DNA from: a virus
Virus record (IMG/VR): IMGVR_UViG_3300042564_002819
Coordinates: 266,025 to 330,024 of that record
DNA: 64,000 bases
Direction: 5' to 3' (one strand)
In this document: positions 1 through 64,000 of the stretch, piece by piece
How the letters are laid out: every line of letters begins with the position of its first letter
Position numbering within the stretch: the first letter of the stretch is position 1
Made by a program: the position numbers and the translations under genes
Notes under the pieces: generated by a model
Seen by the model: the letters and a program-made list of their open reading frames with translations, nothing else
Database searches by the model: none
Told to the model about the DNA's origin: nothing

Positions 1-159
1 GAGGATTTAAAAAATGATGTATCTGATAGACCTGATTATGAACAATCAGATAACAAAGATCTCAAAGCCACAACCACAACCCCAACCAGTGTTGCAGCCA
101 CAGCCACAACCACAGAGAAAACCGGGCCCAACAATGGCGGAACTGAAATTGATGATACC

Positions 160-552
160 TTGTCTAGAACAAGATCTCAAAACGGAGGACTAGACAATGA
201 TAGAATTATTCCGAAAACTAACACTGATGCAGATGCAATCGTGGGAGAACTTCGTACAGAAGACCTTGCTTCCGCCGCAGTTGAAGATGATGCAGGAGTG
301 GAACCGCGTGAAGTATCAGATGATGAAACTCGACAAAGAAGAATAAACGAGCTAGATGCAATAGAAAGTCACGCCGAAAACAAGCTTGCAAAAATACAGT
401 GGAAACAAGATCATCCAGATTTAACTATCAAAGAGTTTAAAGAAGCATATATAAATGGAGAGATTGATCGCCTTCCTTGGGAAGCGTATGTTCAAAACTC
501 CGAACAAAACCCTAACAGTATCTGGAATAAAATAAGATCTGACAATGAATAA
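160..552 (+). CDS. hypothetical acidic protein
   Basis: 130-aa ORF, D/E-rich, no recognisable motif. Confidence 0.35.
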   Translation: MSRTRSQNGGLDNDRIIPKTNTDADAIVGELRTEDLASAAVEDDAGVEPREVSDDETRQRRINELDAIESHAENKLAKIQWKQDHPDLTIKEFKEAYINGEIDRLPWEAYVQNSEQNPNSIWNKIRSDNE

Positions 553-934
553 TATTGTTATAATTACTCCGCCGGATATATTAAACAATGATGCATTTAG
601 TATTTGTTTAATACATCCTAGAAAAGAGTTAAAAGAAACTTTGCACGATATTTTAACTCGCGTTGAAATAAATGTAAATGTTTTTTTATACGAATTATTA
701 GCAGACTATGATATTGAATGGCTGTTAAATGTGGTAAAGTCATCCGATGTAGTTTTAATTGATGTTGATAATTGTGACGTACTTACAAAAGTTTTTTCTA
801 GTCATATTATTGCACAACCGAAAACATTTTACTTGACAAATGATAACTATACCCCTTATAATGTAATAAGCAAGAACAGAGTTTATGATCTGTCTTGGTT
901 AGAAAATATTCTTAATAGAGGAACAAATGAATAA
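545..934 (+). CDS. hypothetical protein
   Basis: 129-aa ORF, start overlaps upstream stop (ATGA coupling). Confidence 0.35.
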   Translation: MNNIVIITPPDILNNDAFSICLIHPRKELKETLHDILTRVEINVNVFLYELLADYDIEWLLNVVKSSDVVLIDVDNCDVLTKVFSSHIIAQPKTFYLTNDNYTPYNVISKNRVYDLSWLENILNRGTNE

Positions 935-1157
935 ATTTCACCAAACCGATAGCTATCCTAAAGGTTTAAGAGTTGAGGTCCATAATAACGATCTCACAAA
1001 GGCACTACGCAAACTTAAAAAGAAAATTGCAGACGACGGTATTATGCAAGATATTAAAAATAAAGAATTTTTTGAAAGCAAAAGTCTCAAGCGTCGTAAA
1101 GCAAAAGAAGCTGCAATTAGACGTTACAAGAAAACACAAAAAATGCAAGACCTCTAA
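927..1157 (+). CDS. rpsU: ribosomal protein bS21-like
   Basis: 76-aa basic protein; [43 protein letters not shown] parallels the E. coli S21 core [44 protein letters not shown]. Confidence 0.7.
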
Positions 1158-1165
1158 GGTTTAAA

Positions 1166-2299
1166 ATGCGTTTAGATTTAGATATAAAATTAGATTATAA
1201 AGACGTTCTTATACGTCCCAAAAGAAGTACATTAGGAAGTCGTGCAGAAGTAGATCTAATACGTAACTTTACGTTTAGAAACTATGTTCCTGGATTTCCT
1301 GAAAACACAGAAGATTATCATTATCGTGGTATTCCTATTATGGCAGCCAACATGGACGGTGTTGGCACATTTGAAGTAGCAGATGCTCTTGCGAAGCAAG
1401 GACTGTTTACATGCCTTGTAAAAACTTACACAGAAAAAGAATTAGTCGATTATTTTAATCAAGAACCGGGCGGCATTTATAGAACAGATCATGTTGCTAT
1501 GAGTATCGGAGTAAGCAATGCAGATTACGAAAAGTTCTGTAAAGTTTATTTAAGTCTCGGTGCTAGATTAAAATACCTCTGTATCGATGTTGCTAATGGA
1601 TATACAGAAACTTTTGTTAATCATGTAAGAAACATTCGCGAACGCTATCCGGAAATAGTTATTATTGCCGGTAACGTAGTAACAGGCGAAATGACGGAGG
1701 AACTTATTCTTGCTGGAGCAGATATCGTTAAAGTTGGCATTGGTCCTGGTAGTGTTTGTACTACTCGTATACAGACTGGTGTGGGTTATCCGCAATTATC
1801 AGCAGTTATCGAATGTGCAGATGCTGCTCATGGACTCGGTGGTCATATTATTGCTGACGGGGGTTGCACTTGTCCTGGCGACGTAGCCAAAGCATTTGCA
1901 GCCGGTGCTGACTTTGTAATGCTAGGTGGAATGTTAGCCGGGCATGATCAAGGCGGCGGCAACGTTATACACAAGGCTTTCAAGACTGGCGAAATACACT
2001 ATGATAACGGCGACGAAATACTTGATATAAAAAAGTTTGTGCAGTTTTATGGTATGAGTTCAAAAGCTGCTAACGATAAACACTTCGGTGGCTTAAAAGA
2101 TTACAGAGCATCCGAAGGTAGAGAAGTTCTTGTACCTTACAGAGGTGATGTACAAGTAACTGTGCAAGAAATACTAGGCGGGCTGCGTAGTACTTGCACG
2201 TATGCAGGTGCTAAGACATTAAAACAACTTAGCAAATGCACAACCTTTGTACGTGTAACACAGCAATTTAATGCTGTTTATGCGAACAATGGTAAATAA
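1166..2299 (+). CDS. guaC: IMPDH/GMP reductase family enzyme (GMP reductase-like, no CBS insert)
   Basis: 377 aa; catalytic loop [20 protein letters not shown] and GGxLAG glycine motifs of the IMPDH/GuaC TIM barrel. Confidence 0.8.
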
Positions 2300-2354
2300 A
2301 AGTGGAACGCCAAAACGGGTTCCGAAAGATCTTGCTTAAATAAGGAGATATAAA

Positions 2355-2789
2355 ATGACAAGACTTACAACATTAGACCTACCCTCATTTCATCGTGCCA
2401 CAGTTGGCTTTGACAGAATTTTTAATGAAATTGAACGTCAATTTGCCAATTCTCCAAATACCAACAACTATCCTCCATACAACGTTGCTGAAATCAACGA
2501 AAACGAATGGATGATCAGTATTGCAGTTGCTGGCTTTGGAATGGACAATCTCGATATTGTACACGATAAAAATATCTTGACTGTTGAGGGCACATCTCCA
2601 AAAGGAGACGAGGAAGTAAAGTATCTACACAAGGGACTCGGAAGACGCAGTTTCCGTAGAAGCTTTACACTAGCCGACTTTGTTGAAGTTGCAAACGCAA
2701 CCCTTGAGCTCGGTATGCTAAATATTCATCTAAAGCGTAATGTTCCAGAAGAACTACAGCCGAAGAGAATTGAAATTATTGCTAACTAA
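2355..2789 (+). CDS. small heat shock protein (Hsp20/alpha-crystallin)
   Basis: IbpA-like blocks PPYNV..NEW.ISIAVAGF and FRRSFTLADFVEV within a 144-aa protein. Confidence 0.8.
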   Translation: MTRLTTLDLPSFHRATVGFDRIFNEIERQFANSPNTNNYPPYNVAEINENEWMISIAVAGFGMDNLDIVHDKNILTVEGTSPKGDEEVKYLHKGLGRRSFRRSFTLADFVEVANATLELGMLNIHLKRNVPEELQPKRIEIIAN

Positions 2790-2795
2790 TGTCTA

Positions 2796-2824
2796 ATTGT
2801 TAGAGGGTGCAACACCCTCTAACA
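2796..2824 (+). terminator. perfect 13-bp inverted repeat (TTGTTAGAGGGTG CAA CACCCTCTAACAA), putative terminator/operator
   Basis: palindrome directly after the Hsp20 stop; no U tract. Confidence 0.35.
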
Positions 2825-2842
2825 AACCTTGGAGAAAAATAA

Positions 2843-3175
2843 ATGACAAATGATGTATATAAACAAAAAGAACAACTCGACATTGCTAAAGTTAATGAAA
2901 AAATAAAAGTTGATTATAAAGAACCGTCGAGATTTAAGGTTGTGTTTTTAAATGACGACCATACTCCAATGGAATTTGTAGTTATGTTATTAGTCAAACT
3001 TTTTAAACACTCTGAAGAAACTGCACACGCTCTTACTATGAAAATTCACGAAGAAGGTTCGGGAGTTGTTGGAGTTTACAGTTATGAAATTGCCGAAGAA
3101 AAGGCCATAGAAACAATTTCTGTTTGCAGAGATAACGGGTTTCCTTTAAGAATTAAGTTAGAGGAAGAAGCTTGA
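2843..3175 (+). CDS. clpS: ClpS protease adaptor
   Basis: VVFLNDDHTPMEFVVMLLVKLF..ALTMKIHEEG matches the ClpS core (ILVNDDYTPMEFV). Confidence 0.85.
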   Translation: MTNDVYKQKEQLDIAKVNEKIKVDYKEPSRFKVVFLNDDHTPMEFVVMLLVKLFKHSEETAHALTMKIHEEGSGVVGVYSYEIAEEKAIETISVCRDNGFPLRIKLEEEA

Positions 3176-3699
3176 AGTTAAAAGAACTAACATACGAAGT
3201 TCATCAACGTGCTGAACGTACCGAATTTGCACGAAATCTTCTTAAAGGGCTTTCTCCAGAAGAATACCATCGTTATCTGTATAATCAGTATATGATATAT
3301 TCTATACTTGAAGATGCTGCCAAGCATGTATTACCTGAACTAAAAGAAATCTATAGAGCAGAACGCATTTATGCAGATATCAGAGAACTCGAACGAGAAT
3401 ACGCTATAGGCACCACACCCAGTCTCTTAATGCCAGTTGTGCGTGAATATGAAAAGCATATTATAAATCTAAATCGAGAAGGTATACTTGCTCACATTTA
3501 CGTTCGTCATTTTGGCGATATGTATGGCGGCCAGATGATTAAGAAACGTAATCCAGGATCAGGAACTATGTATGATTTTGATAACGTTGAAGAACTTAAA
3601 ACTAAGGTTAGATCAATGCTGTCAGATGACATGGCAGAAGAAGCAAATCGTTGTTTTGAGTTTGCTATTCAATTGTTTACGGAATTAACCAATGAGTGA
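3172..3699 (+). CDS. ho1: heme oxygenase
   Basis: TTG start; YEVHQRAERTEFARNLLKG and HIYVRHFGDMYGGQMI resemble the HO family heme-binding helices. Confidence 0.7.
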   Translation: MKLKELTYEVHQRAERTEFARNLLKGLSPEEYHRYLYNQYMIYSILEDAAKHVLPELKEIYRAERIYADIRELEREYAIGTTPSLLMPVVREYEKHIINLNREGILAHIYVRHFGDMYGGQMIKKRNPGSGTMYDFDNVEELKTKVRSMLSDDMAEEANRCFEFAIQLFTELTNE

Positions 3700-4372
3700 A
3701 GTTTGGAATCAGTTAGTCAATCTTCAAGATAAAATTATATCTAAACTCAACTCGTGTGCCACAGAAGTATACGAGCCTGGCATGGATAGATTTAATCAGC
3801 CGGGCTGGGTGAATAGAGTTTGGCAAAACGACACAATTCGTCGTGCCCATGTTGATGTGGTTGATGCAAGATCAACTAAAGGACTGTGGATGATGCATGT
3901 TTGTTTATTTCCACATTGCACAGATACTGCACCAATTTACGGGCTAGACATAATAGCAGGTAAAAATAAAGTTACAGGATTTTTTCACGATTTTAGTCCA
4001 ACTGTAGCACCTAATCATACAATGATTATAAACTTTGGAAAAGTTGTATCTGAGTATGACTGGAAAAAAGAAAGAGAGCTTCCTGACTGGGCTAAAGCTA
4101 TTTTTAGTCAGTATATGGTTGCTGTTGGTAATGTAAATACCAACGAAGAATTAGAATCGTTAATAGACTTAAGTCTTAACAATCTTGATGACTGGCTTGG
4201 ATATTACAGATACACAAAATGCACTTACGAAGAAGGCGCGGCAGCACAAAATCGTTATGCATATTATCAAAAACAAAATCCGCATACACCAAGAACAATG
4301 ACAGCTCTTGGACTAAACGAAGAAGATGTACAAGTTTTTGTACAGGAATGCTTGTTTCCTGATATAAAATAA
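3692..4372 (+). CDS. pebS: ferredoxin-dependent bilin reductase (PebS/PebA-like)
   Basis: 226 aa; RRAHVDVVDARSTKGLWMMH and C-terminal NRYAYYQKQNPHT match FDBR motifs; adjacent to ho1 as in cyanomyophages. Confidence 0.6.
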   Translation: MSEVWNQLVNLQDKIISKLNSCATEVYEPGMDRFNQPGWVNRVWQNDTIRRAHVDVVDARSTKGLWMMHVCLFPHCTDTAPIYGLDIIAGKNKVTGFFHDFSPTVAPNHTMIINFGKVVSEYDWKKERELPDWAKAIFSQYMVAVGNVNTNEELESLIDLSLNNLDDWLGYYRYTKCTYEEGAAAQNRYAYYQKQNPHTPRTMTALGLNEEDVQVFVQECLFPDIK

Positions 4373-4427
4373 TATTAGCATACATAGAAATGACTCCGTT
4401 AGTTAAATAATAATGGAGGGCATTCCA

Positions 4428-4883
4428 ATGAAAAAAATAATAATAATCGCATGTTTGATTGCGAATCCGGCCCTAGCGGATATCGTGTTTGAATTTAATT
4501 CCCCTGCTTTTAGCGGCAATGGATATAGTACACACGTTCTTACTATTGAACAGTTAGAGCAACAACGCAGAGATAAAATTAAAGCAGACGAGCAAGCAGA
4601 ACTTGATCGCATTGAGCGTGAATATCGTAACAGTAACGCTTATAAATTTCAAAACAACTTAGAAAGTCGTATCTACGCACAACTGTCAAAACAAATAGCA
4701 GATGCACTATTTGGCGAAGGCGGCACCATTACAATAGGAGAATGGGCAGAAGCAGAAACTCCATTCGGCGATAATATTCGTTGGATGAGAGATGTTGATG
4801 ACAGAATTTATATAGAGGTATACGACTCAAATGGAGAGTTAGTATCTAGCTTTGATGTACCAGTAGGGGAGTTTGCGTTCTAA
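4428..4883 (+). CDS. csgF: CsgF-like curli assembly component
   Basis: signal peptide, then DIVFEFNSPAFSGNG (compare CsgF TMTFQFRNPNFGGNP); GGAGGG RBS 7 nt upstream. Confidence 0.65.
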   Translation: MKKIIIIACLIANPALADIVFEFNSPAFSGNGYSTHVLTIEQLEQQRRDKIKADEQAELDRIEREYRNSNAYKFQNNLESRIYAQLSKQIADALFGEGGTITIGEWAEAETPFGDNIRWMRDVDDRIYIEVYDSNGELVSSFDVPVGEFAF

Positions 4884-5656
4884 TGAAAATACTATTATCT
4901 ATATTGCTGGCCACATCTATATTAGCAAGTTGTTCATCTACAGTGAATAGAATTGAAAGTGAACCGCCGCAGGTTGTGATCACAGACGAAGAATACCTAA
5001 ATGCACTTCCTCCTCTAGCAGGACCTATGGTAGCAGCAGTGTATCAATTTGAAGATAAAACAGGGCAGCGTAAACCTAGTGAACGCCTTGCAAATATCAG
5101 CACAGCCGTTACACAAGGTGCAAGTGAATACGTAATTAAAGCACTACGCGAAGTAGGCAACGGTACATGGTTTAAAGTTGTTGAACGTGTGGGATTAGAA
5201 AACTTGTCTAAAGAGCGTCAGATTATTAGACAGACCAGAGAAAGTGTAGGAGACGAAACTCCTCTAGCACCAATGATGTTTGCAGGACTAATTGTAGAAG
5301 GTGCTATAGTTGGTTATGATTCAAATACTCTAACAGGCGGAGCGGGGGCACGCTATTTAGGTATAGGACCGAGCACTCAATACACAGAAGATGTTATAAC
5401 TGTAACAATGCGTTGTGTAAGTGTGCAGACCGGTGAAATATTAACCAGCACGGCGGTAACAAAAACAGTTGTAAGCACTAGCACAGATATGGGGGTATTT
5501 CGCTTTATTGAGTTAGGCACACAAGCAGTTGAATTAGAAGTGGGCAACAGTCAAAACGAAAGCGTAAATCATGCTGTAAGATTGGCAATTCAAGCAGCAA
5601 TAGTAGAAATGATAAAGGAAGGTGCGGATAACGGTATCTGGACCATCCAACAATAA
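4883..5656 (+). CDS. csgG: CsgG-like curli secretion channel lipoprotein
   Basis: lipobox LASC; long collinear identity with E. coli CsgG (AVYQFEDKTGQRKP; KERQIIR; IVEGAIVGYDSNTLTGGAGARYLGIGPSTQY; VQTGEILTST; GVFRFIE). Confidence 0.9.
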   Translation: MKILLSILLATSILASCSSTVNRIESEPPQVVITDEEYLNALPPLAGPMVAAVYQFEDKTGQRKPSERLANISTAVTQGASEYVIKALREVGNGTWFKVVERVGLENLSKERQIIRQTRESVGDETPLAPMMFAGLIVEGAIVGYDSNTLTGGAGARYLGIGPSTQYTEDVITVTMRCVSVQTGEILTSTAVTKTVVSTSTDMGVFRFIELGTQAVELEVGNSQNESVNHAVRLAIQAAIVEMIKEGADNGIWTIQQ

Positions 5657-5695
5657 ACAGAGTAAGATAAAACTTACCAATACGAGGGCAAAAAA

Positions 5696-6529
5696 ATGAA
5701 AAAGATTCTAACCACAGTGGCTTTCTCTATGTTGGCAACAACAGCGATAGCAAGTGAAGTATATATTGATCAAGCAGGTGGTGCATTGAATGTAGATGTG
5801 CTACAAGAAAATGGACTTAACCGTGTTAATAGAGAAGACAACCCTTTTGATATTGAAGGAAATGACATTGATATTAACATAACTCAAAACGGCGACGGCA
5901 ACGAAGCAGATTTTGAATTAGAATCAGGGGCAAATAATACTACACTGGTCTACAGTGCCGCTGGAGATTATAACACTATAATTGGACAAATATTTGGCGG
6001 AATTTCAAATACATTTGATACTACTATTACTGGTAGTTCGAACGCTATTACATACTGTAGAGATTATACAAACAGTAATTGTAATGGTGTAATTGTTAAC
6101 AATACCACAACTACAGTAGAACTAATAGGTAGTAATAACCAGTTGAACTTTGCATTAGACAGTGCAGATAGCACTAATAATATAAAAATAGGACAAACTA
6201 CTCCTAGCGATCAAAACGTGTTCAATCTTACACAAATTTCAACAGCAGGCTATGACTCTGTAACTGCTAACATTGATGGAGATTCAAACACTACCGATAT
6301 TACTCAAAATACCACAGGTGGAAACAATGTAGTAATTATGGACATCATTGGTGGAAACAACGTATTAGCATTTACTCAAACTGGAGCAGCAGGTTATAAC
6401 AATATCACAATGGACATAACCGGAAACTCCAATGCATTTACGTTTGATCAACAGACTGCTATAGGATATACTTATATCACTGGTGTAGTTGCTGGTAATT
6501 CAAATACTGTGAATATATTACAGAACTAA
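5696..6529 (+). CDS. secreted curlin-repeat-like protein
   Basis: signal peptide; N/T/Q-rich with degenerate repeats GNSNAFTFDQQTAIGY, GGNNVLAFTQTGAAGYNN, GDSNTTDITQNTTGGNN (S/G-N-x5-Q-x-G). Confidence 0.5.
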   Translation: MKKILTTVAFSMLATTAIASEVYIDQAGGALNVDVLQENGLNRVNREDNPFDIEGNDIDINITQNGDGNEADFELESGANNTTLVYSAAGDYNTIIGQIFGGISNTFDTTITGSSNAITYCRDYTNSNCNGVIVNNTTTTVELIGSNNQLNFALDSADSTNNIKIGQTTPSDQNVFNLTQISTAGYDSVTANIDGDSNTTDITQNTTGGNNVVIMDIIGGNNVLAFTQTGAAGYNNITMDITGNSNAFTFDQQTAIGYTYITGVVAGNSNTVNILQN

Positions 6530-6530
6530 T

Positions 6531-7625
6531 ATGTGGCGTTGGTTTGGAATAATGGTTATTATACCTAGCATAGCATTTGCTGAAGTGGGCAGTATCACAG
6601 AGTTTGATGGCAATCCTGCAGGTGCTGTTCGTAGCAAAGAAGAACTTGTTTTTGAACAAGCAGGGTTCGGTGTGGAAATGCTAGACAAGTTGATTACTGC
6701 TCAAACTAATTTAGAAATTACATTTGAAGACGATTCAAAAGTAAGAATTACTGAACAAAGTGAATTAGTGATAGACGATTTTGTATATGACCCAAACACC
6801 AGCACAGGAAGTATGAGTATGAAAGTTGCCCTCGGCACTGTACAAATGACCAGCGGTAAACTAGCTAAAACTAGCCGAGATCGTGTAAGTATAAACACGC
6901 CTACTGCTAGCATAACAGTTAGAGGTACTGATTTTTCAATGACTGTGGACGAGTTAGGTCGTAGTCTGATAATTCTGCTTCCAAGTTGCCCTGACGAAAC
7001 ACTCAACGAAGACGAATGTCCAGTGGGTGCTATTACAGTTAGTAACGCAGCAGGTAGTGTATCTCTTAACGAAGCATACCAAGGAACTATGGTAAGCAGT
7101 ATGGCAATGTTACCAAGCGATCCTCGTAGATTATTGTTACAAAGATCAAATATTAACAATGAATTAATCATTGTTCCTCCTAGTGAATTTCCAAACGGAT
7201 TTGCTACTGAAGACGAAGAAGAAGAAATTAGAACAGGCCTTGATGTAGACTTTTTAGAATATCAAGAACTTAGCGTAAATTTATTAAACGACGATCTTCT
7301 TAACTTTTCACAATTAGACGTAAACAGGCTTAATAACAAATACTTGGATAACTTTTTAGATTTCACACCAGGCTTAGACGACAACGAACTAGATGAAGAA
7401 GAAAATACAATTTTACCAAACATACACAAATATCCATGGATGACATGGATTGCAAACGAAGAAAGCATATTTATAGACAGTGATCGCCCTCCTCACATTG
7501 CTGTTCTAAATACCAGGGCAGACACACACGGAACTTACAGTCTTACACAAGACGACTACGTTGCAAACGTTCAAATACAAGACGGTGGCGACAACATCAA
7601 TATTAAGGTGGTACAAAAACAATGA
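6531..7625 (+). CDS. secreted protein with FecR-like beta domain
   Basis: signal peptide; segment VRSKEELVFEQAGFGVEMLDKLITAQTNLEITFEDDSKVRITEQSELVID resembles PF04773-type strands; acidic C-terminus. Confidence 0.3.
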   Translation: MWRWFGIMVIIPSIAFAEVGSITEFDGNPAGAVRSKEELVFEQAGFGVEMLDKLITAQTNLEITFEDDSKVRITEQSELVIDDFVYDPNTSTGSMSMKVALGTVQMTSGKLAKTSRDRVSINTPTASITVRGTDFSMTVDELGRSLIILLPSCPDETLNEDECPVGAITVSNAAGSVSLNEAYQGTMVSSMAMLPSDPRRLLLQRSNINNELIIVPPSEFPNGFATEDEEEEIRTGLDVDFLEYQELSVNLLNDDLLNFSQLDVNRLNNKYLDNFLDFTPGLDDNELDEEENTILPNIHKYPWMTWIANEESIFIDSDRPPHIAVLNTRADTHGTYSLTQDDYVANVQIQDGGDNINIKVVQKQ

Positions 7626-9271
7626 AAACAATAATAAAAATAATCGCAACATTTTTTGTACTAACATTTGCCACAGCAGCAAACGCTGCAATTACAGATG
7701 GTAAATTTGGTATAGCACAAATATTTGACGTTCAATATTATTGGAATGGAACAACGCTTAATGCAAGCAACTTTATTGCTCCATACGATAAGGACTTCAA
7801 CACAGTAACAGCAACCTCCGGGCAGTATTTTGAATTTTTTGATTCAACAGTGCAACCGGGAAAACAAGGTCTAAGATTAATGAATTCCAACGGAACACTG
7901 GATCGTATTATTCATGACTACGGAGACATTACAGCACTAGGCTCCGGCGCCATATTTTATATCGGCAGCGGATTCTTTGGTAATGTTATCTCGACAGCAC
8001 AAGGTTATAACTATGGATCTAGTGCTTCGTTTACAAATATGGATACAAGTGTAGATTCAAGTGATTTAACAAGTTACACTTTCGCAAGTTCGCAGCCGCT
8101 AGCAGCAGGACAAAGTGCTGCTCCAGCAGGTCCAACTTATACTAACCTAAACAGTACTATAACAACTGTTTATCCAACTAGTACTAATACACCTGCAGGT
8201 GAAGAAGCCATTAAAGCAGTCGACGGCAGCGGCAGCACCAAGTATCTTAACTTTGACAGAGAAACAGCAGGTTTCACTGTAAAATTAAGTGCAGGTCGTG
8301 TGGTAAAAGCATTGCAATTCACAACAGCAAACGATTTTGCATTGCGTGATCCAACTAAGTTTACACTTTATGGTTCAAACGATGGTGTTACTTGGACAGC
8401 AATTGTACAAGATCAACCTATTACACTGCCTAGCGGACGTGGTGTAACAATAGATCCTGTAGTTATTACAAACACAACAGCATATGTTTATTACTTTATT
8501 ACATTCCCTGAATTAAAGTCAACAACAGATCCTAGTTGTGCTAATCCAACTACACAACAACAGATACTTGCTTGCGACAGTGTTCAGATTGCAGAAGTAA
8601 TATTCTTGATGGAAGACGGCGATACCACTACCAGCACTGACCAAGGTTCAGGAAGTGTAAGCAACCCAGGTCCACAAGTACAAGTACCGTTAACCAGTAT
8701 CACAAGTGTACAACAAGCACAAGTTGCAACAGCATTTGCTATTACAAGTGGCAACAATGTTGACTTTACTATTATAGGTAGTTCAAACACAGTTGACATT
8801 GAACAACTAAGCAATGGTAACTATGTATTACTTTACTTAAACGGTAGTTCAAACACACTGGATATTTCACAGAGTGGATCAAATGCTGATAGAAACTTTG
8901 CTGACATTAACATTGTAGGCAGCAACAACACTATGACATTTGAACAAAGTGGTAACAGCAACAAAACAGCATTTTTAGATATTGACGGTAGTTACGGAAC
9001 ATACAACATTACTCAAACAGGAACTGGACTACATCATTTAGATCTTACCAACGTCGGCGATGATGCTACAGTTACAGTATTGCAAGAAGGTGCAGGTAAT
9101 CATCAAGCAATAGTAGAACTAGAAAATGCAGGCGGAAACTGGAACTTCAATCTTACACAGAGTGGAGATACAAGTCAGCTGTATAGTCTTCCAAATAACC
9201 TCAGTGACAATACTGTAGTAAATGGCGTTTGTACTAGCGGCACTTGCAATATGACAGTTAATCAACAATAA
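7622..9271 (+). CDS. secreted curlin-repeat protein with central discoidin (F5/8 type C)-like domain
   Basis: signal peptide; C-terminal repeats SNTVDIEQLSNGN, SNTLDISQSGSNA, NNTMTFEQSGNSNK, TVTVLQEGAGNHQA, NFNLTQSGDTSQ; middle AIKAVDGSGSTKYLNF..KFTLYGSNDGVTWTAI is discoidin-like. Confidence 0.55.
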   Translation: MKTIIKIIATFFVLTFATAANAAITDGKFGIAQIFDVQYYWNGTTLNASNFIAPYDKDFNTVTATSGQYFEFFDSTVQPGKQGLRLMNSNGTLDRIIHDYGDITALGSGAIFYIGSGFFGNVISTAQGYNYGSSASFTNMDTSVDSSDLTSYTFASSQPLAAGQSAAPAGPTYTNLNSTITTVYPTSTNTPAGEEAIKAVDGSGSTKYLNFDRETAGFTVKLSAGRVVKALQFTTANDFALRDPTKFTLYGSNDGVTWTAIVQDQPITLPSGRGVTIDPVVITNTTAYVYYFITFPELKSTTDPSCANPTTQQQILACDSVQIAEVIFLMEDGDTTTSTDQGSGSVSNPGPQVQVPLTSITSVQQAQVATAFAITSGNNVDFTIIGSSNTVDIEQLSNGNYVLLYLNGSSNTLDISQSGSNADRNFADINIVGSNNTMTFEQSGNSNKTAFLDIDGSYGTYNITQTGTGLHHLDLTNVGDDATVTVLQEGAGNHQAIVELENAGGNWNFNLTQSGDTSQLYSLPNNLSDNTVVNGVCTSGTCNMTVNQQ

Positions 9272-9287
9272 ATTTGTATACCACCTT

Positions 9288-9320
9288 AATGATAGGGCCT
9301 ACGGGCCCTATCATTTTAAA
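9288..9320 (+). terminator. rho-independent terminator
   Basis: AATGATAGGGCC-TACG-GGCCCTATCATT followed by TTTAAAT. Confidence 0.6.
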
Positions 9321-9344
9321 TAAATACGTTAGGGGGCAATAACA

Positions 9345-9683
9345 ATGGATTTAGTATACGGAATAGCATTGAGTTTTCATCTAGGAATGAACGAGGACTA
9401 CAATAATTTGCATCCACATATTCGTTTACAAAACGATGACTTTATTGCAGGTGCTTACTACAATAGCGAAGATGCATTAAGTGCTTATGCTGGGATTGAG
9501 CTAGGCAGCGGAAAATGGAATCACGAATTCGGTTTAGTATCTGGATACAATGAAAGCACTGTAATTCCTTTTGTTAGATCCACTTATGAATTAAATGATA
9601 ATACAATAGGTTATATATCGCCAGGGTTCGAAGATAACAACATTGGTGTAGTATTAGGCATAGAATTTCAAATTAAAAAATGA
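9345..9683 (+). CDS. hypothetical small protein (possible outer-membrane beta-strand protein)
   Basis: alternating aromatic/hydrophobic pattern, C-terminal GIEFQIKK. Confidence 0.3.
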   Translation: MDLVYGIALSFHLGMNEDYNNLHPHIRLQNDDFIAGAYYNSEDALSAYAGIELGSGKWNHEFGLVSGYNESTVIPFVRSTYELNDNTIGYISPGFEDNNIGVVLGIEFQIKK

Positions 9684-9919
9684 AGTGGCTGATCGATCTA
9701 TTTAAAGGAAAAGAAGATGAAGTACACAGTGGATCATCGGACCTCCATATTAGAATTGCTGAAATCCAGACCCGCATCGCCGCTGTTAGAAGCCGCAATG
9801 GCTGGGACAAAGAACCCTATAAAAATACTAAAATACAATCCCAACCAGTGGTGGCCCAGGAAAAACCTAAAGTAGGCAGCGAAGATTTAAAAGCTAAACT
9901 ACTTGCTATAAAAAAATAA
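9680..9919 (+). CDS. hypothetical protein
   Basis: 79-aa ORF. Confidence 0.3.
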   Translation: MKWLIDLFKGKEDEVHSGSSDLHIRIAEIQTRIAAVRSRNGWDKEPYKNTKIQSQPVVAQEKPKVGSEDLKAKLLAIKK

Positions 9920-9926
9920 ATACAGT

Positions 9927-11966
9927 ATGAAAAAATTACTGTTATCGCCTGTTTGGAGCATTTTAGTATTAGTATTGTTGGCTTGGCTACAGTTTGCTAA
10001 TCCTAGTTTTTTAGAAAGTCTACAGCTACGTTACTTTGACCAACTTATAGTAAATCAAGAACCTGTAGCTAACAACGTTTACACAGTAAACATAGACGAA
10101 GCAAGTTTAAAGGCAAACGGACAATGGCCGTGGCCAAGAGGCGAATACGCCAAACTCATCGAAGAACTATATGCACGTGGTGCAGGATTAGTTGTGTTCA
10201 ACGTTCTAATGAGTGAAACAGATCGTGCAGGACAAGATGGCGTATTATCTACCACAATGAGCAACTATCCTGTTATAGTTACAATGTTGGGTACAGAGGA
10301 AAACAAAAATGAACCAATCAATCCTGGTGCTAGTATTATTAATAGCGACTACATCGATCTTATTCCTTCCGTGCCTGGCATCACAGCAAACGTGTCAGAT
10401 ATTGAACGTGCGGCTGTTGGATCAGGAATTGTTAACACTTTTCCAGAAATAGACGGTGTTACAAGACGTGCTCCACTAATACTAGAAAGCGGTGGAATAC
10501 TGTATCCTAACGTTACTATGGAAGTGCTTCGTGTTCTTGCCGGCGATCCAAGTTTCCAAATTAAACTGTCACCAATTGGTATAGACAAACTTCGTATTCC
10601 ACAGTATGGTGTATTACAAACAGATGAAATCGGCAGAGTTTGGTTAGATTGGAGTCAAAATTTTTCCAGTTACAGTGCTGCTGAGTTGCCCGATGATTTT
10701 GCAGGCGGTATAGTTTTTGTAGGACCAACAGCAGCCGGCATTACACAACCAATTGCAACAGCCGCAGGCGGTATTTGGCCGCATGAACTACAAGCTATAA
10801 TGCTAGGTACAGTGTTTAATCAAAGCAATATAAAACGTCCAGCATGGGCAACAGGTGCTGAATTGCTAGGATTTGTAATTTCTGGCATAGCTTTAATAAT
10901 AGCAGCACGTTGGACCTATGCGGGCATAGGAATATTTTTAATACTAGTTGGAACATCAATCGGTGGCAGCATCTATATGTTCTCTGCTTATAACTTCTTA
11001 CTAGACGGTTTTGTTCCGGCAGCATTCTTGTTGTTGGTAGGATTAGTAAGATATACTGTTAAGTTTGTAAGTGAGTTCTTACAAAAGCAAAAGATCAAAA
11101 AACAATTTGGTGGTTATGTGTCGCCTAAGATTGTTGATTTACTGGCTAAAGATCCGAGTGTAATAGAACGTGGAGTAAAGAAAAACATCTCTATTACTAT
11201 GACTGATCTGCGTGGCTTTACTCCTCTTGGAGAAAGTTACGGTGCTGATGTTGAAGGATTGCGTCAAATCATGAATGACTACATGGAAGCAATTACACAG
11301 CCAGTATTACGCAACGAAGGCACTATTATCAAATATATCGGTGATGCAAGTTTACATATAAACGGTGCACCATTTGATCAAGATAATCATGAATGTGTTG
11401 CGGTAAAAACTGCAATTGAAATGATAGATGCTGTAGAGGTGTTTAATGAAGAACTTAAAGCAAAAGGTAAGCCACCCGTTGGCATGGGTGCTGGTATCAA
11501 TACTGGTCCTACAGTTATTGGTAATATTGGCAGTTATAAGCGTTATGGTTATGACGTTTTAGGTGATAGTGTAAGCACAGCCGCACGTCTTGAAGGACAA
11601 ACCAAGCCCTATGGTGTTTTATTAATACTAGGACCAAAAACTGCCGAAGTAGCACGTCATTTCTATCACGTTGTAGAATTAGATCTATTAGCAGTCAAAG
11701 GTAAAACCGAAGCACTTCCTATTTACACAGTAATTTGGAGAGAAACACCCAACACTGAGTTTTGGCATCATCATGAAACATTCTTATCAGAATACAGATT
11801 AGCAAATTGGAAATCAGCTCTGGAACAAATTCAGTGGTTAAAAATTAATGGTCCTGTCACACTAGTCAAGTACTACGAGATGATGGAAGAACGTATTGCT
11901 GATCTATCTAAGAAAAAAATACAGCCCGGAAAATGGGACGGAGTATTCAGAGCTACAAGTAAATAA
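9927..11966 (+). CDS. CHASE2-sensor class III adenylate/guanylate cyclase
   Basis: N-terminal TM, then periplasmic CHASE2-like segment (NGQWPWPR); three further TM helices; cyclase core ITMTDLRGFT, KYIGDASL, GINTGPTVIGNIGS, GYDVLGDSVSTAARLEG. Confidence 0.75.
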   Translation: MKKLLLSPVWSILVLVLLAWLQFANPSFLESLQLRYFDQLIVNQEPVANNVYTVNIDEASLKANGQWPWPRGEYAKLIEELYARGAGLVVFNVLMSETDRAGQDGVLSTTMSNYPVIVTMLGTEENKNEPINPGASIINSDYIDLIPSVPGITANVSDIERAAVGSGIVNTFPEIDGVTRRAPLILESGGILYPNVTMEVLRVLAGDPSFQIKLSPIGIDKLRIPQYGVLQTDEIGRVWLDWSQNFSSYSAAELPDDFAGGIVFVGPTAAGITQPIATAAGGIWPHELQAIMLGTVFNQSNIKRPAWATGAELLGFVISGIALIIAARWTYAGIGIFLILVGTSIGGSIYMFSAYNFLLDGFVPAAFLLLVGLVRYTVKFVSEFLQKQKIKKQFGGYVSPKIVDLLAKDPSVIERGVKKNISITMTDLRGFTPLGESYGADVEGLRQIMNDYMEAITQPVLRNEGTIIKYIGDASLHINGAPFDQDNHECVAVKTAIEMIDAVEVFNEELKAKGKPPVGMGAGINTGPTVIGNIGSYKRYGYDVLGDSVSTAARLEGQTKPYGVLLILGPKTAEVARHFYHVVELDLLAVKGKTEALPIYTVIWRETPNTEFWHHHETFLSEYRLANWKSALEQIQWLKINGPVTLVKYYEMMEERIADLSKKKIQPGKWDGVFRATSK

Positions 11967-11996
11967 GGAGCCAAAAGGCTCCTTATTTTTATTAAT
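11963..11996. terminator. bidirectional rho-independent terminator
   Basis: AATAAGGAGCC-AAAA-GGCTCCTTATT then TTTTATT; lies between converging genes. Confidence 0.75.
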
Positions 11997-12007
11997 GTAA
12001 AGTGTTA

Positions 12008-12343
12008 TTATGAACGACTCATATAAGCACTAGAACCAAAGAATGATGCTACTACACCAGCTTGTGCAATGTAGAACATACTTAAAATGTTGTCTAATGC
12101 TGCTAGTCTGTCAATACCGATAAAAGGTAAAAATAGTAAAACTGTAAATACAACCATACTAAGCATAGCAACCCATGCCATTCTTCTAAGTTGATCTTCT
12201 TTTTGATCTTTGTTTTCTAAGTCAACAATGCGTTCTGCTTTAGCAAGTTCTTCGTCGGAAACTACGCCATCGCCGTCGGTGTCAAACTTGTTAAATTGAC
12301 TGTCTTCTTGTAGTGTCTTTGGTGTTCTTGGTGTTCTTGCCAT
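12008..12343 (-). CDS. small membrane protein with EF-hand-like Ca-binding loop
   Basis: DTDGDGVVSDEE matches DxDxDGxxSxEE; two C-terminal TM helices. Confidence 0.5.
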   Translation of the reverse strand: MARTPRTPKTLQEDSQFNKFDTDGDGVVSDEELAKAERIVDLENKDQKEDQLRRMAWVAMLSMVVFTVLLFLPFIGIDRLAALDNILSMFYIAQAGVVASFFGSSAYMSRS

Positions 12344-12360
12344 TTCTGGATCTCCCTCTA

Positions 12361-12705
12361 TTATTTTTTTTTATCTTCTCTGCCGGTGCTGTTAAAAACT
12401 TGGCTACGGCTTTGATACTTGTTAATCAATTCGTCGAGTTCGTCTTTTTTGTCATCTGGAAGCGAATCTATGTGTTGTCGATATTCTAAAACCATTGTTA
12501 GCTTACTGTTTAAACGAATCATGTCGTTATCTAACATACGTACACGATCCACTAGTTTAATCAGCGTCCCCATTGTTTCACCAATCACAGGATCAATTTC
12601 TTCAGTTACCCATTTCCATATAAAGAAAACAAAGTAGCCCATTCCCATTGCTGCAATGATCGGAAATCCAAAGTCTTTAATAGCCTGTGCAATATCAAAT
12701 TCCAT
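12361..12705 (-). CDS. small single-pass membrane protein (paralog A)
   Basis: N-terminal TM DFGFPIIAAMGMGYFVFFIWKW then charged coiled-coil tail. Confidence 0.4.
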   Translation of the reverse strand: MEFDIAQAIKDFGFPIIAAMGMGYFVFFIWKWVTEEIDPVIGETMGTLIKLVDRVRMLDNDMIRLNSKLTMVLEYRQHIDSLPDDKKDELDELINKYQSRSQVFNSTGREDKKK

Positions 12706-12983
12706 TAGTCTCTCCTTGCATCGTTTTTGCCTTCGTTAGCAGCAATACGATCTATATTAGGTTTAACATTTAACGCATAACTTAATAGTGCATCTATCTT
12801 AACTAAATCATTATTCATAGTTTGAACACGATTATCTAACTGTGCAATAATATTTTTTAGAGTTGTAACAGATCCTGTTACTCCTGCTAGAATAAACTTC
12901 AATGTTAAGAAAACAAAACCGCCGGCTGCTAATGCACCGGCAATTGGAAACCCTACTTCGCTTACTAATTGCAAAAAATCCAT
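12705..12983 (-). CDS. small single-pass membrane protein (paralog B)
   Basis: N-terminal TM EVGFPIAGALAAGGFVFLTLKF; same architecture as 12361..12705. Confidence 0.4.
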   Translation of the reverse strand: MDFLQLVSEVGFPIAGALAAGGFVFLTLKFILAGVTGSVTTLKNIIAQLDNRVQTMNNDLVKIDALLSYALNVKPNIDRIAANEGKNDARRD

Positions 12984-13035
12984 TAAAACGCCCTCACGTT
13001 TTGCATAGTATTTAGCATAATGCGATTGTTTTTTA

Positions 13036-13066
13036 TTGACAAAATGCTTAAATATACTACTATATT
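13036..13066 (+). promoter_or_regulatory. sigma70-like promoter
   Basis: TTGACA at 13036, TACTAT/TATATT -10 candidates, AAGGAGA RBS, ATG at 13081. Confidence 0.5.
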
Positions 13067-13080
13067 ACAAAGGAGACTGC

Positions 13081-14214
13081 ATGAACAATTTTATAGAAGA
13101 TTTTATTAAAAAAAATACATTTCACAGACCGACTTTAGTGTTAGATATAAATGAAGTGGAAAAAAACTTCTATAATCTTAAACGTGGGATGCCCGATGCT
13201 CACATACACTATGCTGTTAAAAGCAATCCGCATCCTGAAATACTAAAATGCTTAGTGCAACAAGGTTGCAAGTTTGATGCAGCATCGATGGGAGAAATAG
13301 ATGCTTGTTTAGAAGCAGGTGCAAAGCCCGAACATATCAGTTTTGGCAATACTGTAAAGCGTTGGCAAGACATCAAATATGCACACTCTATAGGTATTGA
13401 CCTTTTTGCAGCAGATGCAAGTGAAGAACTTGAAAAGATTGCAAATTACGCACCTAACTCTCGCGTGTTTATTCGTGTATTGATTGGGCAAACTGAAGCA
13501 GAATGGCCGTTATCACGAAAGTTTGGTTGCGATCCCCAAATGGTTCTTGAGCTAATGGGATATGCTACAGACCTAGGTCTTAAGCCAGTTGGTATTAGTT
13601 GGCACATTGGTTCACAAACAAAACATCCTGAAATGTGGTTCGACACACTAGAAATGATGGCTAACCTTTGGGATGAAGCCTGCGGTTTTGGATACGATTT
13701 ATCGTTGGTAAACATCGGCGGCGGATTTCCTGCATACTACGGTGTTGATATAACTCCGCCAGAAGAATACGGTAGAAAATTAATGGATCGTGTTCGTAAG
13801 CAATTTCCAGGTGCAGACTACATTATGGTCGAACCGGGTCGCGGATTAGTAGGCAGTGCTGGTGCTATTGCTGCTGAAGTGTTATTGGTTAGCAAGAAGT
13901 CATCCTACGAAACAGTGCGTTGGGTTTATTTAAACATAGGAAGATTTAGTGGATTGGCTGAAACCGAAGGCGAAGCTATTAAATATCAATTTTCTATACC
14001 AGGTAAAGAAAACTCTACTACAGGACCATGTATTCTTGCAGGTCCTACTTGCGATAGTGCAGATGTACTATATGAAAAGAACAAGGTTCATTTGCCAGTT
14101 GACCTTTGCAGTGGCGATCGATTTATTATACGAAACTGCGGGGCTTACACCAGCACCTACAGCACTATTGCGTTTAACGGGTTTCCGCCGTTAGCTGTTG
14201 TAGTTTGCAAATGA
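13081..14214 (+). CDS. PLP-dependent ornithine/arginine/DAP decarboxylase (alanine-racemase fold, group IV)
   Basis: HYAVKSNPHPEILKCLVQQGCKFDAASMGEI (PLP lysine region), GGGFP, EPGR, C-terminal CGAYT motif. Confidence 0.8.
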   Translation: MNNFIEDFIKKNTFHRPTLVLDINEVEKNFYNLKRGMPDAHIHYAVKSNPHPEILKCLVQQGCKFDAASMGEIDACLEAGAKPEHISFGNTVKRWQDIKYAHSIGIDLFAADASEELEKIANYAPNSRVFIRVLIGQTEAEWPLSRKFGCDPQMVLELMGYATDLGLKPVGISWHIGSQTKHPEMWFDTLEMMANLWDEACGFGYDLSLVNIGGGFPAYYGVDITPPEEYGRKLMDRVRKQFPGADYIMVEPGRGLVGSAGAIAAEVLLVSKKSSYETVRWVYLNIGRFSGLAETEGEAIKYQFSIPGKENSTTGPCILAGPTCDSADVLYEKNKVHLPVDLCSGDRFIIRNCGAYTSTYSTIAFNGFPPLAVVVCK

Positions 14215-14216
14215 GG

Positions 14217-14244
14217 TTGACAATTTTTACAATTTATGTATAGT
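14217..14244 (+). promoter_or_regulatory. sigma70-like promoter P1 upstream of a long leader
   Basis: TTGACA-N16-TATAGT. Confidence 0.45.
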
Positions 14245-14308
14245 AAAGAGAATAGCAATGATTGTCGCTGTTGGCCCGTGGCGATACATTGCTATAAATC
14301 TATAAGTC

Positions 14309-14338
14309 TTGACAATGAACCGAGTAAGATGATATTAT
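14309..14338 (+). promoter_or_regulatory. sigma70-like promoter P2 (extended -10)
   Basis: TTGACA-N18-TGATATTAT. Confidence 0.45.
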
Positions 14339-14430
14339 CTGCGAAAGTCCGGCGAGAGCTTAAATTTGTCAAGGGTCACAAGCACTAGTCCAACAGTGTG
14401 TGGCTAACGGGCCGCCAATAGGAGGAAAGT

Positions 14431-14622
14431 TTGGTAAATAATAACATGAAAACGTATCCAGCTAATGAAATATTTCAAGACATTGAAAATGACAAAAACA
14501 ACGTCTTGATGAATATTCCTCCTGAAATTGCAGAAGAATTAGGATGGGTACCGGGAGACGTCTTGAAGATCGAAATATTAGAAAGTGGCGGCGTTTCTAT
14601 TTCCAAGGTAAAAAATGGCTAA
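14431..14622 (+). CDS. AbrB/MazE-like small DNA-binding protein
   Basis: 63 aa; [31 protein letters not shown] resembles a swapped-hairpin motif. Confidence 0.35.
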
Positions 14623-14830
14623 AGAAGATGTTATTGAAGTAGAAGGCGAAATTGTAGATGTTTTGCCTAACCAAACTTTTCGTGTAGAACTCGAAAACGG
14701 TCACAGGGTAACTTGTTACACTGGCGGAAAGATGAGACAATTTAAAATTAGACTCGTACAGGGCGACAAAGTTAAAGTAGAAATGACACCATACGATCTA
14801 CAAAAAGGTCGAATTATGTTTAGGATCTAA
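14615..14830 (+). CDS. infA: translation initiation factor IF-1
   Basis: 71 aa; [64 protein letters not shown] is near-colinear with bacterial IF-1. Confidence 0.85.
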
Positions 14831-14831
14831 A

Positions 14832-15221
14832 ATGATACAAGAGCTTTTGAGTTTAGAAAAAGCGTTTAATTGCAAACTTTCTCCAATTACTTTAGATTCG
14901 TGGAACAATTATAAAAGCATACCCAAAGGTCTGCGTGGTGTTTATATAATTTACGACGACGATAAATTCTACTATGTTGGAAAAGGATTTGTCAAAGATC
15001 GTCAACCGCATCACGAAGAAAAGTTTTCCGGTATTTTTAAAAAAGCTAGAGATACTGCTGGGTTTAGATGGCTTAGAGAAAGCGGAGTAGAATTCGACGT
15101 AACAAAAATGCGTATGACATACATTCCGTTAGAGCAAGAAACACTTATTTCTGCAATTGAAGGCAGTTTGATACACATGCTACAACCTATTGCAAACGAC
15201 GAAGTAGTAAAAAGTCTTTAA
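14832..15221 (+). CDS. GIY-YIG nuclease-domain protein
   Basis: GVYIIYDDDKFYYVGKG...R...HH matches the GIY-x10-YIG core. Confidence 0.55.
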   Translation: MIQELLSLEKAFNCKLSPITLDSWNNYKSIPKGLRGVYIIYDDDKFYYVGKGFVKDRQPHHEEKFSGIFKKARDTAGFRWLRESGVEFDVTKMRMTYIPLEQETLISAIEGSLIHMLQPIANDEVVKSL

Positions 15222-15227
15222 CAGGGC

Positions 15228-15256
15228 TTGACACGCCTTCTGCGATTTGCTATATT
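15228..15256 (+). promoter_or_regulatory. sigma70-like promoter
   Basis: TTGACA-N17-TATATT. Confidence 0.55.
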
Positions 15257-15287
15257 GCTACAAATGCAACAGCTAAAGGCTAGAAAA

Positions 15288-15983
15288 ATGTTTCCTACAG
15301 AACAACTGCTTGAATTTGCATATGCTGCATACCGTATCAATAACGGATATGTAAAATCAACAGTATATCATTCTGCAAATGATACTACAACTTATCCAAA
15401 CAAGGATATTGTTCTTTTTTCTGCATTGAAAAAATTTCGCCCCGATGATTATATTCCGTCATGGTTTGTTATGCCAGAAATTACAGACCGAGACCGTGAA
15501 AATGTAAAACTTGCCCTAGAGCATTATAAACGTTATACGTTGCTGCTTTTGGGGACAGACCTGTCAACGTTTCAAAAAGATGTCTTTGCTGTAATCAGTC
15601 AAGATACTGTTCCCGTTCACAAAATCGGTCTAGTTGCTGTTGTTCCAACTGTGGTAAAAAGCGAAAAAGCAGAAAGTGTATATCTACGCAAACTAAAGAA
15701 AGATTTTTCTGATAGCAAACATTATGTTTTAAAGACATCTGTGAGTGGAACAATCGAAATTCTTAAACGTATCCACCTCAGAGATTATTCCACTTATCTG
15801 TATTTTGCAGGATTAGGAGAAAACTTGATTTCTTTTACTAAACCGACTGAGTACAGTGTTGGTGCAGTATACGAATTAAATGGTAAGGTAAAATCTCTCG
15901 AAAAAGAAAGAGAGACTGGATTCAATATGACAAAACTAAACTATGTCAAGTTAAATGCTGTTGAGGTAACAAACAATGATTGA
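15288..15983 (+). CDS. hypothetical protein
   Basis: ORF; first ATG after the promoter (the longer ORF start lies inside the promoter). Confidence 0.35.
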   Translation: MFPTEQLLEFAYAAYRINNGYVKSTVYHSANDTTTYPNKDIVLFSALKKFRPDDYIPSWFVMPEITDRDRENVKLALEHYKRYTLLLLGTDLSTFQKDVFAVISQDTVPVHKIGLVAVVPTVVKSEKAESVYLRKLKKDFSDSKHYVLKTSVSGTIEILKRIHLRDYSTYLYFAGLGENLISFTKPTEYSVGAVYELNGKVKSLEKERETGFNMTKLNYVKLNAVEVTNND

Positions 15984-16188
15984 ACTGTGGTTTTTGGCTG
16001 TTGCTGTAATTTTTACAGTATTTGGATATATCATTGGCGTAAAAAAACAAGTAAAAGTATCTGCAGAGATGATTATTTCAACTACTATCGATACTCTTAT
16101 TGAAGATGGATATCTTAAAACTAGAGGCACTGGAAACAACTTAGAGATTTTAAAAGTAGATGACAAAGCCGATAGAACTCAGCCATAG
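15976..16188 (+). CDS. small membrane protein
   Basis: 70 aa with N-terminal TM helix. Confidence 0.3.
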   Translation: MIELWFLAVAVIFTVFGYIIGVKKQVKVSAEMIISTTIDTLIEDGYLKTRGTGNNLEILKVDDKADRTQP

Positions 16189-16441
16189 TCAGTGGAAAAA
16201 ACTTTTAGAACGTCTTAAGGAGGATTACCCTCCTAGTGTTATTCTTGTTCGCAGCAAGATGAAAACAAAGTTAGGATTCACATCTCGAGAATACAAAGAC
16301 TGGGATGACAGCATAGGTAAGTATGGCGGCTGGCGTAAAAACTGTATCATGCTTGATTTTTATTCGGAAAAGAAAAGAACCTTCTTTATCGTGAAATACA
16401 GCGAATTTGTAAAAAAGGAAGATCTTAATGACAACTTCTAA
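16160..16441 (+). CDS. hypothetical protein
   Basis: 93-aa ORF. Confidence 0.3.
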   Translation: MTKPIELSHSQWKKLLERLKEDYPPSVILVRSKMKTKLGFTSREYKDWDDSIGKYGGWRKNCIMLDFYSEKKRTFFIVKYSEFVKKEDLNDNF

Positions 16442-16760
16442 TAATGATCACATCTTTATTGCGTATTGGGATTGTTACGGATTTGAATGCGTTGTAGACT
16501 TAACTTCATATGAACGACATAAATTGTTGTCTGATATTAAAGGAGACCCTCTTAAATCTCCTGTTAATCTACATTATTTAACTATGCGAGCTCGGTTTAA
16601 TCCACAACGTGACCCTGAAATTTGGCTCTTTACTTCTGAAGTAGACGAAGCTACACTGCAAGAGTTAGCAGAAGAACAGCCGCAGATGTTGGCAGATCTT
16701 ATTCGCAGTCATGGAAAAAATCTATACAAAAGTAAAACACTGGAACCAAAAATAAAATGA
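16428..16760 (+). CDS. hypothetical protein
   Basis: 110-aa ORF. Confidence 0.3.
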   Translation: MTTSNNDHIFIAYWDCYGFECVVDLTSYERHKLLSDIKGDPLKSPVNLHYLTMRARFNPQRDPEIWLFTSEVDEATLQELAEEQPQMLADLIRSHGKNLYKSKTLEPKIK

Positions 16761-17113
16761 TACGTTATACTGACATCAACACCGGCAACAATCTACTAGA
16801 CGAAGCACTAGAAAACTATCTCATGCATGGGTTTCAGCCCGGCGGATTTCTAACCAGTGTTCTTGCTAACGACTTGCAGCTAGCTGTTGGAAGGGCAGAT
16901 CATTGGAATAAAACTCGTCTGCCTGAAATTGTAGATGCAGTAGTGTACAATGTCCCAGATCGTGCTTGGGGCAGTTATCAGCGTGTCAGAGATTGGTGTG
17001 TAGACAAAGACGGGCATCGTACCGCATATGCTCAACGTAAAGAAAAAGAATATACGTTTAACGTATTGAAAGGCAATGTACGTGCAAAAGAACCGCAAGA
17101 CCCCCCGTTTTGA
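16757..17113 (+). CDS. hypothetical protein
   Basis: 118-aa ORF. Confidence 0.3.
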   Translation: MIRYTDINTGNNLLDEALENYLMHGFQPGGFLTSVLANDLQLAVGRADHWNKTRLPEIVDAVVYNVPDRAWGSYQRVRDWCVDKDGHRTAYAQRKEKEYTFNVLKGNVRAKEPQDPPF

Positions 17114-17381
17114 AGTAGACTATAAAGAACGTCTTGAACAAAAACGAACAGCAATCAATGCTGTTCGCTTGCCTCGTCTTGGCTATTCTCAATATCGTGT
17201 ATATGATATTCGAGAGCGGTCCACTCGTCAATACAACAACGGCAACTGGCAGAACTGGATCTTGTGGGCAGTTGTTGATGAACTAGAATCTCGTACAGAA
17301 CCACCTCATCAAGTAAAATGGCTCAAACCTAAACAGGTGACATTGCTTAGACTACAAGGACATAGGGTAGAAGAAGTATGA
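17076..17381 (+). CDS. hypothetical protein
   Basis: 101-aa ORF. Confidence 0.3.
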   Translation: MYVQKNRKTPRFEVDYKERLEQKRTAINAVRLPRLGYSQYRVYDIRERSTRQYNNGNWQNWILWAVVDELESRTEPPHQVKWLKPKQVTLLRLQGHRVEEV

Positions 17382-17644
17382 ATTACGTTGATGTTTTAAC
17401 AGTTCGAGAGTATGTTGACTATTATAAGGCAAACGATCCTTATGTACACGCTGCTGTATTAGAACAAGCAGGATACACTCCAGTAAGTATTAACCCAAAA
17501 GTTTTTTGGGAATCTGCACACGAGTATATGACCAAACGTTATGGCGAGGACAATTACGTTTGGACTGGTGAAAAATTTTGGTTTGATAATATGGAAGAAG
17601 CAAGTCATTTTTATGCATACTACAGCAGTTGGTTAGAGGATTAA
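17378..17644 (+). CDS. hypothetical protein
   Basis: 88-aa ORF. Confidence 0.3.
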   Translation: MNYVDVLTVREYVDYYKANDPYVHAAVLEQAGYTPVSINPKVFWESAHEYMTKRYGEDNYVWTGEKFWFDNMEEASHFYAYYSSWLED

Positions 17645-17914
17645 ATGATTACTTTTGTTTGCGAAATTAATCCAACATATGCCAAGCAGAATGGACTTAA
17701 TAGATACTATCTTGCAAAGGCTAAAAATGCAAATTGGCAAAAAGAAACAAATCTTCCTCGTTCACTACTGTATGGCTCTGACCGTGTGTGGAGAATTTAC
17801 GAAAACGGAACAGTTGATTTTGTAAAAAATAGATTTACAGGTATTATGACTCCTGTCGATCAAAGAGAACTTACTGTTGCTCTCTTGAGTGCAGTATGCT
17901 ATAACAGTGTATGA
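17645..17914 (+). CDS. hypothetical protein
   Basis: 89-aa ORF. Confidence 0.3.
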   Translation: MITFVCEINPTYAKQNGLNRYYLAKAKNANWQKETNLPRSLLYGSDRVWRIYENGTVDFVKNRFTGIMTPVDQRELTVALLSAVCYNSV

Positions 17915-18519
17915 TCAAAGTACAAGGCAAACTCCCTCGCAGTGTTTACGTCGGATGTTCCGGCGGCTCGGATTCTATGGCTGTGGTCGATTTCTTGTCT
18001 CGTAGACATGATGTTGAAGTTATTTTCTTCCATCATGGCTCCGAACACGACACTGTTGCACAAGATCTTGTTTATAATTACTGTCATAAAAAGAACATCG
18101 AATGTATTCTCGGCGGCATGAACAAAGACGATACAATCAAGCCAGGAATGAGCAAAGAAGACTTTTGGAGATGGCGTCGCTATCGATTCTTTGAGCAATT
18201 CGCTAGGCCTGAAACTCCTGTTATTACTTGCCATCATCTAGATGACTGTGCTGAAACTTGGATTTGGAGTAGCTTGAACGGAAGTCCTTGTATTATTCCT
18301 TATCGTAGAAACAATGTGATTAGACCGTTTAGACTTAACAGAAAAAAAGACTTGGAGCTCTGGGCACAACTTAATGGCGTGCCCTACATCGACGATCCTA
18401 CTAACACCGATACTACTTTTACTCGAAATTATATTAGACACGAGCTAATGCCACATGCATTACGAGTTAATCCTGGACTGCACAAGGTTATTAAAAAGAA
18501 AGTTTTAGATGATGTTTAG
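17911..18519 (+). CDS. tilS: TilS-like PP-loop ATPase (tRNA(Ile)-lysidine synthetase N-domain-like)
   Basis: PP-loop VGCSGGSDSMAVV; FFHHGSEHD and CHHLDDCAETWIWSSLNGSP parallel TilS HVHHG and HLDDQCETFL motifs; only about 200 aa, so catalytic domain only. Confidence 0.6.
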   Translation: MIKVQGKLPRSVYVGCSGGSDSMAVVDFLSRRHDVEVIFFHHGSEHDTVAQDLVYNYCHKKNIECILGGMNKDDTIKPGMSKEDFWRWRRYRFFEQFARPETPVITCHHLDDCAETWIWSSLNGSPCIIPYRRNNVIRPFRLNRKKDLELWAQLNGVPYIDDPTNTDTTFTRNYIRHELMPHALRVNPGLHKVIKKKVLDDV

Positions 18520-18991
18520 TATTTTTAAAACACGCCATACTCACAGATGGGAATTGGTTGCGTGTAACGACAACTATCATACTGAATACACAGATACTGG
18601 TAAAAAAATATATTGGAAACAGCGTTTTTACAAATGCAGTTGCGGTGCTCGCAAACACGAAGACAATCGTAATCAGTATCAAACTCACGAAGGAATTGAT
18701 GCTGCTAAGAAAAACTGGATTGATGCTGGTGTTGTTCCGAACGGCAGTTATTACCCCGGAACACAAAATGGCTATGTCAAGATTGATGATGTTCCCCAGG
18801 ATACGTTAGATCCAATTGAAAAATTAAATAAAAATCTCGAAGAGTTGTTCAACATGATGAGTGTAATTAAAAGAGACTATGATCTTGAAAAAAAGTATCC
18901 TAAGTTAAAAACTCTTGCAGACAAATACAATCAAGAGCTAAGTAAGTATAGAACGTTTGAATCATTGAAAGGTAAAGACAATGTCACATGA
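18509..18991 (+). CDS. hypothetical protein
   Basis: 160-aa ORF. Confidence 0.35.
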   Translation: MMFSIFKTRHTHRWELVACNDNYHTEYTDTGKKIYWKQRFYKCSCGARKHEDNRNQYQTHEGIDAAKKNWIDAGVVPNGSYYPGTQNGYVKIDDVPQDTLDPIEKLNKNLEELFNMMSVIKRDYDLEKKYPKLKTLADKYNQELSKYRTFESLKGKDNVT

Positions 18992-19187
18992 TTTTATATA
19001 TTTTGAAAACAGCCTTGAAGACGACGACTACGGACTTGTTGTAGGAAAAGATGGAATGCTAAAAGGAATTTGGGTTCCGAAAGGTCTGGAAAACGAAGAA
19101 GACGTGCCATCTACTGTAGCTAGAGTATGTATAGAATATTTTGGACTAGATCCTAACGACGAAAGCAACTACGGAGTCATTCATTAA
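18981..19187 (+). CDS. hypothetical protein
   Basis: 68-aa ORF. Confidence 0.3.
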   Translation: MSHDFIYFENSLEDDDYGLVVGKDGMLKGIWVPKGLENEEDVPSTVARVCIEYFGLDPNDESNYGVIH

Positions 19188-19423
19188 TGACACCGTTAGA
19201 AATTGCTGAGTACAAAATGCGGTGGATGCGTGATGGCGGATACAGTATTCGCCTTCACAGTGACCTTGACGTAGCAGGTAAGGACTGGTGTCGTAAAAAT
19301 ATTGAACGCCATCAATGGAGTTTTGAAGCGTATACTGCTATCTATCAGCATACCTTTTATTTCGAAGATCAAGCGGTAAGCCAACAATTTGCACAAGAAT
19401 TTCACAATTGGGTGCAGCGTTGA
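19187..19423 (+). CDS. hypothetical protein
   Basis: 78-aa ORF. Confidence 0.3.
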   Translation: MTPLEIAEYKMRWMRDGGYSIRLHSDLDVAGKDWCRKNIERHQWSFEAYTAIYQHTFYFEDQAVSQQFAQEFHNWVQR

Positions 19424-19611
19424 AAGTGTTAATGATTGACCCACCAGAAGGATGGAAATACGGGTTTCCTAAACCAGTACATGAAGAATATTATACACTA
19501 GGCGAAGATTTTGATCTTGGGCGGTGGCTGGTTTCTGAAGGATATCCTGCCAAAGACGTCGAATTGGCACTAAAGTACAGTAGATATTTGGAGATAGACA
19601 ATGAAGGCTGA
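19408..19611 (+). CDS. hypothetical protein
   Basis: 67-aa ORF. Confidence 0.3.
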   Translation: MGAALKVLMIDPPEGWKYGFPKPVHEEYYTLGEDFDLGRWLVSEGYPAKDVELALKYSRYLEIDNEG

Positions 19612-19957
19612 AACACCAGCAGAAGGCATTCTAAAAACTACCGAATGGGGAGACAGCAAGTGGTATCACATTCGTTGTGAATGTGGCAGTGACGATTGCA
19701 GCCACGAACTAAATGTGGAAGCAGACGATGTTGAAGTTCAAGTTCACATCTATGTAAAGAATCGTACCAAGTGGTGGGAGCGGAATCGTTGGAAGCAAAT
19801 TTGGCAAATCCTTACTCGAGGATATGCAGAAATGCAAACAACAATTGTTTTGAAAGAACAAGTTGCCATCAATTATGCCGAGACTCTTAAGAGTGCAGTT
19901 GCAGATGTAAAACAATTCAAAGCCGATTACTGGGCAAAAAAGGAAGCGACAAAATGA
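19601..19957 (+). CDS. hypothetical protein
   Basis: 118-aa ORF. Confidence 0.3.
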   Translation: MKAETPAEGILKTTEWGDSKWYHIRCECGSDDCSHELNVEADDVEVQVHIYVKNRTKWWERNRWKQIWQILTRGYAEMQTTIVLKEQVAINYAETLKSAVADVKQFKADYWAKKEATK

Positions 19958-20163
19958 CCGAAGACGAAATACTTAAAAAAGCTGAAGAAATTAAAGCAGC
20001 TAGAGAAAAAGATAATAGAACTAAAAGTTTTAAAAATGGAACAAAGTTTTATGTTAGATGGGAGTGCAGATTTCAAGAATACGGTTGCTCTTCTGATCAA
20101 GTTGTAGTAAATTATAGTGATATTGAAGAACTTGTTCTTAGAAAATTAAAAGAACAAAATTAA
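19954..20163 (+). CDS. hypothetical protein
   Basis: 69-aa ORF. Confidence 0.3.
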   Translation: MTEDEILKKAEEIKAAREKDNRTKSFKNGTKFYVRWECRFQEYGCSSDQVVVNYSDIEELVLRKLKEQN

Positions 20164-20183
20164 ATTTCACATAGAGAAGAAAA

Positions 20184-20918
20184 ATGAAAATCAAGATCGG
20201 CCCGTATAAGAATTGGTTTGGCCCTTATCAGTTGGCTAAAATGATCATGTTTTGGGTTCCTGACGAAAAAGACGAGTACGGGTTTTCCCATACCGCTGAT
20301 CGTGTTCATAAGTTTGGTGAATGGCTTGCTCATGGTAGTATCCGCCCTGAGCCTGCTGTAGACGAAGTATATGACTTTGGCGACGAACGTCCTGACACTT
20401 GGATCTACCGACTGCTACTGTGGATTGATCGTAAGAAAAAGCGTAAGATCAAAGTTCATATCGATCGCTGGGATACCTGGGGCATGAGTGAGACTTTAGG
20501 CTACATTGTTCGTCCTATGCTTAAACAACTGAATGAAAATAAGCACGGTGCACCTTATGTTGACGACGAAGACGTTCCTGAGCATCTGCGTAGTACTGCG
20601 GCCCCTGAACTTTCGCAAGATAAAAAAGATACTGGTCACACCGATGACAATCATTTCAAGCGGTGGGATTGGGTCATGGACGAAATGATCTTTGCGTTTG
20701 AAAGTCTTGATGGCGGTGCTAATGCGGATTGGGAAGATCAGTTTACCACTGGAAAATATGATTATCGTCTTAAAAAACAAGACAACGGTACTAGTCTAAT
20801 GGTCCACGGTCCTAATCACACTGCTGAAACAGATTGGGAAGGTCGCAAAGCATATGCAGAACGTGTAGCAAATGGTTTCCGGCTGTTTGGTAAGTATTAC
20901 CAATCGCTTTGGGACTAA
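20184..20918 (+). CDS. hypothetical protein
   Basis: 244-aa ORF with RBS. Confidence 0.35.
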   Translation: MKIKIGPYKNWFGPYQLAKMIMFWVPDEKDEYGFSHTADRVHKFGEWLAHGSIRPEPAVDEVYDFGDERPDTWIYRLLLWIDRKKKRKIKVHIDRWDTWGMSETLGYIVRPMLKQLNENKHGAPYVDDEDVPEHLRSTAAPELSQDKKDTGHTDDNHFKRWDWVMDEMIFAFESLDGGANADWEDQFTTGKYDYRLKKQDNGTSLMVHGPNHTAETDWEGRKAYAERVANGFRLFGKYYQSLWD

Positions 20919-20950
20919 AATACACATATAAAAACTTATAGGATTAAAAG

Positions 20951-21652
20951 ATGCAAAACATCGCAGTTAGCTGGGATATAATGTTTAATGAAGATACATC
21001 GAAAAATAAGAAAGAAGAAACAAAACTTATTACGTTTCATCACGATCCGTTAGCCTTTACTATAAAAATGGACAGTGACGGGATGAGTTTAGGAGAGATT
21101 CACACTGCACTTTTGCTTGCTAATACCACCGAAGTTGAACAGTGTTTTATCGATGAAGCAAGTAAAATACGTAGCTTTTTCAACCACTCGATCCTTCTAA
21201 GACGTCTTAAAAATGAATTTATTAGTTCATTTATGGAAATTGTTGAAGCACTTAACAACAATGTATACGTTGTAGATGAATCACACCTAAAAGCATTGGT
21301 AAAATTACCCGACTTTTTTAAAGAGTCAACCGAAACTAACATGCTGTTTGCAGAACACGTATCTTTAAGTATTAACCAACCATCTGGCGATTTGTCTGAT
21401 ACATGGAATTTTGTTAAGAAAATAAAAAGATCAAGCAAACACGAAAATCAATATCGTTATTATTTTACCAATGACAAAAAGCAGTTGCTTAGTTTTTTTG
21501 TAAATGTTTCGGACAGATCTTTTCCTGTATGGAATTATATTGCAAGCAGCGGGCCTGTTGGTATAAAAGGATATGCCTATCCTAATAAACAACCAGGGCA
21601 CGACTTTATTTTTTACAAGATGAGTAACTATGAATTTTATCCCGTCCGTTGA
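20951..21652 (+). CDS. hypothetical protein
   Basis: 233-aa ORF. Confidence 0.35.
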   Translation: MQNIAVSWDIMFNEDTSKNKKEETKLITFHHDPLAFTIKMDSDGMSLGEIHTALLLANTTEVEQCFIDEASKIRSFFNHSILLRRLKNEFISSFMEIVEALNNNVYVVDESHLKALVKLPDFFKESTETNMLFAEHVSLSINQPSGDLSDTWNFVKKIKRSSKHENQYRYYFTNDKKQLLSFFVNVSDRSFPVWNYIASSGPVGIKGYAYPNKQPGHDFIFYKMSNYEFYPVR

Positions 21653-21872
21653 ACAACTTATAAGTTTAGCAAAAGAAGCAGAAATAACAGATCCGTTGAA
21701 CTGGGACTTGATCAAGGTTGACAAAGAAACAGTTTATAGTATTATGGCTTCAAATGTGCTAGAACAGTTTGCATCTTTAAAAGATGAAGAAAAATTAGTT
21801 ATAGCAATGGGAACTGTAACCAAGCTTTTGGTTGAAAATTTTTACTTACATATGAAAGAAAAACTAAAATGA
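21630..21872 (+). CDS. hypothetical protein
   Basis: 80-aa ORF. Confidence 0.3.
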   Translation: MNFIPSVEQLISLAKEAEITDPLNWDLIKVDKETVYSIMASNVLEQFASLKDEEKLVIAMGTVTKLLVENFYLHMKEKLK

Positions 21873-22276
21873 AAGTAGGATCTAGCCTTAGCCGGTGTGT
21901 GCGAGACATTTATGAAGGCACAGTTGACATTTATGATGTGCTAGTGATTGTTGCCCGTACAGATTTCGATCCCGAAGATGATCGTCATTGGAAATCGATC
22001 TGGAAAGGTTACGCTGGAGGCAACAGCACGGGCAGTCTGTATAGCCAGCCAGAATGGAGTGTTATTCCTGCAGAAGACGAATCTAAGGTTAGAGACATCT
22101 GTGTTCAACTTAAGAAGCTAGGCAAGTTGCATCAGCCTCGACAGTACGGTGCTCATCCTACAAGATTGAATCACTATTGGTATGATGTTATACTTACAGA
22201 TGACGTTGTAAATACAAATCCCGCAGCTAAGAAAGCATGGGATAATTATAAGACGATTGCTGGCCTTTCTAAATAA
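21869..22276 (+). CDS. hypothetical protein
   Basis: 135-aa ORF. Confidence 0.3.
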   Translation: MKVGSSLSRCVRDIYEGTVDIYDVLVIVARTDFDPEDDRHWKSIWKGYAGGNSTGSLYSQPEWSVIPAEDESKVRDICVQLKKLGKLHQPRQYGAHPTRLNHYWYDVILTDDVVNTNPAAKKAWDNYKTIAGLSK

Positions 22277-22304
22277 TTTTTTCAAAAAAGATAAATAAAA
22301 CTAG

Positions 22305-22333
22305 TTGACAGATAAATAAAGTTGTAGTAAGTT
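22305..22333 (+). promoter_or_regulatory. sigma70-like promoter preceding tRNA cluster 1
   Basis: TTGACA-N17-TAAGTT. Confidence 0.35.
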
Positions 22334-22493
22334 ACTACTATAAGTTTAAAACAACATAAGAAAGACACATTGTAATGAAACTCGCATATGAACATAAGTT
22401 TATGATTAGAAGCATTGAAAAATGCCGCGAGTATCGCTATGGCGTCTCGGAGGGTTCAGCTGTATGATGTGATTAACACACATATAGATTTAC

Positions 22494-22526
22494 AAACCCT
22501 CCAGTAGCAATACTAGGAGGGTTTTT
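22494..22526 (+). terminator. rho-independent terminator
   Basis: AAACCCTCC-N15-GGAGGGTTTTT. Confidence 0.55.
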
Positions 22527-22727
22527 CATTATGTGCATATAGGAAACGAGGTCCTACTCAAAGCACTTTAAAAAACAGAGAAACGGGCGGGCTAGTGGAT
22601 GAAATGACCGGAGATAACGGCAGAGTAAAATACTAGCAGGTAATAGTAAAGCACACTCGTTCTGCCGGGCTGCGAACCCGGAATTGGACTGCATAGCGGA
22701 GAGTGTGTTTCACTATTACAAATAATT

Positions 22728-22814
22728 GGTCGGTGGCCCGGATGGTAAGGGGATGGACTGCAACTCCATAGCACTGCACGACAGTAATCAGTTCGATTCT
22801 GATACCGACCTCCA
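22728..22814 (+). tRNA. tRNA-like, class II-type (long variable arm), apparent anticodon GCA
   Basis: perfect acceptor GGTCGGT/ACCGACC, T arm ATCAG-TTCGATT-CTGAT, anticodon stem ATGGA/TCCAT with loop CTGCAAC, 17-nt variable arm; unusual for Cys. Confidence 0.4.
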
Positions 22815-22818
22815 CAAT

Positions 22819-22895
22819 TGGTGCCGTAACTCAGTTGGTCAGAGTGCATCGCTCATAACGATGAAGTCGGTGGTTCAAATCCACCCGGCACCACC
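22819..22895 (+). tRNA. tRNA with CAT anticodon (Met or Ile2/lysidine type)
   Basis: GGTGCCG..CGGCACC acceptor, anticodon loop CTCATAA, TTCAAAT T loop, CCA encoded. Confidence 0.8.
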
Positions 22896-22900
22896 AAAAT

Positions 22901-22977
22901 TGGGACATTGGACTTCTTGGCGAAGGTCGCCGCCCTTTCAAGGCGGAGAAACGGGTTCGAAACCCGTATGTCCTACC
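22901..22977 (+). tRNA. tRNA-Glu(TTC)
   Basis: cloverleaf by eye; anticodon stem CCGCC/GGCGG, loop CTTTCAA. Confidence 0.7.
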
Positions 22978-23093
22978 AAAATAGATCAAGCCTAGTCGAT
23001 CTCGAAAATCACTAGGCCCGCTCCTGAGGATCAAGCCATCGGAAGGTTCGAGACTTCCTTTGCAGGGTCGTCACCTGCCAGGAGTAACATACA

Positions 23094-23178
23094 TGGGAGA
23101 GACGCCTCAAGGTGAGGCAGTGGATTGTAAATCCATCGCGGCAACGCACGGACGGGTTCGATTCCCTCCTCTCCCACC
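23094..23178 (+). tRNA. tRNA-Tyr(GTA)
   Basis: GGGAGAG..CTCTCCC acceptor; loop TTGTAAA; long variable arm as in bacterial Tyr. Confidence 0.75.
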
Positions 23179-23184
23179 AAAATT

Positions 23185-23260
23185 AGGGTCTCTGGTATAG
23201 CTGGTGCGTACGGCTGCCTGAAGAGCAGTAGGACACGGTTCGATTCCGTGGGGACCCGCC
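23185..23260 (+). tRNA. tRNA-Phe(GAA)
   Basis: anticodon loop CTGAAGA, T arm CACGG-TTCGATT-CCGTG. Confidence 0.7.
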
Positions 23261-23469
23261 AAGAATTATACTACCATAAACACGAAAGAAAATAAAATGA
23301 AACTTGATCCGGAAGAAAGAATCTTCTTGACTGAAGAAGAATTGAAGCGTATACATGATGCTTGTGCTAATCCACCGGAACCAACAGACTATGTAAGACG
23401 CTATATTAACGCATATAGGAGAAAAAATGAAACGAAAACGTAACGCAGAAGATTATGACAAACGCAACA

Positions 23470-23545
23470 TGGACCGGTAGCTGAGGTGGTTTTAGCACCC
23501 GACTTTTAATCGGAGTACGTGGGTTCGAGTCCCACCCGGTCCACC
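23470..23545 (+). tRNA. tRNA-Lys(TTT)
   Basis: perfect acceptor GGACCGG/CCGGTCC; loop CTTTTAA. Confidence 0.8.
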
Positions 23546-23665
23546 ATAGTTTTGATGATACACTGACGCCGCGTGGTTACGGCTATACAACTAGGCTTAT
23601 CGCAACCTAATAACCATAGAGGGTTGAGTCGAGGTTGAGCAGTGTATCTTTTAAACTATGAATAT

Positions 23666-23741
23666 TGTTCCATAGCACAACTGGTTAGTGCAGGCGACTG
23701 ATAATCGTCAGATCTGAGTTCGAGTCTCGGTGGAACAACCA
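23666..23741 (+). tRNA. tRNA-Ile(GAT)
   Basis: acceptor TGTTCCA/TGGAACA; loop CTGATAA. Confidence 0.75.
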
Positions 23742-23953
23742 AAATTAGTAGGAAGACAGCCAGTGGAAGAACAGGAATATTACGCACCGTGGGAATGGCA
23801 GCCGATCGAATTCATGCCTAACGGATGTAATGATGTTGTTGTAAGAGACCGTGAAGGCAACACTCGAGAATTGTGTTCATGCGATTACTGGTGGTTGTCA
23901 GCAGAAGATAAAAAGATTTACACATCTTTTAGATTTGTGTAATTTTAACATAA

Positions 23954-24029
23954 TGCCGTGCTTGGTGTAAGGGTAGCATACCGCACTGTGACTGCGTTGG
24001 AATAGGTTCAAATCCTATACACGGTACCA
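23954..24029 (+). tRNA. tRNA-His(GTG)
   Basis: anticodon arm CCTGCC-like CCGCA-CTGTGAC-TGCGT; TTCAAAT T loop; acceptor register and G-1 uncertain. Confidence 0.6.
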
Positions 24030-24041
24030 ATACAAATTTAA

Positions 24042-24635
24042 TTATTGTACTTTTTTACTTAATACTCTGTATATGTCGTTATAGTTATTTTTATATTTCG
24101 ACTCATTGACAATTTCGTAGTTATATAATTGGTTTAATACCTTTAAACCATGTATTCCATCTTTAGTATCTAATTGATTGCATGTACCTATTACATGATC
24201 TGACAATGACAAACTATAATCAAATAGTTCTTCCCAAGTATTATTATATGGATACAGTTCTATAATTACCATTTGATGTTTTTTAGTGTAATTAAAAAAA
24301 TCACATTTCATAGCTGTGATGTTTGGGTAGTTGTGCATTGTGTTAAACAGTGCTAGGGTGTTTTGTTTTTTTAAAAACTTATCCGCACAAGTCATCTTAT
24401 GAAGATCACGCAACTCTTCGTATGTTTCAATATAGTGAAACGTATCTATTGCAGTAACATGTGTCTTTGGAAATGAACGACAAATTGCCGCAGCAACTCT
24501 GCCGCCAAATGTGCCAGCACACAAAACGTCACGTATATCATTGTTTGATATATGATCGCAAATATTAACTATTTCCTCGTATCCAGTCCAATTTGGAAAG
24601 TCCATTAGTATATTATATTTGCTTTTATATGACAT
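24042..24635 (-). CDS. putative SAM-dependent methyltransferase
   Basis: glycine-rich motif I LCAGTFGGRVAAA followed by an acidic residue; AAGGAA RBS. Confidence 0.4.
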   Translation of the reverse strand: MSYKSKYNILMDFPNWTGYEEIVNICDHISNNDIRDVLCAGTFGGRVAAAICRSFPKTHVTAIDTFHYIETYEELRDLHKMTCADKFLKKQNTLALFNTMHNYPNITAMKCDFFNYTKKHQMVIIELYPYNNTWEELFDYSLSLSDHVIGTCNQLDTKDGIHGLKVLNQLYNYEIVNESKYKNNYNDIYRVLSKKVQ

Positions 24636-24691
24636 GTGATATTCCTTGTATAACTAAAACGTATTTATAAAACTTAAAATAAGAGAGATAA

Positions 24692-25123
24692 ATGATGAGC
24701 AAATATGACACATATAACAGATTAACCGAACCTGTAAAATCATTTGATGAACTACGCGGCCGTGCGTTAACTCGTGTTGAAAAAATCGGAAACGACGAAT
24801 TGCGTTTCTACTTAACAGATGAACATTATGTTCGTATGCATCACAATCAAGATTGTTGCGAATCAGTAACAATCGAGGATATTGTTGGTGATTTAGACGA
24901 TTTAGTCGGAACTCCGTTGCTGGTTGTCGAAGAACGTGTTTCTCGTAACGATGGCGGTACAGATGAACTGTATTGTGATTCATACACTTGGACATACTAC
25001 AGTTTTCGCACTATCAAAGGTAGTGTAGATATTCGTTGGTATGGAAGTAGCAATGGATACTATTCAGAAGGTGTTGACATTGACATTGTAACACCCGATG
25101 CAGAAAATCAAGTAGAAATCTAA
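24692..25123 (+). CDS. hypothetical acidic protein
   Basis: 143-aa ORF with AAGAGAG RBS. Confidence 0.4.
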   Translation: MMSKYDTYNRLTEPVKSFDELRGRALTRVEKIGNDELRFYLTDEHYVRMHHNQDCCESVTIEDIVGDLDDLVGTPLLVVEERVSRNDGGTDELYCDSYTWTYYSFRTIKGSVDIRWYGSSNGYYSEGVDIDIVTPDAENQVEI

Positions 25124-25192
25124 GGCCAAAGGCTTAGATCACATCAAGTTAAACTGTATTATTTCTATATACTGTCATTTTATAAATATTTT

Positions 25193-25705
25193 ATGAGGGT
25201 ATTACTAATAATAACGCTATTATTATCTCTTTCTGCTTGTGCTGATTTTAAGAAAATTCTTCGACCCGAACCTACACCAGAACCGATAAAAACAGCAATA
25301 GAAAAAGTAGGTTGGAACGAGCATCAAGACCGCAGAGAAATAAGAGAATTTACTGGTGTAGATCCAGTAAGTACACAATGGTGTGCTGCGTTTGTAAACG
25401 CAGTTCTTGAAGAAAATGGGTTACCTGGATCGGAGTTCTATAACGAAAATCCACTGTTAGCAAGAAGTTTTCTGTCCTGGGGTGTAGAGGTAGAAGAGCC
25501 CGAATACGGCGATATTGTAGTATTTGCTCGAGGCAATGAAGCTTGGAAGGGTCATGTTGGGTTTTATGTAACTTCGACATATTTAGAAGGTCAAAAACAC
25601 TACTTAGTTCTTGGCGGAAATCAAAACAACAGTGTCACATACAAAGCATATCCTACTCGTAGACTGCTTTCTGTAAGACGACTTACAACAGAAGATACTG
25701 AATAA
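25193..25705 (+). CDS. lipoprotein, CHAP/NlpC-P60-like (TIGR02594-type) putative peptidoglycan hydrolase
   Basis: lipobox LSAC; conserved Cys (TQWCAAFVNAV) and His (WKGHVGFYV) spaced as in Cys-His amidases. Confidence 0.5.
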   Translation: MRVLLIITLLLSLSACADFKKILRPEPTPEPIKTAIEKVGWNEHQDRREIREFTGVDPVSTQWCAAFVNAVLEENGLPGSEFYNENPLLARSFLSWGVEVEEPEYGDIVVFARGNEAWKGHVGFYVTSTYLEGQKHYLVLGGNQNNSVTYKAYPTRRLLSVRRLTTEDTE

Positions 25706-25718
25706 AATTTAGTTTAAT

Positions 25719-25795
25719 GCTCTCGTAGCTCAATGGATTAGAGCGTCGGTCTACGAAACCGAAGGTTAGAGGTTCGAGTCCTCTCGAGAGTGCCA
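25719..25795 (+). tRNA. tRNA-Arg(ACG)
   Basis: anticodon stem TCGGT/ACCGA, loop CTACGAA. Confidence 0.75.
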
Positions 25796-25804
25796 AAATA
25801 CTAG

Positions 25805-25833
25805 TTGACACTGGCATAGACAAGTGTTATTGT
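25805..25833 (+). promoter_or_regulatory. sigma70-like promoter
   Basis: TTGACA-N17-TATTGT. Confidence 0.45.
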
Positions 25834-25858
25834 GAGTGCAACAAGAAAGGAAATACAC

Positions 25859-26155
25859 ATGAATAAAATTCTAATTTCTGCACTTTTTGCCTTTGTTTCT
25901 ACTGCTGCTACTGCAAAAACAGTTTATTACCCCGAAGCTGCATGTAACGAAATTCTCAGCAGCGAATACAGCACTGGTGGGGGTGATTCCAGCTGGGAGA
26001 TGTACGAAATTCTTTGCCGTGACGCTAATGGAAAATACACTACCTTTGTTACCAGCTGGATGAGTGTTGCAGGGTTCTTTGGTATGGGTCGAGTTGCATA
26101 CGAAGAAACGATTGACCTTGTACCCTACAACGGTACTACATTGAAGGCTGAATAA
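25859..26155 (+). CDS. secreted small protein
   Basis: signal peptide MNKILISALFAFVSTAATA; AAGAAAGGAAA RBS. Confidence 0.4.
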   Translation: MNKILISALFAFVSTAATAKTVYYPEAACNEILSSEYSTGGGDSSWEMYEILCRDANGKYTTFVTSWMSVAGFFGMGRVAYEETIDLVPYNGTTLKAE

Positions 26156-26156
26156 A

Positions 26157-26600
26157 ATGAAAATCGAATATCGTAAAGGCAACATGTTTGAAACTGACAT
26201 CCTGCATATTGCACATGGCTGCAATGCACAAGGTGTTATGGGATCTGGCGTTGCTAAGATTGTAAAAGAAGATTACTTTGATGCATATCGTTTCTACGCA
26301 GAACAGTACGACGAGCATGGACTTAAATTAGGAGATGTGCAGTTTGTTCCTGCAAACGGCAAAGTAATCATCAATGCTGTTACGCAGAATCTGTACGGCA
26401 AAGACGGTCGTCGTTTTGTTAATTACGAAGCAGTTGCAGAGTGCATGAGAACTATTAATAGTGTACTTAAGCAAAGTGGCGAAACTCATGTTGCTATGCC
26501 GCAAATTGGTGCCGGCCTTGGTGGCGGCGATTGGCGTGTGATTGAAGCAATCATTGAAAGCGAAATGACAGACATTCAACCTGTGGTGTATGTACTGTGA
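26157..26600 (+). CDS. macro domain (ADP-ribose binding/hydrolase) protein
   Basis: GNMFETDILHIAHGCNAQGVMGSGVA and MPQIGAGLGGGDW match Macro-domain glycine-rich loops. Confidence 0.75.
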   Translation: MKIEYRKGNMFETDILHIAHGCNAQGVMGSGVAKIVKEDYFDAYRFYAEQYDEHGLKLGDVQFVPANGKVIINAVTQNLYGKDGRRFVNYEAVAECMRTINSVLKQSGETHVAMPQIGAGLGGGDWRVIEAIIESEMTDIQPVVYVL

Positions 26601-26773
26601 CAACACCCTTAGCAGATCAGAAGATATTCTCACTCAATGATCTCATTGAAATGGGTCTTATTACACGTAAACAGTTAGAAGATCACATCCGATACATGGA
26701 AGCAAAACAGTTAGTAAAAGAACTGTTTCCAGGAATGTTTTAAAAATAAAGAATAGGTAGCCGCGACTACCTT

Positions 26774-26905
26774 GGCTAGGAGACTATTTGCATTGTGCAT
26801 CGTGGGGCCTTTGTGTAGTAGACTGTTTCGTCTAACGGAGAGGACGCCGGTGGAGATCCGGAGATACAGGTTCGAGTCCTGTAGCAGTTTTGCTCCTAGC
26901 CAAAA
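26774..26905 (+). ncRNA. tRNA-like element with 9-bp terminal stem and canonical T arm (about 130 nt)
   Basis: GGCTAGGAG...CTCCTAGCC closing stem; ACAGG-TTCGAGT-CCTGT T arm; extra hairpin AGCA-GTTT-TGCT; too long for a tRNA. Confidence 0.3.
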
Positions 26906-26912
26906 TAATTTA

Positions 26913-26988
26913 GCCTTCGTAGCTCAACTGGAAGAGCAAGGGATTTCTACTCCCTAGGTTGTGGGTTCGACTCCTGCCGGGGGCACCA
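26913..26988 (+). tRNA. tRNA-Arg(TCT)
   Basis: anticodon stem AGGGA/TCCCT, loop TTTCTAC; acceptor GCCTTCG/CGGGGGC with two G-U pairs. Confidence 0.7.
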
Positions 26989-26997
26989 AAAAAGCTG

Positions 26998-27026
26998 TTG
27001 ACACAGACTTGGCACTATGCTACAAC
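26998..27026 (+). promoter_or_regulatory. island promoter unit 1
   Basis: GTTGACA ... TATGCT/TACAAC, GAGGAA RBS. Confidence 0.45.
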
Positions 27027-27058
27027 AAGTTATTGAATAACACATGAGGAACACTGAG

Positions 27059-27448
27059 ATGAAGACTGCTTACAAGAACCGTGACGGCGAATGGGTTGTG
27101 GCCGAGCAGATCAAGATGAGCCGGTATGACCTTGAAGGTTCGGTAGATTCGATTAAGGCTGCACTGGACGAGGTTCGCGACCGTGCTACCGCAATGGGTA
27201 TGGTGGGTGAAGGCACTGTTGACATCAGCCTGAACCGCGGCTTCTACTCGGACGACTACGAAATAGAAGTGGAATACTCCTTCACTCGGTATGAATACCC
27301 TGTGGAGATGGAGCGGCGTTTGGAGCGTGAGGCCAAGGATAAGGCTGCGGCTGCTGCCAAGCGTAAGGAAGCCGCCCAGAAGCGGAAACTCAAGAACGAT
27401 CCTGAGTATGTGGAGTTTGAACGGCTCCGGGCCAAGTTTGGTGGTTGA
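27059..27448 (+). CDS. hypothetical protein (GC-rich island gene 1)
   Basis: about 50% GC versus about 38% background; own promoter and RBS; Lys/Ala/Glu-rich C-terminus. Confidence 0.5.
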   Translation: MKTAYKNRDGEWVVAEQIKMSRYDLEGSVDSIKAALDEVRDRATAMGMVGEGTVDISLNRGFYSDDYEIEVEYSFTRYEYPVEMERRLEREAKDKAAAAAKRKEAAQKRKLKNDPEYVEFERLRAKFGG

Positions 27449-27504
27449 CAACACTCTCCTGCTGTGCTATAACAACAGCATAGGGCAACACGAGGAGAAA
27501 TCAA
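27445..27504 (+). promoter_or_regulatory. island promoter unit 2 with conserved leader
   Basis: GTTGACA-N17-TATAAC then CATAGGGCAACACGAGGAG leader. Confidence 0.55.
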
Positions 27505-27852
27505 ATGCCTTGTAGAGTCAACGACGAAGACTGGAAACCGCGTAAAGAAACCCGCCACGGGATGGATATCGAATCTTTCGAAGCTACACTTTGCGGCGTC
27601 TTCACTGCTGCAGAGGAAGGCGCCTTTGCGCCTACGGTTGTTGGCGGAGTTGATGGCTTGCTGGATGTGATCGACTGGAAAGAAGCCGGAGTGAAACGCA
27701 AGACCGTTGAAGCATGGTGGAAGCGGCATAAGGCAGAAGATGCTGCCCGCCTTGCTCGCGAATCTGCTGAACGGCGTAAGGCTGAACTCAAGCGGATTGC
27801 GATCGGCAAACTCACTGCAGAAGAACTGGAAGTGTTGGGGATCAAACTCTAA
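27505..27852 (+). CDS. hypothetical protein (island gene 2)
   Basis: 115-aa ORF, GC-rich, own promoter and SD. Confidence 0.5.
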   Translation: MPCRVNDEDWKPRKETRHGMDIESFEATLCGVFTAAEEGAFAPTVVGGVDGLLDVIDWKEAGVKRKTVEAWWKRHKAEDAARLARESAERRKAELKRIAIGKLTAEELEVLGIKL

Positions 27853-27862
27853 CACTTTCTGG

Positions 27863-27923
27863 TTGACATCCTACCTACACCGTGCTATGTATATTGTATA
27901 GGGCAACAAGAGGACAACCACAG
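27863..27923 (+). promoter_or_regulatory. island promoter unit 3 with conserved leader
   Basis: GTTGACA-N17-TATGTA then TATAGGGCAACAAGAGGA leader. Confidence 0.55.
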
Positions 27924-28175
27924 ATGCCGAATCCTGCTACTGCTCCCCGTGACGAATTGAACGAGTTTACTCGCTCTGTATGGCTGCTTGGTAACAGCAA
28001 CTGGGGTAATCACGGTGTACGTCTTCGGAACGGGTTGATTGTCAAACCGATCTACAAGCCCGCAGAAGACGAGACCAGTGAAGATGCATTCTTCACCGAA
28101 GACTATGAATACTGCTGGAACCTGGACGGCACTTCGGTAACCCGCAGGGACTTTGATATGATGGAGATCGTGTGA
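27924..28175 (+). CDS. hypothetical protein (island gene 3)
   Basis: 83-aa ORF from the ATG 8 nt after the GAGGA box. Confidence 0.45.
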   Translation: MPNPATAPRDELNEFTRSVWLLGNSNWGNHGVRLRNGLIVKPIYKPAEDETSEDAFFTEDYEYCWNLDGTSVTRRDFDMMEIV

Positions 28176-28176
28176 T

Positions 28177-28584
28177 ATGATCAGAGACCTATTCGTTCCT
28201 GTGGCTGAACTGCTGTTCTGGTTCACCGGCGGAGAACTACTGCTGAATACCTGGTGGTTCTTTGTGTGGGTTGTTGGTGGTGCGTTCCTTGTAACCTTGC
28301 CGCTGTGGTTAGGTATGCGTCTGGCCAGACGTGGTAGTAACCTCAAGTGGATACCTGGCACACTCTTCCTAGTCGGCTTCTTCCCTGCCTTACTGCTGAT
28401 CACCAGCCCAGGCATCATCCAAGCCGACTTGATGGAAGAATGCCTACCCGTCCAGACCGTAACAGTGGATACCGCACAGGTCAAAGGTATTGAAGTTCGA
28501 GTTCGCCAGTGTCGCTTCAAGGCCAACTACTATGACAAAAATTATGGTGAATGGCAAGCCTGGGCGGTTGACCGGCACCAATAA
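28177..28584 (+). CDS. membrane protein (island gene 4), about 4 TM segments
   Basis: translationally coupled to gene 3; hydrophobic N-terminal half. Confidence 0.45.
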   Translation: MIRDLFVPVAELLFWFTGGELLLNTWWFFVWVVGGAFLVTLPLWLGMRLARRGSNLKWIPGTLFLVGFFPALLLITSPGIIQADLMEECLPVQTVTVDTAQVKGIEVRVRQCRFKANYYDKNYGEWQAWAVDRHQ

Positions 28585-28869
28585 CTGTATTATAAGCTGC
28601 ATAAGGAGAGACCGGCAACTTGTGTAGTGCATGTAGTGACGACTTGCGGATAACAGGTGGGATCGTGACATGTTGTAAATCTTTATGTAAGGGGTCGACA
28701 CTTTATATAGAGAGAACGCTGCATACGCTGTGGGACCTCGGCGTATCATTAAGGTGATCAAATCACGCAGGGGTAAAAGCCCTAATGAGGGGTCCTAGGA
28801 ATTAAAGGAAATACTGTGAGATATAGAAAGTTTTACGACGACTTCTAGGCTATAACCTAGGAGAATCAA

Positions 28870-29076
28870 ATGGCAAAATCACCTGTTTACGGCAGAGGCC
28901 GTAATCGTAAACATAGAGGGCACCGCGGCCCTGTTCACGCTGCGGCTGCTAACATCAATATGCGTGGCAAAAAAAGCAAACCTGACCACTGCTGGTGCTG
29001 TATTTGTATTGACATGCGTGAAGATATCTTGTATCGTATACACAAGAAGGAGATGAGAGATGAAAGAGACACGTAA
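28870..29076 (+). CDS. small basic Cys-rich ORF (doubtful)
   Basis: GGAGAA RBS but odd composition. Confidence 0.25.
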   Translation: MAKSPVYGRGRNRKHRGHRGPVHAAAANINMRGKKSKPDHCWCCICIDMREDILYRIHKKEMRDERDT

Positions 29077-29584
29077 GTATCTAGTATTTTTAGACATTGA
29101 CGGCGTTTTTACTAGCTCTCGTGTTCACTTTGCACACGCTGCTGCTTATGAAATGTGGCACAGATTTGATCCTGTAGCAGTTGATTTTATGAACAAGATT
29201 CATGACAGATATCCTGTGGAGTTTGTGATCATGAGTACTTGGAAGGACAACCTTCGCAGTGACGATAACAACGTAAAACACTGGGTTCATGCTGCGTTTG
29301 GCAACAGTGGCTTTCGTGGGCAACTTGCTACACCTTGGAAAACAGATCCTGACAACGTCATCTGGCAGCGTAAAGGTGCAAATGATCGTGCCTACGAAGT
29401 AAAAGAATATTTAGAACTATACGCAACAGATATAAAAGATTACATTTTGTTTGATGATAATCGCTATCAATTCAAAGAAGTGCTAGGCGTTAATCGCCTA
29501 GTTCATACAGATCACGAAAATGGTCTGTTATACAAGCATATGCTAAATGCTCATAGTTTGATGGGACAGTGGCACGAGCGGTGA
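29060..29584 (+). CDS. HAD-superfamily phosphatase (paralog 1)
   Basis: motif I LVFLDIDGVF; 174 aa. Confidence 0.55.
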   Translation: MKETRKYLVFLDIDGVFTSSRVHFAHAAAYEMWHRFDPVAVDFMNKIHDRYPVEFVIMSTWKDNLRSDDNNVKHWVHAAFGNSGFRGQLATPWKTDPDNVIWQRKGANDRAYEVKEYLELYATDIKDYILFDDNRYQFKEVLGVNRLVHTDHENGLLYKHMLNAHSLMGQWHER

Positions 29585-29616
29585 CATCGCTCGGAATAAT
29601 AACAAAGGAAACAGAG

Positions 29617-29826
29617 ATGACTAAAGAACAAGTTTTAAAATCGCTACCCACGTTTAAATTGCTGGCATGGGGAGAAACCGCAGAAACCAGCGGCAATGGA
29701 AAATATGTGCATTTTGATGCAAAAGAATCTAGTACACGTATCTTTACTATTGAAGCAATTCTTGCAGAACTAGATAAGCGTGACGACAATCCTAACCGAG
29801 ATTCTAGAAAAAAGAAGAAAAAATGA
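29617..29826 (+). CDS. hypothetical protein
   Basis: AAAGGAAACAGAG RBS then ATG. Confidence 0.3.
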   Translation: MTKEQVLKSLPTFKLLAWGETAETSGNGKYVHFDAKESSTRIFTIEAILAELDKRDDNPNRDSRKKKKK

Positions 29827-29909
29827 TTAAGTTGCATATTGCTAATTTGGTTAATATTTTGTTATCCAAATTGCAAGAGATATTGTATAATAGATTAATA
29901 AATTAAAGT

Positions 29910-30482
29910 ATGTGTAAGTTAGTTTTTGTTTATAGTTCTATGAATTCCGGTAAAAGCCTAGCTGTTCTTACCAAAAATTATATGTTAAAAGAAAAAGGTT
30001 TTAAGACTGTGCTCATGAAGCCGGCAGTTGATACTAGGACTGCGGCAACTGTGGCTACACGCTTAGGCTTAGAAGAGCCCTGTGTTGTACTAGGAACAAC
30101 TGATTTGCCTAGTCATACTATACTAAAATCAGCACACGACAAGCCTGATTTTATTATTGTTGACGAAGCACAGTTTTTAACAAGCGAACAAGTTTGGGAC
30201 CTAGCTGGCTTAGTCGACAACTGGGGCATAAACGTGTATTGCTATGGTCTACGACTTAACTGGCAAGGAGAGTTTTTTACAGGATCGGAAGCACTGATGA
30301 AAATTGCTGATGTGCTAGAACCAATCGAAAACTTCTGTCAAATAAATAAAGGAGCACTAGCATTCTTTCATATTAAAAAAGCAGGTGGCGATAATCCTGT
30401 AGAAGTTGGAATGGAAGACATGTATGACACTGCGTCTAGAAAAGCCTGGAAGCAGTGGTATGACACAAAAAGGCCTCTGTAG
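29910..30482 (+). CDS. tdk: thymidine kinase
   Basis: VFVYSSMNSGKSLAVL P-loop plus FIIVDEAQFL; extended TGTATAAT promoter upstream. Confidence 0.85.
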   Translation: MCKLVFVYSSMNSGKSLAVLTKNYMLKEKGFKTVLMKPAVDTRTAATVATRLGLEEPCVVLGTTDLPSHTILKSAHDKPDFIIVDEAQFLTSEQVWDLAGLVDNWGINVYCYGLRLNWQGEFFTGSEALMKIADVLEPIENFCQINKGALAFFHIKKAGGDNPVEVGMEDMYDTASRKAWKQWYDTKRPL

Positions 30483-30548
30483 CTCAATGGATAGAGCAGC
30501 AGACTTCGAATCTGTAGGTTGGGCGTTCGAGTCGCTCCAGGGGTACCA
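30473..30548 (+). tRNA. tRNA-Arg(TCG)
   Basis: starts inside the tdk stop codon; loop CTTCGAA. Confidence 0.7.
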
Positions 30549-30610
30549 AAATAACACTTGATCTCTTACTTTGCATAGTGTAAGCTGTAAGTATAGTAAA
30601 GGAGAATCAA

Positions 30611-30790
30611 ATGTGGAAACTTTATATTATGGAATCTGAACGCGGTTGGGGTCAACGAGTTGACGAAATACTAAAGTTCGACACGTATGAAGAGGCCGAT
30701 AAATACAAAAAAGAATTTAACAGTAAAAACAATCTTCCTGAAGTGCCTGATTGGTACATGTATGCAGATGGACCTGTTAAAGTAGATTAA
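30611..30790 (+). CDS. hypothetical small protein
   Basis: 59 aa, strong AAAGGAGAA RBS, wedged between two tRNAs. Confidence 0.45.
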   Translation: MWKLYIMESERGWGQRVDEILKFDTYEEADKYKKEFNSKNNLPEVPDWYMYADGPVKVD

Positions 30791-30874
30791 GTCGCTGTGG
30801 TGTAATGGTAGCCACGACAGCTTGAGGTGCTGTTGCCGCAAGGCGTGGGAGTTCGAATCTCCCCAGCGACACCA
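30791..30874 (+). tRNA. tRNA-Leu(GAG)
   Basis: class II; acceptor GTCGCTG/CAGCGAC; loop TTGAGGT; variable arm TGCCGCAAGGCG. Confidence 0.75.
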
Positions 30875-30890
30875 ATTTTAAGGAATAAAA

Positions 30891-31541
30891 ATGGCTCTAA
30901 CTAGATTAATTGGCGACATTCATGGAATGGTAAATGACTACAAGGCCTATTCTATTGGGGATTTTAGTGGTCCTACAATTCAACTTGGCGACTTTGGAGT
31001 TGGGTTCGGTCAAAATGATTACTGGTATGAAAGCATTAATTCTTTTCATAAAGCAGGCAACCATCGGTTTATTCGTGGTAATCATGATAATCCTGCTCTG
31101 TGCAAAACTATGGACGGATACATTACAGACGGTAGCATTGAGAATGATGTAATGTTTATTGGTGGTGCTTGGAGCATCGATAATCCTAATGCACCTCCGG
31201 GTTGGTATAAGCGTACAAAGGACTATGACTGGTGGGAGGAAGAAGAACTCAGCAGTGACGAACTTGAACGTATGATTGATATCTATGCTGTAGTTAAACC
31301 ACGTGTGATGATTACACATGATTGTCCTAACATTATCAGCAGACAGATGTTTTTCAACAGTGGATTTCTAAAAGGTCCTGAATACCCCAACCGTACAAGT
31401 GCTGCGTTTACTCGTATGTTGGATATTCATCAACCCGACGAATGGTACTTTGGACACTGGCATTTTACAATGCAATACAAATACGGACGCACACTATTTC
31501 ACTGTCTTGGTGAACTAGATTACGTAGACGTAGAACTTTAA
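30891..31541 (+). CDS. calcineurin-like metallophosphoesterase
   Basis: GDIHG ... GDFG ... RGNHDNP motifs. Confidence 0.6.
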   Translation: MALTRLIGDIHGMVNDYKAYSIGDFSGPTIQLGDFGVGFGQNDYWYESINSFHKAGNHRFIRGNHDNPALCKTMDGYITDGSIENDVMFIGGAWSIDNPNAPPGWYKRTKDYDWWEEEELSSDELERMIDIYAVVKPRVMITHDCPNIISRQMFFNSGFLKGPEYPNRTSAAFTRMLDIHQPDEWYFGHWHFTMQYKYGRTLFHCLGELDYVDVEL

Positions 31542-31606
31542 GGTTGATGTTCTGTTGTGTACTTGCTATAATGCAAGTCACAACAGCACATTGAAAGAAT
31601 CTTAAA

Positions 31607-31930
31607 ATGTCGGAAACTACGTATAAATTTACTATCGGAGATGAAGGCATGGTTATTTCGGCTAGCTACGATACTGGTTGGAATGACAGTCTCAATTGTG
31701 GCGGCGTTGGCGGCTGGTCCGGAGTTATTAATAGTAACAGCGGAACATACGAATTTTACATGAAAAGTATTAAAAGTCTAAACGGCCTTGCTGTAAAAAG
31801 TAATGGAAAGGACTTTTGGACCGAGTATTACAATTCTAGCAGAGGTGTAGATGGATACACCGTGACTATCGAAGATAACACTATTACTGTTATTGCAAAT
31901 GAACCTCAATCTTTTCCATGGTGGAAATAA
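31607..31930 (+). CDS. hypothetical protein
   Basis: 107-aa ORF. Confidence 0.35.
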   Translation: MSETTYKFTIGDEGMVISASYDTGWNDSLNCGGVGGWSGVINSNSGTYEFYMKSIKSLNGLAVKSNGKDFWTEYYNSSRGVDGYTVTIEDNTITVIANEPQSFPWWK

Positions 31931-31942
31931 AGGAAAAACAAA

Positions 31943-32179
31943 ATGACTTATATGGCTACATTGTGGTATGCTGGTGCTGTGGTTATGCAACTAGGTTCGG
32001 AAGGACAAAATCTTAATGATTGTGAAATGTTAAAAACTATGATGATCACTGACATTGAACAAACATATTCCGATCCTAGTAAAATTGATGAACTTTCTAA
32101 ATCAATTTTTCCTACAAACCAGTTTGAAGTAACCTGTGAAACACAGTTGCTTGCAGTTGATGAGAAATACAAAAAATGA
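31943..32179 (+). CDS. hypothetical protein
   Basis: 78-aa ORF. Confidence 0.3.
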   Translation: MTYMATLWYAGAVVMQLGSEGQNLNDCEMLKTMMITDIEQTYSDPSKIDELSKSIFPTNQFEVTCETQLLAVDEKYKK

Positions 32180-32568
32180 CATCTAAACTTTATATTGTTA
32201 TGCGGCGTGATCTGTGGGATATGAACCCAGGCAAGGCTATGGCACAGGCTGCTCATGCTCAAGCAGACTTTGACCTGTATATGTTTGCTGATCCTAAAGC
32301 TGCAAAAAGCAAAGAAATTGCAGATGCTGTAATAGCATGGCGTGAAGATAGGCATTTTGGCACTACGCTAGTGCTGCACGAACCAGTGGATACATTTGAC
32401 AAGATTTCAATGAATGTAGCACATTGGGGCTACGTTACTGATCCTACATATCCGTACCGTAACTATTACGGTGAAGTGTTTCTTCGTAGCGAAGTTACCT
32501 GTATGTGGGTATTTGCCTACACTGAAGCAGAACTAAAATATATGAGTCAATTTGATCTTCACCGTTGA
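32176..32568 (+). CDS. PTH2-family peptidyl-tRNA hydrolase-like
   Basis: KLYIVMRRDLWDMNPGKAMAQAAHAQAD parallels the PTH2 motif [24 protein letters not shown]. Confidence 0.5.
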   Translation: MTSKLYIVMRRDLWDMNPGKAMAQAAHAQADFDLYMFADPKAAKSKEIADAVIAWREDRHFGTTLVLHEPVDTFDKISMNVAHWGYVTDPTYPYRNYYGEVFLRSEVTCMWVFAYTEAELKYMSQFDLHR

Positions 32569-32625
32569 CCTTAGGTCAGCTTGATGCTATGTTACATACA
32601 CAGAGAAACAACTTAGGCACAAAAC

Positions 32626-34764
32626 ATGATTATTAATTCAACTCCGGACAATATTGCAACTCTTGGCAACATTGATCAAGTCAGCGAATTTAAAATTCGC
32701 AACAGTGCAAAGGCATTTGGCATTCTTTCGAGTGGGCTTTATGCAAACAAAATTCGAGCAATCATTCGAGAACTAAGCTGCAATGCTGTTGATAGCCATG
32801 TTGCAGCTGGCATTCCTGATATTACTTTTGACGTGCATCTTCCTACTCCGCTTCGTCCGTACTTTTCTATTCGCGACTACGGAACCGGTTTGAGCCACGA
32901 TCAAGTCCTCAATATCTACACCACTTACTTCGAAAGCACCAAAACTAACAGCAACGACTTTATCGGTGCATTGGGTCTTGGATCAAAAAGTCCTTTTAGC
33001 TATACTGACAATTTTACTGTCATTGCAATTAAAGATGGCAAAAAAGGTGTTTACAGTGCATTTATCAACGACAACGGTGTTCCTGCTGTTGCTGTGATGG
33101 GCCAAGGAGATACCGAAGAACCTGCTGGTGTTGAAGTTAAATTTGCAGTTACTGACAGCGACGACTTTCACAAGTTTAAGTACGAAGCAGAACAAGTTTA
33201 TCGTTATTTTGCACTTAAGCCTAATTTTACTGGTGCAGAAGTTAAACTTACTGCCGTTGAGTACTCTGTTGAAAACGTTATTAATAATGTTCATCAACGT
33301 GCAGATGTTGACTATCGTAGCGGTCGTACAAATCGTGCAATTATGGGCAATATTGAGTATCCTATCGAGCTTCCACGTAAAAATACAGAACTCGGAGAAC
33401 TAAGCCACATTGATAACAATAGTCTTGATCTGTTTTTTGAAATCGGTGATTTGGATTTCCAAGCAAGCCGCGAAGGGTTGCAGTATACTGAAAAGACTAT
33501 TGCATCTATTTTGGCAAAATATCGCGAAATTTCAGATGTTCTTGCAGAAAAGTTTGCCAAGGAAACCGCAGGCATTAAAAATAAATGGGAACTTGCAAGG
33601 TTTGTAGTCAATCAATGCAATAGCCAATTGTGGTCTACTGCTGCAAGACAGTATGTTAGCAAACATAAAGTTCCGTTTGTTCACTGCTATTCACACGGTC
33701 ACGCATATCTAACTGCTGCCGATGTATCAATCAAGGTCATCGAAGAACAGTTCAATATTTCTGTACGAGCTTTCACAGTCGACGACGGATACAGCGTAGA
33801 TCGTACTTCTAGTGAAGTTAAGCCTAGCTATAGTCAGACTTTCTCAGTTTGCCCAAGCCAAAACATGAAATTTGTAAAAAACCCTGAGAATAAAAAAATC
33901 TGGGAACAAAGTAAGTATCACTTCAAGACGCAGACTGAGGGTAAACATCTTGTGTGGGTATTGTATGCCAAGGATCCTGCTAAGCCTGTGCTGTTTGACA
34001 AGTTTTTTAAGTTCATTTACGATCCTCCCGAAAACAGTATTTTTGAAGTAGAGAATCTTGTTAAGAAAGAAGTTAAACAACGGCAAAAACAAAACAGAAA
34101 GATTTCTACTCTGCGTCTTGCTTATCGTCAAAGTAGTTATAAGGACGAGTGTGTTTGGGAGCCTTATGTTCTCGATCAGACCCAACAACAGACTGAAACC
34201 AACTATTATGTTCCGATCAAAGGTTACCAGGCGTTTGACCGTAATAATCAACCTATTGACATCAAGCAGTATTATATGCAACTGATGAAAAGTAAGAAAA
34301 AGGAATTTCACAAGCTTCGAGTGTTTGGTGTTCGCCAGGACGACATTCCTGTTGTCGAAAGCCAAAGTAATTGGATTTTGCTGGATGACTTTCTTGCAGT
34401 TGAACTTGGACGGGTTACTAAAGAAGATTTCTTTGGAATGATTGTTGCTTCGGTTGACAAGAATAATTCAAGAATGTATACTTCAGAAAGGATCATGAAA
34501 AACTTAGATCCTAGCAGTCCGTTTGTACTGTTTGGTTCTAAGGCAACTACGGCAGAAAATAACACACTTCATTATCTTGCTGACTTGTGTAAAATTTATG
34601 CACCTGCGGTAGACGTAGAAAATCTTAAAAATGAGGCAAAAGCTGAAATGGAAAAGATTCAAACACGCTATCCTATGTTAAAACTTCTCCGCAACGGTTA
34701 TTACGACGACCCGGCTGTGGTAGAATATATCCAATTCGTCGATCAACACAAAGGATTGAACTAA
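32626..34764 (+). CDS. rIIA: rIIA-like protein (GHKL ATPase fold)
   Basis: 712 aa; N box IRELSCNAVDSH, G1 IRDYGTGLSHD, G2 GALGLGSKSPF; size and position next to rIIB. Confidence 0.75.
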   Translation: MIINSTPDNIATLGNIDQVSEFKIRNSAKAFGILSSGLYANKIRAIIRELSCNAVDSHVAAGIPDITFDVHLPTPLRPYFSIRDYGTGLSHDQVLNIYTTYFESTKTNSNDFIGALGLGSKSPFSYTDNFTVIAIKDGKKGVYSAFINDNGVPAVAVMGQGDTEEPAGVEVKFAVTDSDDFHKFKYEAEQVYRYFALKPNFTGAEVKLTAVEYSVENVINNVHQRADVDYRSGRTNRAIMGNIEYPIELPRKNTELGELSHIDNNSLDLFFEIGDLDFQASREGLQYTEKTIASILAKYREISDVLAEKFAKETAGIKNKWELARFVVNQCNSQLWSTAARQYVSKHKVPFVHCYSHGHAYLTAADVSIKVIEEQFNISVRAFTVDDGYSVDRTSSEVKPSYSQTFSVCPSQNMKFVKNPENKKIWEQSKYHFKTQTEGKHLVWVLYAKDPAKPVLFDKFFKFIYDPPENSIFEVENLVKKEVKQRQKQNRKISTLRLAYRQSSYKDECVWEPYVLDQTQQQTETNYYVPIKGYQAFDRNNQPIDIKQYYMQLMKSKKKEFHKLRVFGVRQDDIPVVESQSNWILLDDFLAVELGRVTKEDFFGMIVASVDKNNSRMYTSERIMKNLDPSSPFVLFGSKATTAENNTLHYLADLCKIYAPAVDVENLKNEAKAEMEKIQTRYPMLKLLRNGYYDDPAVVEYIQFVDQHKGLN

Positions 34765-35594
34765 TGTTTCCGTATATGATTCAAGGCAATAACATTGTTG
34801 TAGTTATCGGTACTCAACCGCATACTATCAACAAAACCCATGTTGCATACGAAAAGGTCAAAAACGCTATTCGTAATAACGACTGGGATACCGTAAAGAA
34901 AATTATCGACCCTGAGAAGGTTGTTCTCGATTATGGCAGCGGTCGTGTTGCTGTGCAAGGAGACAAGCTGTTCTGGGACGGTGTTGAAATGCACAACGCT
35001 CTGTCACGCCGCATGATTCAAATGCTGCAAGAAGACTTCCCGATTGAGCCGCTGGTTAAGTTTATGGAAAACCTCCACGAAAACCCGAGCTTCCGTGCAG
35101 TTAACGAACTGTATGGCTTCCTTGAAAAGAACAGCCTGCCGATTACTCCGGACGGTCACTTCCTTGCTTACAAGAAGGTGCGTGACGACTTTATGGACGT
35201 ACACTCGGGCACTGTGTCTAACAAGCCTGCTTATGCGTTTACGGACGAAGAAAAAGCTGCTATGCCGTTAACTTCGGGTAAGAAAAAAGAAGTTTCTGTT
35301 GCACTCGAAAATGGTGTAACTGTTATCTCGATGCCGCGTAACATGGTCAATGACGATAAGAATCAGACTTGCAGCGAAGGTTTGCACTTCTGCTCTAAAG
35401 AGTACTTGGGTCACTTCGGTGGTGAACGAATCGTGATCCTTAAAATTAACCCGCGTGATGTTGTTAGTATTCCTTCGGATTACAACAACAGCAAGGGTCG
35501 TGCTTGCCGTTACGAGATTGCTGGCGAACTTGGCGTTGATCCTGATACTGCATTTACTGCTGCTGTACAGGAAAATGCTAACACAGAAGCATAA
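34764..35594 (+). CDS. rIIB: rIIB-like protein
   Basis: C-terminal block QTCSEGLHFCSKEYLGHFGGERIVILKINPRDVVSIPSDYNNSKGRACRYEI closely parallels T4 rIIB (QTCSRGLHVCS...HPRDVVSIP.DYND). Confidence 0.75.
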   Translation: MFPYMIQGNNIVVVIGTQPHTINKTHVAYEKVKNAIRNNDWDTVKKIIDPEKVVLDYGSGRVAVQGDKLFWDGVEMHNALSRRMIQMLQEDFPIEPLVKFMENLHENPSFRAVNELYGFLEKNSLPITPDGHFLAYKKVRDDFMDVHSGTVSNKPAYAFTDEEKAAMPLTSGKKKEVSVALENGVTVISMPRNMVNDDKNQTCSEGLHFCSKEYLGHFGGERIVILKINPRDVVSIPSDYNNSKGRACRYEIAGELGVDPDTAFTAAVQENANTEA

Positions 35595-35717
35595 TATGAA
35601 ATTAGCTATTGTAATGATAGTCTCGTACATCCCGTTTTTTTACGGGATGTACAAAATGTATAAAGAAGAACAAGCCGAAAAAAATAGCCATCGTCCTAAG
35701 TCTTCTTCTAAAAATAC

Positions 35718-35746
35718 TTGACAAGCTTATTGTAGTTATATAGTGT
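35718..35746 (+). promoter_or_regulatory. sigma70-like promoter
   Basis: TTGACA with TATAGT/TATATA -10 candidates. Confidence 0.4.
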
Positions 35747-35776
35747 ATAAACAACGTAACACATAGAGGATTTAAA

Positions 35777-36220
35777 ATGTTAATCGTATTTGATATTGAT
35801 GGAACACTGGCTAACATCGAGCATCGTTTGGACTATGTTCGTAGCAAGCCCAAGAACTGGGCTGCGTTTGATGCTGGCATTCCGAATGATAAAGTAAACG
35901 AGCCTGTAGCAGAAGCATTCCGCTCGCTGTCTGCATTTAACACTATCATTCTTGCGAGTGGGCGGAATGAGCGTAGTCGCTCTGCTACTGAAAAGTGGCT
36001 ACAGAGCAATGGGTTTTATGAATACGAAAAACTCTACATGCGTAAGGCAGACGACTTTCGCGGTGACGACATTGTGAAGCAGGAAATCCTGGATCAAATC
36101 GTTGCTGACTACGGTAAGAAGCCGGACATGGTGTTCGACGACAGGCCTCGCGTGGTTCGCATGTGGCGTGATAACGGTATCTTTGTGTTTAACGTATACC
36201 AAGGTGAGGAGGACTTCTAA
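35777..36220 (+). CDS. HAD-superfamily phosphatase (paralog 2)
   Basis: motif I LIVFDIDGTL, motif IV VFDDR. Confidence 0.55.
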   Translation: MLIVFDIDGTLANIEHRLDYVRSKPKNWAAFDAGIPNDKVNEPVAEAFRSLSAFNTIILASGRNERSRSATEKWLQSNGFYEYEKLYMRKADDFRGDDIVKQEILDQIVADYGKKPDMVFDDRPRVVRMWRDNGIFVFNVYQGEEDF

Positions 36221-36517
36221 ATGACCGAAAAAACTGTAGATGAACGTATTCGTCAGCATTACCAAGTAAATAAAGGCGAATGGCTTGTTGAAAAAGGCAA
36301 AGTGAAAGAGGCAAAGCTGCTGAAAGAAGCTTGCGAAACAATTGAACGTCTGCGTAATCAAGCTGCTAATTCTGAGCGTCTTTATTGGGAAATGCTTAGA
36401 AAAACAGAGGCAAAACAGTCTGAGCTTTCAAAGCGTGAAAAGGATATTGCAGAGCGTGAAGAAAAGTTTGAGGCTCGCAAGGCTTCTTTCATTCGAGATT
36501 TTGAAAAATGGGTGTAA
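36221..36517 (+). CDS. coiled-coil protein
   Basis: 98 aa, K/E-rich heptads. Confidence 0.35.
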   Translation: MTEKTVDERIRQHYQVNKGEWLVEKGKVKEAKLLKEACETIERLRNQAANSERLYWEMLRKTEAKQSELSKREKDIAEREEKFEARKASFIRDFEKWV

Positions 36518-36559
36518 GCTAAAGCATATACTATGATTGCATAGCATTAATGCTATTTT

Positions 36560-36592
36560 AAAGCCTGGTTAAACTCCAGGCTTTTCTTTTGG
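36560..36592. terminator. bidirectional rho-independent terminator
   Basis: AAAGCCTGG-TTAAACT-CCAGGCTTT then TCTTTT; between converging genes. Confidence 0.7.
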
Positions 36593-37300
36593 TTCTAGCG
36601 TGGTTTGTTGAGGCGGCGGAGCAGGTTGTTGTGCTGCTCGGTCTCTTGAACGATTTCTTGCTTGTAGTTCGTTATCAATCCATGCTTGTGCAGTAGGATT
36701 CTTAACTGGTGTATTAAGCCATCTGCGTATAGGACGTTCGACTCTATTAAAATTAGGCTGTTCGCCGTTGTTATCTACTACAAAAAATCTATCGCCGAAT
36801 AAAGTTTTTAATTGTTCAGCACCTTGCTGTATTCTATCATATGTCGTTTTTATGAAATTGTGATCTATTTCTCTACCGTAGTCCGGACCAGGCACTTGAG
36901 CTCTTCTTTCAGCTCGTTCGATACTGGTTTCTAGTGTAACATCAACAAACACCATTATGGTTTCGTAACCTCTAGACTCTAATGTTTCTTTGATTTCCTT
37001 AATTACATTTGGATTTTTTGCTGTTCCGTTAACGATTAAGCCCATTCTACCTTTTTGTGATAATTCGTCTTCTTTTCTATAATGCTGCCAAAATTTTTCG
37101 TAATCTTGTGGTTGGCCTTTTTTCTGGTAAAGTGTCCAAAATTTATCTACATTTAGTTCTTTTAAGCCACTGCCTCTAAATAAACGACTAACTACTGTGC
37201 TTTTACCTGCGCCGGGAGCACCGGCCATAAAAACAGCCTTGAAAATGTTAGGATCGTACACGCCCTCTTTTGTAATTTGGGTGATTTCGTTAATCTTCAT
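36569..37300 (-). CDS. P-loop kinase (zeta-toxin/AAA_33-like)
   Basis: Walker A FMAGAPGAGKSTV; isolated minus-strand gene. Confidence 0.5.
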   Translation of the reverse strand: MKINEITQITKEGVYDPNIFKAVFMAGAPGAGKSTVVSRLFRGSGLKELNVDKFWTLYQKKGQPQDYEKFWQHYRKEDELSQKGRMGLIVNGTAKNPNVIKEIKETLESRGYETIMVFVDVTLETSIERAERRAQVPGPDYGREIDHNFIKTTYDRIQQGAEQLKTLFGDRFFVVDNNGEQPNFNRVERPIRRWLNTPVKNPTAQAWIDNELQARNRSRDRAAQQPAPPPQQTTLEPKEKPGV

Positions 37301-37329
37301 ACTATATTTATGTTTGAAATAAATATAAT

Positions 37330-40300
37330 ATGAGATTAAGAAACCTTTTTGAAGTACAAGTGCAACCAGGTGAACGCAGAGGATTTTCGCTGCGGTTGAA
37401 GCGTCTTGAAGATTTGCAAGTAAAAATTGCAGAAATACAAAATACTATAAGCGAACTTGGTAATGTTAGCGTTCCAGAAAACTTAAAAAAACAAATGGAA
37501 GATCTTATCGATGCTGCTAAAATAGAAAAAGAAAAAATCTATGCAGAAGTATCTGACGCAGAAGTAAAAAATCCAAGAATTCAAGGAATACCTGGATCTG
37601 TCATGAAGTTACTTAGAGGCATAGAAAAAAATGCTTCAACTATAATGAACGCATACAGAAAAACTGGAAAATATCTCTATAGAGGAATCAAATCTTCCGA
37701 AGACGCACTTTATGGAAAACCTTTTGACATCAGAAAAGCCAAGGATAGTAATGTAGATTTAAGTAATGCATTAAATCAATCCTTAGCAGACCAAGGATTT
37801 AATGCTAGAAGAGACAACACTACTTTTACTTCTGGTTCTTATAATCAGGCTAGTAATTACGGTACTGTGTATATAATATTTCCTAGAGATGGGTTCTCAT
37901 TCCATTACAGTAAAAAGATAAGAGACCTTGTTTTAGATACCGGCAAGATTGATATGTTACTGGATCCCGAAATAACAGGTTATATCGAAAGTGCTATACG
38001 TTCTAACTGGAGCAATCTCAAAAACTATTTTTCTTATAAATTTAGTGGAGATAAATTCTTTACAGGTTATGAATATCAAAAAGATTTAGATGGGTTACAA
38101 CGTGCAGTAGCAGACGGTGTGCTTCCACAAGAATTTGCAAAATATAAGACTTTTTATGATCTAGTTGATCCTGCAAAAGTTATAGCTAATTTTCAATACA
38201 ATCAAACTGATCTCGACAGTGCTATAACTTCCGAACATGAAGTCATGATTACAGGACCGTATTATGCTGTTAAAACAGAGTCCTTTCAAGATTATATTGA
38301 CAAATATATTAAAATGACAGCAAATGGTGAATTTGATGTCACTCCAGATAACAAAAAAGAAAAAACTACTTTAAATCAAAAAATACAATCTATAGTAGGC
38401 GGTTCCGCGCCTGAGTTTGCAATAGGAGATTGGGTGCAGCATAAGTACGAAGGATTTAAAGGTGAAGTTGTTGACTATTACCATACCAATGACTTTGTTC
38501 AAATTAAAGATTATGCCGGAAAACTAAAATTAGTCAATAAGAAAAATATTGATAAAATTAAAACTCCTGAGATGCCCGACTACCAGCCCGGCGATAAAGT
38601 TTATCTAAGAACAAAAGACACAGAATGGGAATATTATAATAATAAAAAATACAAGGTAGTAGACTCTGATAAGTTTACCGTAACAGTTCAAAAAGGCAGT
38701 TACGACACCACAATTACATTACCTAAATTGTTAACCGAACCTGCTCCTAAATTTGATACCAAAGATCCAAGTGTAGGAGACACAGTTCATGTTACCAAGG
38801 GCGATTTTGAAAACATGTACGGAACTATTACATATGTTTCTAGTTACAGTAAAGATATTGATGTTGACTTCGGAGACAGCGATTCGCACACTGTTCAAAA
38901 AGGATCTTACGAAGTTATTGATCCTGCAACAAAACCTGCAGATGCAAACTCTATTGCATCAAAGTTTAAAGAAGGTGATTACGTTAGAATCTCTGACGAC
39001 GGGTTTGATTACAGTGGTCTTGTAGCGGTAATTAATAAACCTGGTTTATCAAAATCAAGAGTATATCCGTTCGGCGAAAAAAGTTATGCTTTAAGTATAA
39101 AAAATTCTAGATTAAAAGCTATTGATGAAGATGAATTTAAAAAACAATCGTTTAGCATAACAGATCAAGTAGTTGTATCTGGCGGCAAGCATGATGGAAA
39201 GAGTGGAAAACTTAATTATGTAAGCTTTGATGGAACTATGGAAATAGTTGTCAGTAGTGGTAACACCATAGAAGTACCCGGAAAATATGTTTTTAATCAA
39301 AACGTAAATGGTTCTCCTGAAAATAACGAGAATAAAGAAACAATTAAAAAAGGTGATTTTGTAAAAATCTCAGACGACTCGGACTTGTTCCCAGGTTCTG
39401 TAGCAAAAGTAGTTGTAAAGAATTCCGGCGAAAAATCTACAATATTAGTAAACAACGACAACAATCTCGATTATATTATTGATACAAAATATCTAACCAA
39501 GATTGATGAAAATGAATTTAACAATAAAAAGCTGTCAACCGGCGACGAAGTCAATGTCACAGACGGATATTATAAAGGAAAAACTGGAAAAATAAAATCG
39601 TTTGGGACTGATGGTCCTGTAAGAGTTGATATAACTTCGCCGTCCACAGGGGATACATTTACAATTAAGGTACTTCCACAATACTTGGAAAAAATAAATC
39701 AAAGCAGTGACGACTTAATTGATTTAATGGATCTTGAGTTTGAACCGATGGACGAGCCTACTGATTTTAAAAATAATGAAACTAAAAAATTTAAAGTCGG
39801 CGACAGCGTAAAAGTAATTAATGGTAAACACAAAGGAAAAACTGGAAAAATAAATTACCTATATACGTATACAAAAGAAGCGTATGTTGACTTCGACGGT
39901 GAATATCACGACATTGAGTTAAAAGACTTAGAGTTAGACAAAGAAGAATCAAAAACTGATAGCAATTTTAACAAAGACGAATTAAAAAAGCTAATCAGTC
40001 AAGGAAAAGAAAAAGGTTTTATAACCTATAATCAACTAAACGATGTAGTGCCTTCGGACAAAGTTACTTCTGAAGAAATTGAAGATATAATGGATATGTT
40101 AAATGAATTAGGAATCAATTTAGTTGATGCTGAAAAAGACTCGGCTCCATCAGGTGAAACTCCACAGGAATTACAAGCAAGAATAAACGATCCAGATACA
40201 AAAGCGTTCCTTAAACAAGCATTTGCAGATCCTGATGTAAAAGAACTAGTGAGTAATATAATCAAAAAGAAAATTATAACAACCGACGACATTGATAATA

Positions 40301-40389
40301 TATCTGTTCTAGTAGGATATGACAAGTATTTGTTTGGCATAAAACCATATATCGAACTTAAAGGCGTTGTATACCAACCTACTACTTGA
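37330..40389 (+). CDS. multidomain protein: Alt-like ADP-ribosyltransferase candidate, about 8 KOW-like repeats, C-terminal sigma70 region 1.1-like domain
   Basis: ART R-S-E candidates YLYRGIK / TFTSGSY / SEHEVMITG; repeats GDxVxVxxGxxKGKxG (e.g. GDEVNVTDGYYKGKTGKI, GDSVKVINGKHKGKTGKI); C-terminus ELKKLISQGKEKGFITYNQLNDVVPSDKVTSEEIEDIMDMLNELGINLVD versus E. coli RpoD QLKLLVTRGKEQGYLTYAEVNDHLPEDIVDSDQIEDIIQMINDMGIQVME. Confidence 0.55.
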   Translation: MRLRNLFEVQVQPGERRGFSLRLKRLEDLQVKIAEIQNTISELGNVSVPENLKKQMEDLIDAAKIEKEKIYAEVSDAEVKNPRIQGIPGSVMKLLRGIEKNASTIMNAYRKTGKYLYRGIKSSEDALYGKPFDIRKAKDSNVDLSNALNQSLADQGFNARRDNTTFTSGSYNQASNYGTVYIIFPRDGFSFHYSKKIRDLVLDTGKIDMLLDPEITGYIESAIRSNWSNLKNYFSYKFSGDKFFTGYEYQKDLDGLQRAVADGVLPQEFAKYKTFYDLVDPAKVIANFQYNQTDLDSAITSEHEVMITGPYYAVKTESFQDYIDKYIKMTANGEFDVTPDNKKEKTTLNQKIQSIVGGSAPEFAIGDWVQHKYEGFKGEVVDYYHTNDFVQIKDYAGKLKLVNKKNIDKIKTPEMPDYQPGDKVYLRTKDTEWEYYNNKKYKVVDSDKFTVTVQKGSYDTTITLPKLLTEPAPKFDTKDPSVGDTVHVTKGDFENMYGTITYVSSYSKDIDVDFGDSDSHTVQKGSYEVIDPATKPADANSIASKFKEGDYVRISDDGFDYSGLVAVINKPGLSKSRVYPFGEKSYALSIKNSRLKAIDEDEFKKQSFSITDQVVVSGGKHDGKSGKLNYVSFDGTMEIVVSSGNTIEVPGKYVFNQNVNGSPENNENKETIKKGDFVKISDDSDLFPGSVAKVVVKNSGEKSTILVNNDNNLDYIIDTKYLTKIDENEFNNKKLSTGDEVNVTDGYYKGKTGKIKSFGTDGPVRVDITSPSTGDTFTIKVLPQYLEKINQSSDDLIDLMDLEFEPMDEPTDFKNNETKKFKVGDSVKVINGKHKGKTGKINYLYTYTKEAYVDFDGEYHDIELKDLELDKEESKTDSNFNKDELKKLISQGKEKGFITYNQLNDVVPSDKVTSEEIEDIMDMLNELGINLVDAEKDSAPSGETPQELQARINDPDTKAFLKQAFADPDVKELVSNIIKKKIITTDDIDNISVLVGYDKYLFGIKPYIELKGVVYQPTT

Positions 40390-40413
40390 CATCTTTGATA
40401 AAAAGTGTATACT
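40386..40413 (+). promoter_or_regulatory. sigma70-like promoter giving a leaderless or near-leaderless mRNA
   Basis: TTGACA-N16-TATACT; ATG 10 nt after the -10, no SD. Confidence 0.5.
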
Positions 40414-40422
40414 ACAAACACT

Positions 40423-41316
40423 ATGAATCAAAAATTACAAGATCATTTAATCGGGTCACTTGTTGGCCTTGCCGTCGGTGATGCAGTAGGCACTACTGTT
40501 GAATTTAAACCGCGTGGCTCATTTCCTAAGATTGTTGACATGATCGGCGGCGGCCCTTTTAGATTGCCAGTAGGGTATTGGACAGATGATACATCTATGG
40601 CATTGTGCCTAGCAGAAAGTCTTATAGCATATCCACTGCTTGATAAAAAAGATTTGTTAACTCGTTTTTGTAACTGGTATAAGAATGGACATAATTCTTC
40701 TACCGGTCGTTGCTTTGACATTGGTAATACAACTGTCTCTGCACTAGAAGAATTTATTCACAGTGGTCAAACGAATAACAATCCTGAAGACTTTTATGCA
40801 GGTAATGGATCTATTATGCGATTGTCTCCTGTGGCAATTGCAAATTATAAAGACTTACACAAAGCAATTAAAATTGCACGTGAACAAAGTGAAACAACTC
40901 ATGAAACTATTAAAGCAACTGCTTCTTGTGAGTTGCTTGCAGAAATTTTAGTTAGAGCATACACTGCTGAAACTAAACAGCAAGTAATGGATATTGAATG
41001 TCCGTTACATTGGCCCGAACCTGTTTGCGATATTGTTGCATCTAGCGTTGTTAAAAAAACTGAAGCAGAAATTAAGTCTTCGGGTTACGTTATTGACACA
41101 TTAGAAGCAGCCGTCTGGGCATTTTTAAATACAGACAACTTTGAGGATGCAGTTTTAATAGCAGTTAATCTTGGACACGATGCTGATACAGTCGGTGCTG
41201 TAACAGGACAAATTGCCGGAGCATACTATGGAGAAACCGGAATTCCTAAACATTGGCTAGAAAAGCTTTATAACCATGAACACATCAGAAACCTTGCAAT
41301 CAAACTTTCCGAATAA
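40423..41316 (+). CDS. ADP-ribosylglycohydrolase (DraG/ARH family)
   Basis: LIGSLVGLAVGDAVGTTVEF and GYWTDDTSMALCLAESL match the ARH di-metal site region. Confidence 0.8.
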   Translation: MNQKLQDHLIGSLVGLAVGDAVGTTVEFKPRGSFPKIVDMIGGGPFRLPVGYWTDDTSMALCLAESLIAYPLLDKKDLLTRFCNWYKNGHNSSTGRCFDIGNTTVSALEEFIHSGQTNNNPEDFYAGNGSIMRLSPVAIANYKDLHKAIKIAREQSETTHETIKATASCELLAEILVRAYTAETKQQVMDIECPLHWPEPVCDIVASSVVKKTEAEIKSSGYVIDTLEAAVWAFLNTDNFEDAVLIAVNLGHDADTVGAVTGQIAGAYYGETGIPKHWLEKLYNHEHIRNLAIKLSE

Positions 41317-41797
41317 AGTAGTAGTTTTCTTAGACCTCGACGGTCCTATCATTGATCTTAAAACTTACAAGACCAACCCGATTGTGTCTTATTATAGAAC
41401 TGGTGGAAATTCAAAGGCTATCGAAAATCTTGTAAAGTTGTGCGACGAGTTTGGTCTTGAAATCGTCACTAATTCTATGCACAACTATTACCAGTTAGGA
41501 GATGATACTCTTCAGGACGATTTAGTATCCTGGGGTATTCCTGTAGATCTTTTTCACAGTGACTGGAGAACTATTTTTCCTAAAGTTAATTACAAGGAAA
41601 TAAAAAGCACTGTTCGGGGAATTGGTAGACTTTACGCTATTGAACAATGGATCAAAGAACATCCTGGGTATAACTGGATTTGTTTTGATGATCGAAAGTT
41701 TACAGAAGATCCGAGACTGATACATATTTCTAGAGAAAACGGAATCGACCAAGGATATTACGAGCAGGCAAGAAAAATTCTAAAAACACTTGCTTGA
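41276..41797 (+). CDS. HAD-superfamily phosphatase (paralog 3)
   Basis: motif I VVFLDLDGPI; ends CFDDRKF. Confidence 0.5.
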   Translation: MNTSETLQSNFPNKVVVFLDLDGPIIDLKTYKTNPIVSYYRTGGNSKAIENLVKLCDEFGLEIVTNSMHNYYQLGDDTLQDDLVSWGIPVDLFHSDWRTIFPKVNYKEIKSTVRGIGRLYAIEQWIKEHPGYNWICFDDRKFTEDPRLIHISRENGIDQGYYEQARKILKTLA

Positions 41798-41823
41798 CAG
41801 CAGTGTCGATTCCTGTTACTTTG
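41795..41823 (+). promoter_or_regulatory. sigma70-like promoter
   Basis: TTGACA-N16-TACTTT. Confidence 0.4.
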
Positions 41824-41843
41824 TTGCAAACATGGAGATCTAA

Positions 41844-42377
41844 ATGAGCGAACCCGTCTGCACTGTAATGGTTGGCTTGCCTGCTATGGGCAAGTCCACT
41901 CTTGTTAAAGGCATGTGGAAAGATGAAAGCACTTTCATCTACAGCACTGACGATCTTCTTGAGGCCGCTGCTAAAGAACTTGGCAGCACTTACAATGAAG
42001 TGTTTGAAACGCTAATCAAGTCAGTTACTGAGGCAGCAAACGGATCTCTCGATGTTGCCGTCAAGAACCGTCAAGACATCATCTGGGATCAAACCAACTT
42101 GGGTGCAGGCAAGCGTCGTAAAATTATTAATCGTATGCGTCAGGCAGGTTATCAAGTTCGTTGTGTTTGTATCGTTCCTCCTGAAGCAGGACACATCAGT
42201 AATCTCAAGGACTGGAAGTATCGTTTGGCTAACCGCCCTGGTAAAACTATTCCAGATGAGGTGTTGACAAACATGTATCGTTCGTTTACACTGCCTACAG
42301 TAGAGGAAGGGTTTGATATGATTACCTTCTATAACATGCACGGTGCCCTGTTGGGTGTTGACTATGGAGAAGAATAA
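41844..42377 (+). CDS. P-loop polynucleotide kinase-like (Pnk kinase domain-like)
   Basis: Walker A VGLPAMGKSTLV, 177 aa, directly upstream of the RNA ligase. Confidence 0.5.
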   Translation: MSEPVCTVMVGLPAMGKSTLVKGMWKDESTFIYSTDDLLEAAAKELGSTYNEVFETLIKSVTEAANGSLDVAVKNRQDIIWDQTNLGAGKRRKIINRMRQAGYQVRCVCIVPPEAGHISNLKDWKYRLANRPGKTIPDEVLTNMYRSFTLPTVEEGFDMITFYNMHGALLGVDYGEE

Positions 42378-43534
42378 TGCACTACCGTTTTCCTGAGATC
42401 CGTCACATTAGTGATGTGCTTCCGCACATCGAAGGTCGTGAGGAATTTGTTGTAGCAGAGCGTGAAGGCTACACTGTGATCAACTACGTGGTTGCAATGG
42501 CCGACACCTTTGACATGACTGGAGCAGATGACTTGGGCGGTGCAATCCGTCGTGAATGTCGTGGCTTGATTTTTGACCGTGATGGTAACATCATGAGCCG
42601 TCCGTTTCACAAGTTCTTCAACATCAACGAGCGTGAAGAAACTCAAGCACATCGGTTGGATCTCAGTGTTTTGTTTGACCATGTGATCATGGAAAAGATG
42701 GATGGTTCGATGATCCGTCCTATCTTAGTCGATGGACACTTGCGTCTTGCTACCAAGATGGGTGTAACTGAAGTGGCCATGCAGGCCGAAACTTGGCTAG
42801 CTGCTCAGGACCCTATGTTGAAGAAGTGGATGGCTATCATGATGGCACAGGGTATTACTCCGATCTTCGAGTGGGTAAGCCCGTTCAATCAGATTGTGTT
42901 GGCGTATGAAACCGCTGATCTTGTGCTATTGGCACTGCGTAACAACATCACTGGCGAATACCTTGATGTCGGCGATCCAAAAGACGACAAACTGTGGACT
43001 GTGGTTCCGCAGTATGGTTCAGTAGAAGGCAACCTTGGTGACTATATTGCTCGTCAGCGTGGTGCAGAAGGTCGCGAAGGTGACATCATTCGCTTTGCGG
43101 ATGGGCATATGGTCAAGGTCAAGAACGACTGGTATGTGCGTATTCACAAGACTGTGGATCGCATCGTGTTCGACCGTAACATTGTTGCTCTTATCCTCAA
43201 CGAGGAAGTGGACGACGTGTTGCCGATGTTGCCGCAGGTTCAAGCAGATCGTGTTCGTGTATTCGAGCGTCGATTCGCCGAACGGCTTCACGCTGTGGTT
43301 GAAAACTACGAACGCTACTGGAACACTGTAGTAGCATCGGGTCTTGACCGCAAGCGTTATGCTCAAGAGTGGATGCCTACTATTAAGGGCAACGATCCGT
43401 TTGCTACTAACTACGTGTTTGGTCGCTTTGCTGGTCGAGATGGTCGTCAAATGATTCTTGATCATATCGAAAAGAGCATCACTACCAACGTTCGTTGGGA
43501 TGAATGTGCAGCGTGGATGGGGATGGGTCCGTGA
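42377..43534 (+). CDS. rnlA: RNA ligase 1
   Basis: ECRGLIFDRDGN..RPFHKFFNINE..MEKMDGSMI (KxDG nucleotidyl-transferase lysine) and DGHMVKVKNDWYVRIHKT parallel T4 Rnl1 ECRGIMFEMDGE..KEDGSLV..DGSHFKIKSDWYVSLHST. Confidence 0.8.
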   Translation: MHYRFPEIRHISDVLPHIEGREEFVVAEREGYTVINYVVAMADTFDMTGADDLGGAIRRECRGLIFDRDGNIMSRPFHKFFNINEREETQAHRLDLSVLFDHVIMEKMDGSMIRPILVDGHLRLATKMGVTEVAMQAETWLAAQDPMLKKWMAIMMAQGITPIFEWVSPFNQIVLAYETADLVLLALRNNITGEYLDVGDPKDDKLWTVVPQYGSVEGNLGDYIARQRGAEGREGDIIRFADGHMVKVKNDWYVRIHKTVDRIVFDRNIVALILNEEVDDVLPMLPQVQADRVRVFERRFAERLHAVVENYERYWNTVVASGLDRKRYAQEWMPTIKGNDPFATNYVFGRFAGRDGRQMILDHIEKSITTNVRWDECAAWMGMGP

Positions 43535-43773
43535 CCGATCCCCTCTTTTCTATCTGTAAACGTCTTCCTACAGACTACAGTGATTATGGCGGAGAGATCA
43601 AGCGTTGGGACTACGAAGGCGTAGACTATCCTGACTGTAGTTGTGGTTGTCGCTGGTTTTTGCCACTTGAAGGCGACTTAGGTTCTGACTGGGGTGTTTG
43701 CAGTAAATTAGATGGCCCAAGAGCAGGATTGCTAACTTTTGAACATCAAGCAGGAAAGGGCTGCTTTGAATAA
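43504..43773 (+). CDS. small Cys-rich protein
   Basis: CSCGC...C cluster. Confidence 0.3.
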   Translation: MCSVDGDGSVTDPLFSICKRLPTDYSDYGGEIKRWDYEGVDYPDCSCGCRWFLPLEGDLGSDWGVCSKLDGPRAGLLTFEHQAGKGCFE

Positions 43774-43921
43774 CTATTATGAACTTTGACGAATGGTTTG
43801 AACAACACCGAGACATTTTAGCAGGTCTGCTACGCAATGATCAACTAGAAGCACTATGGATTGCGTGGTATGCTGGCTACCAAAAAGGTCTTGACGACAG
43901 AATTAAAATTGATAAAGAATT

Positions 43922-44296
43922 TTGGACACTAAAATGAAATACTGGTCACTGTTTTTAGACGACATTCGGTTTCCGGAAGATGTAAAATTCTTCTATGGCC
44001 CCTATGAGAATCTGCGTATTTGCCGCAGCATGGATGATGCTGTGTGGGCAGTCAAGCAGTATGGTTTGCCTACATTTATTAGTTTCGACCATGACCTTGC
44101 TGACGTTCACTACATCATCGGCGATGGCGAAAAGACTGGCTACACCTTTGCTAAATGGTTCTGTGATTATGTGATGGATAACGATTTGATTTTGCCTGTG
44201 GGCTTTGGATATCATGTTCACAGCATGAATCCAGTTGGTGCTGTGAACATTAGAACTTACATGGAAAACTTTTTAAAGGCATATGACCGTGACTAA
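43922..44296 (+). CDS. hypothetical protein
   Basis: 124-aa ORF. Confidence 0.35.
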   Translation: MDTKMKYWSLFLDDIRFPEDVKFFYGPYENLRICRSMDDAVWAVKQYGLPTFISFDHDLADVHYIIGDGEKTGYTFAKWFCDYVMDNDLILPVGFGYHVHSMNPVGAVNIRTYMENFLKAYDRD

Positions 44297-44516
44297 TGAA
44301 GAACGCTGGGCCAAACTGCTCGAACCTTGTAAGTGTGAACCACGATACACTATTGAACCGCACGGTACGGGTTATGCGTTGTATCACGGTCGTTGCGTTC
44401 ACCGTCACGGATACAATTTGGTTTATTTGAATGAACCTGCTGCTAACTGTGATCTAAAACACATTGAACGCTTGCTTAATGTAGGCGATGCATTTGTCAA
44501 GGAAGGCTTGTTATGA
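44283..44516 (+). CDS. hypothetical protein
   Basis: 77-aa ORF. Confidence 0.3.
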   Translation: MTVTNEERWAKLLEPCKCEPRYTIEPHGTGYALYHGRCVHRHGYNLVYLNEPAANCDLKHIERLLNVGDAFVKEGLL

Positions 44517-44953
44517 ACTACGCAGAAAATCCAATTACAGATTTAGCAGACTGCATCGCTCACGCTCAGTATGTGGGCTTCTCAGACATTGAATACGAAC
44601 GAATGGACTACGATGCTGTTCGCAATGCTAGAACCGCCGAAGAAAAGCGAGCAAGCATGAGTGCTACAGTAAAAGCACTTCGTCGTCCAACTACACGAGA
44701 CTTTGGGGTCTATGCAATGTTTCCGCAAACTTGGGGCAGCACTGCTCTAGGACACGGCGGAATGGGCGGAGCAGCCATGACTAAAGCATATACTGTTGTG
44801 TTGGAATGTTATGCCACGCAGGAGTTTTTGGTTTACTTTGGCAGTGAGTTCTGTTATAAAGTAGATAGACGCAGCAAGAATCTTGATGTGTTTATCGAAG
44901 ACTGTCGTAACCACTGCTTGGCAAGCAAACGAGATAGCGAGAAATATCAATGA
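44513..44953 (+). CDS. hypothetical protein
   Basis: 146-aa ORF. Confidence 0.35.
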   Translation: MNYAENPITDLADCIAHAQYVGFSDIEYERMDYDAVRNARTAEEKRASMSATVKALRRPTTRDFGVYAMFPQTWGSTALGHGGMGGAAMTKAYTVVLECYATQEFLVYFGSEFCYKVDRRSKNLDVFIEDCRNHCLASKRDSEKYQ

Positions 44954-45315
44954 TCGACTTTGAGAATCTAAATTTTGGTGATCGAATATATGTCGTTTCT
45001 GAAAGAAACAATGCGTTTACCAAAAAGAAAATTGAAAAGACAGACGAAAACGGAATCACTTGGTTTCGTTATGACAGAGATCACTGGGAGTATTCAATCA
45101 GCGAAATTGTATACTGCGGTAAAGTAACATATGTAGAAGAAGGCGAAGTTCGTTTTAGCGAAGACCGTTTAACTGAATATCACTTTCTGTATCCAGATGG
45201 TCAAATCTATCACGAAAATGAACCTGGATACAACGATGATTTTGATGACTGGTTTCTTACCAAAGAAGAAGCAGAAGCATACATAGACTTTAAAAAACAA
45301 ACAAAAAATTCTTAA
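44950..45315 (+). CDS. hypothetical protein
   Basis: 121-aa ORF. Confidence 0.35.
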   Translation: MIDFENLNFGDRIYVVSERNNAFTKKKIEKTDENGITWFRYDRDHWEYSISEIVYCGKVTYVEEGEVRFSEDRLTEYHFLYPDGQIYHENEPGYNDDFDDWFLTKEEAEAYIDFKKQTKNS

Positions 45316-45319
45316 GGCA

Positions 45320-45812
45320 AGTTAGGAAAGTAAAGGCTATATACGACACAGTTTAGCCGTGAGGTCACCTTGAGCCCGCAATGCGGTCGGATCTGGTGGT
45401 GTTCCTGGCGTGGTTCTTGCACGCCTTGTAGTCCGTTATCGTGGCTCCTTGACCGGAGCGAATGAGTAGGCTCTCCTGACACTTGGATCCTACAGACGAC
45501 GAGACAGTTGGTCATATTATTGTCTCGTGAGTCCGCGTTGTAATTAAGCACAAAATAAAAAGGTACAGCACAACCGCCTTTCCCTTACCAAGTAGGTTTT
45601 TGAATATGACTGTGATGAAAGAACTCAGATAGAGTCTTTTTTGCCTTAGCCTGTAAGAAGGCTAAGTGTGAATCCAAATCTAGATAGAATCTCTCATAAA
45701 AAACAATATGTTAAGTATTGAATGAGACAAGTGTCGAAATGAAAAACTTAACTGATCAACGTTAGTTGATCACACTACGATAATTCAAAATAGATTTAAG
45801 GTGAATTATGAC
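45320..45812 (+). ncRNA. about 500-nt non-coding interval, candidate structured RNA
   Basis: no credible ORF on + strand; locally GC-rich hairpins (TTGCCTTAGCC-TGTAAGAA-GGCTAAG); ends at the promoter 45813..45841. Confidence 0.3.
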
Positions 45813-45841
45813 TTGACAGAACACCGGTTGAGTTGTATGTT
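45813..45841 (+). promoter_or_regulatory. sigma70-like promoter
   Basis: TTGACA-N17-TATGTT. Confidence 0.5.
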
Positions 45842-45862
45842 GAACTATAGAGGAGAAGATTT

Positions 45863-46108
45863 ATGATCAATAAAGAACCTAAGCAATACCTTTGGGTCAA
45901 GCAGGGCCGTGCTCCGATTTTTGTTACAGATTTAGTAGCACTATACAAGGATCACGACTTTGATCCTGCTGAGGATAAGATTTACGAAATTGGTCCAGAA
46001 GTTAAACTGGAACTGAATGTCAAAGTAACACCTGCTAAGCCTGTGTATCGTGATAACACTACTGATAGTGTCACAGGCTATCGTGTGCCTTTTGAAAATA
46101 GGGACTAA
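45863..46108 (+). CDS. hypothetical protein
   Basis: 81-aa ORF with GGAGAAG RBS. Confidence 0.35.
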   Translation: MINKEPKQYLWVKQGRAPIFVTDLVALYKDHDFDPAEDKIYEIGPEVKLELNVKVTPAKPVYRDNTTDSVTGYRVPFENRD

Positions 46109-46110
46109 CA

Positions 46111-46461
46111 ATGTCCTGTAAAGTATTTCTGTTCGACGACAATAACTGGCTCTACTGTAGTGATGTAACTTTTGAAGATGGTGTATATCACGGTTGGGTA
46201 GAAAACGGTGCTTGGCATCTGATGTATGACACCAAACTGGAAGGATGGTTTGCTTGTGAGAGTAGAGCCGCAGCAAACAGTCTTGTAGCAGTTACCAAAG
46301 GTTATAAAAAACTCGTTTGGGCTTGTGATCCTGGAAAAGGTGGTGATTATAACACTGTTATTGCGGACGCACAAGAACGCTATGCTGCGGGCGAACCTGC
46401 CGACTTTGAACTCAAACCCAAACCTGTGCGTAAAGATAAAGAAGATGAGGTGGCATTCTAA
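46111..46461 (+). CDS. hypothetical protein
   Basis: 116-aa ORF. Confidence 0.35.
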   Translation: MSCKVFLFDDNNWLYCSDVTFEDGVYHGWVENGAWHLMYDTKLEGWFACESRAAANSLVAVTKGYKKLVWACDPGKGGDYNTVIADAQERYAAGEPADFELKPKPVRKDKEDEVAF

Positions 46462-46838
46462 TGGGAATCAATGTTCACGTGTATAGTTATTGGGGTGTTC
46501 GCACTGAGTGGAACCGAGAGTTCTACGATGCTTATGAGGCTGTAGAAGAAGCCAACATCGATACCTATGGCTACAACAAAGAACCCGCAGACGCTCAAGC
46601 ACACGTTCTCATGGACGGTATGAGCGGTGAGTATATGGTGTTTGGAGAACGTCTGTATGACTCCGGTGACAGCCGTTGGGGCGAAATGGTCAATTCAAAC
46701 GAAGTCGACATCAGTCATAATGTGCTGGATCAAATGCGTTGGGACTATATGTCAAAGTTTAAACGACTGTATCCTGAACACTTTGAATGGCTTAACTCAA
46801 AGCCATGGCGTTTGGTAAATTTGGTACACTACTCGTGA
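46461..46838 (+). CDS. hypothetical protein
   Basis: 125-aa ORF. Confidence 0.35.
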   Translation: MGINVHVYSYWGVRTEWNREFYDAYEAVEEANIDTYGYNKEPADAQAHVLMDGMSGEYMVFGERLYDSGDSRWGEMVNSNEVDISHNVLDQMRWDYMSKFKRLYPEHFEWLNSKPWRLVNLVHYS

Positions 46839-47155
46839 CACGCTACGTTGAATACTACGAAGTAAAAACACGTGGCGGGTATGAATACTATTTTATGCCT
46901 GTTGATGCAGATGCTAAAAACAAAGAAAACCTTGATATTCACTGTCACAGGATTTGGAAGTTCGACACTAAGACTAATCGTATTCAAGAAATACGCAATA
47001 TTCGAGAGCACAAGCCTCAAGTAAATCGTGCAGAGTTTATGAAAATACAACTAATGGCAAAACCTGTGCCATATAATGAATACTACCTTAGATTAGAAGA
47101 AGTGAAACGACGTCGTGAACAGCGTGAAGCCGAAAAATCCTCTACTGAGGATTAA
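46805..47155 (+). CDS. hypothetical protein
   Basis: 116-aa ORF. Confidence 0.3.
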   Translation: MAFGKFGTLLVTRYVEYYEVKTRGGYEYYFMPVDADAKNKENLDIHCHRIWKFDTKTNRIQEIRNIREHKPQVNRAEFMKIQLMAKPVPYNEYYLRLEEVKRRREQREAEKSSTED

Positions 47156-47546
47156 GTATAGATTCCTTGAGTGGCGTTGGGACAAGGTTCTTAAGAAAAG
47201 TGGTCACACTCACTGGGAAAGTTATCTGCGTTATAACGATCCTGACTTCGATATCCGCGGCCGCACAGTAAAAGATCAATTTTGTGGTTACCCTTACGTA
47301 GTAATAGTCAACTACAAACATTTAGAAGCTAGAGTTGATGCTATGTGGGGAGAAATATGGAACGGCAGCACGGTAGAGGATTGGTGTAAACAATATTGTA
47401 AGGGCAAGTATCGTTGGCATTGGGAGCGTGTTATTATGGATCACAACGGACAATATCTACCCAATGGTATCGGCGACACAGACGAACTGTTCTTTGGATT
47501 TAAAGACGAAAGAGATTATACAATGTTTTTGTTGAGGTGGAGTTAA
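47115..47546 (+). CDS. hypothetical protein
   Basis: 143-aa ORF, Trp-rich. Confidence 0.3.
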   Translation: MNSVKPKNPLLRIKYRFLEWRWDKVLKKSGHTHWESYLRYNDPDFDIRGRTVKDQFCGYPYVVIVNYKHLEARVDAMWGEIWNGSTVEDWCKQYCKGKYRWHWERVIMDHNGQYLPNGIGDTDELFFGFKDERDYTMFLLRWS

Positions 47547-48205
47547 TGGTAAGTTGGGCAGATGATTATGTAGATAATATTCTTGACAACTGTTGGGAAG
47601 GCAATTATACTAGCAGATACAAGAAAGAAAATCAAAAGGCAAAGAAAATGGCACAAACTTTTCAACGAGGCGATATTGTTCGCAAAATTAACGGTAGAAC
47701 ACATATTGAAGTTACTGACAGCTACGGTAACTGCATCTATGGCAAGTATCTGCACACTGGTCTAAGCACTGGTAGAATTGACACTAGAAATCTTGTAAAA
47801 GTTGATGAAGAAATTGAACAAAAAGGAAACGGATCAATGAAAGGCAAACTATTTAAAGTTAAAGCAGACGGCGTCTATGGCATCGGTCTTGCTGTAGACA
47901 GCACTGGTCAATACGTGCTGGAAATGAAAGACGGCAGCGGAGTTCGCTCTTTTGCAAAAAAAGAAGTTGAAGTTGTTATGCCTTTCACTTTTAGCGTCCA
48001 GTTTAACGGTGTTGGTACTGAATACAGCTACCTTGGCAAAGAAGGTACCGTAAAGGTTGGCGATTTGCTACTAAAGCAAGACGGCACAAAAGGTATTACT
48101 ATTGCTAAGGTTACTGCTGTTAACACTAAGAGCGACAAGGCTACTAAGTATTTTGACGGCGTTAAGATCGTAACTGAAAGCATTGATAATGAGGTTATCG
48201 AGTAA
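47537..48205 (+). CDS. hypothetical protein
   Basis: 222-aa ORF. Confidence 0.35.
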   Translation: MELMVSWADDYVDNILDNCWEGNYTSRYKKENQKAKKMAQTFQRGDIVRKINGRTHIEVTDSYGNCIYGKYLHTGLSTGRIDTRNLVKVDEEIEQKGNGSMKGKLFKVKADGVYGIGLAVDSTGQYVLEMKDGSGVRSFAKKEVEVVMPFTFSVQFNGVGTEYSYLGKEGTVKVGDLLLKQDGTKGITIAKVTAVNTKSDKATKYFDGVKIVTESIDNEVIE

Positions 48206-48786
48206 TGAGCGATATTTGGGTTATCTCGGATACCCATTTCAATCATGCTAACATCTTAACTTTTAAGGACGGCGCCACGGGTAAACTTGTCCGTGGCGAT
48301 CGTTTTTCGTCTGTAAAAGAAATGGACGAATTTATGATTGAAAGGTGGAATAGCGTTGTAAAGCCTGGAGACAAAGTTTACCATCTTGGTGATGTTATGT
48401 TTGGTGACAGAGAATACTTCCAAAAACTATGGCCTAAACTGCACGGACAAAAGCGTCTAATTGTTGGTAATCACGACGACATTAAATATTTGAGCAGCGG
48501 CGGCTTTTTTGCTAAAGTTCACATGTGGCGTATGTTTCCTGAATTTGGTTTGGTGTTTAGCCATGTTCCTTTGCACAAAAGTTCACTAAAACGTCACTGG
48601 ATTAGAAAAGAAGATCATACATTTCTTGGCTACTGGTGGAACCGATATAAAGTAAGAAATAAGACTATGTTAAATGTGCATGGGCATATTCATCAGAATC
48701 CAAGTCCCTGTGGTCCCTATCGTAATATGAGTGTAGAAGCAATTGACTATACTCCTGTTAATATTGAAGATTTGAGAATCATCTAG
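48205..48786 (+). CDS. metallophosphoesterase
   Basis: ISDTHFNH ... GDVMFGD ... VGNHDD motifs. Confidence 0.55.
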   Translation: MSDIWVISDTHFNHANILTFKDGATGKLVRGDRFSSVKEMDEFMIERWNSVVKPGDKVYHLGDVMFGDREYFQKLWPKLHGQKRLIVGNHDDIKYLSSGGFFAKVHMWRMFPEFGLVFSHVPLHKSSLKRHWIRKEDHTFLGYWWNRYKVRNKTMLNVHGHIHQNPSPCGPYRNMSVEAIDYTPVNIEDLRII

Positions 48787-48808
48787 TATAGAATCAACAA
48801 ATAAAATC

Positions 48809-48838
48809 TTGACAGATAAAACGTTTTATAGTATAAAT
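48809..48838 (+). promoter_or_regulatory. sigma70-like promoter
   Basis: TTGACA-N18-TATAAA. Confidence 0.5.
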
Positions 48839-48890
48839 ACTGTGTAAGCCAGAGAGGCTCACACTTAACCGCAAAAGGAGTTTTTGCAAA

Positions 48891-49967
48891 ATGAAATATG
48901 ACGCTCTAGTCTTTATCGGCCGGTTCCAGCCGTTTCACAATGGACACAAGGCAATTGTTGATGCCGCCCTTGAACGAGCAAAAGAAGTAATCATTGTAGT
49001 TGGTTCTAGCTTTTCTTCAAGGAATATCCGAAATCCTTTTACATTTGATGAACGCAGACAGATGATTAAAGCTGTGTTCCCGCAGGAGAACGTTAAAGTC
49101 GTTCCTGTTAGCGATTACCCGTATGATGATAATAAATGGGTTCATGCTGTGCAAAACGTAGTTCGCGGTGCGATGCGTTGGAGTGCTGATCCGATTCGAG
49201 TTGGCCTTATCGGCCATGAAAAGGACGGATCTAGCTACTACTTGAAAATCTTCAAGCCGCTAGGTTGGGGTAACGTTAGCGTAAACAACGTCGACGGCGT
49301 TAATGCAACAGACATTCGCAATATGTTGTTTGCATCTGCTCCGGATAGTTCAACTATTCTTCCAACTATTGTCCATAAAATTTATGAACAATTTGTTCAT
49401 AAAACTATGAATAAACAGGCAGTAGAAACTATGCACTCACTGATTATAAAAGATGGAGTTGTATCACCATGGTTTGAAACGCTGTTCCAAGAATACCAAA
49501 TGATCAAGAAGTACAAGGAAGCATGGAAAGCTGCTCCATTCCCTCCTACTTTCATGACTGTTGATGCTGTTGTTGTTCAAAGCGGACACATCCTTCTTGT
49601 GAAACGTGGCGACATGCCTGGTAAAGGTCTTTGGGCTTTGCCCGGTGGGTTCCTTAATCAAGGTGAAACAATGCTTGACGGTGCCATTCGTGAACTCAAA
49701 GAAGAAACTAAAATCAAAGTTGCTGTGCCTGTACTAAAGGGTTCTATTAAAGCGTTTAACACTTTTGATGCACCTAACCGCAGCCAGCGTGGACGTACTA
49801 TTACACAGGCGTTCTACATTGACCTTGGCTTTGCAGAAGAACTTCCTAAAGTAAAAGGCAGCGACGATGCAGAAAAAGCGTTTTGGGTTCCGTTTCACAA
49901 AGTGAAACAAGAACTTATGTTCGAAGATCACTTTCATATTATCGACCATTTTGTTAACATTGGGTAA
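48891..49967 (+). CDS. natV: bifunctional NMN adenylyltransferase / Nudix hydrolase (NatV-like)
   Basis: N-terminal cytidylyltransferase FIGRFQPFHNGH; C-terminal Nudix box GGFLNQGETMLDGAIRELKEETKI. Confidence 0.75.
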   Translation: MKYDALVFIGRFQPFHNGHKAIVDAALERAKEVIIVVGSSFSSRNIRNPFTFDERRQMIKAVFPQENVKVVPVSDYPYDDNKWVHAVQNVVRGAMRWSADPIRVGLIGHEKDGSSYYLKIFKPLGWGNVSVNNVDGVNATDIRNMLFASAPDSSTILPTIVHKIYEQFVHKTMNKQAVETMHSLIIKDGVVSPWFETLFQEYQMIKKYKEAWKAAPFPPTFMTVDAVVVQSGHILLVKRGDMPGKGLWALPGGFLNQGETMLDGAIRELKEETKIKVAVPVLKGSIKAFNTFDAPNRSQRGRTITQAFYIDLGFAEELPKVKGSDDAEKAFWVPFHKVKQELMFEDHFHIIDHFVNIG

Positions 49968-49971
49968 AACT

Positions 49972-50265
49972 ATGAGAATTATTGAACCTGGTAAAGTCGG
50001 CAAAACGTGGACCATTAAACACCGTTGCACCGGTTGGGGGAATAGCGACAATGGTTGCGAAGCACTTCTTGAACTGGAATTCGACGATCTTAGATTTTAC
50101 GAAGGTCAAGAATTTCCTTGGCGAGTTAGCGAACCTGCTGTATGTTTTAAGTGTCCGTGCTGCGGAAAAATTACTGACCTTGGGCTAAATGATTGGCCCA
50201 CAGGTTACCGAAATCTTGAACGGTGGTCTAGTGAATGGTGTGATGCCAGACCTGACGCTGCTTAA
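49972..50265 (+). CDS. small zinc-ribbon-like protein
   Basis: CTGWGNSDNGC ... CFKCPCCGK. Confidence 0.35.
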   Translation: MRIIEPGKVGKTWTIKHRCTGWGNSDNGCEALLELEFDDLRFYEGQEFPWRVSEPAVCFKCPCCGKITDLGLNDWPTGYRNLERWSSEWCDARPDAA

Positions 50266-50317
50266 GAAAAAGTCCAACTCAGAGAGAGTTGGCATTAACG
50301 TTTAGAGGAGTTCTAAA

Positions 50318-51772
50318 ATGACAAACGTACTAAATCTACTAACTGCTATTATTCGCACTGACAGCTATAAGCTGAGCCAGTGGCTACAATATCCAAAGGA
50401 CACTGTCCGTATTAGTTCATACATCGAAAGTCGTGGTGGCGAAGACGAATCGGTATTCTTTGGTCTACAAGCGTTCATTAAACAGTATATGATGACACCG
50501 ATTACTGTAGCAGATATCAATCGTGCTGAACTTATTGTAAAAGCACACGGACTGCCTTTCAACAGAGAAGGTTGGGAAATCATCGTCAAAGAATACGGCG
50601 GCATTCTGCCGTTGGAAATCGAAGCTGTTCCTGAAGGTACCGTTATGGAGACCCATAACGTGCAAGTGCAGATTGTTAATACCGATCCACGCTTGTTCTG
50701 GTTGACCTCATATGTTGAAACTGCAATGCTTCGCGGCATTTGGTATCCTTCAACTGTTGCTACAAAGAGCCGTAAAATGAAGAAACTCATTGCTGCTGCT
50801 CTTGAACTAACTAGCGACGTTCCTGTTAACGATCAAATCATGTTCAAGCTACACGACTTTGGTGCTCGTGGTGCAAGTTCTTCTGAAACTGCAATGCTTG
50901 GTGGTATGGGTCACCTTGTTAACTTTATGGGTACTGACACTGTGGAAGCACTTGTTGGTGCAATGGAATATTACAACACAGACTCTGTACCTGGGTTTAG
51001 TATTCCTGCTAGTGAACACTCAACAATCACTAGCTGGGGTGGTCCTGCTGGAGAAGTTGTAGCATTTGAAAACATGATCAATACATTTGCCGGTCCCGGT
51101 AAACTGTATGCTTGTGTTAGCGACAGCTACGACATTTACTCTGCCGCACGTGACTTGTGGGGCGGCGTTCTAAAAGAAAAAGTCATTGCTGCCGGCGGCA
51201 CCTTGGTGGTACGTCCGGACTCAGGTGATCCTACTACAGTTCCGATTGAAGTTATTGGCATCCTTATGGATCGCTTTGGATACACTGTTAACAGCAAAGG
51301 CTACCGAGTACTTCCTCCTTACATCCGTCTAATCCAAGGAGATGGTATCAACGAAAAAACTTTGCCTAAGATCTTGTCAAACATGGTTGAAGCAGGTTAC
51401 AGCATTGATAACATTGCATTTGGTATGGGCGGTGGCTTGCTACAAGCGTGGAACCGTGATACACTCAAGTATGCTATGAAAGCTAGTGCTAGACAGGATA
51501 CTGAGGGTGTATGGCACGATGTCTTTAAAGATCCGATCTCAGACCGCGGCAAAGTGTCTAAAAAAGGTCGTCTTGGATTAGTTTATGAGTGCGGGATTGG
51601 AAACTGCGGTTATAGAACTCTTCCAAAGTCGGTTGCTGACAAAAAAGGCAACCTACTGAGAACTGTATATCGCAACGGTGAACTCTTAATTGAGGACACT
51701 TTTGAAAATATTCGCAATCGTGCAAAACTTAAAGTGGAGGAATACACTCATGATGTCGTTGAAAGATATTGA
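50318..51772 (+). CDS. nadV: nicotinamide phosphoribosyltransferase (NadV-like)
   Basis: 484 aa; type II PRTase features (FGARGASS, GMGGGLLQ); adjacent to natV as in KVP40-type phages. Confidence 0.75.
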   Translation: MTNVLNLLTAIIRTDSYKLSQWLQYPKDTVRISSYIESRGGEDESVFFGLQAFIKQYMMTPITVADINRAELIVKAHGLPFNREGWEIIVKEYGGILPLEIEAVPEGTVMETHNVQVQIVNTDPRLFWLTSYVETAMLRGIWYPSTVATKSRKMKKLIAAALELTSDVPVNDQIMFKLHDFGARGASSSETAMLGGMGHLVNFMGTDTVEALVGAMEYYNTDSVPGFSIPASEHSTITSWGGPAGEVVAFENMINTFAGPGKLYACVSDSYDIYSAARDLWGGVLKEKVIAAGGTLVVRPDSGDPTTVPIEVIGILMDRFGYTVNSKGYRVLPPYIRLIQGDGINEKTLPKILSNMVEAGYSIDNIAFGMGGGLLQAWNRDTLKYAMKASARQDTEGVWHDVFKDPISDRGKVSKKGRLGLVYECGIGNCGYRTLPKSVADKKGNLLRTVYRNGELLIEDTFENIRNRAKLKVEEYTHDVVERY

Positions 51773-51898
51773 AATTGTCCAAATGATGGCAATGGCGTGG
51801 AAAATGAACGATGAGCGTAACAAACGCTTAGAAGCAGAAAAACGCCTCAATAACACAGACTATCGTGTTAAAATCATCGACGATGCAGTACAAGAATA

Positions 51899-51926
51899 AA
51901 AAGGGCCTTCGGGCCCTTTTTTACTG
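51899..51926 (+). terminator. rho-independent terminator
   Basis: AAAGGGCC-TTCG-GGCCCTTT then TTTACT. Confidence 0.8.
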
Positions 51927-51927
51927 G

Positions 51928-51956
51928 TTGACTCTGCTCTCAAGAGTCGCTATATT
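51928..51956 (+). promoter_or_regulatory. sigma70-like promoter
   Basis: TTGACT-N17-TATATT. Confidence 0.55.
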
Positions 51957-51982
51957 CTAATACATAGAGCAAGGAGATACAA

Positions 51983-52132
51983 ATGCTTGATATTCTAGTT
52001 TACTACGTACTTCCTAACGTTGCTATGTTTGGCGGACTTTATCTTATTGCCAAATACATTGAAAACTCTGCTTGGTATTTTATTGAAAACTACGAAGAGA
52101 TTCAACAAAAGCTTAAATCTTATCTTAACTAA
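51983..52132 (+). CDS. small membrane protein
   Basis: 49 aa, strong AGCAAGGAGAT RBS, one TM helix. Confidence 0.4.
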   Translation: MLDILVYYVLPNVAMFGGLYLIAKYIENSAWYFIENYEEIQQKLKSYLN

Positions 52133-52154
52133 ACCGTAACAAAAGGAGAAATAT

Positions 52155-53573
52155 ATGTTCGGTATTTTTGTAGGAGTTCTACTTCTGCTTGGTGCATCTG
52201 CACTAATGTTTGTTCCTCTAGATCCAGCACTTAGTAAATTGAAGATGATTGGTTCTACAGTGATGATTGTTCTAGCTGGTATTTTTAGCCTCGGTGGTGC
52301 CGTTGGTTATAACGATGCTGGCTTCTGCCAACACGTTCGTACTATCTTTGGTAATGAAACTGCAACCTGTGAGACCGGTTGGTATTTTGCCGGTTGGGGA
52401 ACCAGCACTGCATGGCCGCACTATATCACTGTAGCACACACACTTGATGCAACTGGTGAAAATGCAGGCACTGTGTTCCAGGGATCGATTGCAGAACCTT
52501 ACCGTGTTCGACTTGCAGACAACTGGACCGGTGATGTAACTCAAACTACTCGCTTTGGTATTCCGCAAGATACTGCACAGTTTCTTGAAATGGCACGAAC
52601 TTTCCGCACACCTGAGCGACTGATCAATACTACTCTAAAGCCTGCTGTTACTGCTAGTCTTGACTCAGTGAGTAACATGTTTACTATGGAAGAATACTAC
52701 AGTGGCGGTAAGCGTGACCAATTCAAGAGCGAGTTTAAGGATGCTATTGAAAAAGGTCGTGCCCAAGTTCGCCAAATTAGCCTTAACCAAGCAGGTGGCG
52801 TAATTCGAAATCGTGTTGCTGCTAGTGATAGTGATGCTGCACAAGACACCAGTGAAGTCGGTGACACTGAAGTTCGCAAAGTGCTAATGGAAAAAATTAC
52901 AGATGCCAGTGGCAATGATGTTCGCACACCGCATGACTTTACTGAAATTGGCGTTACTGTAGCAAGTGCTATTCTTGAAAACATCGATCCCGATGACGAA
53001 TACGAACGTCAAATCGGCGAACGTAAAAAAGCCGCAAGCCGTCGAGTTGTAGCACGTGAACAGCGACTTGAACAGGAAGAACAGCGTCTACTTGCTATCC
53101 AACAAGGTGAAACCGACATTGCCAAGCGTCAAGCAGAAGCAAAGGTTAACCAAATTGAACAAACTACCAATGCCGAAACAACCAAGAAACTGGCTCTGAT
53201 TGAAGCAGAACGTGTAAAGGAAGAAGCTGAAATTGCTCGCCAGACTGCCGCAATTAACCTTGAACGAGCTCGTATTGATGCTGAGGCTGTAACTGTTGCT
53301 GCTGATGCTGAAGCCTACGCAAAAGAAGCAATTCTTACTGCTGACGGTGCTCTTGCACAGAAGCTAGAAGCGTGGGTTGCTGCACAACGAGTTTGGGCTG
53401 ATGCTGCAAGTAAGATCAATGTTCCTGCTACTGTGATTGCAGGCGGTGGTGACGGTGGTACTGCTGGTAATGCTCTTGGCACTGTAGACCAGTTCATGCA
53501 GATGCTGATGATCAAGACTGCAAAAGATCTGCAAGTTGATCCAACTATTGCTGCTACTCCTGTAAAGCAGTAA
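52155..53573 (+). CDS. SPFH/band-7 (stomatin/prohibitin/HflKC-like) membrane protein
   Basis: N-terminal TM pair, then long Ala/Glu/Gln/Arg-rich helical region (EQRLEQEEQRLLAIQQGETDIAKRQAEAKV) typical of SPFH tails. Confidence 0.6.
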   Translation: MFGIFVGVLLLLGASALMFVPLDPALSKLKMIGSTVMIVLAGIFSLGGAVGYNDAGFCQHVRTIFGNETATCETGWYFAGWGTSTAWPHYITVAHTLDATGENAGTVFQGSIAEPYRVRLADNWTGDVTQTTRFGIPQDTAQFLEMARTFRTPERLINTTLKPAVTASLDSVSNMFTMEEYYSGGKRDQFKSEFKDAIEKGRAQVRQISLNQAGGVIRNRVAASDSDAAQDTSEVGDTEVRKVLMEKITDASGNDVRTPHDFTEIGVTVASAILENIDPDDEYERQIGERKKAASRRVVAREQRLEQEEQRLLAIQQGETDIAKRQAEAKVNQIEQTTNAETTKKLALIEAERVKEEAEIARQTAAINLERARIDAEAVTVAADAEAYAKEAILTADGALAQKLEAWVAAQRVWADAASKINVPATVIAGGGDGGTAGNALGTVDQFMQMLMIKTAKDLQVDPTIAATPVKQ

Positions 53574-53585
53574 AACGAAACATTA

Positions 53586-53608
53586 AAAGGGCCCATTGGG
53601 CCCTTTTA
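53586..53608 (+). terminator. rho-independent terminator
   Basis: AAAGGGCCC-ATTG-GGCCCTTTT. Confidence 0.75.
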
Positions 53609-53610
53609 GT

Positions 53611-53639
53611 TTGACTACTCAAGCCAAGTATGCTACAGT
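53611..53639 (+). promoter_or_regulatory. sigma70-like promoter
   Basis: TTGACT-N17-TACAGT. Confidence 0.5.
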
Positions 53640-53657
53640 TAATTATAGGAGGATGCT

Positions 53658-54011
53658 ATGGCTAAAAGAAGACTTATTATTAGAGAATCAGACTTTGAAA
53701 AGTTTTCAAAGTCTTTAAAAAAAGACTATCAGTCTGTTTCTTTTACTCCATTGACTAAACAATATTTTGAAAAAAGAGCAACATACTTTGCACTAAAGTC
53801 TAAACAGTATCTTGCAGATCAGTATGCACATTACGAATATCCTGCAAATATGCTAGGAAGGCTAACTGGATTTAATTTGCATAACAGACAATACCCTTTT
53901 TGGCTGGTCAAATACAATGAAGCAGGACACATGGTTATACGTGCAGGACTTAGACAGCCAGAATCGAACCTTGGATTTGTTACGCTTGTTGATAAAGAGA
54001 AAAGTAAATGA
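53658..54011 (+). CDS. hypothetical protein
   Basis: 117-aa ORF with AGGAGGAT RBS. Confidence 0.4.
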   Translation: MAKRRLIIRESDFEKFSKSLKKDYQSVSFTPLTKQYFEKRATYFALKSKQYLADQYAHYEYPANMLGRLTGFNLHNRQYPFWLVKYNEAGHMVIRAGLRQPESNLGFVTLVDKEKSK

Positions 54012-54232
54012 GAGAATACAGACTTAGGAAATTTCAAGCAACAGATGATGAAACGCAATCTCGTATGGTTTTTTCTAAGTTTTATAAAGCAACAGAGATT
54101 GCTATGAAAGTAGCACAAGAAGATGCCGGAAACGATACTGTTTTGCAATGGACAGAAACTTCAAAAGATTTTCTCGAAAGCCAAACAACTTCTACTACAT
54201 ACGATATAAAAACTATTACACTTGAGGAATGA
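54008..54232 (+). CDS. hypothetical protein
   Basis: 74-aa ORF. Confidence 0.3.
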   Translation: MREYRLRKFQATDDETQSRMVFSKFYKATEIAMKVAQEDAGNDTVLQWTETSKDFLESQTTSTTYDIKTITLEE

Positions 54233-54233
54233 C

Positions 54234-54620
54234 ATGAAATTTTCTTCTGAACTAATCTACTCTGCTGTTAACTTTGTGCAAATTGCTAACAAGGAACTTG
54301 GCAACATTGCAGATGAAAAGATCGAAGCAATGTTTGATGCGTTTGACCCTGCACTGCGTAGGCAGATTCTTATGCACATGATCAAAGGAGATATTACAGG
54401 TCCTATCAGTATTCGTTTTGATCATTCAGCTAAAATGCCAAACAAGATTCAAGCAATCAAAGCAGTTCGTTGGATTTCGGGCATGGGACTCAAAGAAGCT
54501 AAAGAGTTTGTCGAAGAAGCAGAAGCCGGAAAGGTTGCTACTATTGTTGGTAACTTCGATGTTAAACAACGTAGGCAGTTTTCTCTTGAACTTGCTAACA
54601 CAGGCTACGAGGTAGTATGA
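54234..54620 (+). CDS. hypothetical protein
   Basis: ORF with GAGGAA RBS. Confidence 0.35.
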   Translation: MKFSSELIYSAVNFVQIANKELGNIADEKIEAMFDAFDPALRRQILMHMIKGDITGPISIRFDHSAKMPNKIQAIKAVRWISGMGLKEAKEFVEEAEAGKVATIVGNFDVKQRRQFSLELANTGYEVV

Positions 54621-54859
54621 GTATGAAGTGGAAAACCAAGCACGAACCGAGACAATGGGAAAAACGCATAGTAACATACTTTGCATTTCTTCCTACTAAA
54701 CTAGACGACGGTTATACTGTGTGGCTACAATCGTATTGGGCAGTTGAGTCATGGGATGATGGCACTACCAGCATAGGGTTTGGATACTGGAAAACAAAGC
54801 ACACTAGTTCAACACACCCTGACCGACCTAACACTGGCTCACCTGTAAGACGACCATAA
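54617..54859 (+). CDS. hypothetical protein
   Basis: 80-aa ORF. Confidence 0.3.
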   Translation: MSMKWKTKHEPRQWEKRIVTYFAFLPTKLDDGYTVWLQSYWAVESWDDGTTSIGFGYWKTKHTSSTHPDRPNTGSPVRRP

Positions 54860-54897
54860 AATGATTAAACTACAAATTCAAACAAAGGAAAAAAGAA

Positions 54898-55095
54898 TTG
54901 TCTGAACAAACTATGAGCGAATTAGAAGAAATGATCGTGGAAGACATGCGTGAATGGGTAACTGTTAAGTTACTAAACGGTGAAGACATGTTTGTACACC
55001 TTGACGAAATTAGTATTAACGAAGGCGAAGATGCCTATCAAAAAAAACTAAAAGAATTTACCGATATTTACTGGCGTGATCATTTGTGGCCATAA
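54898..55095 (+). CDS. hypothetical acidic protein (TTG start)
   Basis: AAAGGAA RBS 7 nt upstream of TTG. Confidence 0.3.
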   Translation: MSEQTMSELEEMIVEDMREWVTVKLLNGEDMFVHLDEISINEGEDAYQKKLKEFTDIYWRDHLWP

Positions 55096-55104
55096 ATATC
55101 AGAC

Positions 55105-55194
55105 GGAGAGTTGGTTGAGCGGCCGATAACACTCGTCTACTAAACGAGCAGGGGGTAATGCCCCTCGTGGGTTCGAATCCCACACTCTCCGCCA
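55105..55194 (+). tRNA. tRNA-Ser, class II, anticodon reads ACT (A34)
   Basis: colinear with E. coli tRNA-Ser; anticodon stem CTCGT/ACGAG with loop CTACTAA; variable arm CAGGGGGTAATGCCCCTCG. Confidence 0.65.
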
Positions 55195-55211
55195 AAAATA
55201 TAAATACTTAC

Positions 55212-55583
55212 ATGCTAATAAATGAAATTTTTACCGGGTATACATTAAAAGACTGGACAACTGTTGAATTGCTGGAAAGTTCTGGTAATTGGATGACCAC
55301 TCAAACGACTGCATATAAAAAAGGATTAAAATTCTATTCAAAAAATGCAGTCGTTATGAACAGTTTAAGTGAATTGCTTGGGTTTATACAGCAACATACG
55401 TCACCACCGCCAACTGATTCTTATCCTCCAAAATTTAATGTACACATGATTCCAAAACATAAATATTATTCCAGAGAACTTTGGTCACATCTAAAAGGAC
55501 AAAATATTGGACTATTGTTTAGTGTTGAACCAGGAGTTATAAATTTAAGATGTATAGGAACACATGACGGATGCGGTATTTAA
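55212..55583 (+). CDS. hypothetical protein
   Basis: ORF from the first ATG after the tRNA. Confidence 0.3.
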   Translation: MLINEIFTGYTLKDWTTVELLESSGNWMTTQTTAYKKGLKFYSKNAVVMNSLSELLGFIQQHTSPPPTDSYPPKFNVHMIPKHKYYSRELWSHLKGQNIGLLFSVEPGVINLRCIGTHDGCGI

Positions 55584-55771
55584 AAAATATATTGACACAC
55601 ATCTCTAACTATGTTACTACAGTAATAACAAAACTAGTAGGAGCAAAGACAGTGTACAACGAAAGTGATATGACTAACATTGAAACTGTTCAATCGCTTG
55701 AAAAGCATCTCGAAGAAATTGCAGTTGAAAAACCAAAACCGAGACGCGGCAGACCGAAAAAAGATAAATAA
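55571..55771 (+). CDS. hypothetical protein
   Basis: 66 aa with basic C-terminus. Confidence 0.3.
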   Translation: MRYLKNILTHISNYVTTVITKLVGAKTVYNESDMTNIETVQSLEKHLEEIAVEKPKPRRGRPKKDK

Positions 55772-55920
55772 AAGATAAATAAAATAAAGAGGAAAAGACT
55801 TTCTATGAACTTAACGAGTGCATCATCGCTAGTATGGACAAACGGATTACAAAATCCGGGCAATGATCTATGCTCGGAGGGTTATGGAAACGGTTAACAA
55901 TGAGTTAACAAAAAATTCCA

Positions 55921-55957
55921 AAAACCCTCCAAGCAAGAAGCTTAGGAGGGTTTTTTA
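55921..55957 (+). terminator. rho-independent terminator
   Basis: AAAACCCTCC-N13-GGAGGGTTTTTT. Confidence 0.65.
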
Positions 55958-56103
55958 ATATGAACACGAAAGTTTTAAGAGACTATAAGGCACTACTAAA
56001 AGACTACAACGAAGGCAAAATTAGTTACAAAGAATTTGTTGATCAAACACTTCCGCTGTGGAATAAATTAAACAACTTGTTCGAAAAAGATTAAAAAAGC
56101 AGT

Positions 56104-56131
56104 TGACATAGAGTAAAACATACACTATATT
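56104..56131 (+). promoter_or_regulatory. sigma70-like promoter of the tRNA operon
   Basis: TTGACA-N16-TATATT. Confidence 0.55.
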
Positions 56132-56149
56132 AACTAAACAAACAAAAAA

Positions 56150-56188
56150 TAAAACGTAACGCAAGTTACACGCTCTTTGACAATTTAG
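56150..56188 (+). promoter_or_regulatory. boxB-hairpin plus boxA-like antitermination motif
   Basis: GTAAC-GCAA-GTTAC hairpin then CGCTCTTTGACAATTTAG (E. coli rrn boxA is GCTCTTTAACAATTTA). Confidence 0.5.
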
Positions 56189-56677
56189 ATTTGTTGTTTA
56201 CATCGTAAGATGTAGTAAACAACGCTCACTTAGACGCAAGTCGATAATAGTGGGGGTAAGTAGAGAATGACTCTACTTACACGTATTAACTGGTAGCTGG
56301 TTCGATTCCGGCGTAGAGTCTAGGTGACTATGAAAGGTTTGATTCCTTTGTACTACTGGTGTAGCAAATTGGACGACAGTCCGCCAAGTTAGTACGTGTA
56401 AGTAGAGTCGAGCAATTGAATTATTCGATGCTGTGAAGTATTTCTAACAGCATTTGATGATTGTGCCATGTGGTAAAAAGATTGCTTACAGCTAGAAAAA
56501 AGCTGACTACAATAATACACGGTAATAGAAAAGACCAAATCTTTTTTAACATCGTGTATTTATAGAAAAAACTAGTGCAGGAGGATAACTCTGTAAGTCA
56601 CAAGAACAACGGTGCCGCATGACTCAATTGCGGTTAAATTACCCGAGTAGTGCCGGGCAGAGCCAAACACACAATGT
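56189..56677 (+). ncRNA. about 490-nt structured leader/ncRNA preceding the tRNA array
   Basis: no ORF; direct repeat GTAAGTAGAG x2; tRNA-like mini-helix GACTCTAC..GCTGG-TTCGATT-CCGGC-GTAGAGTC. Confidence 0.35.
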
Positions 56678-56753
56678 TCCTCGTTAGCTCAGTTGGTAGA
56701 GTATTTGACTGTTAATCAAAGTGTCGCTGGTTCGAGCCCAGCACGAGGAGCCA
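56678..56753 (+). tRNA. tRNA-Asn(GTT)
   Basis: perfect acceptor TCCTCGT/ACGAGGA; loop CTGTTAA. Confidence 0.8.
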
Positions 56754-56822
56754 AAATTGAGAAGGGGATAAACACGGCAGTCTCATTGCGTAGCAACGGT
56801 GCCCTTTCTTTTAGAATAATGC

Positions 56823-56898
56823 ATCGGTATAGCTCAGCTGGTAGAGCAGCGGTCTCCAAAACCGCGTGTCCTGGGTTCGAATCCTAGTGCCGGTGCCA
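56823..56898 (+). tRNA. tRNA-Trp(CCA)
   Basis: GGTCTCCAAAACC anticodon arm as in E. coli Trp. Confidence 0.75.
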
Positions 56899-56905
56899 AA
56901 AATAC

Positions 56906-56997
56906 GGATTGATGGGTGAGAGGCTTAAACCAGCAGATTGCTAATCTGTCGTACCTTGTAAAGGGTACCGAGGGTTCGAATCCCTCTCGATCCGCCA
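56906..56997 (+). tRNA. tRNA-Ser(GCT)
   Basis: class II; loop TTGCTAA; variable arm CGTACCTTGTAAAGGGTACCG. Confidence 0.75.
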
Positions 56998-57008
56998 GAA
57001 TAAGATAC

Positions 57009-57083
57009 GGGCTGTTGGTATAGTTGGGAACACAGTAGCTTTGCAAGCTTCAATCACCGGTTCGAACCCGGTACGGTCCACCA
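57009..57083 (+). tRNA. tRNA-Ala(TGC)
   Basis: anticodon arm GTAGC-TTTGCAA-GCTTC (one mismatch); T arm ACCGG-TTCGAAC-CCGGT. Confidence 0.6.
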
Positions 57084-57090
57084 AAATAAT

Positions 57091-57112
57091 GCGGGATTAA
57101 CTCAGTGGTAGA
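57091..57112 (+). pseudogene. duplicated 5' fragment of tRNA-Val (acceptor plus D arm)
   Basis: GCGGGATTAACTCAGTGGTAGA versus GCGGAATTAGCTCAGTGGTAGA at 57547. Confidence 0.5.
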
Positions 57113-57142
57113 TAAATACTTTAAATAGGAGATACTCTACCA

Positions 57143-57556
57143 ATGGCTAAAACGTTCAACTGTTTAAATTGTAGTAAAGAAAGTAAATGGAGTTATAGCA
57201 GCACTAACAAGTATTGCAGCGGCGATTGCTTTCAAGAACACAAATGGAAAACTGTAAAAAAACTTGAAGTAGAAGCAGGGTTAGTCAATGACGGAAGCCC
57301 TGCGTTAAAAAAATACCTTGTTGAAACAAAAGGTGAATGCTGTGAAGAGTGCAAAGTTGGCACTGTTTACAACGGAAAGCCATTAACACTAACTGTTGAT
57401 CATATTGATGGTAATAGTGATAATAACTTTCCAGGCAACCTTAGACTTTTATGTCCTAATTGTCACAGTCAAACTGAAACATACAAAGGACGAAACAAAA
57501 AGAATAGTGCTCGTTCTCGATATATGAGAAAGTATAGAGATAATTTGCGGAATTAG
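57143..57556 (+). CDS. HNH homing endonuclease with N-terminal zinc finger
   Basis: CLNCSK..CSGDC finger; HNH core DHIDGNSDNNFPGNLRLLCPNCH; stop codon lies inside the tRNA-Val 5' end. Confidence 0.7.
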   Translation: MAKTFNCLNCSKESKWSYSSTNKYCSGDCFQEHKWKTVKKLEVEAGLVNDGSPALKKYLVETKGECCEECKVGTVYNGKPLTLTVDHIDGNSDNNFPGNLRLLCPNCHSQTETYKGRNKKNSARSRYMRKYRDNLRN

Positions 57557-57621
57557 CTCAGTGGTAGAGCAGGGGTTTTACACACCTCAGGCCGGGAGTT
57601 CGACCCTCTCATTCCGCACCA
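57547..57621 (+). tRNA. tRNA-Val(TAC)
   Basis: perfect acceptor GCGGAAT/ATTCCGC; loop TTTACAC. Confidence 0.75.
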
Positions 57622-57732
57622 AGTTTAGACTGGATATAATCACCCCTTGTGAGGGTGGCCCAAGGACTCAGTAACGAGATACAGCGAAGGGTTGTTGGTC
57701 AAGGCTGCAAACAGCCCAGTCTAAAGCAATAC
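57622..57732 (+). ncRNA. about 110-nt structured spacer RNA
   Basis: closing helix TTTAGACTGG/CCAGTCTAAA; internal hairpins CACCC-CTTGTGA-GGGTG and GGCTG-CAAA-CAGCC. Confidence 0.3.
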
Positions 57733-57821
57733 GGACACTTGGCAGAGATGGATTATTGCACCGGTCTTGAAAACCGACGAACCGCAAGGTTCCCAGGGTT
57801 CGAATCCCTGAGTGTCCGCCA
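57733..57821 (+). tRNA. tRNA-Ser(TGA)
   Basis: class II; perfect acceptor GGACACT/AGTGTCC; loop CTTGAAA. Confidence 0.8.
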
Positions 57822-57897
57822 TAAGCACACTAGCATCAGGCTAGTCCAGACCGTAAGGTTAACGGTGACAAGCGGGGAGAGACCCGCACAAAAATAC

Positions 57898-57974
57898 GGC
57901 CTGTTAGTCGAGTGGTTTAAGATGCCTGCCTGTCACGCAGGAGATGATGGGTTCAATTCCCATACAGGTCGCCA
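57898..57974 (+). tRNA. tRNA-Asp(GTC)
   Basis: anticodon arm CCTGCCTGTCACGCAGG identical to E. coli tRNA-Asp. Confidence 0.8.
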
Positions 57975-58126
57975 AATTGAAAGGAAGGCTCATAGTTTAC
58001 GTTTAGCCCGTTACGACGGTTTGGGCGGAAAATGGTTGAGTCACGGCACGGGCGGGTCGGGGGCTGCGTGACGGCATTGAACTATGAAGCAGTTGTCGGT
58101 CTGCGTTAACAAACACCGTCAAAATT

Positions 58127-58200
58127 GCGGGTATGGTGTAGCGGTAACATGCGAGCCTTCCAAGCTCTTGTCACGAGTTCGAATCTCGTTACCCGCTCCA
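58127..58200 (+). tRNA. tRNA-Gly(TCC)
   Basis: GCCTTCCAAGCT arm as in E. coli Gly2; perfect acceptor GCGGGTA/TACCCGC. Confidence 0.75.
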
Positions 58201-58225
58201 ATTTATCCGTATGTGAGAGGACAAT

Positions 58226-58492
58226 ATGAAAACAGAAGATGAAAAGAGAGAATTTTACGAGCGTTGCTCCTCTATGTTAGGAATAGCTCACGTTTACAAC
58301 ACGCCAGTTCCACGACGCAATAGATGGAACGCAAGACGACTGGGCAACGGACGTTATCCAGGATTTGGACTAATACAGTGCTACGGAAACGGAGCAAGAG
58401 TAGTTAGTCGACAAGGAACACGTATGTTTTATACATACGAAGCAGTTTATGAATATTTGCAGATTGTGCTTGACGCAACTGCAAAAGCGTAG
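58226..58492 (+). CDS. hypothetical basic protein
   Basis: 88-aa ORF inside the tRNA array; GAGAGG RBS. Confidence 0.35.
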   Translation: MKTEDEKREFYERCSSMLGIAHVYNTPVPRRNRWNARRLGNGRYPGFGLIQCYGNGARVVSRQGTRMFYTYEAVYEYLQIVLDATAKA

Positions 58493-58507
58493 TATAAAAA
58501 CTATAAC

Positions 58508-58583
58508 GCCCTTATAGCTCAGCTGGTAGAGCATCTGATTTGTAATCAGAGGGTCGGCGGTTCAAGTCCGTCTGGGGGCACCA
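58508..58583 (+). tRNA. tRNA-Thr(TGT)
   Basis: anticodon arm TCTGA-TTTGTAA-TCAGA. Confidence 0.8.
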
Positions 58584-58590
58584 AAATTAT

Positions 58591-58666
58591 GTCGCGTTAG
58601 CAAAAGGTTAATGCGTGTCCTGTGCAAAGGACAAGGACGGTGGTTAAACTCCCCGACGCGACTCCA
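58591..58666 (+). tRNA. tRNA-Cys(GCA)
   Basis: perfect acceptor GTCGCGT/ACGCGAC; arm GTCCT-GTGCAAA-AGGAC. Confidence 0.7.
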
Positions 58667-58672
58667 AATAAT

Positions 58673-58754
58673 GCGGATGTGGTGTAATGGTAGCCACGCT
58701 GGTCTTAGAAGCCAGTGCGTAAGCGTGAGAGTTCGAGTCTCTCCATCCGCACCA
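58673..58754 (+). tRNA. tRNA-Leu(TAG)
   Basis: class II; loop CTTAGAA; paralogous to the Leu(GAG) at 30791. Confidence 0.75.
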
Positions 58755-58798
58755 AAATATTTCTTATCTTAAAAAGTTTTAAATTTAGAAAGATTAAC

Positions 58799-59242
58799 AT
58801 GCAATTTTATGAAAAAGTAACTTTTTTACCAAGCATTCCAGAAGGTTTAATAAAACCTTTAGATATAATCGAATCGATGCCGAATGTTTTTCCAGATCCG
58901 GATTACGCTCATACTTATGCCAGCTATAAGGCAAATGACGATTTACAAGCTTGGGCACAAAGTTATTTTGACTTTCCTGTACTTGCAAGATATCAGGTAA
59001 TTAAACAACAATTGCCTATTCATGTTGACGTTGGAATTGTAGGAATAAAATATAACTACCTTATTAGCAGGGGTGGTGACGATGTAAAAACAAGATGGTG
59101 GGATAGTGTAGAAAATCCTTCAAAAATACTTTTTGAAACTACTTCGCCATTACGTGTGTGGCACAGCTTAAACATCGAAGTGCCACACGATATAACAGAA
59201 ATTAGTTATCCTAGAATTAGTGTAACTATAAGAAAAAAATAG
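58799..59242 (+). CDS. hypothetical protein
   Basis: ORF from the first ATG after tRNA-Leu. Confidence 0.35.
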   Translation: MQFYEKVTFLPSIPEGLIKPLDIIESMPNVFPDPDYAHTYASYKANDDLQAWAQSYFDFPVLARYQVIKQQLPIHVDVGIVGIKYNYLISRGGDDVKTRWWDSVENPSKILFETTSPLRVWHSLNIEVPHDITEISYPRISVTIRKK

Positions 59243-59270
59243 TAATAACTTTTTTAAAGAAAAATACTGT

Positions 59271-59346
59271 TGGGAAGTAGCTCAATTGGTAGAGTAGCGG
59301 ACTTTGAATCCGTTGGTTGGTGGTTCGAATCCACCCTTCCCAGCCA
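59271..59346 (+). tRNA. tRNA-Gln(TTG)
   Basis: U1-A72 start TGGGAAG/CTTCCCA as in bacterial Gln; loop CTTTGAA. Confidence 0.75.
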
Positions 59347-59352
59347 AGATAT

Positions 59353-59429
59353 CGGAGTATAGCACAGCCTGGTAGTGCGATGGTTTTGGGTACCATAGGT
59401 CGAGGGTTCGAATCCTTCTACTCCGACCA
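59353..59429 (+). tRNA. tRNA-Pro(TGG)
   Basis: C1-G72 acceptor CGGAGTA/TACTCCG; D arm GCACAGCCTGGTAGTGC; loop TTTGGGT. Confidence 0.75.
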
Positions 59430-59646
59430 CGATTAAACTGTTGATCTAACCTCGGACTCGAACAAATAGCCATAGGCTTAGGCAGGTAGTACGGCGGATT
59501 AGTGTTAGACAACATTCGGACCAAGTAATCCGTGAGGTCCAGCTATTAGTGATGGCGGGGACGAACAAGCGGCTGATTTGGTATCAGTCGTGAGGCGGTA
59601 AGCTGCACCATAGGTGTCGTAGGCCGGGACTTGTTCAATTTATTAT
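59430..59646 (+). ncRNA. about 215-nt structured spacer within the tRNA array
   Basis: no ORF; GC-rich paired segments (GGCGGATTAGTG..CCAAGTAATCCGTG). Confidence 0.25.
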
Positions 59647-59724
59647 CTGGGTATAGCTCAGTCTGTGAAGAGTGCTCGCCTTGGAAGCGAGAGGTCGCTG
59701 GTTCAAATCCAGTTACCCAGACCA
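59647..59724 (+). tRNA. tRNA-Pro-like(TGG), second copy
   Basis: C1-G72 acceptor CTGGGTA/TACCCAG; arm CTCGC-CTTGGAA-GCGAG. Confidence 0.6.
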
Positions 59725-59731
59725 AAATAAC

Positions 59732-59816
59732 GCGGTGTTGGACAAGATGGATTGTCAGAGGATTCTAAACCTTAGTAGGCAGGATCGTTACCTGTACGCC
59801 GCACCAATACACACAT
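59732..59816 (+). tRNA. non-canonical tRNA-like (possible pseudogene or suppressor)
   Basis: acceptor GCGGTGT/ACGCCGC and CCA present, but T loop ATCGTTA and anticodon arm irregular (loop region ATTCTAAA, could present TCT or CTA). Confidence 0.3.
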
Positions 59817-59919
59817 ATGATGCCGTAGCCCGACGCTGGTATGTGTGAAACCTAAATATCGGGCATGTAATTTAATAAAGGAAAGAAAAATGTCGTAGAT
59901 TGAATATGCTTGTAAAGAT

Positions 59920-60456
59920 GTGGTGTTCCACTTTAACAAAAAACACTTGGAAGATGAAACTATTCCGATGTGGGTGATTAAGTTTCGAGGCGAAACCTAT
60001 TATGTAAATCATGTCGAATGTAGTGTTCCGTGGAGTACAAAAGAAACGCCTGATAACAATCACACTAAAGGCAGTATCAAAGTCAAGGATTGTTTAGTTA
60101 TTATTGATGATGAGAACTGTGCTAACATTCGTGTGTTAACTCCAGCAGATCGTTTGCGTCTTACTAAAGAACAAACTGTAAGAGTTATTACCGAGCAAGG
60201 AGCAAAACTGCGTACTGCACTACAGAACATGGCACATGGTCCGATTAAGTTAGCAGGTGGAGGATGTGGCACTACTTGGTATATCACAGATATTCCCAGT
60301 AAGAAACATTTAACAATACTACAACTACAGATTCCTTATATTAGGCAATTGATGCCCAATGAGGATTATTACAAGAAATATGATCAAACATCTTCAGATA
60401 CTGAATGGTTAGATGATGATGACGACTACGAGTGGGAAGACCTTTATGAAAATTGA
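59920..60456 (+). CDS. hypothetical protein
   Basis: 178-aa ORF with acidic C-terminus. Confidence 0.4.
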   Translation: MVFHFNKKHLEDETIPMWVIKFRGETYYVNHVECSVPWSTKETPDNNHTKGSIKVKDCLVIIDDENCANIRVLTPADRLRLTKEQTVRVITEQGAKLRTALQNMAHGPIKLAGGGCGTTWYITDIPSKKHLTILQLQIPYIRQLMPNEDYYKKYDQTSSDTEWLDDDDDYEWEDLYEN

Positions 60457-60625
60457 AGTGCCTCACTCGTTACTAAAAGAAGTCTGTGCTACAATTCGTC
60501 AATTCAAATTAAGGCACGGGCCATTCTACAAACTGTTAAATAGCTATAGGATATATTTGTATCCAAGTAGTAAATTAAGTTTGTTTTTGATTAAACATTC
60601 TAGCACTGTTACAGTGCTAGAATAA
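60413..60625 (+). CDS. hypothetical small protein (doubtful)
   Basis: 70-aa overlapping ORF. Confidence 0.2.
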   Translation: MMMTTTSGKTFMKIEVPHSLLKEVCATIRQFKLRHGPFYKLLNSYRIYLYPSSKLSLFLIKHSSTVTVLE

Positions 60626-60626
60626 T

Positions 60627-60701
60627 GCGGGCGTAGCTCAGGGGTAGAGCGTCACCTTGCCAAGGTGAATGTCGTGGGTTCGAATCCCATCGCCCGCTCC
60701 A
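60627..60701 (+). tRNA. tRNA-Gly(GCC)
   Basis: perfect acceptor GCGGGCG/CGCCCGC; arm TCACC-TTGCCAA-GGTGA. Confidence 0.8.
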
Positions 60702-60719
60702 ATTGTTGAAAGATATTGT

Positions 60720-61301
60720 ATGAGTAAAATAGAGCACTTTTATCATCTTCCGCACTTCGAAGAAGAATGGTTTACATATTCGGCTTTATATTCTGATATG
60801 GTAGCTAAATTTCCATCCGGAAGTAAGTTTGTTGAAGTCGGTTGTTGGAAGGGAAGATCTGCTGCTTATATGTGTGTAGAAATTGCTAATTCAAAAAAAG
60901 ACATTGATTTTTATTGTGTTGACTTTTGGCATGTATCAGCAGAGCATGAAATAGAAGAACCCCATCTAAAAAATTTGTATGAAATTTTTCTTTCTAATAT
61001 GAAACCAGTTGAAGCTTTTTATAAGCCAATGAAAATACCGTCGTCTGATGCTGCAAAAAAATTTAAAGACGAAAGTTTAGATTTTGTTTTTATTGATGCT
61101 GGACATCAATACGATGAAGTAAAAGATGATATTCTTGCATGGTATCCAAAAATTAAAAAAGGTGGCATACTAGCAGGACATGATTTTTATCCAACTGAGC
61201 CAACTTGGGGAGATGTTTCTAAAGTAGTAAACGAACTTTTTCCAAATAATTATGAAGTTTTAATAGAACAAAGTTGCTTTCTAGTAAATAAGCCGGTATA
61301 G
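60720..61301 (+). CDS. class I SAM-dependent methyltransferase-like
   Basis: KFVEVGCWKGRSAAYM (motif I-like) and FVFIDAGHQYDEV (motif IV-like). Confidence 0.5.
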   Translation: MSKIEHFYHLPHFEEEWFTYSALYSDMVAKFPSGSKFVEVGCWKGRSAAYMCVEIANSKKDIDFYCVDFWHVSAEHEIEEPHLKNLYEIFLSNMKPVEAFYKPMKIPSSDAAKKFKDESLDFVFIDAGHQYDEVKDDILAWYPKIKKGGILAGHDFYPTEPTWGDVSKVVNELFPNNYEVLIEQSCFLVNKPV

Positions 61302-61365
61302 CTGAGTGGTTTAGCAGCTGATTAGTAATCAGCTGACGGGAGTTCGATTCTCTCTACCGGCACCA
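61292..61365 (+). tRNA. tRNA-Thr-like, anticodon reads AGT (A34)
   Basis: acceptor GCCGGTA/TACCGGC (Thr-like); perfect anticodon stem GCTGA/TCAGC with loop TTAGTAA. Confidence 0.6.
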
Positions 61366-61400
61366 AATCTAAATTTTTTATTAATTAATAGGTATCCAAG

Positions 61401-62156
61401 TTGAAAATAGTCGACGAAAGAAAAGATCCAAATTTTGGAACAGTAATGAATTTTGAACATATTAGTTTGCCTCCTCAAGGGTATAACGGTAAACTGTTTT
61501 TAGATTTTTCTAAGTATGCTAATTTTGATTTTGAAAAAATGGATACAGAAATATGTTTAGCATTATCAAAAATTGATTTAAATAAATATCCTATTGTTTC
61601 GGGGGTTATGCCTCCAAAATTAAAATACGGAATATTTGAAAATGAAGTAATGTACAACTTTACTGGAGATAGAGAAAATTTAAAAAATCTTTCTCCAATG
61701 GAGATGCGTAAATTTTTGTTTTTTAAACACAAAACTCTTTTACCTTGGTTCTTTGTTGTAGACTTAAAACCGAGTCTCTTTTTTGAAAGATCGGAAGATA
61801 AACATCCGTGGAGCGAAGTTAGTAAACTTACTCCATATACAAGACAGTGCATTGAGAGTCTTCCTTTCAAATCAATAGGCAGAGTAGTTATATATGGATC
61901 TTGGCCACAAGCTGAAGTACCATGCCACAGAGATTGGATACCCGACGGTGTTTTCCATCATCATATAAATCTTAATCCTGGTGGATACAGACCAGTCTAC
62001 ATTTATGATCCTGAAACAGATACAAAGAATTATTTACCGGAAAGCTATAAGTTGTATGCTTATCAAACAACCGATTACCACGGCGTAGATGCTCTTACGC
62101 ATTTTAGTTATACAATACGCATAGACGGAATTTATAATGACGACGTAGAATTGTAA
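61401..62156 (+). CDS. hypothetical protein (possible His-rich metal-binding/oxygenase fold)
   Basis: 251 aa; PCHRDW...HHHINL cluster. Confidence 0.3.
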   Translation: MKIVDERKDPNFGTVMNFEHISLPPQGYNGKLFLDFSKYANFDFEKMDTEICLALSKIDLNKYPIVSGVMPPKLKYGIFENEVMYNFTGDRENLKNLSPMEMRKFLFFKHKTLLPWFFVVDLKPSLFFERSEDKHPWSEVSKLTPYTRQCIESLPFKSIGRVVIYGSWPQAEVPCHRDWIPDGVFHHHINLNPGGYRPVYIYDPETDTKNYLPESYKLYAYQTTDYHGVDALTHFSYTIRIDGIYNDDVEL

Positions 62157-62230
62157 TTTACAAATTTGAAAACGTTAAAAAACGATAATATAAATACTGT
62201 AAATTATTAACAAATAGTGAAATATATAAA

Positions 62231-62992
62231 ATGAATTATCACATAAAAAACTTTATTATCCCTATACATGTCTTATTTTTAGTATCACTAATTGGTATGT
62301 ATTTAAATATAATCGATTTTCATATTTGGTTATTTTTAATAGGGTGGACTTTGATCTATGGGCTAGGTCTTGTTGTAGGATTTCATAAATTGTTATCCCA
62401 TAGCTCTTTTAAAACAAACAAATACATATCTTATGTGTTAGCTTACTTAGGATGCTTAGGAATTAGCGGATCACCTATATGGTGGGCTGCTATACATAGA
62501 GGACATCATCATGCTCATACTGAGACTGAAAAAGACCTTCAAAGTCCACGTCGTGGATGGCTTACATCTTACATAGGTTGGCAGTTTGGTGAAGAAACAA
62601 GTAAAATAAGTTTAAAGTATGCATCTGATTTAATAAAAGATCCTTTTTATCTTTTTTTACACAAGAATTATAGATTAGTTGTTTGGAGTACAGTGATTAT
62701 TGTTGGTATGTTGTCACCATCTGTTGCAGTTTCATTATTAATATTTCCGATGATTGCAGCACACCATGGAGAAAATATTACCAATTCATTTGGTCATAGC
62801 AGGTTTGCTGGTTACAGAAATTTTAATACCAACGACGACACTATAAATAACCCATTGTTAGCATTTATAACTTGGGGTCAGCTTTTGCATAACAATCATC
62901 ATGCTAAGCCAAATAACGATAGTTTTGCCATTAAATGGTTTGAATTTGATCCAACTTCTCCTTTTGTATGGATTTTAAAAAAACTAAAATAG
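62231..62992 (+). CDS. membrane fatty-acid desaturase (acyl-lipid/acyl-CoA Delta9-type)
   Basis: three His boxes HKLLSH, HRGHHHAH, HNNHHAKP and four TM segments. Confidence 0.7.
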   Translation: MNYHIKNFIIPIHVLFLVSLIGMYLNIIDFHIWLFLIGWTLIYGLGLVVGFHKLLSHSSFKTNKYISYVLAYLGCLGISGSPIWWAAIHRGHHHAHTETEKDLQSPRRGWLTSYIGWQFGEETSKISLKYASDLIKDPFYLFLHKNYRLVVWSTVIIVGMLSPSVAVSLLIFPMIAAHHGENITNSFGHSRFAGYRNFNTNDDTINNPLLAFITWGQLLHNNHHAKPNNDSFAIKWFEFDPTSPFVWILKKLK

Positions 62993-63049
62993 TTACAATA
63001 TAAACATTTTTCTGTAACAGAAAAAAAATAAAAAAGTTGAAAAAAGTGG

Positions 63050-63079
63050 TTGACCTTTGAGGCAACATGCACTATATTA
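63050..63079 (+). promoter_or_regulatory. sigma70-like promoter
   Basis: TTGACC-N18-TATATT; shares CACTATATTAAC with the promoter at 56104. Confidence 0.5.
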
Positions 63080-63083
63080 ACTA

Positions 63084-63127
63084 CATAAGCAGCAAATGTG
63101 TTGCTTACACGCTCTTTGAAAATTTAG
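63084..63127 (+). promoter_or_regulatory. boxB-like hairpin plus boxA-like motif
   Basis: AAGCAGCA-AATG-TGTTGCTT hairpin then CGCTCTTTGAAAATTTAG. Confidence 0.5.
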
Positions 63128-64000
63128 TAACTTAACTGCAATAATCAACAGTTTAGCGAAAGGCTAAAGATTGTGGTTGTGCTGAGTAATTAACAGTTTA
63201 AATCAGCAAGTGATGCGTGATTAGGTAAACTGTTGTTTATTGCAGTTTTTAAGATGGGCGGCTTAGCGTCCACGTAAGGGTAAGTGCGGTAACGCACCCA
63301 AAGGCAGGTTTCCTATAAACTGCCGCCAGCAATGGTCCACCTAAGCAAGCCTGAACTAAGGTTGACTCGGTTTAACCCGAAAGCAACCTCCGTCCTTAGG
63401 CGGGCGGTAGGCAGTAAGTTAGAGTTGTAGTCCGAAAGGATAGGCACAGAGCCGGTCGGTGAGTGCTAAGAGGCTGTGGTGGCTGAACTGCAACATACCA
63501 AACTAACGAATGCTGAAGGTTAACAGGTAGCTACACTGTCTGAGCCCGCAAGCAAAGGCATGGTAGCATCACAAGAGTGGAAGGGTTAGGCCCCGGATAC
63601 TTGAAGTGACGTTGAGTAGCTCGCAAGGCAAAAGACAGTCGGTGTGTTGTATACTGTATCTAACAAGGTATGGTGCAACTGGGACAGCACATCGAAGTAG
63701 GTTCGCAATATTGCATAACGGTAATGCAATCGTCTTATGAAACGATGGATTGTAGGTTCAACTCCTACTATTGAAACAAAAGCGAAAGACTGTCCCGGTA
63801 CGTTGTGAAAGGTGGTTAATGCCACACTCGCAAGAGAATGTGGTCTACGGATGCTCGCAAGGCTGATGTAGTTGTTCGGAAAGATAGCGTAAGGGTTTAG
63901 CGACTCTGAACTGCTCGCAAGGCAGACGAAGGATAGAAGGACGAGTAGCAACGTGCGACGAGAGAAACGCCACTCTCCAAAAAAGGCACCACTGGGAGAT
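63128..64000 (+). ncRNA. large structured ncRNA (partial, runs off window end)
   Basis: more than 870 nt with no credible ORF; many GNRA/GAAA-type loops (CCGAAAGG, CCCGAAAGCAACC, CGCAAG); 10-mer CTCGCAAGGC repeated 3 times plus CCCGCAAGCA. Confidence 0.5.

Follow-up and report, generated by a model that had tools for sequence, protein, structure and literature searches.

A probable array of PeSL-type early-gene cassettes behind a tRNA-Arg gene of an uncultured jumbo T4-like phage

In a 64,000-nt stretch of viral DNA (the window) a GC-rich block with four small genes lies directly after a tRNA-Arg(TCT) gene. We give a probability of about 0.7 to the reading that PeSL-type early-gene cassettes, arranged in a short array within a hyperplastic region of a jumbo T4-superfamily phage, make up this island, and we find that "PeSL-type array in a hyperplastic region" describes the block better than the "moron island" of a preliminary description. 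By definition a PeSL combines a σ70-like early promoter, a stem-loop between or over its boxes, and an SD and ATG on the 3′ side; PeSLs occur in hyperplastic regions, are associated with ORFans and recombine between copies (PMC2839356, PMC4122927).

From sequence we infer promoter activity, early timing, a mechanism of recombination and a direction of transfer. Each small gene or coupled pair would carry its own cassette, made up of a σ70 promoter with an extended −10, the leader AUAGGGCAACA, an SD and the start codon, and host RNA polymerase would transcribe every unit on its own, immediately after infection. Since the same 50–60 bp precede hundreds of different small genes in relatives, the cassette may also serve as portable homology, through which genes together with their promoters could be excised, inserted and reshuffled between co-infecting relatives. 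The four genes of the island would have come from a GC-richer cassette array, like that of the 374-kb contig behind L030, and would have settled in the variable slot that tRNA-Arg(TCT) and a conserved small RNA delimit, keeping the composition of the donor pool. The features of the region are:

26913..26988, + strand: tRNA-Arg(TCT), which anchors the variable hot spot on the left; about 9 nt downstream of it the island starts
26998..27058, + strand: Unit 1, diverged cassette; −35 TTGACA at 26998–27003, −10 TACAAC at 27021–27026
27059..27448, + strand: o1, 129 aa, soluble; 134 aa if the start is 27044
27445..27504, + strand: Unit 2, canonical cassette; −35 at 27445–27450, TG-extended −10 TATAAC at 27468–27473
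27505..27852, + strand: o2, 115 aa, soluble; C-terminal half basic and helical
27863..27923, + strand: Unit 3, canonical cassette; −35 at 27863–27868, TG-extended −10 TATGTA at 27886–27891
27924..28175, + strand: o3, 83 aa, acidic
28177..28584, + strand: o4, 135 aa, membrane protein, translationally coupled to o3
28568..28620, + strand: Unit 4, degenerate cassette; TTGACC at 28568–28573, 17-nt spacer, TATAAG at 28591–28596
28678..28806, + strand: structured-RNA candidate, conserved; 7 of 37 pairs compensatory
28815..28869, + strand: conserved 5′ region of the next gene, with ACAGAAAGTTTTACGACGACTT, a hairpin and an SD; right anchor of the hot spot

TTGACA, a TGn-containing spacer of 17 nt, the −10 box and ATAGGGCAACA[C/A]GAGGA are common to Units 2 and 3, and the pattern they make up has two matches against 0.00 expected; for the σ70 pattern 0.33 matches are expected in the window and seven occur, every one on the + strand. 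In Units 1–3 the −10 boxes (TACAAC, TATAAC and TATGTA) are each TG-extended and stand 17 nt after TTGACA, and GAGGA lies 8–9 nt ahead of the ATG, as it does across the cassette family described below. The leader of Unit 2 (ATAGGGCAACACGAGGA, 27480–27496) ends in the SD, and the spacer sequence CCTGCTGT of this unit pairs with ACAGCATAGG. Unit 3 has the leader ATAGGGCAACAAGAGGA (27898–27914), an AT-rich stretch before the unit and a weak, bulged stem. Unit 1 has a 17-nt spacer ending in TG, the SD GAGGAA (27046–27051) and a short stem, GACTTG/CAAGTT, across the −10; it reads AATAACACATGAGGA in place of the ATAGGGCAACA leader, so that the unit is duplicated and accompanied by one diverged copy. 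The claim that the block holds a triplicated promoter-leader unit is therefore correct for the promoter, present in all three units, and incorrect for the leader, present in Units 2 and 3 only. It also missed Unit 4, which overlaps the end of o4 and in a three-way alignment with the intact L029 and L030 cassettes retains the leader remnant GCATAAGGAGAG. Nor did a triplication take place locally, since the units belong to a dispersed family, Units 2 and 3 as exact members and Units 1 and 4 in degraded form.

The consensus of this family is GGTTGACA-N14-(G)TGCTATAAC-N6-ATAGGGCAACA-SD-ATG. When the leader motif was looked for elsewhere in related phages it was found as a dispersed, clade-wide family, with more than 300 cassette copies in contigs of uncultured aquatic jumbo T4-like phages, each ahead of a small gene. 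The pattern TTGAC-N15-TGCTAT-N10-TAGGGCAAC occurs in 18 stretches in IMG/VR and in at least 120 in metagenomes. There are 65 distinct cassette copies in the window and the viral-contig loci taken together, and 271 (246 distinct) in the metagenome loci. Arrays of small unannotated genes are found in L010, L026, L029 and L030; in L010 there are 19 promoters within 10.9 kb on one strand, with a small ORF behind each. The bare 17-mer leader has three matches in IMG/VR, two by chance and the third, L010, a family member. Upstream of the −35 the family averages 65% AT against 53% for the loci; within the window this segment is 70% AT in Unit 3 and 35% AT in Units 1, 2 and 4, which abut the tRNA or coding sequence. 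Across 185,579 bacterial and archaeal species genomes we found no copy of the family bar one chance-like match. This match, L046 from a Saccharibacteria MAG, is a generic promoter with an extended −10 and not a family member. Being unusually uniform and easily searched, the cassette family could mark early genes in unannotated giant phage genomes and delimit the hyperplastic regions of these genomes. It would also delineate a shared pool of small proteins open to exchange, among them the o1, o3 and o4 families, whose members may take part in host takeover or superinfection control.

In many family members the promoter spacer can pair with the leader, suggesting a stem-loop across the −10 box. 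The duplex of a leader with its own spacer has a mean of −14.2 kcal/mol, compared to −10.9 with the spacers of other cassettes and −8.0 with shuffled ones, and an independent metagenome set gave −14.9 for the own duplex against −12.0 (p = 5e-9). Covariation between helix columns 17–27 and 40–50 is 0.222 against 0.141 when shuffled (0 of 500 shuffles reach 0.222), and slid registers give no more than 0.141. The stem is not universal, since only about 57% of helix cells pair across the family, and some copies have a hairpin within the spacer in place of the spacer-leader stem. The stems of the first three units in the window are weak: the own duplex is stronger than with shuffled spacers in Unit 1 (−7.1 against −3.3 kcal/mol) and Unit 2 (−11.5 against −7.7) and no better in Unit 3 (−6.2 against −7.1), and none of their single-sequence fold z-scores (+0.2, −1.6 and −0.2) is significant. 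Since no U-tract follows the cassette stem and no terminator-like site was found on the + strand between 27000 and 28900, the cassettes show no evident terminator or attenuator part of the PeSL concept.

The slot occupied by the island varies between related phages. The island is missing from the nearest relatives, L007 (92% identity in the macro protein) and L001 (84%), where different cargo fills the stretch from tRNA-Arg(TCT) to the conserved 5′UTR downstream; behind the same tRNA the cargo differs between L005, L001 and L007. The conserved 5′ region with ACAGAAAGTTTTACGACGACTT is common to L001 and L007 and present in a single copy in the window. Loss of the island in L001 and L007, instead of gain in the lineage of the window, may also have occurred. 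Elsewhere the island genes turn up in other company. The order in L030 is o1, o2, a 100-aa gene, a 58-aa gene and o4, within an array that has 13 cassettes and exceeds 9 kb; o4 is coupled behind a different gene in L029 and likewise to an unrelated upstream gene in L030. In L038–L042 o3 lies upstream of RnlA and other genes follow it, with neighbours that recur in L029 and L030, and L073, L101 and L102 have one island gene each only. o3 and o4 are not conserved as a pair. The DNA of o4 is 93% identical to the L029 copy, and this homology stops at about 28595, between the −35 and −10 of Unit 4; its left end (about 28150) lies in the 3′ end of the upstream gene and not in a cassette.

All homologs of o1–o4 lie on phage-like contigs of the same clade, and bacterial genomes lack the cassette. 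The island thus appears to derive from other phages of this clade and not from a foreign organism. Compared with isolated phages, the DNA of the island, its flanks and L010 gave tRNA matches only. Of the proposal that the block is a recently acquired accessory cassette, the accessory insertion and its own σ70-type promoters stand, and a foreign source, with homologs on same-clade phage contigs, does not; for this window the island would be ordinary phage biology. As for transposon-like ends, no terminal inverted repeats were found at the island. An 11-nt direct repeat, GGCACCAA[A/T]AA, at 26982 and 28574 was considered as a pair of element ends and is probably due to chance, because the cassette homology with L030 runs past the repeat.

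The tail to the right of the genes (28600..28868) had been described as GC-rich and foldable. Its GC content is only 43.7%, and it does fold better than shuffled sequences (z = −3.2). Most of it is phage backbone outside the island, including the structured-RNA candidate, homologs of which lie within tRNA clusters in three related phage lineages. Rfam recognised only tRNAs in or near the island and has no family for the candidate, and a search with a covariance model built on the tail RNA turned up no additional copies in 37 sources. A 45-aa ORF starting with TTG in the tail (28620–28757) was rejected as a gene; it is not called by gene callers on identical contigs and overlaps the conserved RNA element.

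A homology search with the four proteins returned metagenomic homologs for all of them and no described family. There were 22–30 homologs or homologous clusters each for o1, o3 and o4, the proteins being searched separately. For o1–o4 Pfam and PHROGs gave no or only faint matches, PDB profile searches none and PADLOC 0 matches at E ≤ 1. By alignment o1 has an N-terminal α/β region, a Lys/Ala-rich helix and a conserved C-terminal EY.EF.RLKAKFG motif; it has 30 homologous clusters, with copies 67% identical in L030 and 60% in L073, and no match in Pfam, PHROG or PADLOC. A start at 27059 (129 aa), 8 nt past the SD, is more likely than the 134-aa form first proposed. For o2 the PHROG search gave faint matches only, and a homolog with 53% identity sits directly behind the o1 homolog in L030. 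A small helix-plus-beta fold is modelled for o3, whose family occurs upstream of RNA ligase 1 in AT-rich T4-like contigs. There are 23 homologs of o4 (52–94% identity), and with a dN/dS of 0.15–0.29 it is under purifying selection. Hydropathy and the structure model give it two clear hydrophobic spans and one borderline N-terminal helix. The earlier count of four ORFs is upheld, and the four transmembrane spans ascribed to o4 are not. Behind its two to three helices o4 has a beta domain of about 45 aa with two invariant Cys (model pLDDT 81), probably a periplasmic disulfide domain; the model had no fold match, and tblastn of o4 against isolated phages no match. As small early accessory genes, one of them for a membrane protein, o1–o4 most likely act in host takeover or superinfection control.

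Several other readings of the block have to be weighed against the cassette array. Its composition is real: 26995–28600 has 51.6% GC against 39.6% in the rest of the window, where 1606-nt windows outside the block, used as the control, have a mean of 39.4% (sd 3.2%) and reach 48.3% at best, and GC3 is 0.51–0.63 in o1–o4 against 0.34 in 77 other + strand ORFs. The preliminary description was right on this sharp GC contrast, on the deviant codon usage and on the position directly after tRNA-Arg(TCT). That the minus-strand ORFs (144, 199 and 213 aa), which are the longest in the block, might be the real genes and the + strand ORFs artefacts we regard as next to impossible. The minus-strand ORFs lack the G1-rich, A2-rich codon-position pattern of o1–o4 and have no family match, whereas full-length conserved homologs exist for the + strand proteins and the + frame has a dN/dS of 0.15; gene callers run on identical metagenome contigs pick the + strand (129, 115, 83 and 135 aa), which also carries every other tested long ORF with a family match and all 30 tRNAs. 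The four + strand ORFs are real genes, and the long antisense ORFs are spurious, as had been suspected, because o1, o3 and o4 have homologs and o4 has a dN/dS of 0.15–0.29. A classical moron, meaning a recent foreign block from the host or an unrelated element with a locally triplicated promoter and an exclusion, abortive-infection or anti-defence module, agrees with the GC and GC3 contrast, the block's own promoters, its absence from the closest relatives and the coupling of a small soluble protein to a membrane protein. We nevertheless judge it very unlikely, as the promoter-leader unit is a clade-wide family absent from the bacterial and archaeal species genomes, the homologs of o1–o4 stay within the clade and no terminator-like site was found on the + strand of the island. 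The suggested role of o3–o4 as such a module is not borne out either: the pairing is not conserved, and the PADLOC, Pfam, PHROG and fold searches revealed no similarity to defence or anti-defence proteins.

The GC-rich composition could also have been selected: immediate-early cassette genes would retain GC3-rich codons suited to the host, their translation preceding the build-up of phage tRNAs; the island might then be old and lost in relatives. In 16 of 19 IMG/VR loci cassette genes exceed the distal ORFs of their contig in GC3, 25 of 30 metagenome loci agree (0.527 against 0.442, p = 6e-6), the pattern spans genome backbones of 36 to 50% GC, and the window alone has 30 tRNA genes. However, homologous small early genes with ordinary σ70 promoters in AT-rich T4-like contigs (L038, L039) have background GC3, and the 93% DNA identity of o4 to its L029 copy contrasts with 47% protein identity for the only backbone gene common to the window and the L029 genome (n = 1). 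Since o3 homologs in AT-rich genomes have background GC3, we favour origin as the source of the island's GC and hold selection to be an unlikely alternative. The GC3 excess of cassette genes is in any case a new, testable observation and may bear on why tRNA-rich phages carry tRNAs. A further possibility is that the leader AUAGGGCAACA is primarily an RNA operator for the joint shut-off of early cassette genes, recognised by some factor of the phage (for example a translational repressor like RegA, a nuclease like RegB or a small RNA), with any role in recombination incidental. Across the 65 cassettes TAGGGCAA is at least 90% conserved while the spacer arm complementary to the leader is variable in sequence and register or absent, which argues for a constraint on the leader beyond pairing; the leader lies 5–20 nt upstream of the SD and is predicted to form the 5′ end of each cassette transcript. 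On the other hand, no candidate binding factor was identified in the window, Units 1 and 4 are without the motif and yet o1 is intact, and conservation just past the −10 fits promoter function (discriminator or initial transcribed sequence) or exchange homology equally well, so that we think an operator rather unlikely. Similarly doubtful, and more far-reaching, is the idea that the cassettes form a dedicated gene-exchange and control system in which a specific phage factor binds AUAGGGCAACA and cassette GC3 is selected. If true, this factor would serve coordinated shut-off or site-directed exchange, immediate-early proteins would draw on the tRNAs of the host until the 30 or more of the phage take over, and codon usage would be partitioned in time inside one genome.

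The array of PeSL-type cassettes that we prefer has close parallels in cultured phages. For RB49 and phi1, Arbiol et al. (2010) demonstrated promoter activity, terminator activity and mini-circles of PeSLs experimentally (PMC2839356). Like these PeSLs, the cassettes have a near-perfect σ70 promoter (TTGACA, 17 nt, TATAAT-like) with upstream DNA that is AT-rich on the family average, in much of the family a stem-loop between the boxes or over the −10, and an SD and ATG at the 3′ end; they are likewise repeated ahead of small orphan genes in hyperplastic regions, where the indels of relatives would be motif-bounded as in RB49 and phi1 (PMC2839356). They belong to another sequence family and lack the polyG-loop-polyC stem of RB49 and phi1, their 3′ stem arm is the strongly conserved, predictedly transcribed leader TAGGGCAAC, and their genes are GC3-richer than the genomes, GC content being unmentioned in PMC2839356. 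The carriers are uncultured aquatic contigs, some near-complete (330–380 kb), far from RB49. As with the PeSLs and PmSLs of nt-1, KVP40, PST and T4 (Comeau et al., 2014, PMC4122927), each T4-like subgroup would have its own PeSL variant, clustered in regions rich in tRNA and orphan genes, and degraded "half" PeSLs adjoin indels as Units 1 and 4 do here. In that study the promoters deviate from σ70 (TTGYVH ... TAWWAT) and are preceded by the stems (A3-4G3-loop-C3T3-4; PMC4122927); the present cassettes have a near-consensus promoter whose −10 is extended and spanned by the stem. PeSLs have so far been described only in a few cultured T4-like phages, and the principle would now extend to uncultured aquatic phages. 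For the present cassettes promoter activity is predicted from sequence.

A moron of a lambdoid or HK97-like phage typically has a promoter on one side and a terminator on the other, sits in a temperate late operon and is often a fitness gene expressed from the prophage. The island resembles morons as an extra block with its own promoter and deviant composition that is absent from close relatives; it differs in that no terminator was found, the gene content is that of a lytic T4-like phage, the promoters are of the clade's own early class and the donor would be a related phage. Integron cassettes are mostly promoterless small orphan genes with short structured repeats, exchanged from a shared pool. 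The island is similar to these in its small, mostly orphan genes arranged head to tail, bounded by short structured repeats and probably exchanged as units. Unlike integrons, it has a promoter for each cassette and no integrase or attC-like site was seen, exchange being presumed to occur by general recombination on short homology.

Judged by the genes within the window alone, the resident appears to be an uncultured jumbo T4-superfamily phage. These genes include rIIA (E = 3e-126), rIIB (E = 7e-71), RnlA, NadV, a NatV-like protein and Tk, together with 30 tRNAs; NadV with NatV and about 30 tRNAs are features of the KVP40 type. The best rIIA matches are T4-like phages with 31–38% identity. We also note a GP38 adhesin on a related contig.

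From its sequence, we assign the window to an uncultured T4-superfamily jumbo phage, of which it is a part rich in tRNAs and accessory genes. This assignment follows from the gene content, from the rIIA matches, the best of which among isolated phages are T4-like myoviruses at only 31–38% identity, and from related contigs of up to 330–382 kb. All 30 tRNAs and every tested long ORF with a family match lie on the + strand and, tRNAs excepted, the window regions searched gave no DNA match to isolated phages. Besides the genes listed here, T4-type RNA ligase 1, thymidine kinase, NAMPT (NadV), an NMNAT-Nudix protein and a macro-domain protein were identified.

1166–2299, IMP dehydrogenase or GMP reductase (auxiliary metabolic gene)
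9927–11966, CHASE2-sensor adenylate/guanylate cyclase (auxiliary/signalling gene)
13036–14214, ornithine/DAP/arginine decarboxylase (auxiliary metabolic gene)
26913–26988, tRNA-Arg(TCT), directly upstream of the island (ARAGORN and Rfam)
32626–34764, + strand, rIIA (family match)
34764–35594, + strand, rIIB (family match)

In a 1019-aa protein (37330–40389), KOW motifs (Spt5/NusG-like) occur together with a sigma-70 region 1.1 domain. This arrangement is unusual and suggests that the protein targets the host RNA polymerase; a protein from the Agrobacterium jumbo phage Atu_ph07 is weakly similar to it.

The preliminary description had set apart a GC-rich island, and a sliding-window profile bears this contrast out. 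The block at 26995–28600 has 51.6% GC and the remainder of the window 39.6%; in that remainder same-length windows average 39.4% (s.d. 3.2%, maximum 48.3%); three adjoining 500-nt windows (27001–28500) stand at 51.6–52.0%. Its four + strand ORFs, o1 to o4, are present as described and have the codon-position pattern of real genes, with G-rich first and A-rich second positions. Their GC3 is 0.51–0.63, compared to about 0.35 in the neighbours and a mean of 0.34 in 77 other + strand ORFs. The long antisense ORFs lack a coding codon-position pattern and were rightly regarded as spurious. Two gene models need amendment: the start of o1 is probably at 27059, giving 129 rather than 134 aa, as also picked by gene callers on identical contigs, and o4 has the hydrophobic spans of a membrane protein but two clear spans and a borderline N-terminal helix instead of four TM segments. 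Since at least seven independent metagenome samples yielded the same island with the same surroundings (six loci 100% identical, one 99.8%), it is a stable part of the phage and not an assembly artefact. The second GC-richest stretch of the window (42051–43650, 48%) spans RNA ligase 1 and the preceding gene, with a TTGACA ... TGTTAC promoter ahead of it at 41794; the RNA ligase 1 gene of other T4-like contigs lies directly 3' of o3 homologs.

The island had been read as carrying three near-identical promoter-leader units, a local triplication. Units 2 and 3 are indeed alike, and account for the two matches in the window (27445 and 27863, against 0.00 expected) to the pattern TTGACA ... TA ... 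ATAGGGCAACA. Unit 1 (26998) has the promoter but lacks the ATAGGGCAACA leader, and a further degraded unit, absent from that description, overlaps the end of o4 at 28568–28620. Searching IMG/VR for the bare leader gave three matches, two by chance and the third in a locus (L010) with the full cassette. Here, 19 TTGAC-N15-TGNTA promoters lie within 10.9 kb on one strand only, each with a small ORF after it, and most continue with ACACATAGGGCAACA, an SD and ATG. A 20-base family pattern taking in the leader and both promoter boxes (−35 and extended −10) identified 18 stretches in IMG/VR and at least 120 in metagenomes; in 185,579 bacterial and archaeal species (one genome each) it had a single, chance-like match. 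In all, 65 distinct copies were collected from viral-contig loci and the window, and 271 (246 distinct) from metagenome loci. The conserved leader, when looked for in related phages, was thus found as part of a dispersed cassette family. The clade's early-promoter cassette is thus present in canonical form as units 2 and 3, which are not products of local triplication. Several cassette-bearing contigs have backbone genes in common with the window, for example ornithine decarboxylase (69% identity, L019) and a homolog of 25193–25705 (L013 and L023), placing the cassette in the same broad phage clade. The design recurs in looser form among promoters of the window's own backbone, for instance before rIIA at 32565.

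The cassette consensus runs from an AT-rich stretch through GGTTGACA, 14 nt, (G)TGCTATAAC or TGCTATWGTA and about 6 nt to ATAGGGCAACA(C), AAGAGGG or GAGGA, 5–9 nt and ATG. AT content in the 20 nt preceding the −35 box is 65%, compared with 53% in the loci. By standard sigma70 geometry transcription should start at or beside the A of ATAGGG, so that each cassette mRNA would begin with the conserved leader. Many copies have a spacer that is reverse-complementary to this leader (e.g. GCCCTACTCA ... TGAGTAGGGC in L019), giving a 10–12 bp stem with the −10 box in its loop; in other copies the alternative is a hairpin entirely within the spacer. The stem has a covariation score of 0.222, compared to 0.141 in column shuffles (0/500 as high) and at most 0.141 in slid registers, with double changes in 10 of the 11 pairs. 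The duplex of the leader with its own spacer averages −14.2 kcal/mol versus −10.9 with the spacers of other cassettes in the viral-contig set, and −14.9 versus −12.0 kcal/mol (p = 5e-9) in the independent metagenome set. The stems of the window's own units are modest.

Spacer-leader stems of the window's units (own duplex and duplex with shuffled spacer, kcal/mol)
Unit 1, 6 bp: own −7.1, shuffled −3.3
Unit 2, 8 bp with bulge: own −11.5, shuffled −7.7
Unit 3, weak and bulged: own −6.2, shuffled −7.1

Two related loci, L007 and L001 (macro proteins 92% and 84% identical to that of the window), keep the order macro gene, small ORF, tRNA-Arg(TCT) and a conserved 5' region made up of ACAGAAAGTTTTACGACGACTT and a hairpin, yet differ in the DNA between the tRNA and this region. 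The slot holds a tRNA-like sequence in L001, an RNA-like sequence and an AT-rich 88-aa ORF in L007, and a tRNA-Ser with a small RNA element in L005. The island genes are not orphans: we find 30 homologous clusters for o1, 22 homologs for o3 and 23 for o4 (52–94% identity), all unannotated metagenomic proteins. Their synteny is shuffled. In a 374-kb contig (L030) the order is o1 (67%), o2 (53%), a 100-aa gene, a 58-aa gene and o4 (74%), within an array of more than 9 kb with about 50% GC and 13 cassettes. In L029, o4 is preceded by an unrelated coupled 66-aa gene; this 66-aa family and a YDFEYY family adjoin o3 homologs upstream of RNA ligase 1 in AT-rich T4-like contigs (L038–L040), and in metagenome loci homologs of o1, o3 and o4 each occur alone. 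DNA identity between window 28150–28595 and L029 is 93%, and the sole backbone gene common to the two has 47% protein identity; we read the o4 region as recently exchanged. The dN/dS of o4 (0.29 against L029, 0.15 against L030) indicates purifying selection.

Taken together, we consider it probable (roughly 0.7) that the island is an array of PeSL-type early-gene cassettes obtained from a related phage. The earlier interpretation as an accessory block with independent promoters, here predicted from sequence, was right; that of a foreign origin was wrong, acquisition from a related phage being the best explanation. o3-family copies and their neighbours in AT-rich genomes have background GC3 (0.25–0.45; L038, L039), showing that high GC is not intrinsic to these proteins, and most likely the island kept the composition of a GC-richer donor array. 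Across loci L012–L030 and L047–L126, however, genes behind canonical cassettes systematically exceeded the other ORFs on their contig in GC3: this was so for 16 of 19 IMG/VR loci and, with only ORFs more than 1.5 kb away as background, for 25 of 30 metagenome loci (0.527 versus 0.442, p = 6e-6). Possible explanations are a GC-rich pool of cassettes that circulates more quickly than it ameliorates or, alternatively, selection for host-like codons in the immediate-early genes of these tRNA-rich phages. The island is flanked by an 11-nt direct repeat, GGCACCAA[A/T]AA, with one copy at 26982–26992 (3' end of tRNA-Arg) and the other at 28574–28584 (spacer of cassette 4). It could be microhomology used in integration, but is more likely due to chance since the cassette homology with L030 runs on past it.

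PeSLs (promoter-early stem-loops) consist of a strong sigma70-like early promoter with an AT-rich region upstream, a stem-loop mostly between the boxes or over the −10 box, and an SD and ATG at the 3' end (Arbiol et al., Comeau et al.; PMC2839356, PMC4122927). They recur before orphan genes in hyperplastic regions of T4-type genomes and serve as promoter, terminator and recombination sites; recombination between them excises, inserts or swaps the genes they flank, also in the form of mini-circles. Every T4 subgroup has a PeSL sequence variant of its own, and degraded "half" PeSLs adjoin indels (PMC2839356, PMC4122927). The present family resembles PeSLs in its promoter, its SD/ATG, its location, its association with variable small genes and, at the family level, its stem-loop. 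Its sequence is different, the 3' arm of its stem is a strongly conserved leader predicted to be transcribed, and there is no obvious terminator: the cassette stem is not followed by a U-tract, and the + strand of the island showed no terminator-like site. Moreover, whereas PeSLs come from cultured T4-like phages, the present residents are uncultured aquatic contigs, including near-complete ones of 330–380 kb. Systems of this kind are already known; possibly of wider interest are the cassette family itself, very uniform in uncultured jumbo phages and easy to search for, and the GC3 excess of its genes.

Pfam, PHROG and PADLOC gave no family match for o1–o4, with only faint PHROG matches for o2, and PDB profile searches with o3 and o4 gave no matches. 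An AlphaFold model of o4 (22-sequence alignment, pLDDT 81) has three helices followed by a four-stranded beta domain, in which two invariant cysteines suggest a periplasmic disulfide domain; Foldseek with this model returned nothing significant in PDB or viral models. o1 has a conserved C-terminal motif, EY.EF.RLKAKFG. In o3 (27924–28175) residue 52 is Ser, where nearly all of 19 aligned homologs have Cys (motif DETCED), which would remove one Cys of a possible conserved pair. The suggestion that o3 and o4 form an exclusion or anti-defence module is weakened because their pairing is not conserved, and this functional reading is unsupported. By analogy with T4 early accessory genes, a role of o1–o4 in host takeover or superinfection control seems most likely.

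The tail after o4 (28585–28868), described as GC-rich and foldable, is foldable (z = −3.2) but, at 43.7% GC, only slightly above background. It has three parts.

28568–28620, degraded fourth cassette
28678–28806, conserved structured-RNA candidate of about 130 nt (homology and compensatory changes)
28815–28869, conserved 5' region of the next gene (also L001 9320–9375, L007 1968–2020)

In three other phage lineages the RNA candidate has homologs (74–81% identity), which lie within tRNA clusters.

L005/L044 8154–8281
L045 5160–5287
L043 4276–4410

Compensatory changes affect 7 of its 37 predicted pairs, so that the foldability of the tail mostly reflects this backbone small-RNA candidate. It had no match in Rfam, and a search of the compared loci with a covariance model gave no further copies. 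The T4 tRNA region encodes small stable RNAs, to which the candidate may be analogous. It appears that the insertion site of the island lay between tRNA-Arg and this element, whose transcription may now be driven by cassette 4. The third part consists of ACAGAAAGTTTTACGACGACTT, then a hairpin in which compensatory changes are seen, and an SD; it precedes the next gene in three phages, although that gene differs (68 aa in the window, about 190 aa in relatives); the element could be a phage-specific promoter or 5'UTR element.

Upstream, at 26772–26903, a 72-nt "tRNA-Leu(GAG)" call (26820–26891) lies inside a perfect 11-bp outer stem, TTGGCTAGGAG/CTCCTAGCCAA (fold z = −3.3), and the tRNA-like sequences of L001 (9196–9300) and L007 (1558–1668) at the same hot spot contain long internal insertions. 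Such elements may represent unusual or interrupted tRNAs. In L045, a related 100-kb phage contig, ARAGORN called a tmRNA gene at 11048–11452 with the tag peptide ANENFAPKAFALAA.

Follow-up and report, generated by a model that had tools for sequence, protein, structure and literature searches.

A sigma-70 region 1.1 domain in a giant T4-like phage protein with KOW repeats and a candidate ADP-ribosyltransferase

Introduction

Region 1.1 of sigma70 sits in the downstream-DNA channel of RNA polymerase (RNAP), which is positively charged. It is autoinhibitory in free sigma70, and accounts of it are normally confined to its part as a gatekeeper inside primary sigma factors. Several phage systems bear on a region 1.1 domain found in a virus. 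Phage T4 encodes Alt, ModA and ModB, mono-ADP-ribosyltransferases of the R-S-E type that modify RNAP and translation factors of the host; we know of no ADP-ribosylarginine hydrolase in T4. The small T4 proteins Srd and Srh have similarity to sigma regions other than 1.1, and neither is known to be a region 1.1 domain at the Pfam level. The KOW fold is used by NusG/Spt5 and by L24. [quoted passage not shown]

Here we describe a viral protein of 1019 residues in which region 1.1 is conserved apart from sigma. The gene was analysed within a 64-kb stretch of DNA, referred to as the window.

Results

The gene derives from a giant T4-like phage and consists of a single uninterrupted open reading frame of 1019 codons (Table 1). 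Its product comprises an N-terminal domain (N-domain), KOW repeats with an acidic linker, a region 1.1 domain and a C-terminal helical domain, in that order. The identical protein was present on at least six independent contigs, the longest of 330 kb, and the architecture is kept in about 18 metagenomic homologues with 43-64% identity. Near-identical DNA was not found among the INPHARED phages. A tblastn search of the same collection returned a 29% match to the N-domain in the Agrobacterium jumbo phage Atu_ph07, the remaining matches being to RpoD genes from records that are contaminants or prophages. The 64-kb window held no second region 1.1 copy, extra N-domain paralogue or ModA/B homologue. 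No exact match to the T4 late promoter TATAAATA was observed near position 37300, and its counts across the window were not above chance.

Table 1 Features of the 1019-residue protein gene and its neighbours. Positions refer to the window.
Feature	Position	Strand	Basis or remarks
P-loop kinase, Zeta-toxin/AAA_33 type, divergently transcribed upstream gene	36569..37300	-	Pfam families
Whole gene, multidomain protein	37330..40389	+	ORF list
Conserved N-terminal leader MRLRNL[FY]E..PGERKG	37330..37389	+	L3, E8 and G14 at least 90% conserved in alignment
Long alpha-helical hairpin, aa 24-80	37399..37569	+	
N-domain core, aa 88-335, candidate R-S-E ADP-ribosyltransferase	37591..38334	+	
Seven KOW/SH3-like beta-barrel repeats, aa 363-414, 418-471, 480-531, 546-599, 608-658, 672-726 and 735-794	38416..39711	+	Pfam KOW, KOW4_SPT5; self-built HMM
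Conserved acidic linear motif SSDDLIDLMDLEFEPMDEPTDF	39712..39789	+	In all full-length homologues
Eighth KOW repeat, aa 821-870, classic GKHKGKTGKI KOW motif	39790..39939	+	Pfam KOW, repeat HMM
Sigma-70 region 1.1 domain, aa 881-941	39970..40152	+	PF03979 match
C-terminal five-helix domain, aa 942-1019, ends PYIELKGV	40153..40386	+	Specific to the protein's clade
Tri1/DraG-type ADP-ribosylarginine hydrolase, downstream gene	40423..41316	+	NF041672, TIGR02662, PHROG 6572

A first-pass annotation made from the DNA letters had noticed a resemblance to sigma70 region 1.1 in this protein and had pointed to Pfam family PF03979 (Sigma70_r1_1) as the comparison to make. The resemblance is real: residues 881 to 941 scored 72.9 bits against a gathering threshold of 22.5 (E 2.1e-20), and precomputed PF03979 matches exist for 18 of 21 homologues. 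Furthermore, the segment has the compact helical fold of domain 1.1 known from solved structures. The domain is a true homologue of region 1.1 rather than the mimic it had been called. It had also been placed in the last 75 or so residues, whereas the matching segment is followed by a separate helical domain of 78 residues. The statement that nothing else of sigma is present was borne out, as no Pfam match to Sigma70_r1_2, r2, r3 or r4 was obtained at E<=1 anywhere in the protein. Since regions 1.2, 2, 3 and 4 do not follow region 1.1, the protein cannot be counted among the sigma factors. Searched in all six frames, the window gave a single region 1.1 match. We conclude that residues 881 to 941 are a bona fide sigma-70 region 1.1, captured without the remainder of sigma.

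The domain is acidic, with a net charge of -7 over 61 residues compared to -10 for E. coli residues 1 to 60, and charges of -1 to -7 in relatives show that this acidity is not uniform. Sequence conservation of region 1.1 within the phage family is low and its divergence fast; conserved positions include the hydrophobic core and a G-I motif that corresponds to G52-I53 of E. coli. The domain is kept in several clades with N-domain identities of only 31-37%, and it is dispensable, being missing from sister clades. In more distant IMG/VR clades it forms the very C-terminus and the C-terminal domain is absent.

A scan of 1.84 billion proteins with residues 869 to 1019 returned mostly short N-terminal fragments of RpoD (40-58% identity), and the C-terminal domain matched only members of its own family. 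Sigma region 1.2 was considered as an identity for this last domain and rejected, with neither a Pfam Sigma70_r1_2 match nor a fold match; more widely, the domain matches no part of sigma in sequence or in fold. A Nitrospinota host was suggested by RpoD sequences with 52-58% identity to region 1.1; that contig scan was seeded by exact 8-mers, and we regard the suggestion as seeding bias.

KOW repeats had likewise been proposed for this reading frame, and the profile searches agree. The protein scored 50.5 bits against PF00467 (cut-off 22.3) and 56.1 bits against PF23291 (cut-off 27), and the Pfam scores are accompanied by a G-x-x-G-K-x-G motif on an SH3-like barrel. Eight repeats were delimited in total, their boundaries being set with a self-built HMM, and the strongest Pfam KOW stretch covers residues 823 to 842. 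The same repeat HMM detected between 2 and 10 repeats per homologue, a count that is a lower bound for divergent members. The array is not markedly basic (net charge per 50 residues, -5 to +2). The acidic motif has the family consensus DDLIDLxDxDFEPLDEP.

The N-domain, a conserved enzyme-like unit made up of the first 350 residues, gave no match to Pfam, NCBIfam or PDB profiles, and a fold comparison found none either. Three motifs were nevertheless recognised, namely LYRG (R118), TFTSGS (residues 165 to 170) and EHEVMI (E304), with a helical insert of about 85 residues between the second and third; F-T-[ST] and hEVMI are the family forms of these two. R118 and E304 are invariant, position 168 is S or T in at least 90% of sequences, and all motifs lie on predicted strands. 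The first Glu of the ExE motif is present in the 1019-residue protein (EHE) and is not conserved in relatives. By hhalign, similarity was weak both to ModB (E 0.0022, probability 12.8%) and to a ModA/B profile (E 0.016, probability 2.9%), while T4 Alt showed no similarity to the N-domain (probability 0.1%). On excision of the insert, all three motifs fell in register with ModA/ModB, again weakly (E 6e-4 to 9e-3, probability 4-11%). The N-domain is probably a divergent ADP-ribosyltransferase, proposed here to be of the R-S-E mono-ADP-ribosylating type and akin to T4 ModA/ModB. The first-pass annotation, which named a putative ADP-ribosyltransferase, is partly supported in its overall interpretation.

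Of the whole protein, a C-terminal alignment and an alignment of the N-domain, only the last gave confirmed hits in IMG/VR, locating the N-domain in 58 loci; it belongs to no Pfam family. Stand-alone N-domain proteins of 320-355 residues occur in many viral contigs and also carry the leader. A hydrophobic-x-Glu pattern at residues 6 to 8 may be likened to the capsid-targeting leaders (L/I-x-E) of T4 prohead-protease substrates. The conserved leader has the general form M-x-L-x-x-L-[FY]-E, and its L-x-E hints at a possible packaging of the protein in the head and its injection, as with Alt.

The downstream hydrolase begins some 30 nt past the stop codon. Its reading frame is open from a GTG at 40405, the source gene call beginning at 40423. 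It matched NCBIfam NF041672 with an E value of 4.6e-106 and TIGR02662 (DraG) with 3.9e-54. The former match spans profile positions 60 to 355 of 361; since it begins only at position 60, the N-terminal extension of Tri1 is absent. The adjacency of the hydrolase is kept in loci L001-L009 and in 11 IMG/VR loci. On the other side, homologues of the kinase lie within 6 kb of N-domain genes, mostly directly adjacent to them, in 29 of the 58 IMG/VR loci, and they also adjoin stand-alone N-domain genes. More broadly, the N-domain is linked to Zeta-type kinase, ARH and Nudix genes.

Discussion

We tentatively propose, as a possibility short of a likelihood, that the protein is a modular effector in which a captured region 1.1 brings an Alt/ModA-like enzyme to host RNAP. 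Region 1.1 would serve as the targeting or anchoring module, perhaps working together with the KOW array, and the two would deliver the enzyme to the RNAP core or to a holoenzyme with a sigma devoid of region 1.1. There the N-domain would ADP-ribosylate arginines at RNAP. The adjacent Tri1/DraG-type hydrolase would undo the modification or keep it in check, for the sake of timing or self-protection. Like Alt, the protein might be carried in the head and injected. A more specific form of the proposal, which we think unlikely, is that region 1.1 has been exapted as a trans-acting address tag for the RNAP channel, setting the ModA/B-like enzyme beside beta and beta-prime with the hydrolase providing reversibility. 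The downstream-DNA channel into which the domain inserts would belong to host core RNAP or to a holoenzyme formed with a sigma without region 1.1, such as a late sigma of the T4 gp55 type, and the outcome would be a programmable on/off polymerase switch at the DNA channel and not at the alpha C-terminal domain.

Other roles for the domain have to be weighed against targeting. It might act within the protein as an acidic, DNA-mimicking lid, masking, before the target is met, a surface on the KOW array or C-terminal domain that binds nucleic acid or a partner, or, if the protein is packaged, preventing it from sticking to densely packed phage DNA. The autoinhibition exerted by region 1.1 in free sigma70 offers a precedent, the domain is acidic and lies directly between a KOW barrel and a conserved helical domain, and the L-x-E leader would fit a packaged protein. 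We find such a lid doubtful, however, given that the distant relatives end in region 1.1 with no C-terminal domain behind it, that the array is not markedly basic, and that nucleic-acid binding by its repeats is an assumption. A quite unlikely role is to act as decoy or docking module towards proteins that recognise, or are regulated by, sigma region 1.1, the target then being something other than the RNAP channel: the DNA-binding regions 2 and 4 of sigma70 itself, bound in trans in the manner of an anti-sigma factor, or host and rival-phage binders of region 1.1 resembling T7 Gp2. T4 Srd and Srh are annotated as postulated sigma decoys through local sigma similarity, non-sigma proteins with region 1.1 exist (for instance the two-copy ankyrin-repeat protein P0042) and make a portable interaction module possible, and Gp2 works via region 1.1 (PMC7064336, citing Bae et al. 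2013). The low conservation of the domain nonetheless speaks against a precise protein-protein interface and suits charge-based binding better.

Loss from sister clades, fast divergence and the existence of stand-alone N-domains would all be expected of a helical spacer with no role in transcription, the KOW repeats and region 1.1 then giving bulk or solubility only, for example in an ejection protein or internal head protein, or in an enzyme whose targets are not RNAP. We hold this to be very unlikely: the domain persists across clades with strongly diverged N-domains, its core and G-I motif are conserved, and it co-occurs with a second transcription-type module. The unusual architecture is all that speaks for an artefact, be it decay of a phage sigma-factor gene, fusion by frameshift or a chimeric assembly. 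Against this stand the intact reading frame, the identical protein on independent contigs, the conserved architecture, the lack of remnants of regions 1.2 to 4 in the protein and the single region 1.1 match in the window; the probability of an artefact is negligible and we regard it as effectively refuted.

The literature searched contained no description of a phage region 1.1 fusion, and the domain organisation suggests a previously undescribed way of aiming a phage enzyme at host RNAP. If the targeting proposal holds and RNAP is bound in trans, region 1.1 would be a natural minimal ligand of the downstream-DNA channel, of use as a probe or inhibitor scaffold. The T4 Alt/ModA paradigm would gain a domain dedicated to targeting and, in the hydrolase, a built-in eraser, and phages would be seen to capture pieces of host transcription (sigma region 1.1, NusG/Spt5-type KOW) as address modules. 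The analysis also defines a widespread and unannotated viral enzyme-like domain.

Comparison with known systems

For region 1.1, the closest relatives are the group-1 sigma factors RpoD and SigA (PF03979; structures 5mww, 2k6x and the E. coli holoenzyme 4lk1). Unlike theirs, the phage domain is found close to the C-terminal end of a protein other than sigma, lacks the following acidic linker, region 1.2 and the regions 2 to 4 that tether it to RNAP, and is less acidic (-7 versus -10 over about 60 residues). Other unusual occurrences include an RpoD with 11 tandem copies (P0035), a sigma-like protein with four (P0036) and the ankyrin-repeat protein P0042 with two; from these, region 1.1 is seen to be a module that is portable and open to duplication. 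P0035 and P0036 remain sigma factors, however, P0042 has no enzyme or KOW part, and all three are unrelated to the phage family outside region 1.1.

Among phage proteins, T4 Srd and Srh share, by their annotation, the concept of a fragment-like piece of sigma in a T4-type phage, but neither is joined to an enzyme. In its proposed site of action and charge-based logic, the 1019-residue protein recalls T7 Ocr and Gp2 (PMC7064336), although neither has a sequence or fold relationship to it; both are small stand-alone inhibitors, whereas here a sigma domain would supply the channel-type module and is fused to an enzyme-like domain.

The conserved adjacency of a DraG-family ADP-ribosylarginine hydrolase is shared with the Tre1-Tri1 and DraT-DraG pairs. 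In contrast to Tri1, the phage hydrolase has no N-terminal toxin-occluding extension, the upstream enzyme is not detectably homologous to Tre1 or DraT, and the locus belongs to a phage rather than to a T6SS or nitrogenase-regulation locus.

The candidate R, S-T-S and ExE motifs of the protein align in register with T4 ModA and ModB. The T4-type phage context and the proposed purpose, host RNAP modification, are common to Alt, ModA and ModB, and the N-terminal L-x-E leader suggests possible injection in the manner of Alt. Homology to Alt is not significant, and the similarity to ModA/B is weak (probability 3-13%). Unlike all three, the phage protein is much larger, carries KOW repeats and region 1.1, and is encoded by a gene paired with an ADP-ribosylarginine hydrolase.

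A homologue of sigma70 region 1.1 lies within a multidomain phage protein

The 1019-residue product of window positions 37330..40389 (plus strand) almost certainly contains a homologue of sigma70 region 1.1. Residues 881 to 941 belong to PF03979 by all tests applied, which bears out the observation of the first-pass annotation with two corrections: identity to E. coli sigma70 is 44% and not about 50%, and the domain does not form the C-terminal 75 residues, as had been supposed, but stops 78 residues ahead of the stop codon. Regions 1.2 to 4 were tested for and are absent, in line with the earlier remark that nothing else of sigma is present, and so the protein cannot be classed as a sigma factor. 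A search for a second region 1.1 in the window found none. The domain has a net charge of -7 over 61 residues, compared with -10 for E. coli residues 1 to 60, and its hydrophobic core and G-I turn (E. coli G52-I53) are retained in the family.

The KOW repeats that had been proposed were delimited as eight barrels, the last of which, in homologues P0007-P0017, looks NusG-CTD-like by eye. A strongly conserved acidic linear motif, present in two copies in homologue P0013, is reminiscent of docking tails of the acidic-hydrophobic type, for example the SSB C-terminus. Neither a sequence match nor a fold match was found for the C-terminal domain. At the N-terminus, a leader of the form M-x-L-x-x-L-[FY]-E, with hydrophobic-x-Glu at about residue 8, is common to homologues P0002-P0034 and P0184-P0193. 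Judged by its sequence, this leader resembles the T4 capsid-targeting and prohead-protease cleavage leaders, a likeness by which the family defined by the N-terminal ~350 residues (the N-domain) may as a whole consist of packaged, injected proteins.

Features of the 1019-residue protein, its neighbouring genes and auxiliary metabolic-type genes of the window
Feature	Residues	Window position	Remarks
Zeta-toxin/AAA_33-type P-loop kinase		36569..37300	minus strand; upstream, divergently transcribed
Conserved leader MRLRNL[FY]E..PGERKG		37330..37389	N-terminus
Long helical hairpin	24-80
Alpha/beta core	88-335
Seven KOW/SH3-like barrels	363-794
Conserved acidic motif DDLIDLxDxDFEPxDEP	795-820	39712..39789	between KOW repeats; homologues P0002-P0019
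Eighth KOW	821-870
Region 1.1	881-941
Separate C-terminal domain, five helices	942-1019	40153..40386	predicted at high confidence (pLDDT above 90)
ADP-ribosylglycohydrolase (ARH) gene		40423..41316	starts ~30 nt past the stop codon of the large gene
IMPDH/GMP reductase		1166..2299	auxiliary metabolic-type
Ornithine/DAP/arginine decarboxylase		13036..14214	auxiliary metabolic-type
549-aa protein, curlin repeats and discoidin (F5/8 type C) domain		7622..9271	grouped with auxiliary metabolic-type genes

Conservation of the architecture

An artefact was excluded: the ORF is uninterrupted, the identical protein is encoded on at least six contigs from different metagenomes (the longest of 330 kb), and the whole architecture is kept in ~18 homologues at 43-64% identity. 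A precomputed PF03979 match exists for 18 of 21 homologues. The more distant P0020 and P0021 possess the N-domain and KOW repeats without region 1.1 or the C-terminal domain.

Relatives of the N-domain are encoded at 58 IMG/VR loci (L025-L082), at 11 of which a large protein is followed by an ARH gene. In three of these 11 (L027, L034 and L033; N-domain only 31-37% identical) a region 1.1-like domain forms the exact C-terminus with no further domain, the Pfam scores for this group being 18.4 and 24.2 bits, and homologue P0030 terminates likewise. The combination of N-domain, KOW repeats and region 1.1 is therefore old and extends across several clades. Region 1.1 is nevertheless optional, being absent at L025, L028-30 and L035. 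Within the main family it shows the lowest conservation of any domain: its mean pairwise identity is 34%, whereas the C-terminal domain reaches 42% and the N-domain 55-72%. Its net charge there runs from -1 to -7. In the 490-kb Agrobacterium jumbo phage Atu_ph07 (MF403008.1 / NC_042013.1), tblastn located N-domain-like sequence at five positions; the domain family has thus expanded into paralogues there. Two N-domain copies also occur on several IMG/VR contigs.

The N-domain is a candidate ADP-ribosyltransferase

Four lines of evidence make it probable, though not proven, that the N-domain is a divergent ADP-ribosyltransferase (ART) of the R-S-E type; the earlier ART assignment stands in this qualified form. 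Across 23 diverse homologues the alpha/beta core is invariant at R118, G119, R135, R161, G178, F184, D199, E304, Y311 and A313. The invariant pattern is LYRG ... F-T-[ST] ... hEVMI, with each motif on a predicted beta-strand and a helix after the first two; at the third motif the window protein possesses EHE, a full ExE. Alignment with T4 ModB using hhalign placed LYRG/LYRG and RsNSIFtTs/NRVDSFTTS in register (E 0.0022, probability 12.8%), and a seven-member ModA/ModB profile gave the same alignment (E 0.016). In an exploratory analysis, with cut boundaries chosen by the analyst, excision of the ~85-residue helical insert that separates motif 2 from motif 3 allowed all three catalytic motifs to align (ghEVMI/EqEwMIP; E 6e-4 to 9e-3, probability 4-11%). 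The ART reading is also favoured because the conserved partner gene encodes an arginine-specific ADP-ribosylhydrolase, and such pairing of ART and hydrolase genes is the logic of Tre1-Tri1 and DraT-DraG (PMC8120803).

Gene neighbourhood and phage context

The arrangement of kinase, large gene and ARH recurs where the large protein is only 30-50% identical. The hydrolase matches the NCBIfam profile 'ADP-ribosylarginine hydrolase Tri1' (E 4.6e-106) and DraG (E 3.9e-54), but lacks the N-terminal extension of Tri1. By eye, it retains the GDAxG and DxDT signatures, the metal-site motifs of the ADP-ribosylglycohydrolase family. Stand-alone N-domain genes (320-355 aa) adjoin Zeta-like kinases, with Nudix genes close by; within 6 kb, a kinase was found at 29 of the 58 loci, ARH at 11 and Nudix at 10. 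Kinase, N-domain and Nudix/ARH may thus form a three-part NAD/ADP-ribose-related module. Divergent kinase adjacency persists (also at genomic loci L010 and L011) even beside stand-alone N-domain proteins only ~30% identical. In the 29-nt gap 37301..37329 between kinase and large gene, each start codon is directly preceded by ATAAATATA[G/A]TATG, and a Shine-Dalgarno-like run of purines is lacking; the motif may serve this phage as a shared promoter element or signal for translation initiation.

The window is part of a large uncultivated T4-type phage encoding rIIB and Rnl1 families, a split PNK, thymidine kinase, NAMPT plus NMNAT/Nudix, and 30 tRNA genes; no close relative was found in INPHARED. 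The bifunctional NMNAT-Nudix enzyme (48891..49967) and NAMPT (50318..51772), an NAD+ salvage pair as in KVP40-like phages, map to the early-gene region that also contains the hydrolase and the candidate ART, an enzyme that would consume NAD. The tRNA genes form two clusters (22728..30874 and 55105..63777) and include tRNA-Ser(ACT) and duplicated Leu(GAG) and Pro(TGG); two ARAGORN calls (58591..58666 and 63704..63777) have aberrant 2-nt and 4-nt anticodons. A 679-aa fusion of a CHASE2 sensor and an adenylate/guanylate cyclase catalytic domain (9927..11966) is unusual phage cargo.

Possible roles of region 1.1

T7 Gp2 exploits sigma70 region 1.1 in the RNAP channel, and this channel is also bound, through charge complementarity, by the acidic DNA mimic T7 Ocr, which is unrelated (PMC7064336). 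T4-type phages depend on the RNAP of the host, which they modify through the ARTs ModA and Alt, the latter head-injected (PMC2988021, PMC8120803). On these precedents a modular effector is the best-supported reading, and the earlier interpretation is upheld in part; that the protein is an RNAP-targeted ART effector is a tentative proposal. The captured region 1.1 would bring an Alt/ModA-like enzyme to RNAP, possibly assisted by the KOW array, and the adjacent hydrolase would undo the modification or keep it in check. What the sequences show is which domains are present, how far they are conserved and which genes are linked; that the protein has ART activity, that it binds RNAP and what its substrate is are inferred. 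Without a tether, region 1.1 may bind only weakly, and in sigma70 holoenzyme its site is already filled; core enzyme, or a holoenzyme with a sigma that has no region 1.1, would accordingly be the most likely target.

Alternatively, region 1.1 could serve as an intramolecular lid, autoinhibitory or DNA-repelling, by analogy with free sigma. It might instead engage sigma regions 2 and 4, or proteins that recognise region 1.1, as a decoy or docking module, a role for which T4 Srd and Srh, annotated as sigma decoys, offer precedent, or it could be a functionally neutral helical module within a packaged protein. Its dispensability in sister clades and fast evolution fit non-specific electrostatic binding, and fit weak constraint just as well.

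Comparison with known systems

Full-text literature searches found neither a phage effector built on region 1.1, in agreement with the first-pass annotation, nor the family of the present protein. Outside its normal sigma context, region 1.1 is rare but not unique. A scan of 1.84 billion proteins returned an ankyrin-repeat protein of 363 aa that has two copies but lacks any other part of sigma (P0042), a 1413-aa RpoD with 11 tandem repeats (P0035) and a sigma-like protein with four, in which region 4 is the only other detectable part (P0036). Membership of the Alt family is not demonstrable, and any kinship of the protein with ModA/ModB is remote; by hypothesis, its action would unite that of Alt/ModA with that of an Ocr-like channel binder. 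The protein would thus join a known kind, the effectors by which phages act on the RNA polymerase of the host, with the proposed targeting principle as the new element.

Follow-up and report, generated by a model that had tools for sequence, protein, structure and literature searches.

A predicted rRNA-operon-type hairpin-boxA leader between strong promoters and structured RNA genes in a large uncultured phage

Two promoters lie near the end of a 64,000-nucleotide stretch of DNA from a large uncultured phage that carries rIIA/rIIB (the whole stretch analysed here is called the window). A preliminary description proposed that each of them is followed by a short hairpin and then by a near-copy of boxA, the antitermination signal of bacterial rRNA operons. 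This raises the question of whether a phage applies the signal by which bacteria keep transcribing their rRNA genes to its own long RNA units, and if so, to which ones. The features around the two start sites are as follows.

55925..55956, + strand: intrinsic terminator, CCCTCC...GGAGGG and then TTTTTT (palindrome read from the sequence, and terminator scan)
56083..56102, + strand: A-rich UP-element-like tract before promoter 1 (13 A in 20 nt)
56103..56131, + strand: promoter 1, TTGACA-N17-TATATT, predicted sigma-70, consensus at 11 of 12 positions
56156..56169, + strand: hairpin 1, GTAAC-GCAA-GTTAC, with a GNRA loop (E = -4.8, z = -11)
56171..56188, + strand: boxA copy 1, CGCTCTTTGACAATTTAG (motif scan)
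56192..56221, + strand: hairpin after boxA, GTTGTTTAC...GTAAACAAC, with a GUAA loop (folding of the unit 1 leader)
63050..63078, + strand: promoter 2, TTGACC-N17-TATATT, predicted, consensus sigma-70
63086..63107, + strand: hairpin 2, 9 bp (E = -9.8, z = -3.9)
63110..63127, + strand: boxA copy 2, CGCTCTTTGAAAATTTAG (motif scan)

Two promoters, each with a hairpin and boxA

The two promoters have their -10 surroundings in common, ACAT(A/G)CACTATATTAACTA, much as first described, with a correction of one base to the coordinates. The terminator at 55925..55956 closes the preceding unit, and promoter 1 is therefore isolated. The tract before promoter 2 is likewise rich in A (12 A in 20 nt), and among 23 promoter-like sites the three most A-rich upstream tracts are those before promoters 1 and 2 and one at 22305. 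The GTTGACA of promoter 1 is invariant across aligned relatives, while a near-copy of promoter 2 precedes GOLLD, the RNA gene discussed below, in two other loci (L018 and L130).

After each promoter there is a hairpin and then the motif ACACGCTCTTTGA(C/A)AATTTAG. The order proposed earlier is thus present at both sites, the hairpins ending 1 nt (hairpin 1) and 2 nt (hairpin 2) before the 18-mer that begins CGCTC. Hairpin 1 occupies the boxB-like place of the rrn order. Measured from the end of the predicted -10 hexamers, boxA lies 39 nt downstream in unit 1 and 31 nt in unit 2, which fits the earlier estimate of about 40 nt and places it about 25-35 nt into the predicted transcript. The cores, GCTCTTTGACA and GCTCTTTGAAA, each agree at 10 of 11 positions with GYTCTTTAANA, an experimentally derived boxA consensus (PMC5725501) that is gamma-proteobacterial and varies between lineages. 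The exception is core position 8, which is G where that consensus has A; the same G is present in the matching rrn leaders described below.

The motif is rare: a scan of both strands of the window, allowing up to 3 mismatches, gave 2 matches against 0.09 expected and no copies beyond those at 56171-56188 and 63110-63127. The complete promoter-hairpin-boxA arrangement is found at 2 of the 23 consensus-like promoters of the window, both of them before RNA genes; many of the remainder lead into a ribosome-binding site and an ATG. An element resembling boxC, TGTGTGGG, is absent from both leaders. This carries little weight, because the definition of boxC is restricted to Enterobacteriaceae and its role is unclear (PMC10250234).

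The RNA units downstream

The two promoters lead into the following features.

56189..56677, + strand: structured untranslated leader of unit 1, 489 nt (MFE -172 kcal/mol, z = -7.0)
56678..61365, + strand: 16 tRNA genes interspersed with ORFs (ARAGORN and Rfam)
57143-57556, + strand: HNH endonuclease ORF within the tRNA array
60720-61301, + strand: methyltransferase ORF within the tRNA array
61401..62992, + strand: tail of unit 1, two ORFs, one of them a hypothetical protein of 251 aa
62231-62992, + strand: fatty-acid desaturase ORF in the tail of unit 1
63128..63638, + strand: variable 5' domain of GOLLD (similarity to relatives)
63639..64000, + strand: conserved 3' domain of GOLLD (RF02032), truncated where the window ends (Rfam)
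63704..63777, + strand: tRNA-like element in the GOLLD linker, with a 4-nt anticodon, tatg (ARAGORN)

Between 56131 and 63050 no consensus promoter or + strand terminator was found, and a scan found no strong intrinsic terminator within unit 1. Its leader has the length of roughly 490 nt that had been estimated. It holds the element GTAAGTAGAG / CTCTACTTAC / GTAAGTAGAG, T-arm-like hairpins and a perfect long helix in which CTCTACTTACACGT pairs with ACGTGTAAGTAGAG; it is conserved in five relatives (L031, L007, L025, L011 and L018) and matches no Rfam family. The array that follows is smaller than first thought, with 16 tRNA genes (and one tRNA-like element in the second RNA) in place of the 27 counted earlier; the window as a whole has 30-31 tRNAs. 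Four hypothetical ORFs also lie in the array, bringing the ORFs of unit 1 to 8. The view of both units as non-coding therefore needs to be modified for unit 1; each unit does contain a long untranslated structured RNA. It is worth adding that the first tRNA cluster of the same phage (22.7-30.9 kb, 13 tRNAs) is without boxA.

The second unit had been described as an anonymous GNRA-rich non-coding RNA of more than 870 nt. The long RNA is indeed there (at least 890 nt in the window), and on covariance and similarity evidence it is a bona fide GOLLD RNA (RF02032). The covariance match scores 136 bits (E = 1.2e-36, model positions 1-336 of 416), and is below the cut-off of 150 solely because the window ends inside GOLLD. 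The part beyond the end is supplied by a relative (L102) with 0 mismatches to the window over the 215 nt compared, whose GOLLD scores 150.7 bits over model positions 63-416. Three tRNAs and a canonical intrinsic terminator come next in that relative, where the unit up to the terminator measures about 1.9 kb. The GOLLD RNAs of other relatives score 175-196 bits. The region 63128..63638 is 70-87% identical to regions just 5' of the Rfam-defined core in six of them (L018, L025, L011, L017, L015 and L002). The unit thus agrees with GOLLD in its 3' domain, its variable 5' domain, its tRNA-like element, an embedded tRNA being a known GOLLD feature (PMC12286853), and its phage tRNA-island context, here with a tRNA array upstream.

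Published descriptions of GOLLD cover its structure (a 14-mer nanocage), its expression at lysis and its genomic context; a promoter-hairpin-boxA leader appears in none of those that we found. Nor did we find in the literature a prior report of a boxA leader on GOLLD or on phage tRNA arrays.

The same leader in other phages and in bacterial rRNA operons

Among IMG/VR contigs, 25 carry the exact 19-mer. None of these has rRNA, and 19 of the 25 have tRNAs downstream on the same strand, compared to none with tRNAs on the opposite strand. In 21 of 29 modules (a count that includes those of the window and of two mis-binned MAG contigs) there is a TTGAC-type -35 and a TAnnnT -10 hexamer 19-48 nt upstream of the motif. 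A hairpin occupies the same position ahead of boxA in 22 of 27 unique modules, with a stem sequence that varies from site to site; when all boxA-core sites are considered, 41 of 63 have an adjoining hairpin, against 20% of random windows.

A search blind to boxA was also conducted, in which 44 GOLLD loci were collected by a GOLLD core pattern, 36 of them being eligible. A boxA-like site lies 600-1400 nt upstream of the GOLLD marker in 28 of these 36 environmental loci (0.17 expected per locus), and is missing from this interval in the other 8. There is no recognisable boxA at the GOLLD of Vibrio phage D69 or Sinorhizobium phage Phosso. Strict matches at the boxA-blind loci are strongly oriented, with 17 on the same strand and 1 on the opposite strand in 424 kb. 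Across 13 promoter-linked sites at these loci, positions G1, T3-T7, A9 and A11 of boxA are invariant and the flanks vary. A second spelling, TGCTCTTTAACAATTTA, stands directly before phage tRNA arrays in three further loci (L142, L167 and L187). Cultured carriers of the module are the roseophages DSS3_MAL1 and MD18 and the Stenotrophomonas phage CM1, a jumbo phage. Many loci stem from related phages, and the counts are therefore not independent events. Judged by these comparisons, the module is widespread, and precedes most but not all of the other phage GOLLD genes examined.

That so many loci clearly come from related phages, and that promoters 1 and 2 have an extended -10 region in common, could also suggest a promoter cassette copied within or among related phages, or acquired from the rrn operon of a host, in which boxA has no present function. 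We regard this as highly improbable. Conservation is a mosaic, the -35, the -10 and boxA having been retained against a background of divergence in promoter spacer, hairpin sequence and downstream RNA; the module occurs in phages as distant as the roseophages and the Stenotrophomonas jumbo phage, and with two spellings of boxA; and the 17:1 strand bias argues for selection on the RNA.

The exact 18-mer is found 66-232 nt upstream of the start of 16S rRNA in 7 bacterial genomes, from Pirellulales/Planctomycetota, Rhodobacteraceae and one further genome, and boxA copy 2 has the exact spelling of two Rhodobacteraceae rrn leaders (L064 and L088). This identity shows that the phage motif has the true spelling of an rRNA-leader boxA. 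The hope that boxA might point to the host is not borne out: one spelling serves the rrn leaders of both Planctomycetota and Rhodobacteraceae, so that host identification by boxA fails.

These leaders also bear on the proposal that the hairpin and 19-mer form a signal for RNA processing or stability (for example an entry site for RNase E or RNase III, or a stem-loop that protects the 5' end), the likeness to boxA being coincidental or secondary. Polycistronic precursors such as the 16 tRNAs and GOLLD must undergo heavy processing, hairpins close to the 5' end are classic stabilisers of mRNA, and the long helix of the unit 1 leader resembles an RNase III substrate. However, the invariant positions are those of the Nus-binding boxA consensus, the rrn leaders of several phyla use the exact 18-mer, and the second spelling found in other phages tracks the gamma-proteobacterial boxA, a base-for-base mimicry for which a processing signal offers no reason. 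We consider this explanation very unlikely.

A possible role in antitermination

The arrangement is well supported by sequence comparison as an rrn-type hairpin-boxA leader, set after strong promoters and before structured RNA genes. The reading that we favour, with a probability of about 0.68, is that it recruits the host's Nus-factor (rrn-type) elongation complex to long untranslated RNA units of the phage. Each module would provide a strong early promoter, transcribed by the host sigma-70 RNA polymerase, and a consensus-type boxA early in the transcript, with the hairpin ahead of it as in the rrn order of boxB and then boxA. By analogy with rRNA operons, host NusB-NusE(S10) would bind the boxA RNA and, together with NusA, NusG and SuhB/S4, turn RNA polymerase into an rrn-type antitermination complex, Rho-resistant and faster in elongation. 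By keeping the 5' leader tethered to the RNA exit channel, the complex may help the RNA to fold as it is transcribed. The phage would thus apply the complex to the long, highly structured and untranslated RNA of unit 1 and of unit 2 (GOLLD). The rrn-type antitermination put forward in the preliminary description consequently gains comparative support for its sequence elements; we infer the Nus-factor binding, the antitermination itself and the chaperoning.

The resemblance to the rrn leader (boxB-boxA-boxC, acted on by the rrnTAC with NusA/B/E/G, SuhB and S4) lies in the order of promoter, hairpin and boxA, spanning roughly the first 20-50 nt of the transcript, in the boxA core, and in the long untranslated structured RNA downstream, tRNAs included. 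The phage module, in contrast, is phage-encoded, and tRNA arrays, small ORFs and GOLLD take the place of 16S/23S rRNA downstream of it. It lacks boxC, its promoters are without the GC-rich discriminator typical of the stringently controlled rrn P1 promoters, and MFE folds of five GOLLD units gave no consistent leader-trailer pairing. The closest precedent is the boxA before CRISPR arrays (Stringer et al., 2020, eLife, PMC7665894), which likewise is of the consensus type and lies between a promoter and an array that is long, repetitive and untranslated, was shown to shield the array from premature Rho termination, and has been recruited independently in many lineages. It differs in serving crRNA in cellular genomes, in place of tRNA and GOLLD in a viral genome, and the conserved hairpin adjoining boxA is a feature of the phage module. 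On the + strand G exceeds C (GC skew about +0.12), which makes the RNA poor material for Rho loading, and the need for protection against Rho may therefore be modest. Further points that weigh against the favoured reading are the GOLLD loci and the first tRNA cluster that lack boxA, the want of a strong intrinsic terminator within unit 1, the G at core position 8 and the missing boxC.

Phage use of boxA is not new in itself, as lambdoid nut sites have boxA. Like the phage module as we read it, these sites achieve processive antitermination through boxA and the Nus factors of the host. The module could be a nut-like site, at which an N-like or other phage protein joins the host Nus factors on boxA and a flanking hairpin, making readthrough phage-controlled and not constitutive. 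The boxA of unit 1 has hairpins on both sides (56156-56169 and 56192-56221), and many relatives show comparable hairpins 3' of boxA. In prophage contigs, nut-like sites with a consensus boxA, often followed by a hairpin, are abundant. Among the proteins of the phage is one of 1019 aa that combines NusG/Spt5-type KOW repeats with sigma-70 region 1.1, although its tie to the boxA sites is conjectural, and no N-like protein was found among the annotated part of the window's ORFs. Nut sites have boxA and then boxB and require N, whereas here the hairpin that is conserved in position precedes boxA, as in the rrn order, and both its stem and its loop vary freely in sequence, unlike a boxB read by a specific N protein. 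The boxA of lambda deviates from the consensus, while that of the module is of the full consensus type, which in rrn operons works without N, boxA being necessary and sufficient there for formation of the antitermination complex (PMC10250234). The targets also differ: protein-coding early operons of temperate phages for nut, RNA genes for the module. A nut-like site seems unlikely. What appears to be new is that tRNA arrays and GOLLD have a leader of the rrn type that apparently works without N.

A boxA outside rrn operons can also be regulatory, as in the suhB 5'-UTR, where it is functional and where repression of translation by the Nus complex favours termination of the mRNA by Rho (Baniulyte et al., 2017, PMC5725501); the phage boxA, in contrast, has no start codon after it. 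A related suggestion is that abundant phage boxA RNA acts as a decoy, lowering host ribosome synthesis by titrating NusB/NusE/SuhB that would otherwise serve the rrn operons of the host or Nus autoregulation. Near-consensus promoters with A-rich upstream tracts imply a very high output, and genomes with at least two modules are common. But the module sits specifically before long RNA genes and not alone, and phages depend on host ribosomes, those rich in tRNAs appearing to boost translation and not to damp it. To a decoy we give hardly any credence.

On the favoured reading, recruitment of the host's rrn-type complex, a large uncultured phage would have set the "keep transcribing" signal of bacterial rRNA operons behind the promoters of its tRNA array and its GOLLD RNA. 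This may be a first clue to how GOLLD RNA is made.

Promoter, hairpin and boxA in the window

Two promoters in the window are each followed by a hairpin and, 1-2 bases further 3', by a boxA motif, an arrangement that we call the module. The preliminary description had placed such sites at these two promoters, and their sequences and coordinates were borne out.

Features of the two modules, with the basis of each assignment
55925-55956, + strand: intrinsic terminator ending the preceding unit (sequence reading)
56103-56131, + strand: promoter 1, TTGACA-N17-TATATT (promoter scan)
56156-56169, + strand: hairpin 1, GTAAC-GCAA-GTTAC (folding)
56171-56188, + strand: boxA copy 1, CGCTCTTTGACAATTTAG (1-2 bases 3' of the hairpin)
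63050-63078, + strand: promoter 2, TTGACC-N17-TATATT (promoter scan)
63086-63107, + strand: hairpin 2, with a stem of 9 bp (folding)
63110-63127, + strand: boxA copy 2, CGCTCTTTGAAAATTTAG (1-2 bases 3' of the hairpin)

Both promoters are preceded by A-rich tracts (13 A and 12 A in 20 nt, respectively) and have in common the sequence ACAT(A/G)CACTATATTAACTA around the -10 hexamer. As RNA, boxA with its flanking bases reads ACGCUCUUUGA(C/A)AAUUUAG over 19 nt, and these two copies are the only matches to the corresponding 18-mer in the 64 kb when both strands are searched with up to three mismatches (0.09 expected). Between the copies, the -35, the extended -10 and a block of 21 nt around boxA are kept, while the halves of the promoter spacer, the hairpins and all of the downstream sequence are divergent. 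This mosaic conservation argues for constraint on separate functional elements, and not for recent duplication. The module occurs at two of the 23 consensus-like promoters of the window, each time 5' of RNA genes; many of the other promoters have a ribosome-binding site and ATG behind them. That the module is merely an inert promoter cassette is, we think, very improbable.

A scan for the 18-mer using one genome per bacterial species gave 77 genome matches, seven of them in rrn leaders, 66-232 nt 5' of the 16S rRNA start: four Planctomycetota (Pirellulales and relatives), two Rhodobacteraceae and one unclassified genome. The other matches are consistent with a chance expectation of about 35 plus one conserved non-rrn locus in Campylobacter. 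This locus, with the exact 18-mer (…ttgaaattccCGCTCTTTGAAAATTTAGcccaaaagcgcc…), was seen in some 35 Campylobacter MAGs (within L026-L101, for example L027, L028 and L030), and may be a further boxA target in cells, perhaps a CRISPR leader or a regulated gene. The window core agrees with the experimentally derived boxA consensus GYTCTTTAANA (PMC5725501) at 10 of 11 positions, the exception being a G at position 8, which is the base also found in the rrn leaders bearing the 18-mer. Given its presence in rrn leaders and the 10/11 core match, the motif is, as judged from its sequence, a bona fide rrn-leader boxA spelling. It does not reveal the host, as the preliminary description had hoped, because the same 18-mer is shared by rrn leaders of several phyla, both Planctomycetota and Rhodobacteraceae.

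In rrn operons the promoter is followed by boxB, boxA and boxC in that order (PMC10250234). In anatomy the module is of the rrn-leader type, with a hairpin and then boxA. It lacks boxC (the enterobacterial form is absent from the leaders), and a consistent leader-trailer helix was not found. It differs in order from the lambda nut site, where boxA precedes boxB and which works with N. A nut-like site that depends on a phage factor is an alternative that we regard as unlikely.

RNA units behind the modules

The leader of unit 1, the first of the two transcription units, extends over 489 nt (56189-56677), is untranslated, and has a far more stable fold than shuffled controls (z = -7.0). Neither the leader nor the spacers of the tRNA array that follows it has an Rfam match at E <= 1. 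The array contains 16 tRNA genes (56678-61365), where the preliminary description had counted 27, and its label of non-coding fails: eight ORFs are interspersed, including an HNH endonuclease, a methyltransferase and a fatty-acid desaturase, so that the unit is not purely non-coding. Between 56131 and 63050 the scan found no further consensus promoter and no convincing + strand terminator.

Several details of unit 1 are worth adding. Three leader elements, GTAAGTAGAG (56258), CTCTACTTAC (56274) and GTAAGTAGAG again (56398), are invariant across six relatives and are compatible either with a local hairpin or with a long perfect helix. The latter would resemble an RNase III substrate and surrounds a variable insert with T-arm-like hairpins (GGTTCGATTCC). 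The array spacers at 57622-57732 and at 57822-57897 have more stable folds than shuffled sequences (z about -3). A tRNA 5' fragment at about 57090-57112 (GCGGGATTAACTCAGTGGTAGA) is followed by the HNH endonuclease ORF (57143-57556) and, 3' of this, by an intact tRNA-Val (57547-57621) that starts with nearly the same sequence; from the sequence, a homing endonuclease seems to have inserted into a tRNA gene in the region 57084-57621. Vibrio phage D69 likewise has HNH genes in its tRNA/GOLLD islands. An odd tRNA-like gene at 58591-58666 has a 2-nt anticodon according to ARAGORN, and an unannotated cloverleaf-like sequence at 59731-59805 has the 3' end CACCA.

The RNA of unit 2 is GOLLD (RF02032), matched over model positions 1-336 of 416 (136 bits, E = 1.2e-36) with the window ending inside it. 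The preliminary description had missed its identity. GOLLD RNAs are among the largest and most elaborate RNAs of bacteria and phages; a cryo-EM structure shows a 14-mer cage, and association with ribosomes has been reported. The core is preceded by a variable 5' domain of 510 nt, which has 70-87% identity to the regions preceding other GOLLD cores, and the embedded tRNA-like element usual for the family is found at 63704-63777 (ARAGORN gives it a 4-nt anticodon, tatg). The viral contig L102 has no mismatches to the window over the 215 nt compared, and continues beyond its end with the GOLLD 3' end (150.7 bits), a hairpin, three tRNAs and a canonical intrinsic terminator, 3' of which there is a new promoter and ORF. 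From this continuation, unit 2 consists of promoter, hairpin, boxA, GOLLD, tRNAs and terminator, about 1.9 kb in all and free of ORFs. A leader-trailer helix around GOLLD is not supported, as the long-range pairs in MFE folds of five units were inconsistent and involved boxA itself.

The window also has an earlier tRNA cluster (22728-30874, 13 tRNAs), for which no boxA leader was found; the two tRNA clusters of this phage are therefore expressed under different regimes. Behind the consensus promoter nearest to it, at 22305, come a short ORF and a terminator (22497-22527). The sequence GCACTTTAAAAA at 22563 was rejected as a third boxA, since an invariant position is broken and there is no promoter or hairpin context.

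All ORFs of the window are on the + strand, and their content suggests a large phage of the T4-like or jumbo kind that carries genes for auxiliary metabolism and counter-defence. These include IMPDH/GMP reductase, CHASE2-adenylate cyclase, ornithine/DAP decarboxylase, rIIA/rIIB, a T4 Rnl1-type RNA ligase, and NMNAT-Nudix with NAMPT (NAD salvage), in the following regions.

Auxiliary metabolism and counter-defence gene regions
1166-2299, + strand
9927-11966, + strand
13036-14214, + strand
32626-35594, + strand
42377-43534, + strand
48891-51772, + strand

A protein of 1019 aa (37330-40389, + strand) has an uncharacterised N-terminal domain (phrog_11975), several NusG/Spt5-type KOW repeats (Pfam KOW, residues 823-842, E = 1.4e-13) and, after these, a sigma-70 region 1.1 (residues 881-941, E = 2e-20). 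Its homologues form about 20 metagenome clusters, automatically named 'NusG' or 'L24', and its gene lies next to one for an ADP-ribosylglycohydrolase (40405-41316). An R-S-E ADP-ribosyltransferase motif seen by eye in the N-terminus was unconfirmed by a PDB sequence search. From its domains, the protein could be a phage factor acting on the transcription machinery.

The module in other phages

The exact 19-mer is present in 25 IMG/VR contigs, none of which carries rRNA. In 19 of them a tRNA array follows on the same strand and in none on the opposite strand; in the six contigs that lack tRNAs, the downstream sequence does not exceed 1.3 kb. The usual anatomy is a TTGAC-type -35, N16-18, a TAnnnT -10, 19-48 nt, a hairpin and CGCTC, with the hairpin ending 0-2 nt before CGCTC in 22 of 27 unique modules, although the stem sequences are unrelated. 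Modules with tRNAs and the start of GOLLD are also found on two short MAG contigs with 92-94% identity to the leader of the window, L031 (JBIKJV010000260.1, a 'Phycisphaerales' MAG from Lake Mendota) and L096 (an 'Emticicia' MAG). Almost certainly, both are phage sequences that were binned with bacterial MAGs, and the binning could be a weak hint of co-abundance with the host.

Since this first set of loci had been found via boxA, the test was repeated on a boxA-blind set of 44 viral loci, retrieved by a GOLLD core pattern. Strict boxA matches numbered 17 on the GOLLD strand against one on the other strand (424 kb). A site with at most two mismatches to the 12-nt core lies 600-1400 nt 5' of the GOLLD marker, just 5' of the 5' domain, in 28 of 36 eligible loci (0.17 expected per locus). 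The full promoter-hairpin-boxA anatomy is seen in about 20 of the 28. In 13 promoter-linked sites of this set, G1, T3-T7, A9 and A11 are invariant and the flanks are almost without information. Over all boxA-core sites, a hairpin adjoins the motif at 41 of 63, compared to 20% of random windows. All these counts take in related phages and are not independent events. Elements, order, conservation, linkage to strand and promoter, and association with RNA genes are all directly visible in these loci. That the motif is instead a processing or stability signal seems to us quite improbable.

Three viral contigs have the gamma-proteobacterial spelling TGCTCTTTAACAATTTA 6-13 nt 5' of tRNA arrays, and two of these show the full promoter-hairpin anatomy, while most of the remaining matches resemble prophage nut sites. 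Many of the IMG/VR matches to this spelling (L143-L213) are prophage contigs of isolate genomes with a hairpin behind a full-consensus boxA (for example …TGCTCTTTAACAATTTAgaaagtcggaacagcacagatttttctgtt). They include several recurrent families, and by their sequence are presumably nut-type sites of non-lambda temperate phages.

The window has no close relatives among GenBank phages, only tRNA-sized matches being found. Cultured phages with the arrangement do exist. Roseophages DSS3_MAL1 and MD18 have GGAACC-tc-GGTTCC, AC and GCTCTTTGACAATT about 120 nt 5' of a run of tRNAs, 3' of which come GOLLD (160-170 bits) and directly thereafter a permuted tmRNA of alpha-proteobacterial type, annotated in GenBank for MAL1 and unannotated for MD18. 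Their boxA differs from those of Rhodobacteraceae rrn leaders by one or two bases at most. GOLLD is unannotated in the GenBank records examined.

GOLLD regions in the roseophages
DSS3_MAL1, L103 (MN602268), 6025-6962: GenBank annotates only the internal tRNA-Arg
MD18, L104 (MT270409), 6036-7129: GenBank annotates only the internal tRNA-Arg

Stenotrophomonas jumbo phage CM1 has TTGACA-N17-TAGAAT and then GTTCTTTAACAA within its tRNA/GOLLD region. A universal boxA at GOLLD is ruled out: no recognisable boxA was found at the GOLLD of Vibrio phage D69 or Sinorhizobium phage Phosso, and the module is missing at eight of the 36 environmental loci.

Possible function and significance

boxA is necessary and sufficient for assembly of the NusA/B/E/G-SuhB-S4 complex, and the resulting rrn complex is Rho-resistant, elongates faster, and tethers the leader at the RNA exit channel, promoting long-range folding (PMC10250234). 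The closest functional precedent for the phage sites is boxA before CRISPR arrays, where it protects the long untranslated RNA from Rho (PMC7665894). By analogy, the phage boxA would bind Nus factors with similar consequences, and its function is most likely to put the host RNA polymerase into an rrn-type mode for long, untranslated and heavily structured phage transcripts. The rrn-type antitermination proposed in the preliminary description is partly supported: the comparative support is strong, and the mechanism is argued from the bacterial systems.

A purely anti-Rho reading is tempered by two observations: the scan found no strong intrinsic terminators inside unit 1, and the transcripts have more G than C (GC skew about +0.12) and are thus poorly suited to Rho loading. 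Speed and co-transcriptional chaperoning may matter as much as resistance to termination. A more far-reaching proposal, which we consider unlikely, is an rrn-like 'RNA factory' for GOLLD and tRNA precursors. Without the boxA-tethered Nus complex, of which ribosomal proteins S10 and S4 are part, the GOLLD 14-mer nanocage would neither fold correctly during transcription nor assemble, and the complex might remain on the leader. Host rRNA operons would at the same time lose Nus factors to the very abundant phage boxA RNA. If this were true, the ribosome association reported for GOLLD could be explained, and boxA would link GOLLD biology to the host machinery of ribosome synthesis, beyond insurance against Rho. 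That the motif is simply a Nus-factor decoy is highly improbable.

In the literature searched, neither GOLLD nor phage tRNA clusters were linked to boxA or to Nus factors, an earlier mention in Weinberg 2009, Harris & Breaker 2018 or Morgado 2020 being possible. What is described here is the recruitment of a known cis-element to a new class of targets. To the known settings of boxA (rRNA, lambdoid early operons, suhB and CRISPR arrays) it adds non-coding RNA units of lytic and jumbo phages. A consensus promoter, then a hairpin and an rRNA-type boxA stand at the start of many phage tRNA arrays and of most of the GOLLD genes examined in phages. As an annotation rule, the module can be used to locate where phage RNA operons begin, and it suggests how the in vivo expression of large structured RNAs might be designed. 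It also allows a first concrete and testable statement on GOLLD biogenesis, namely that GOLLD would be made, as rRNA is, by a polymerase modified by host Nus factors, for which DSS3_MAL1 and MD18 (Ruegeria, Phaeobacter) and Stenotrophomonas phage CM1 offer cultured systems.
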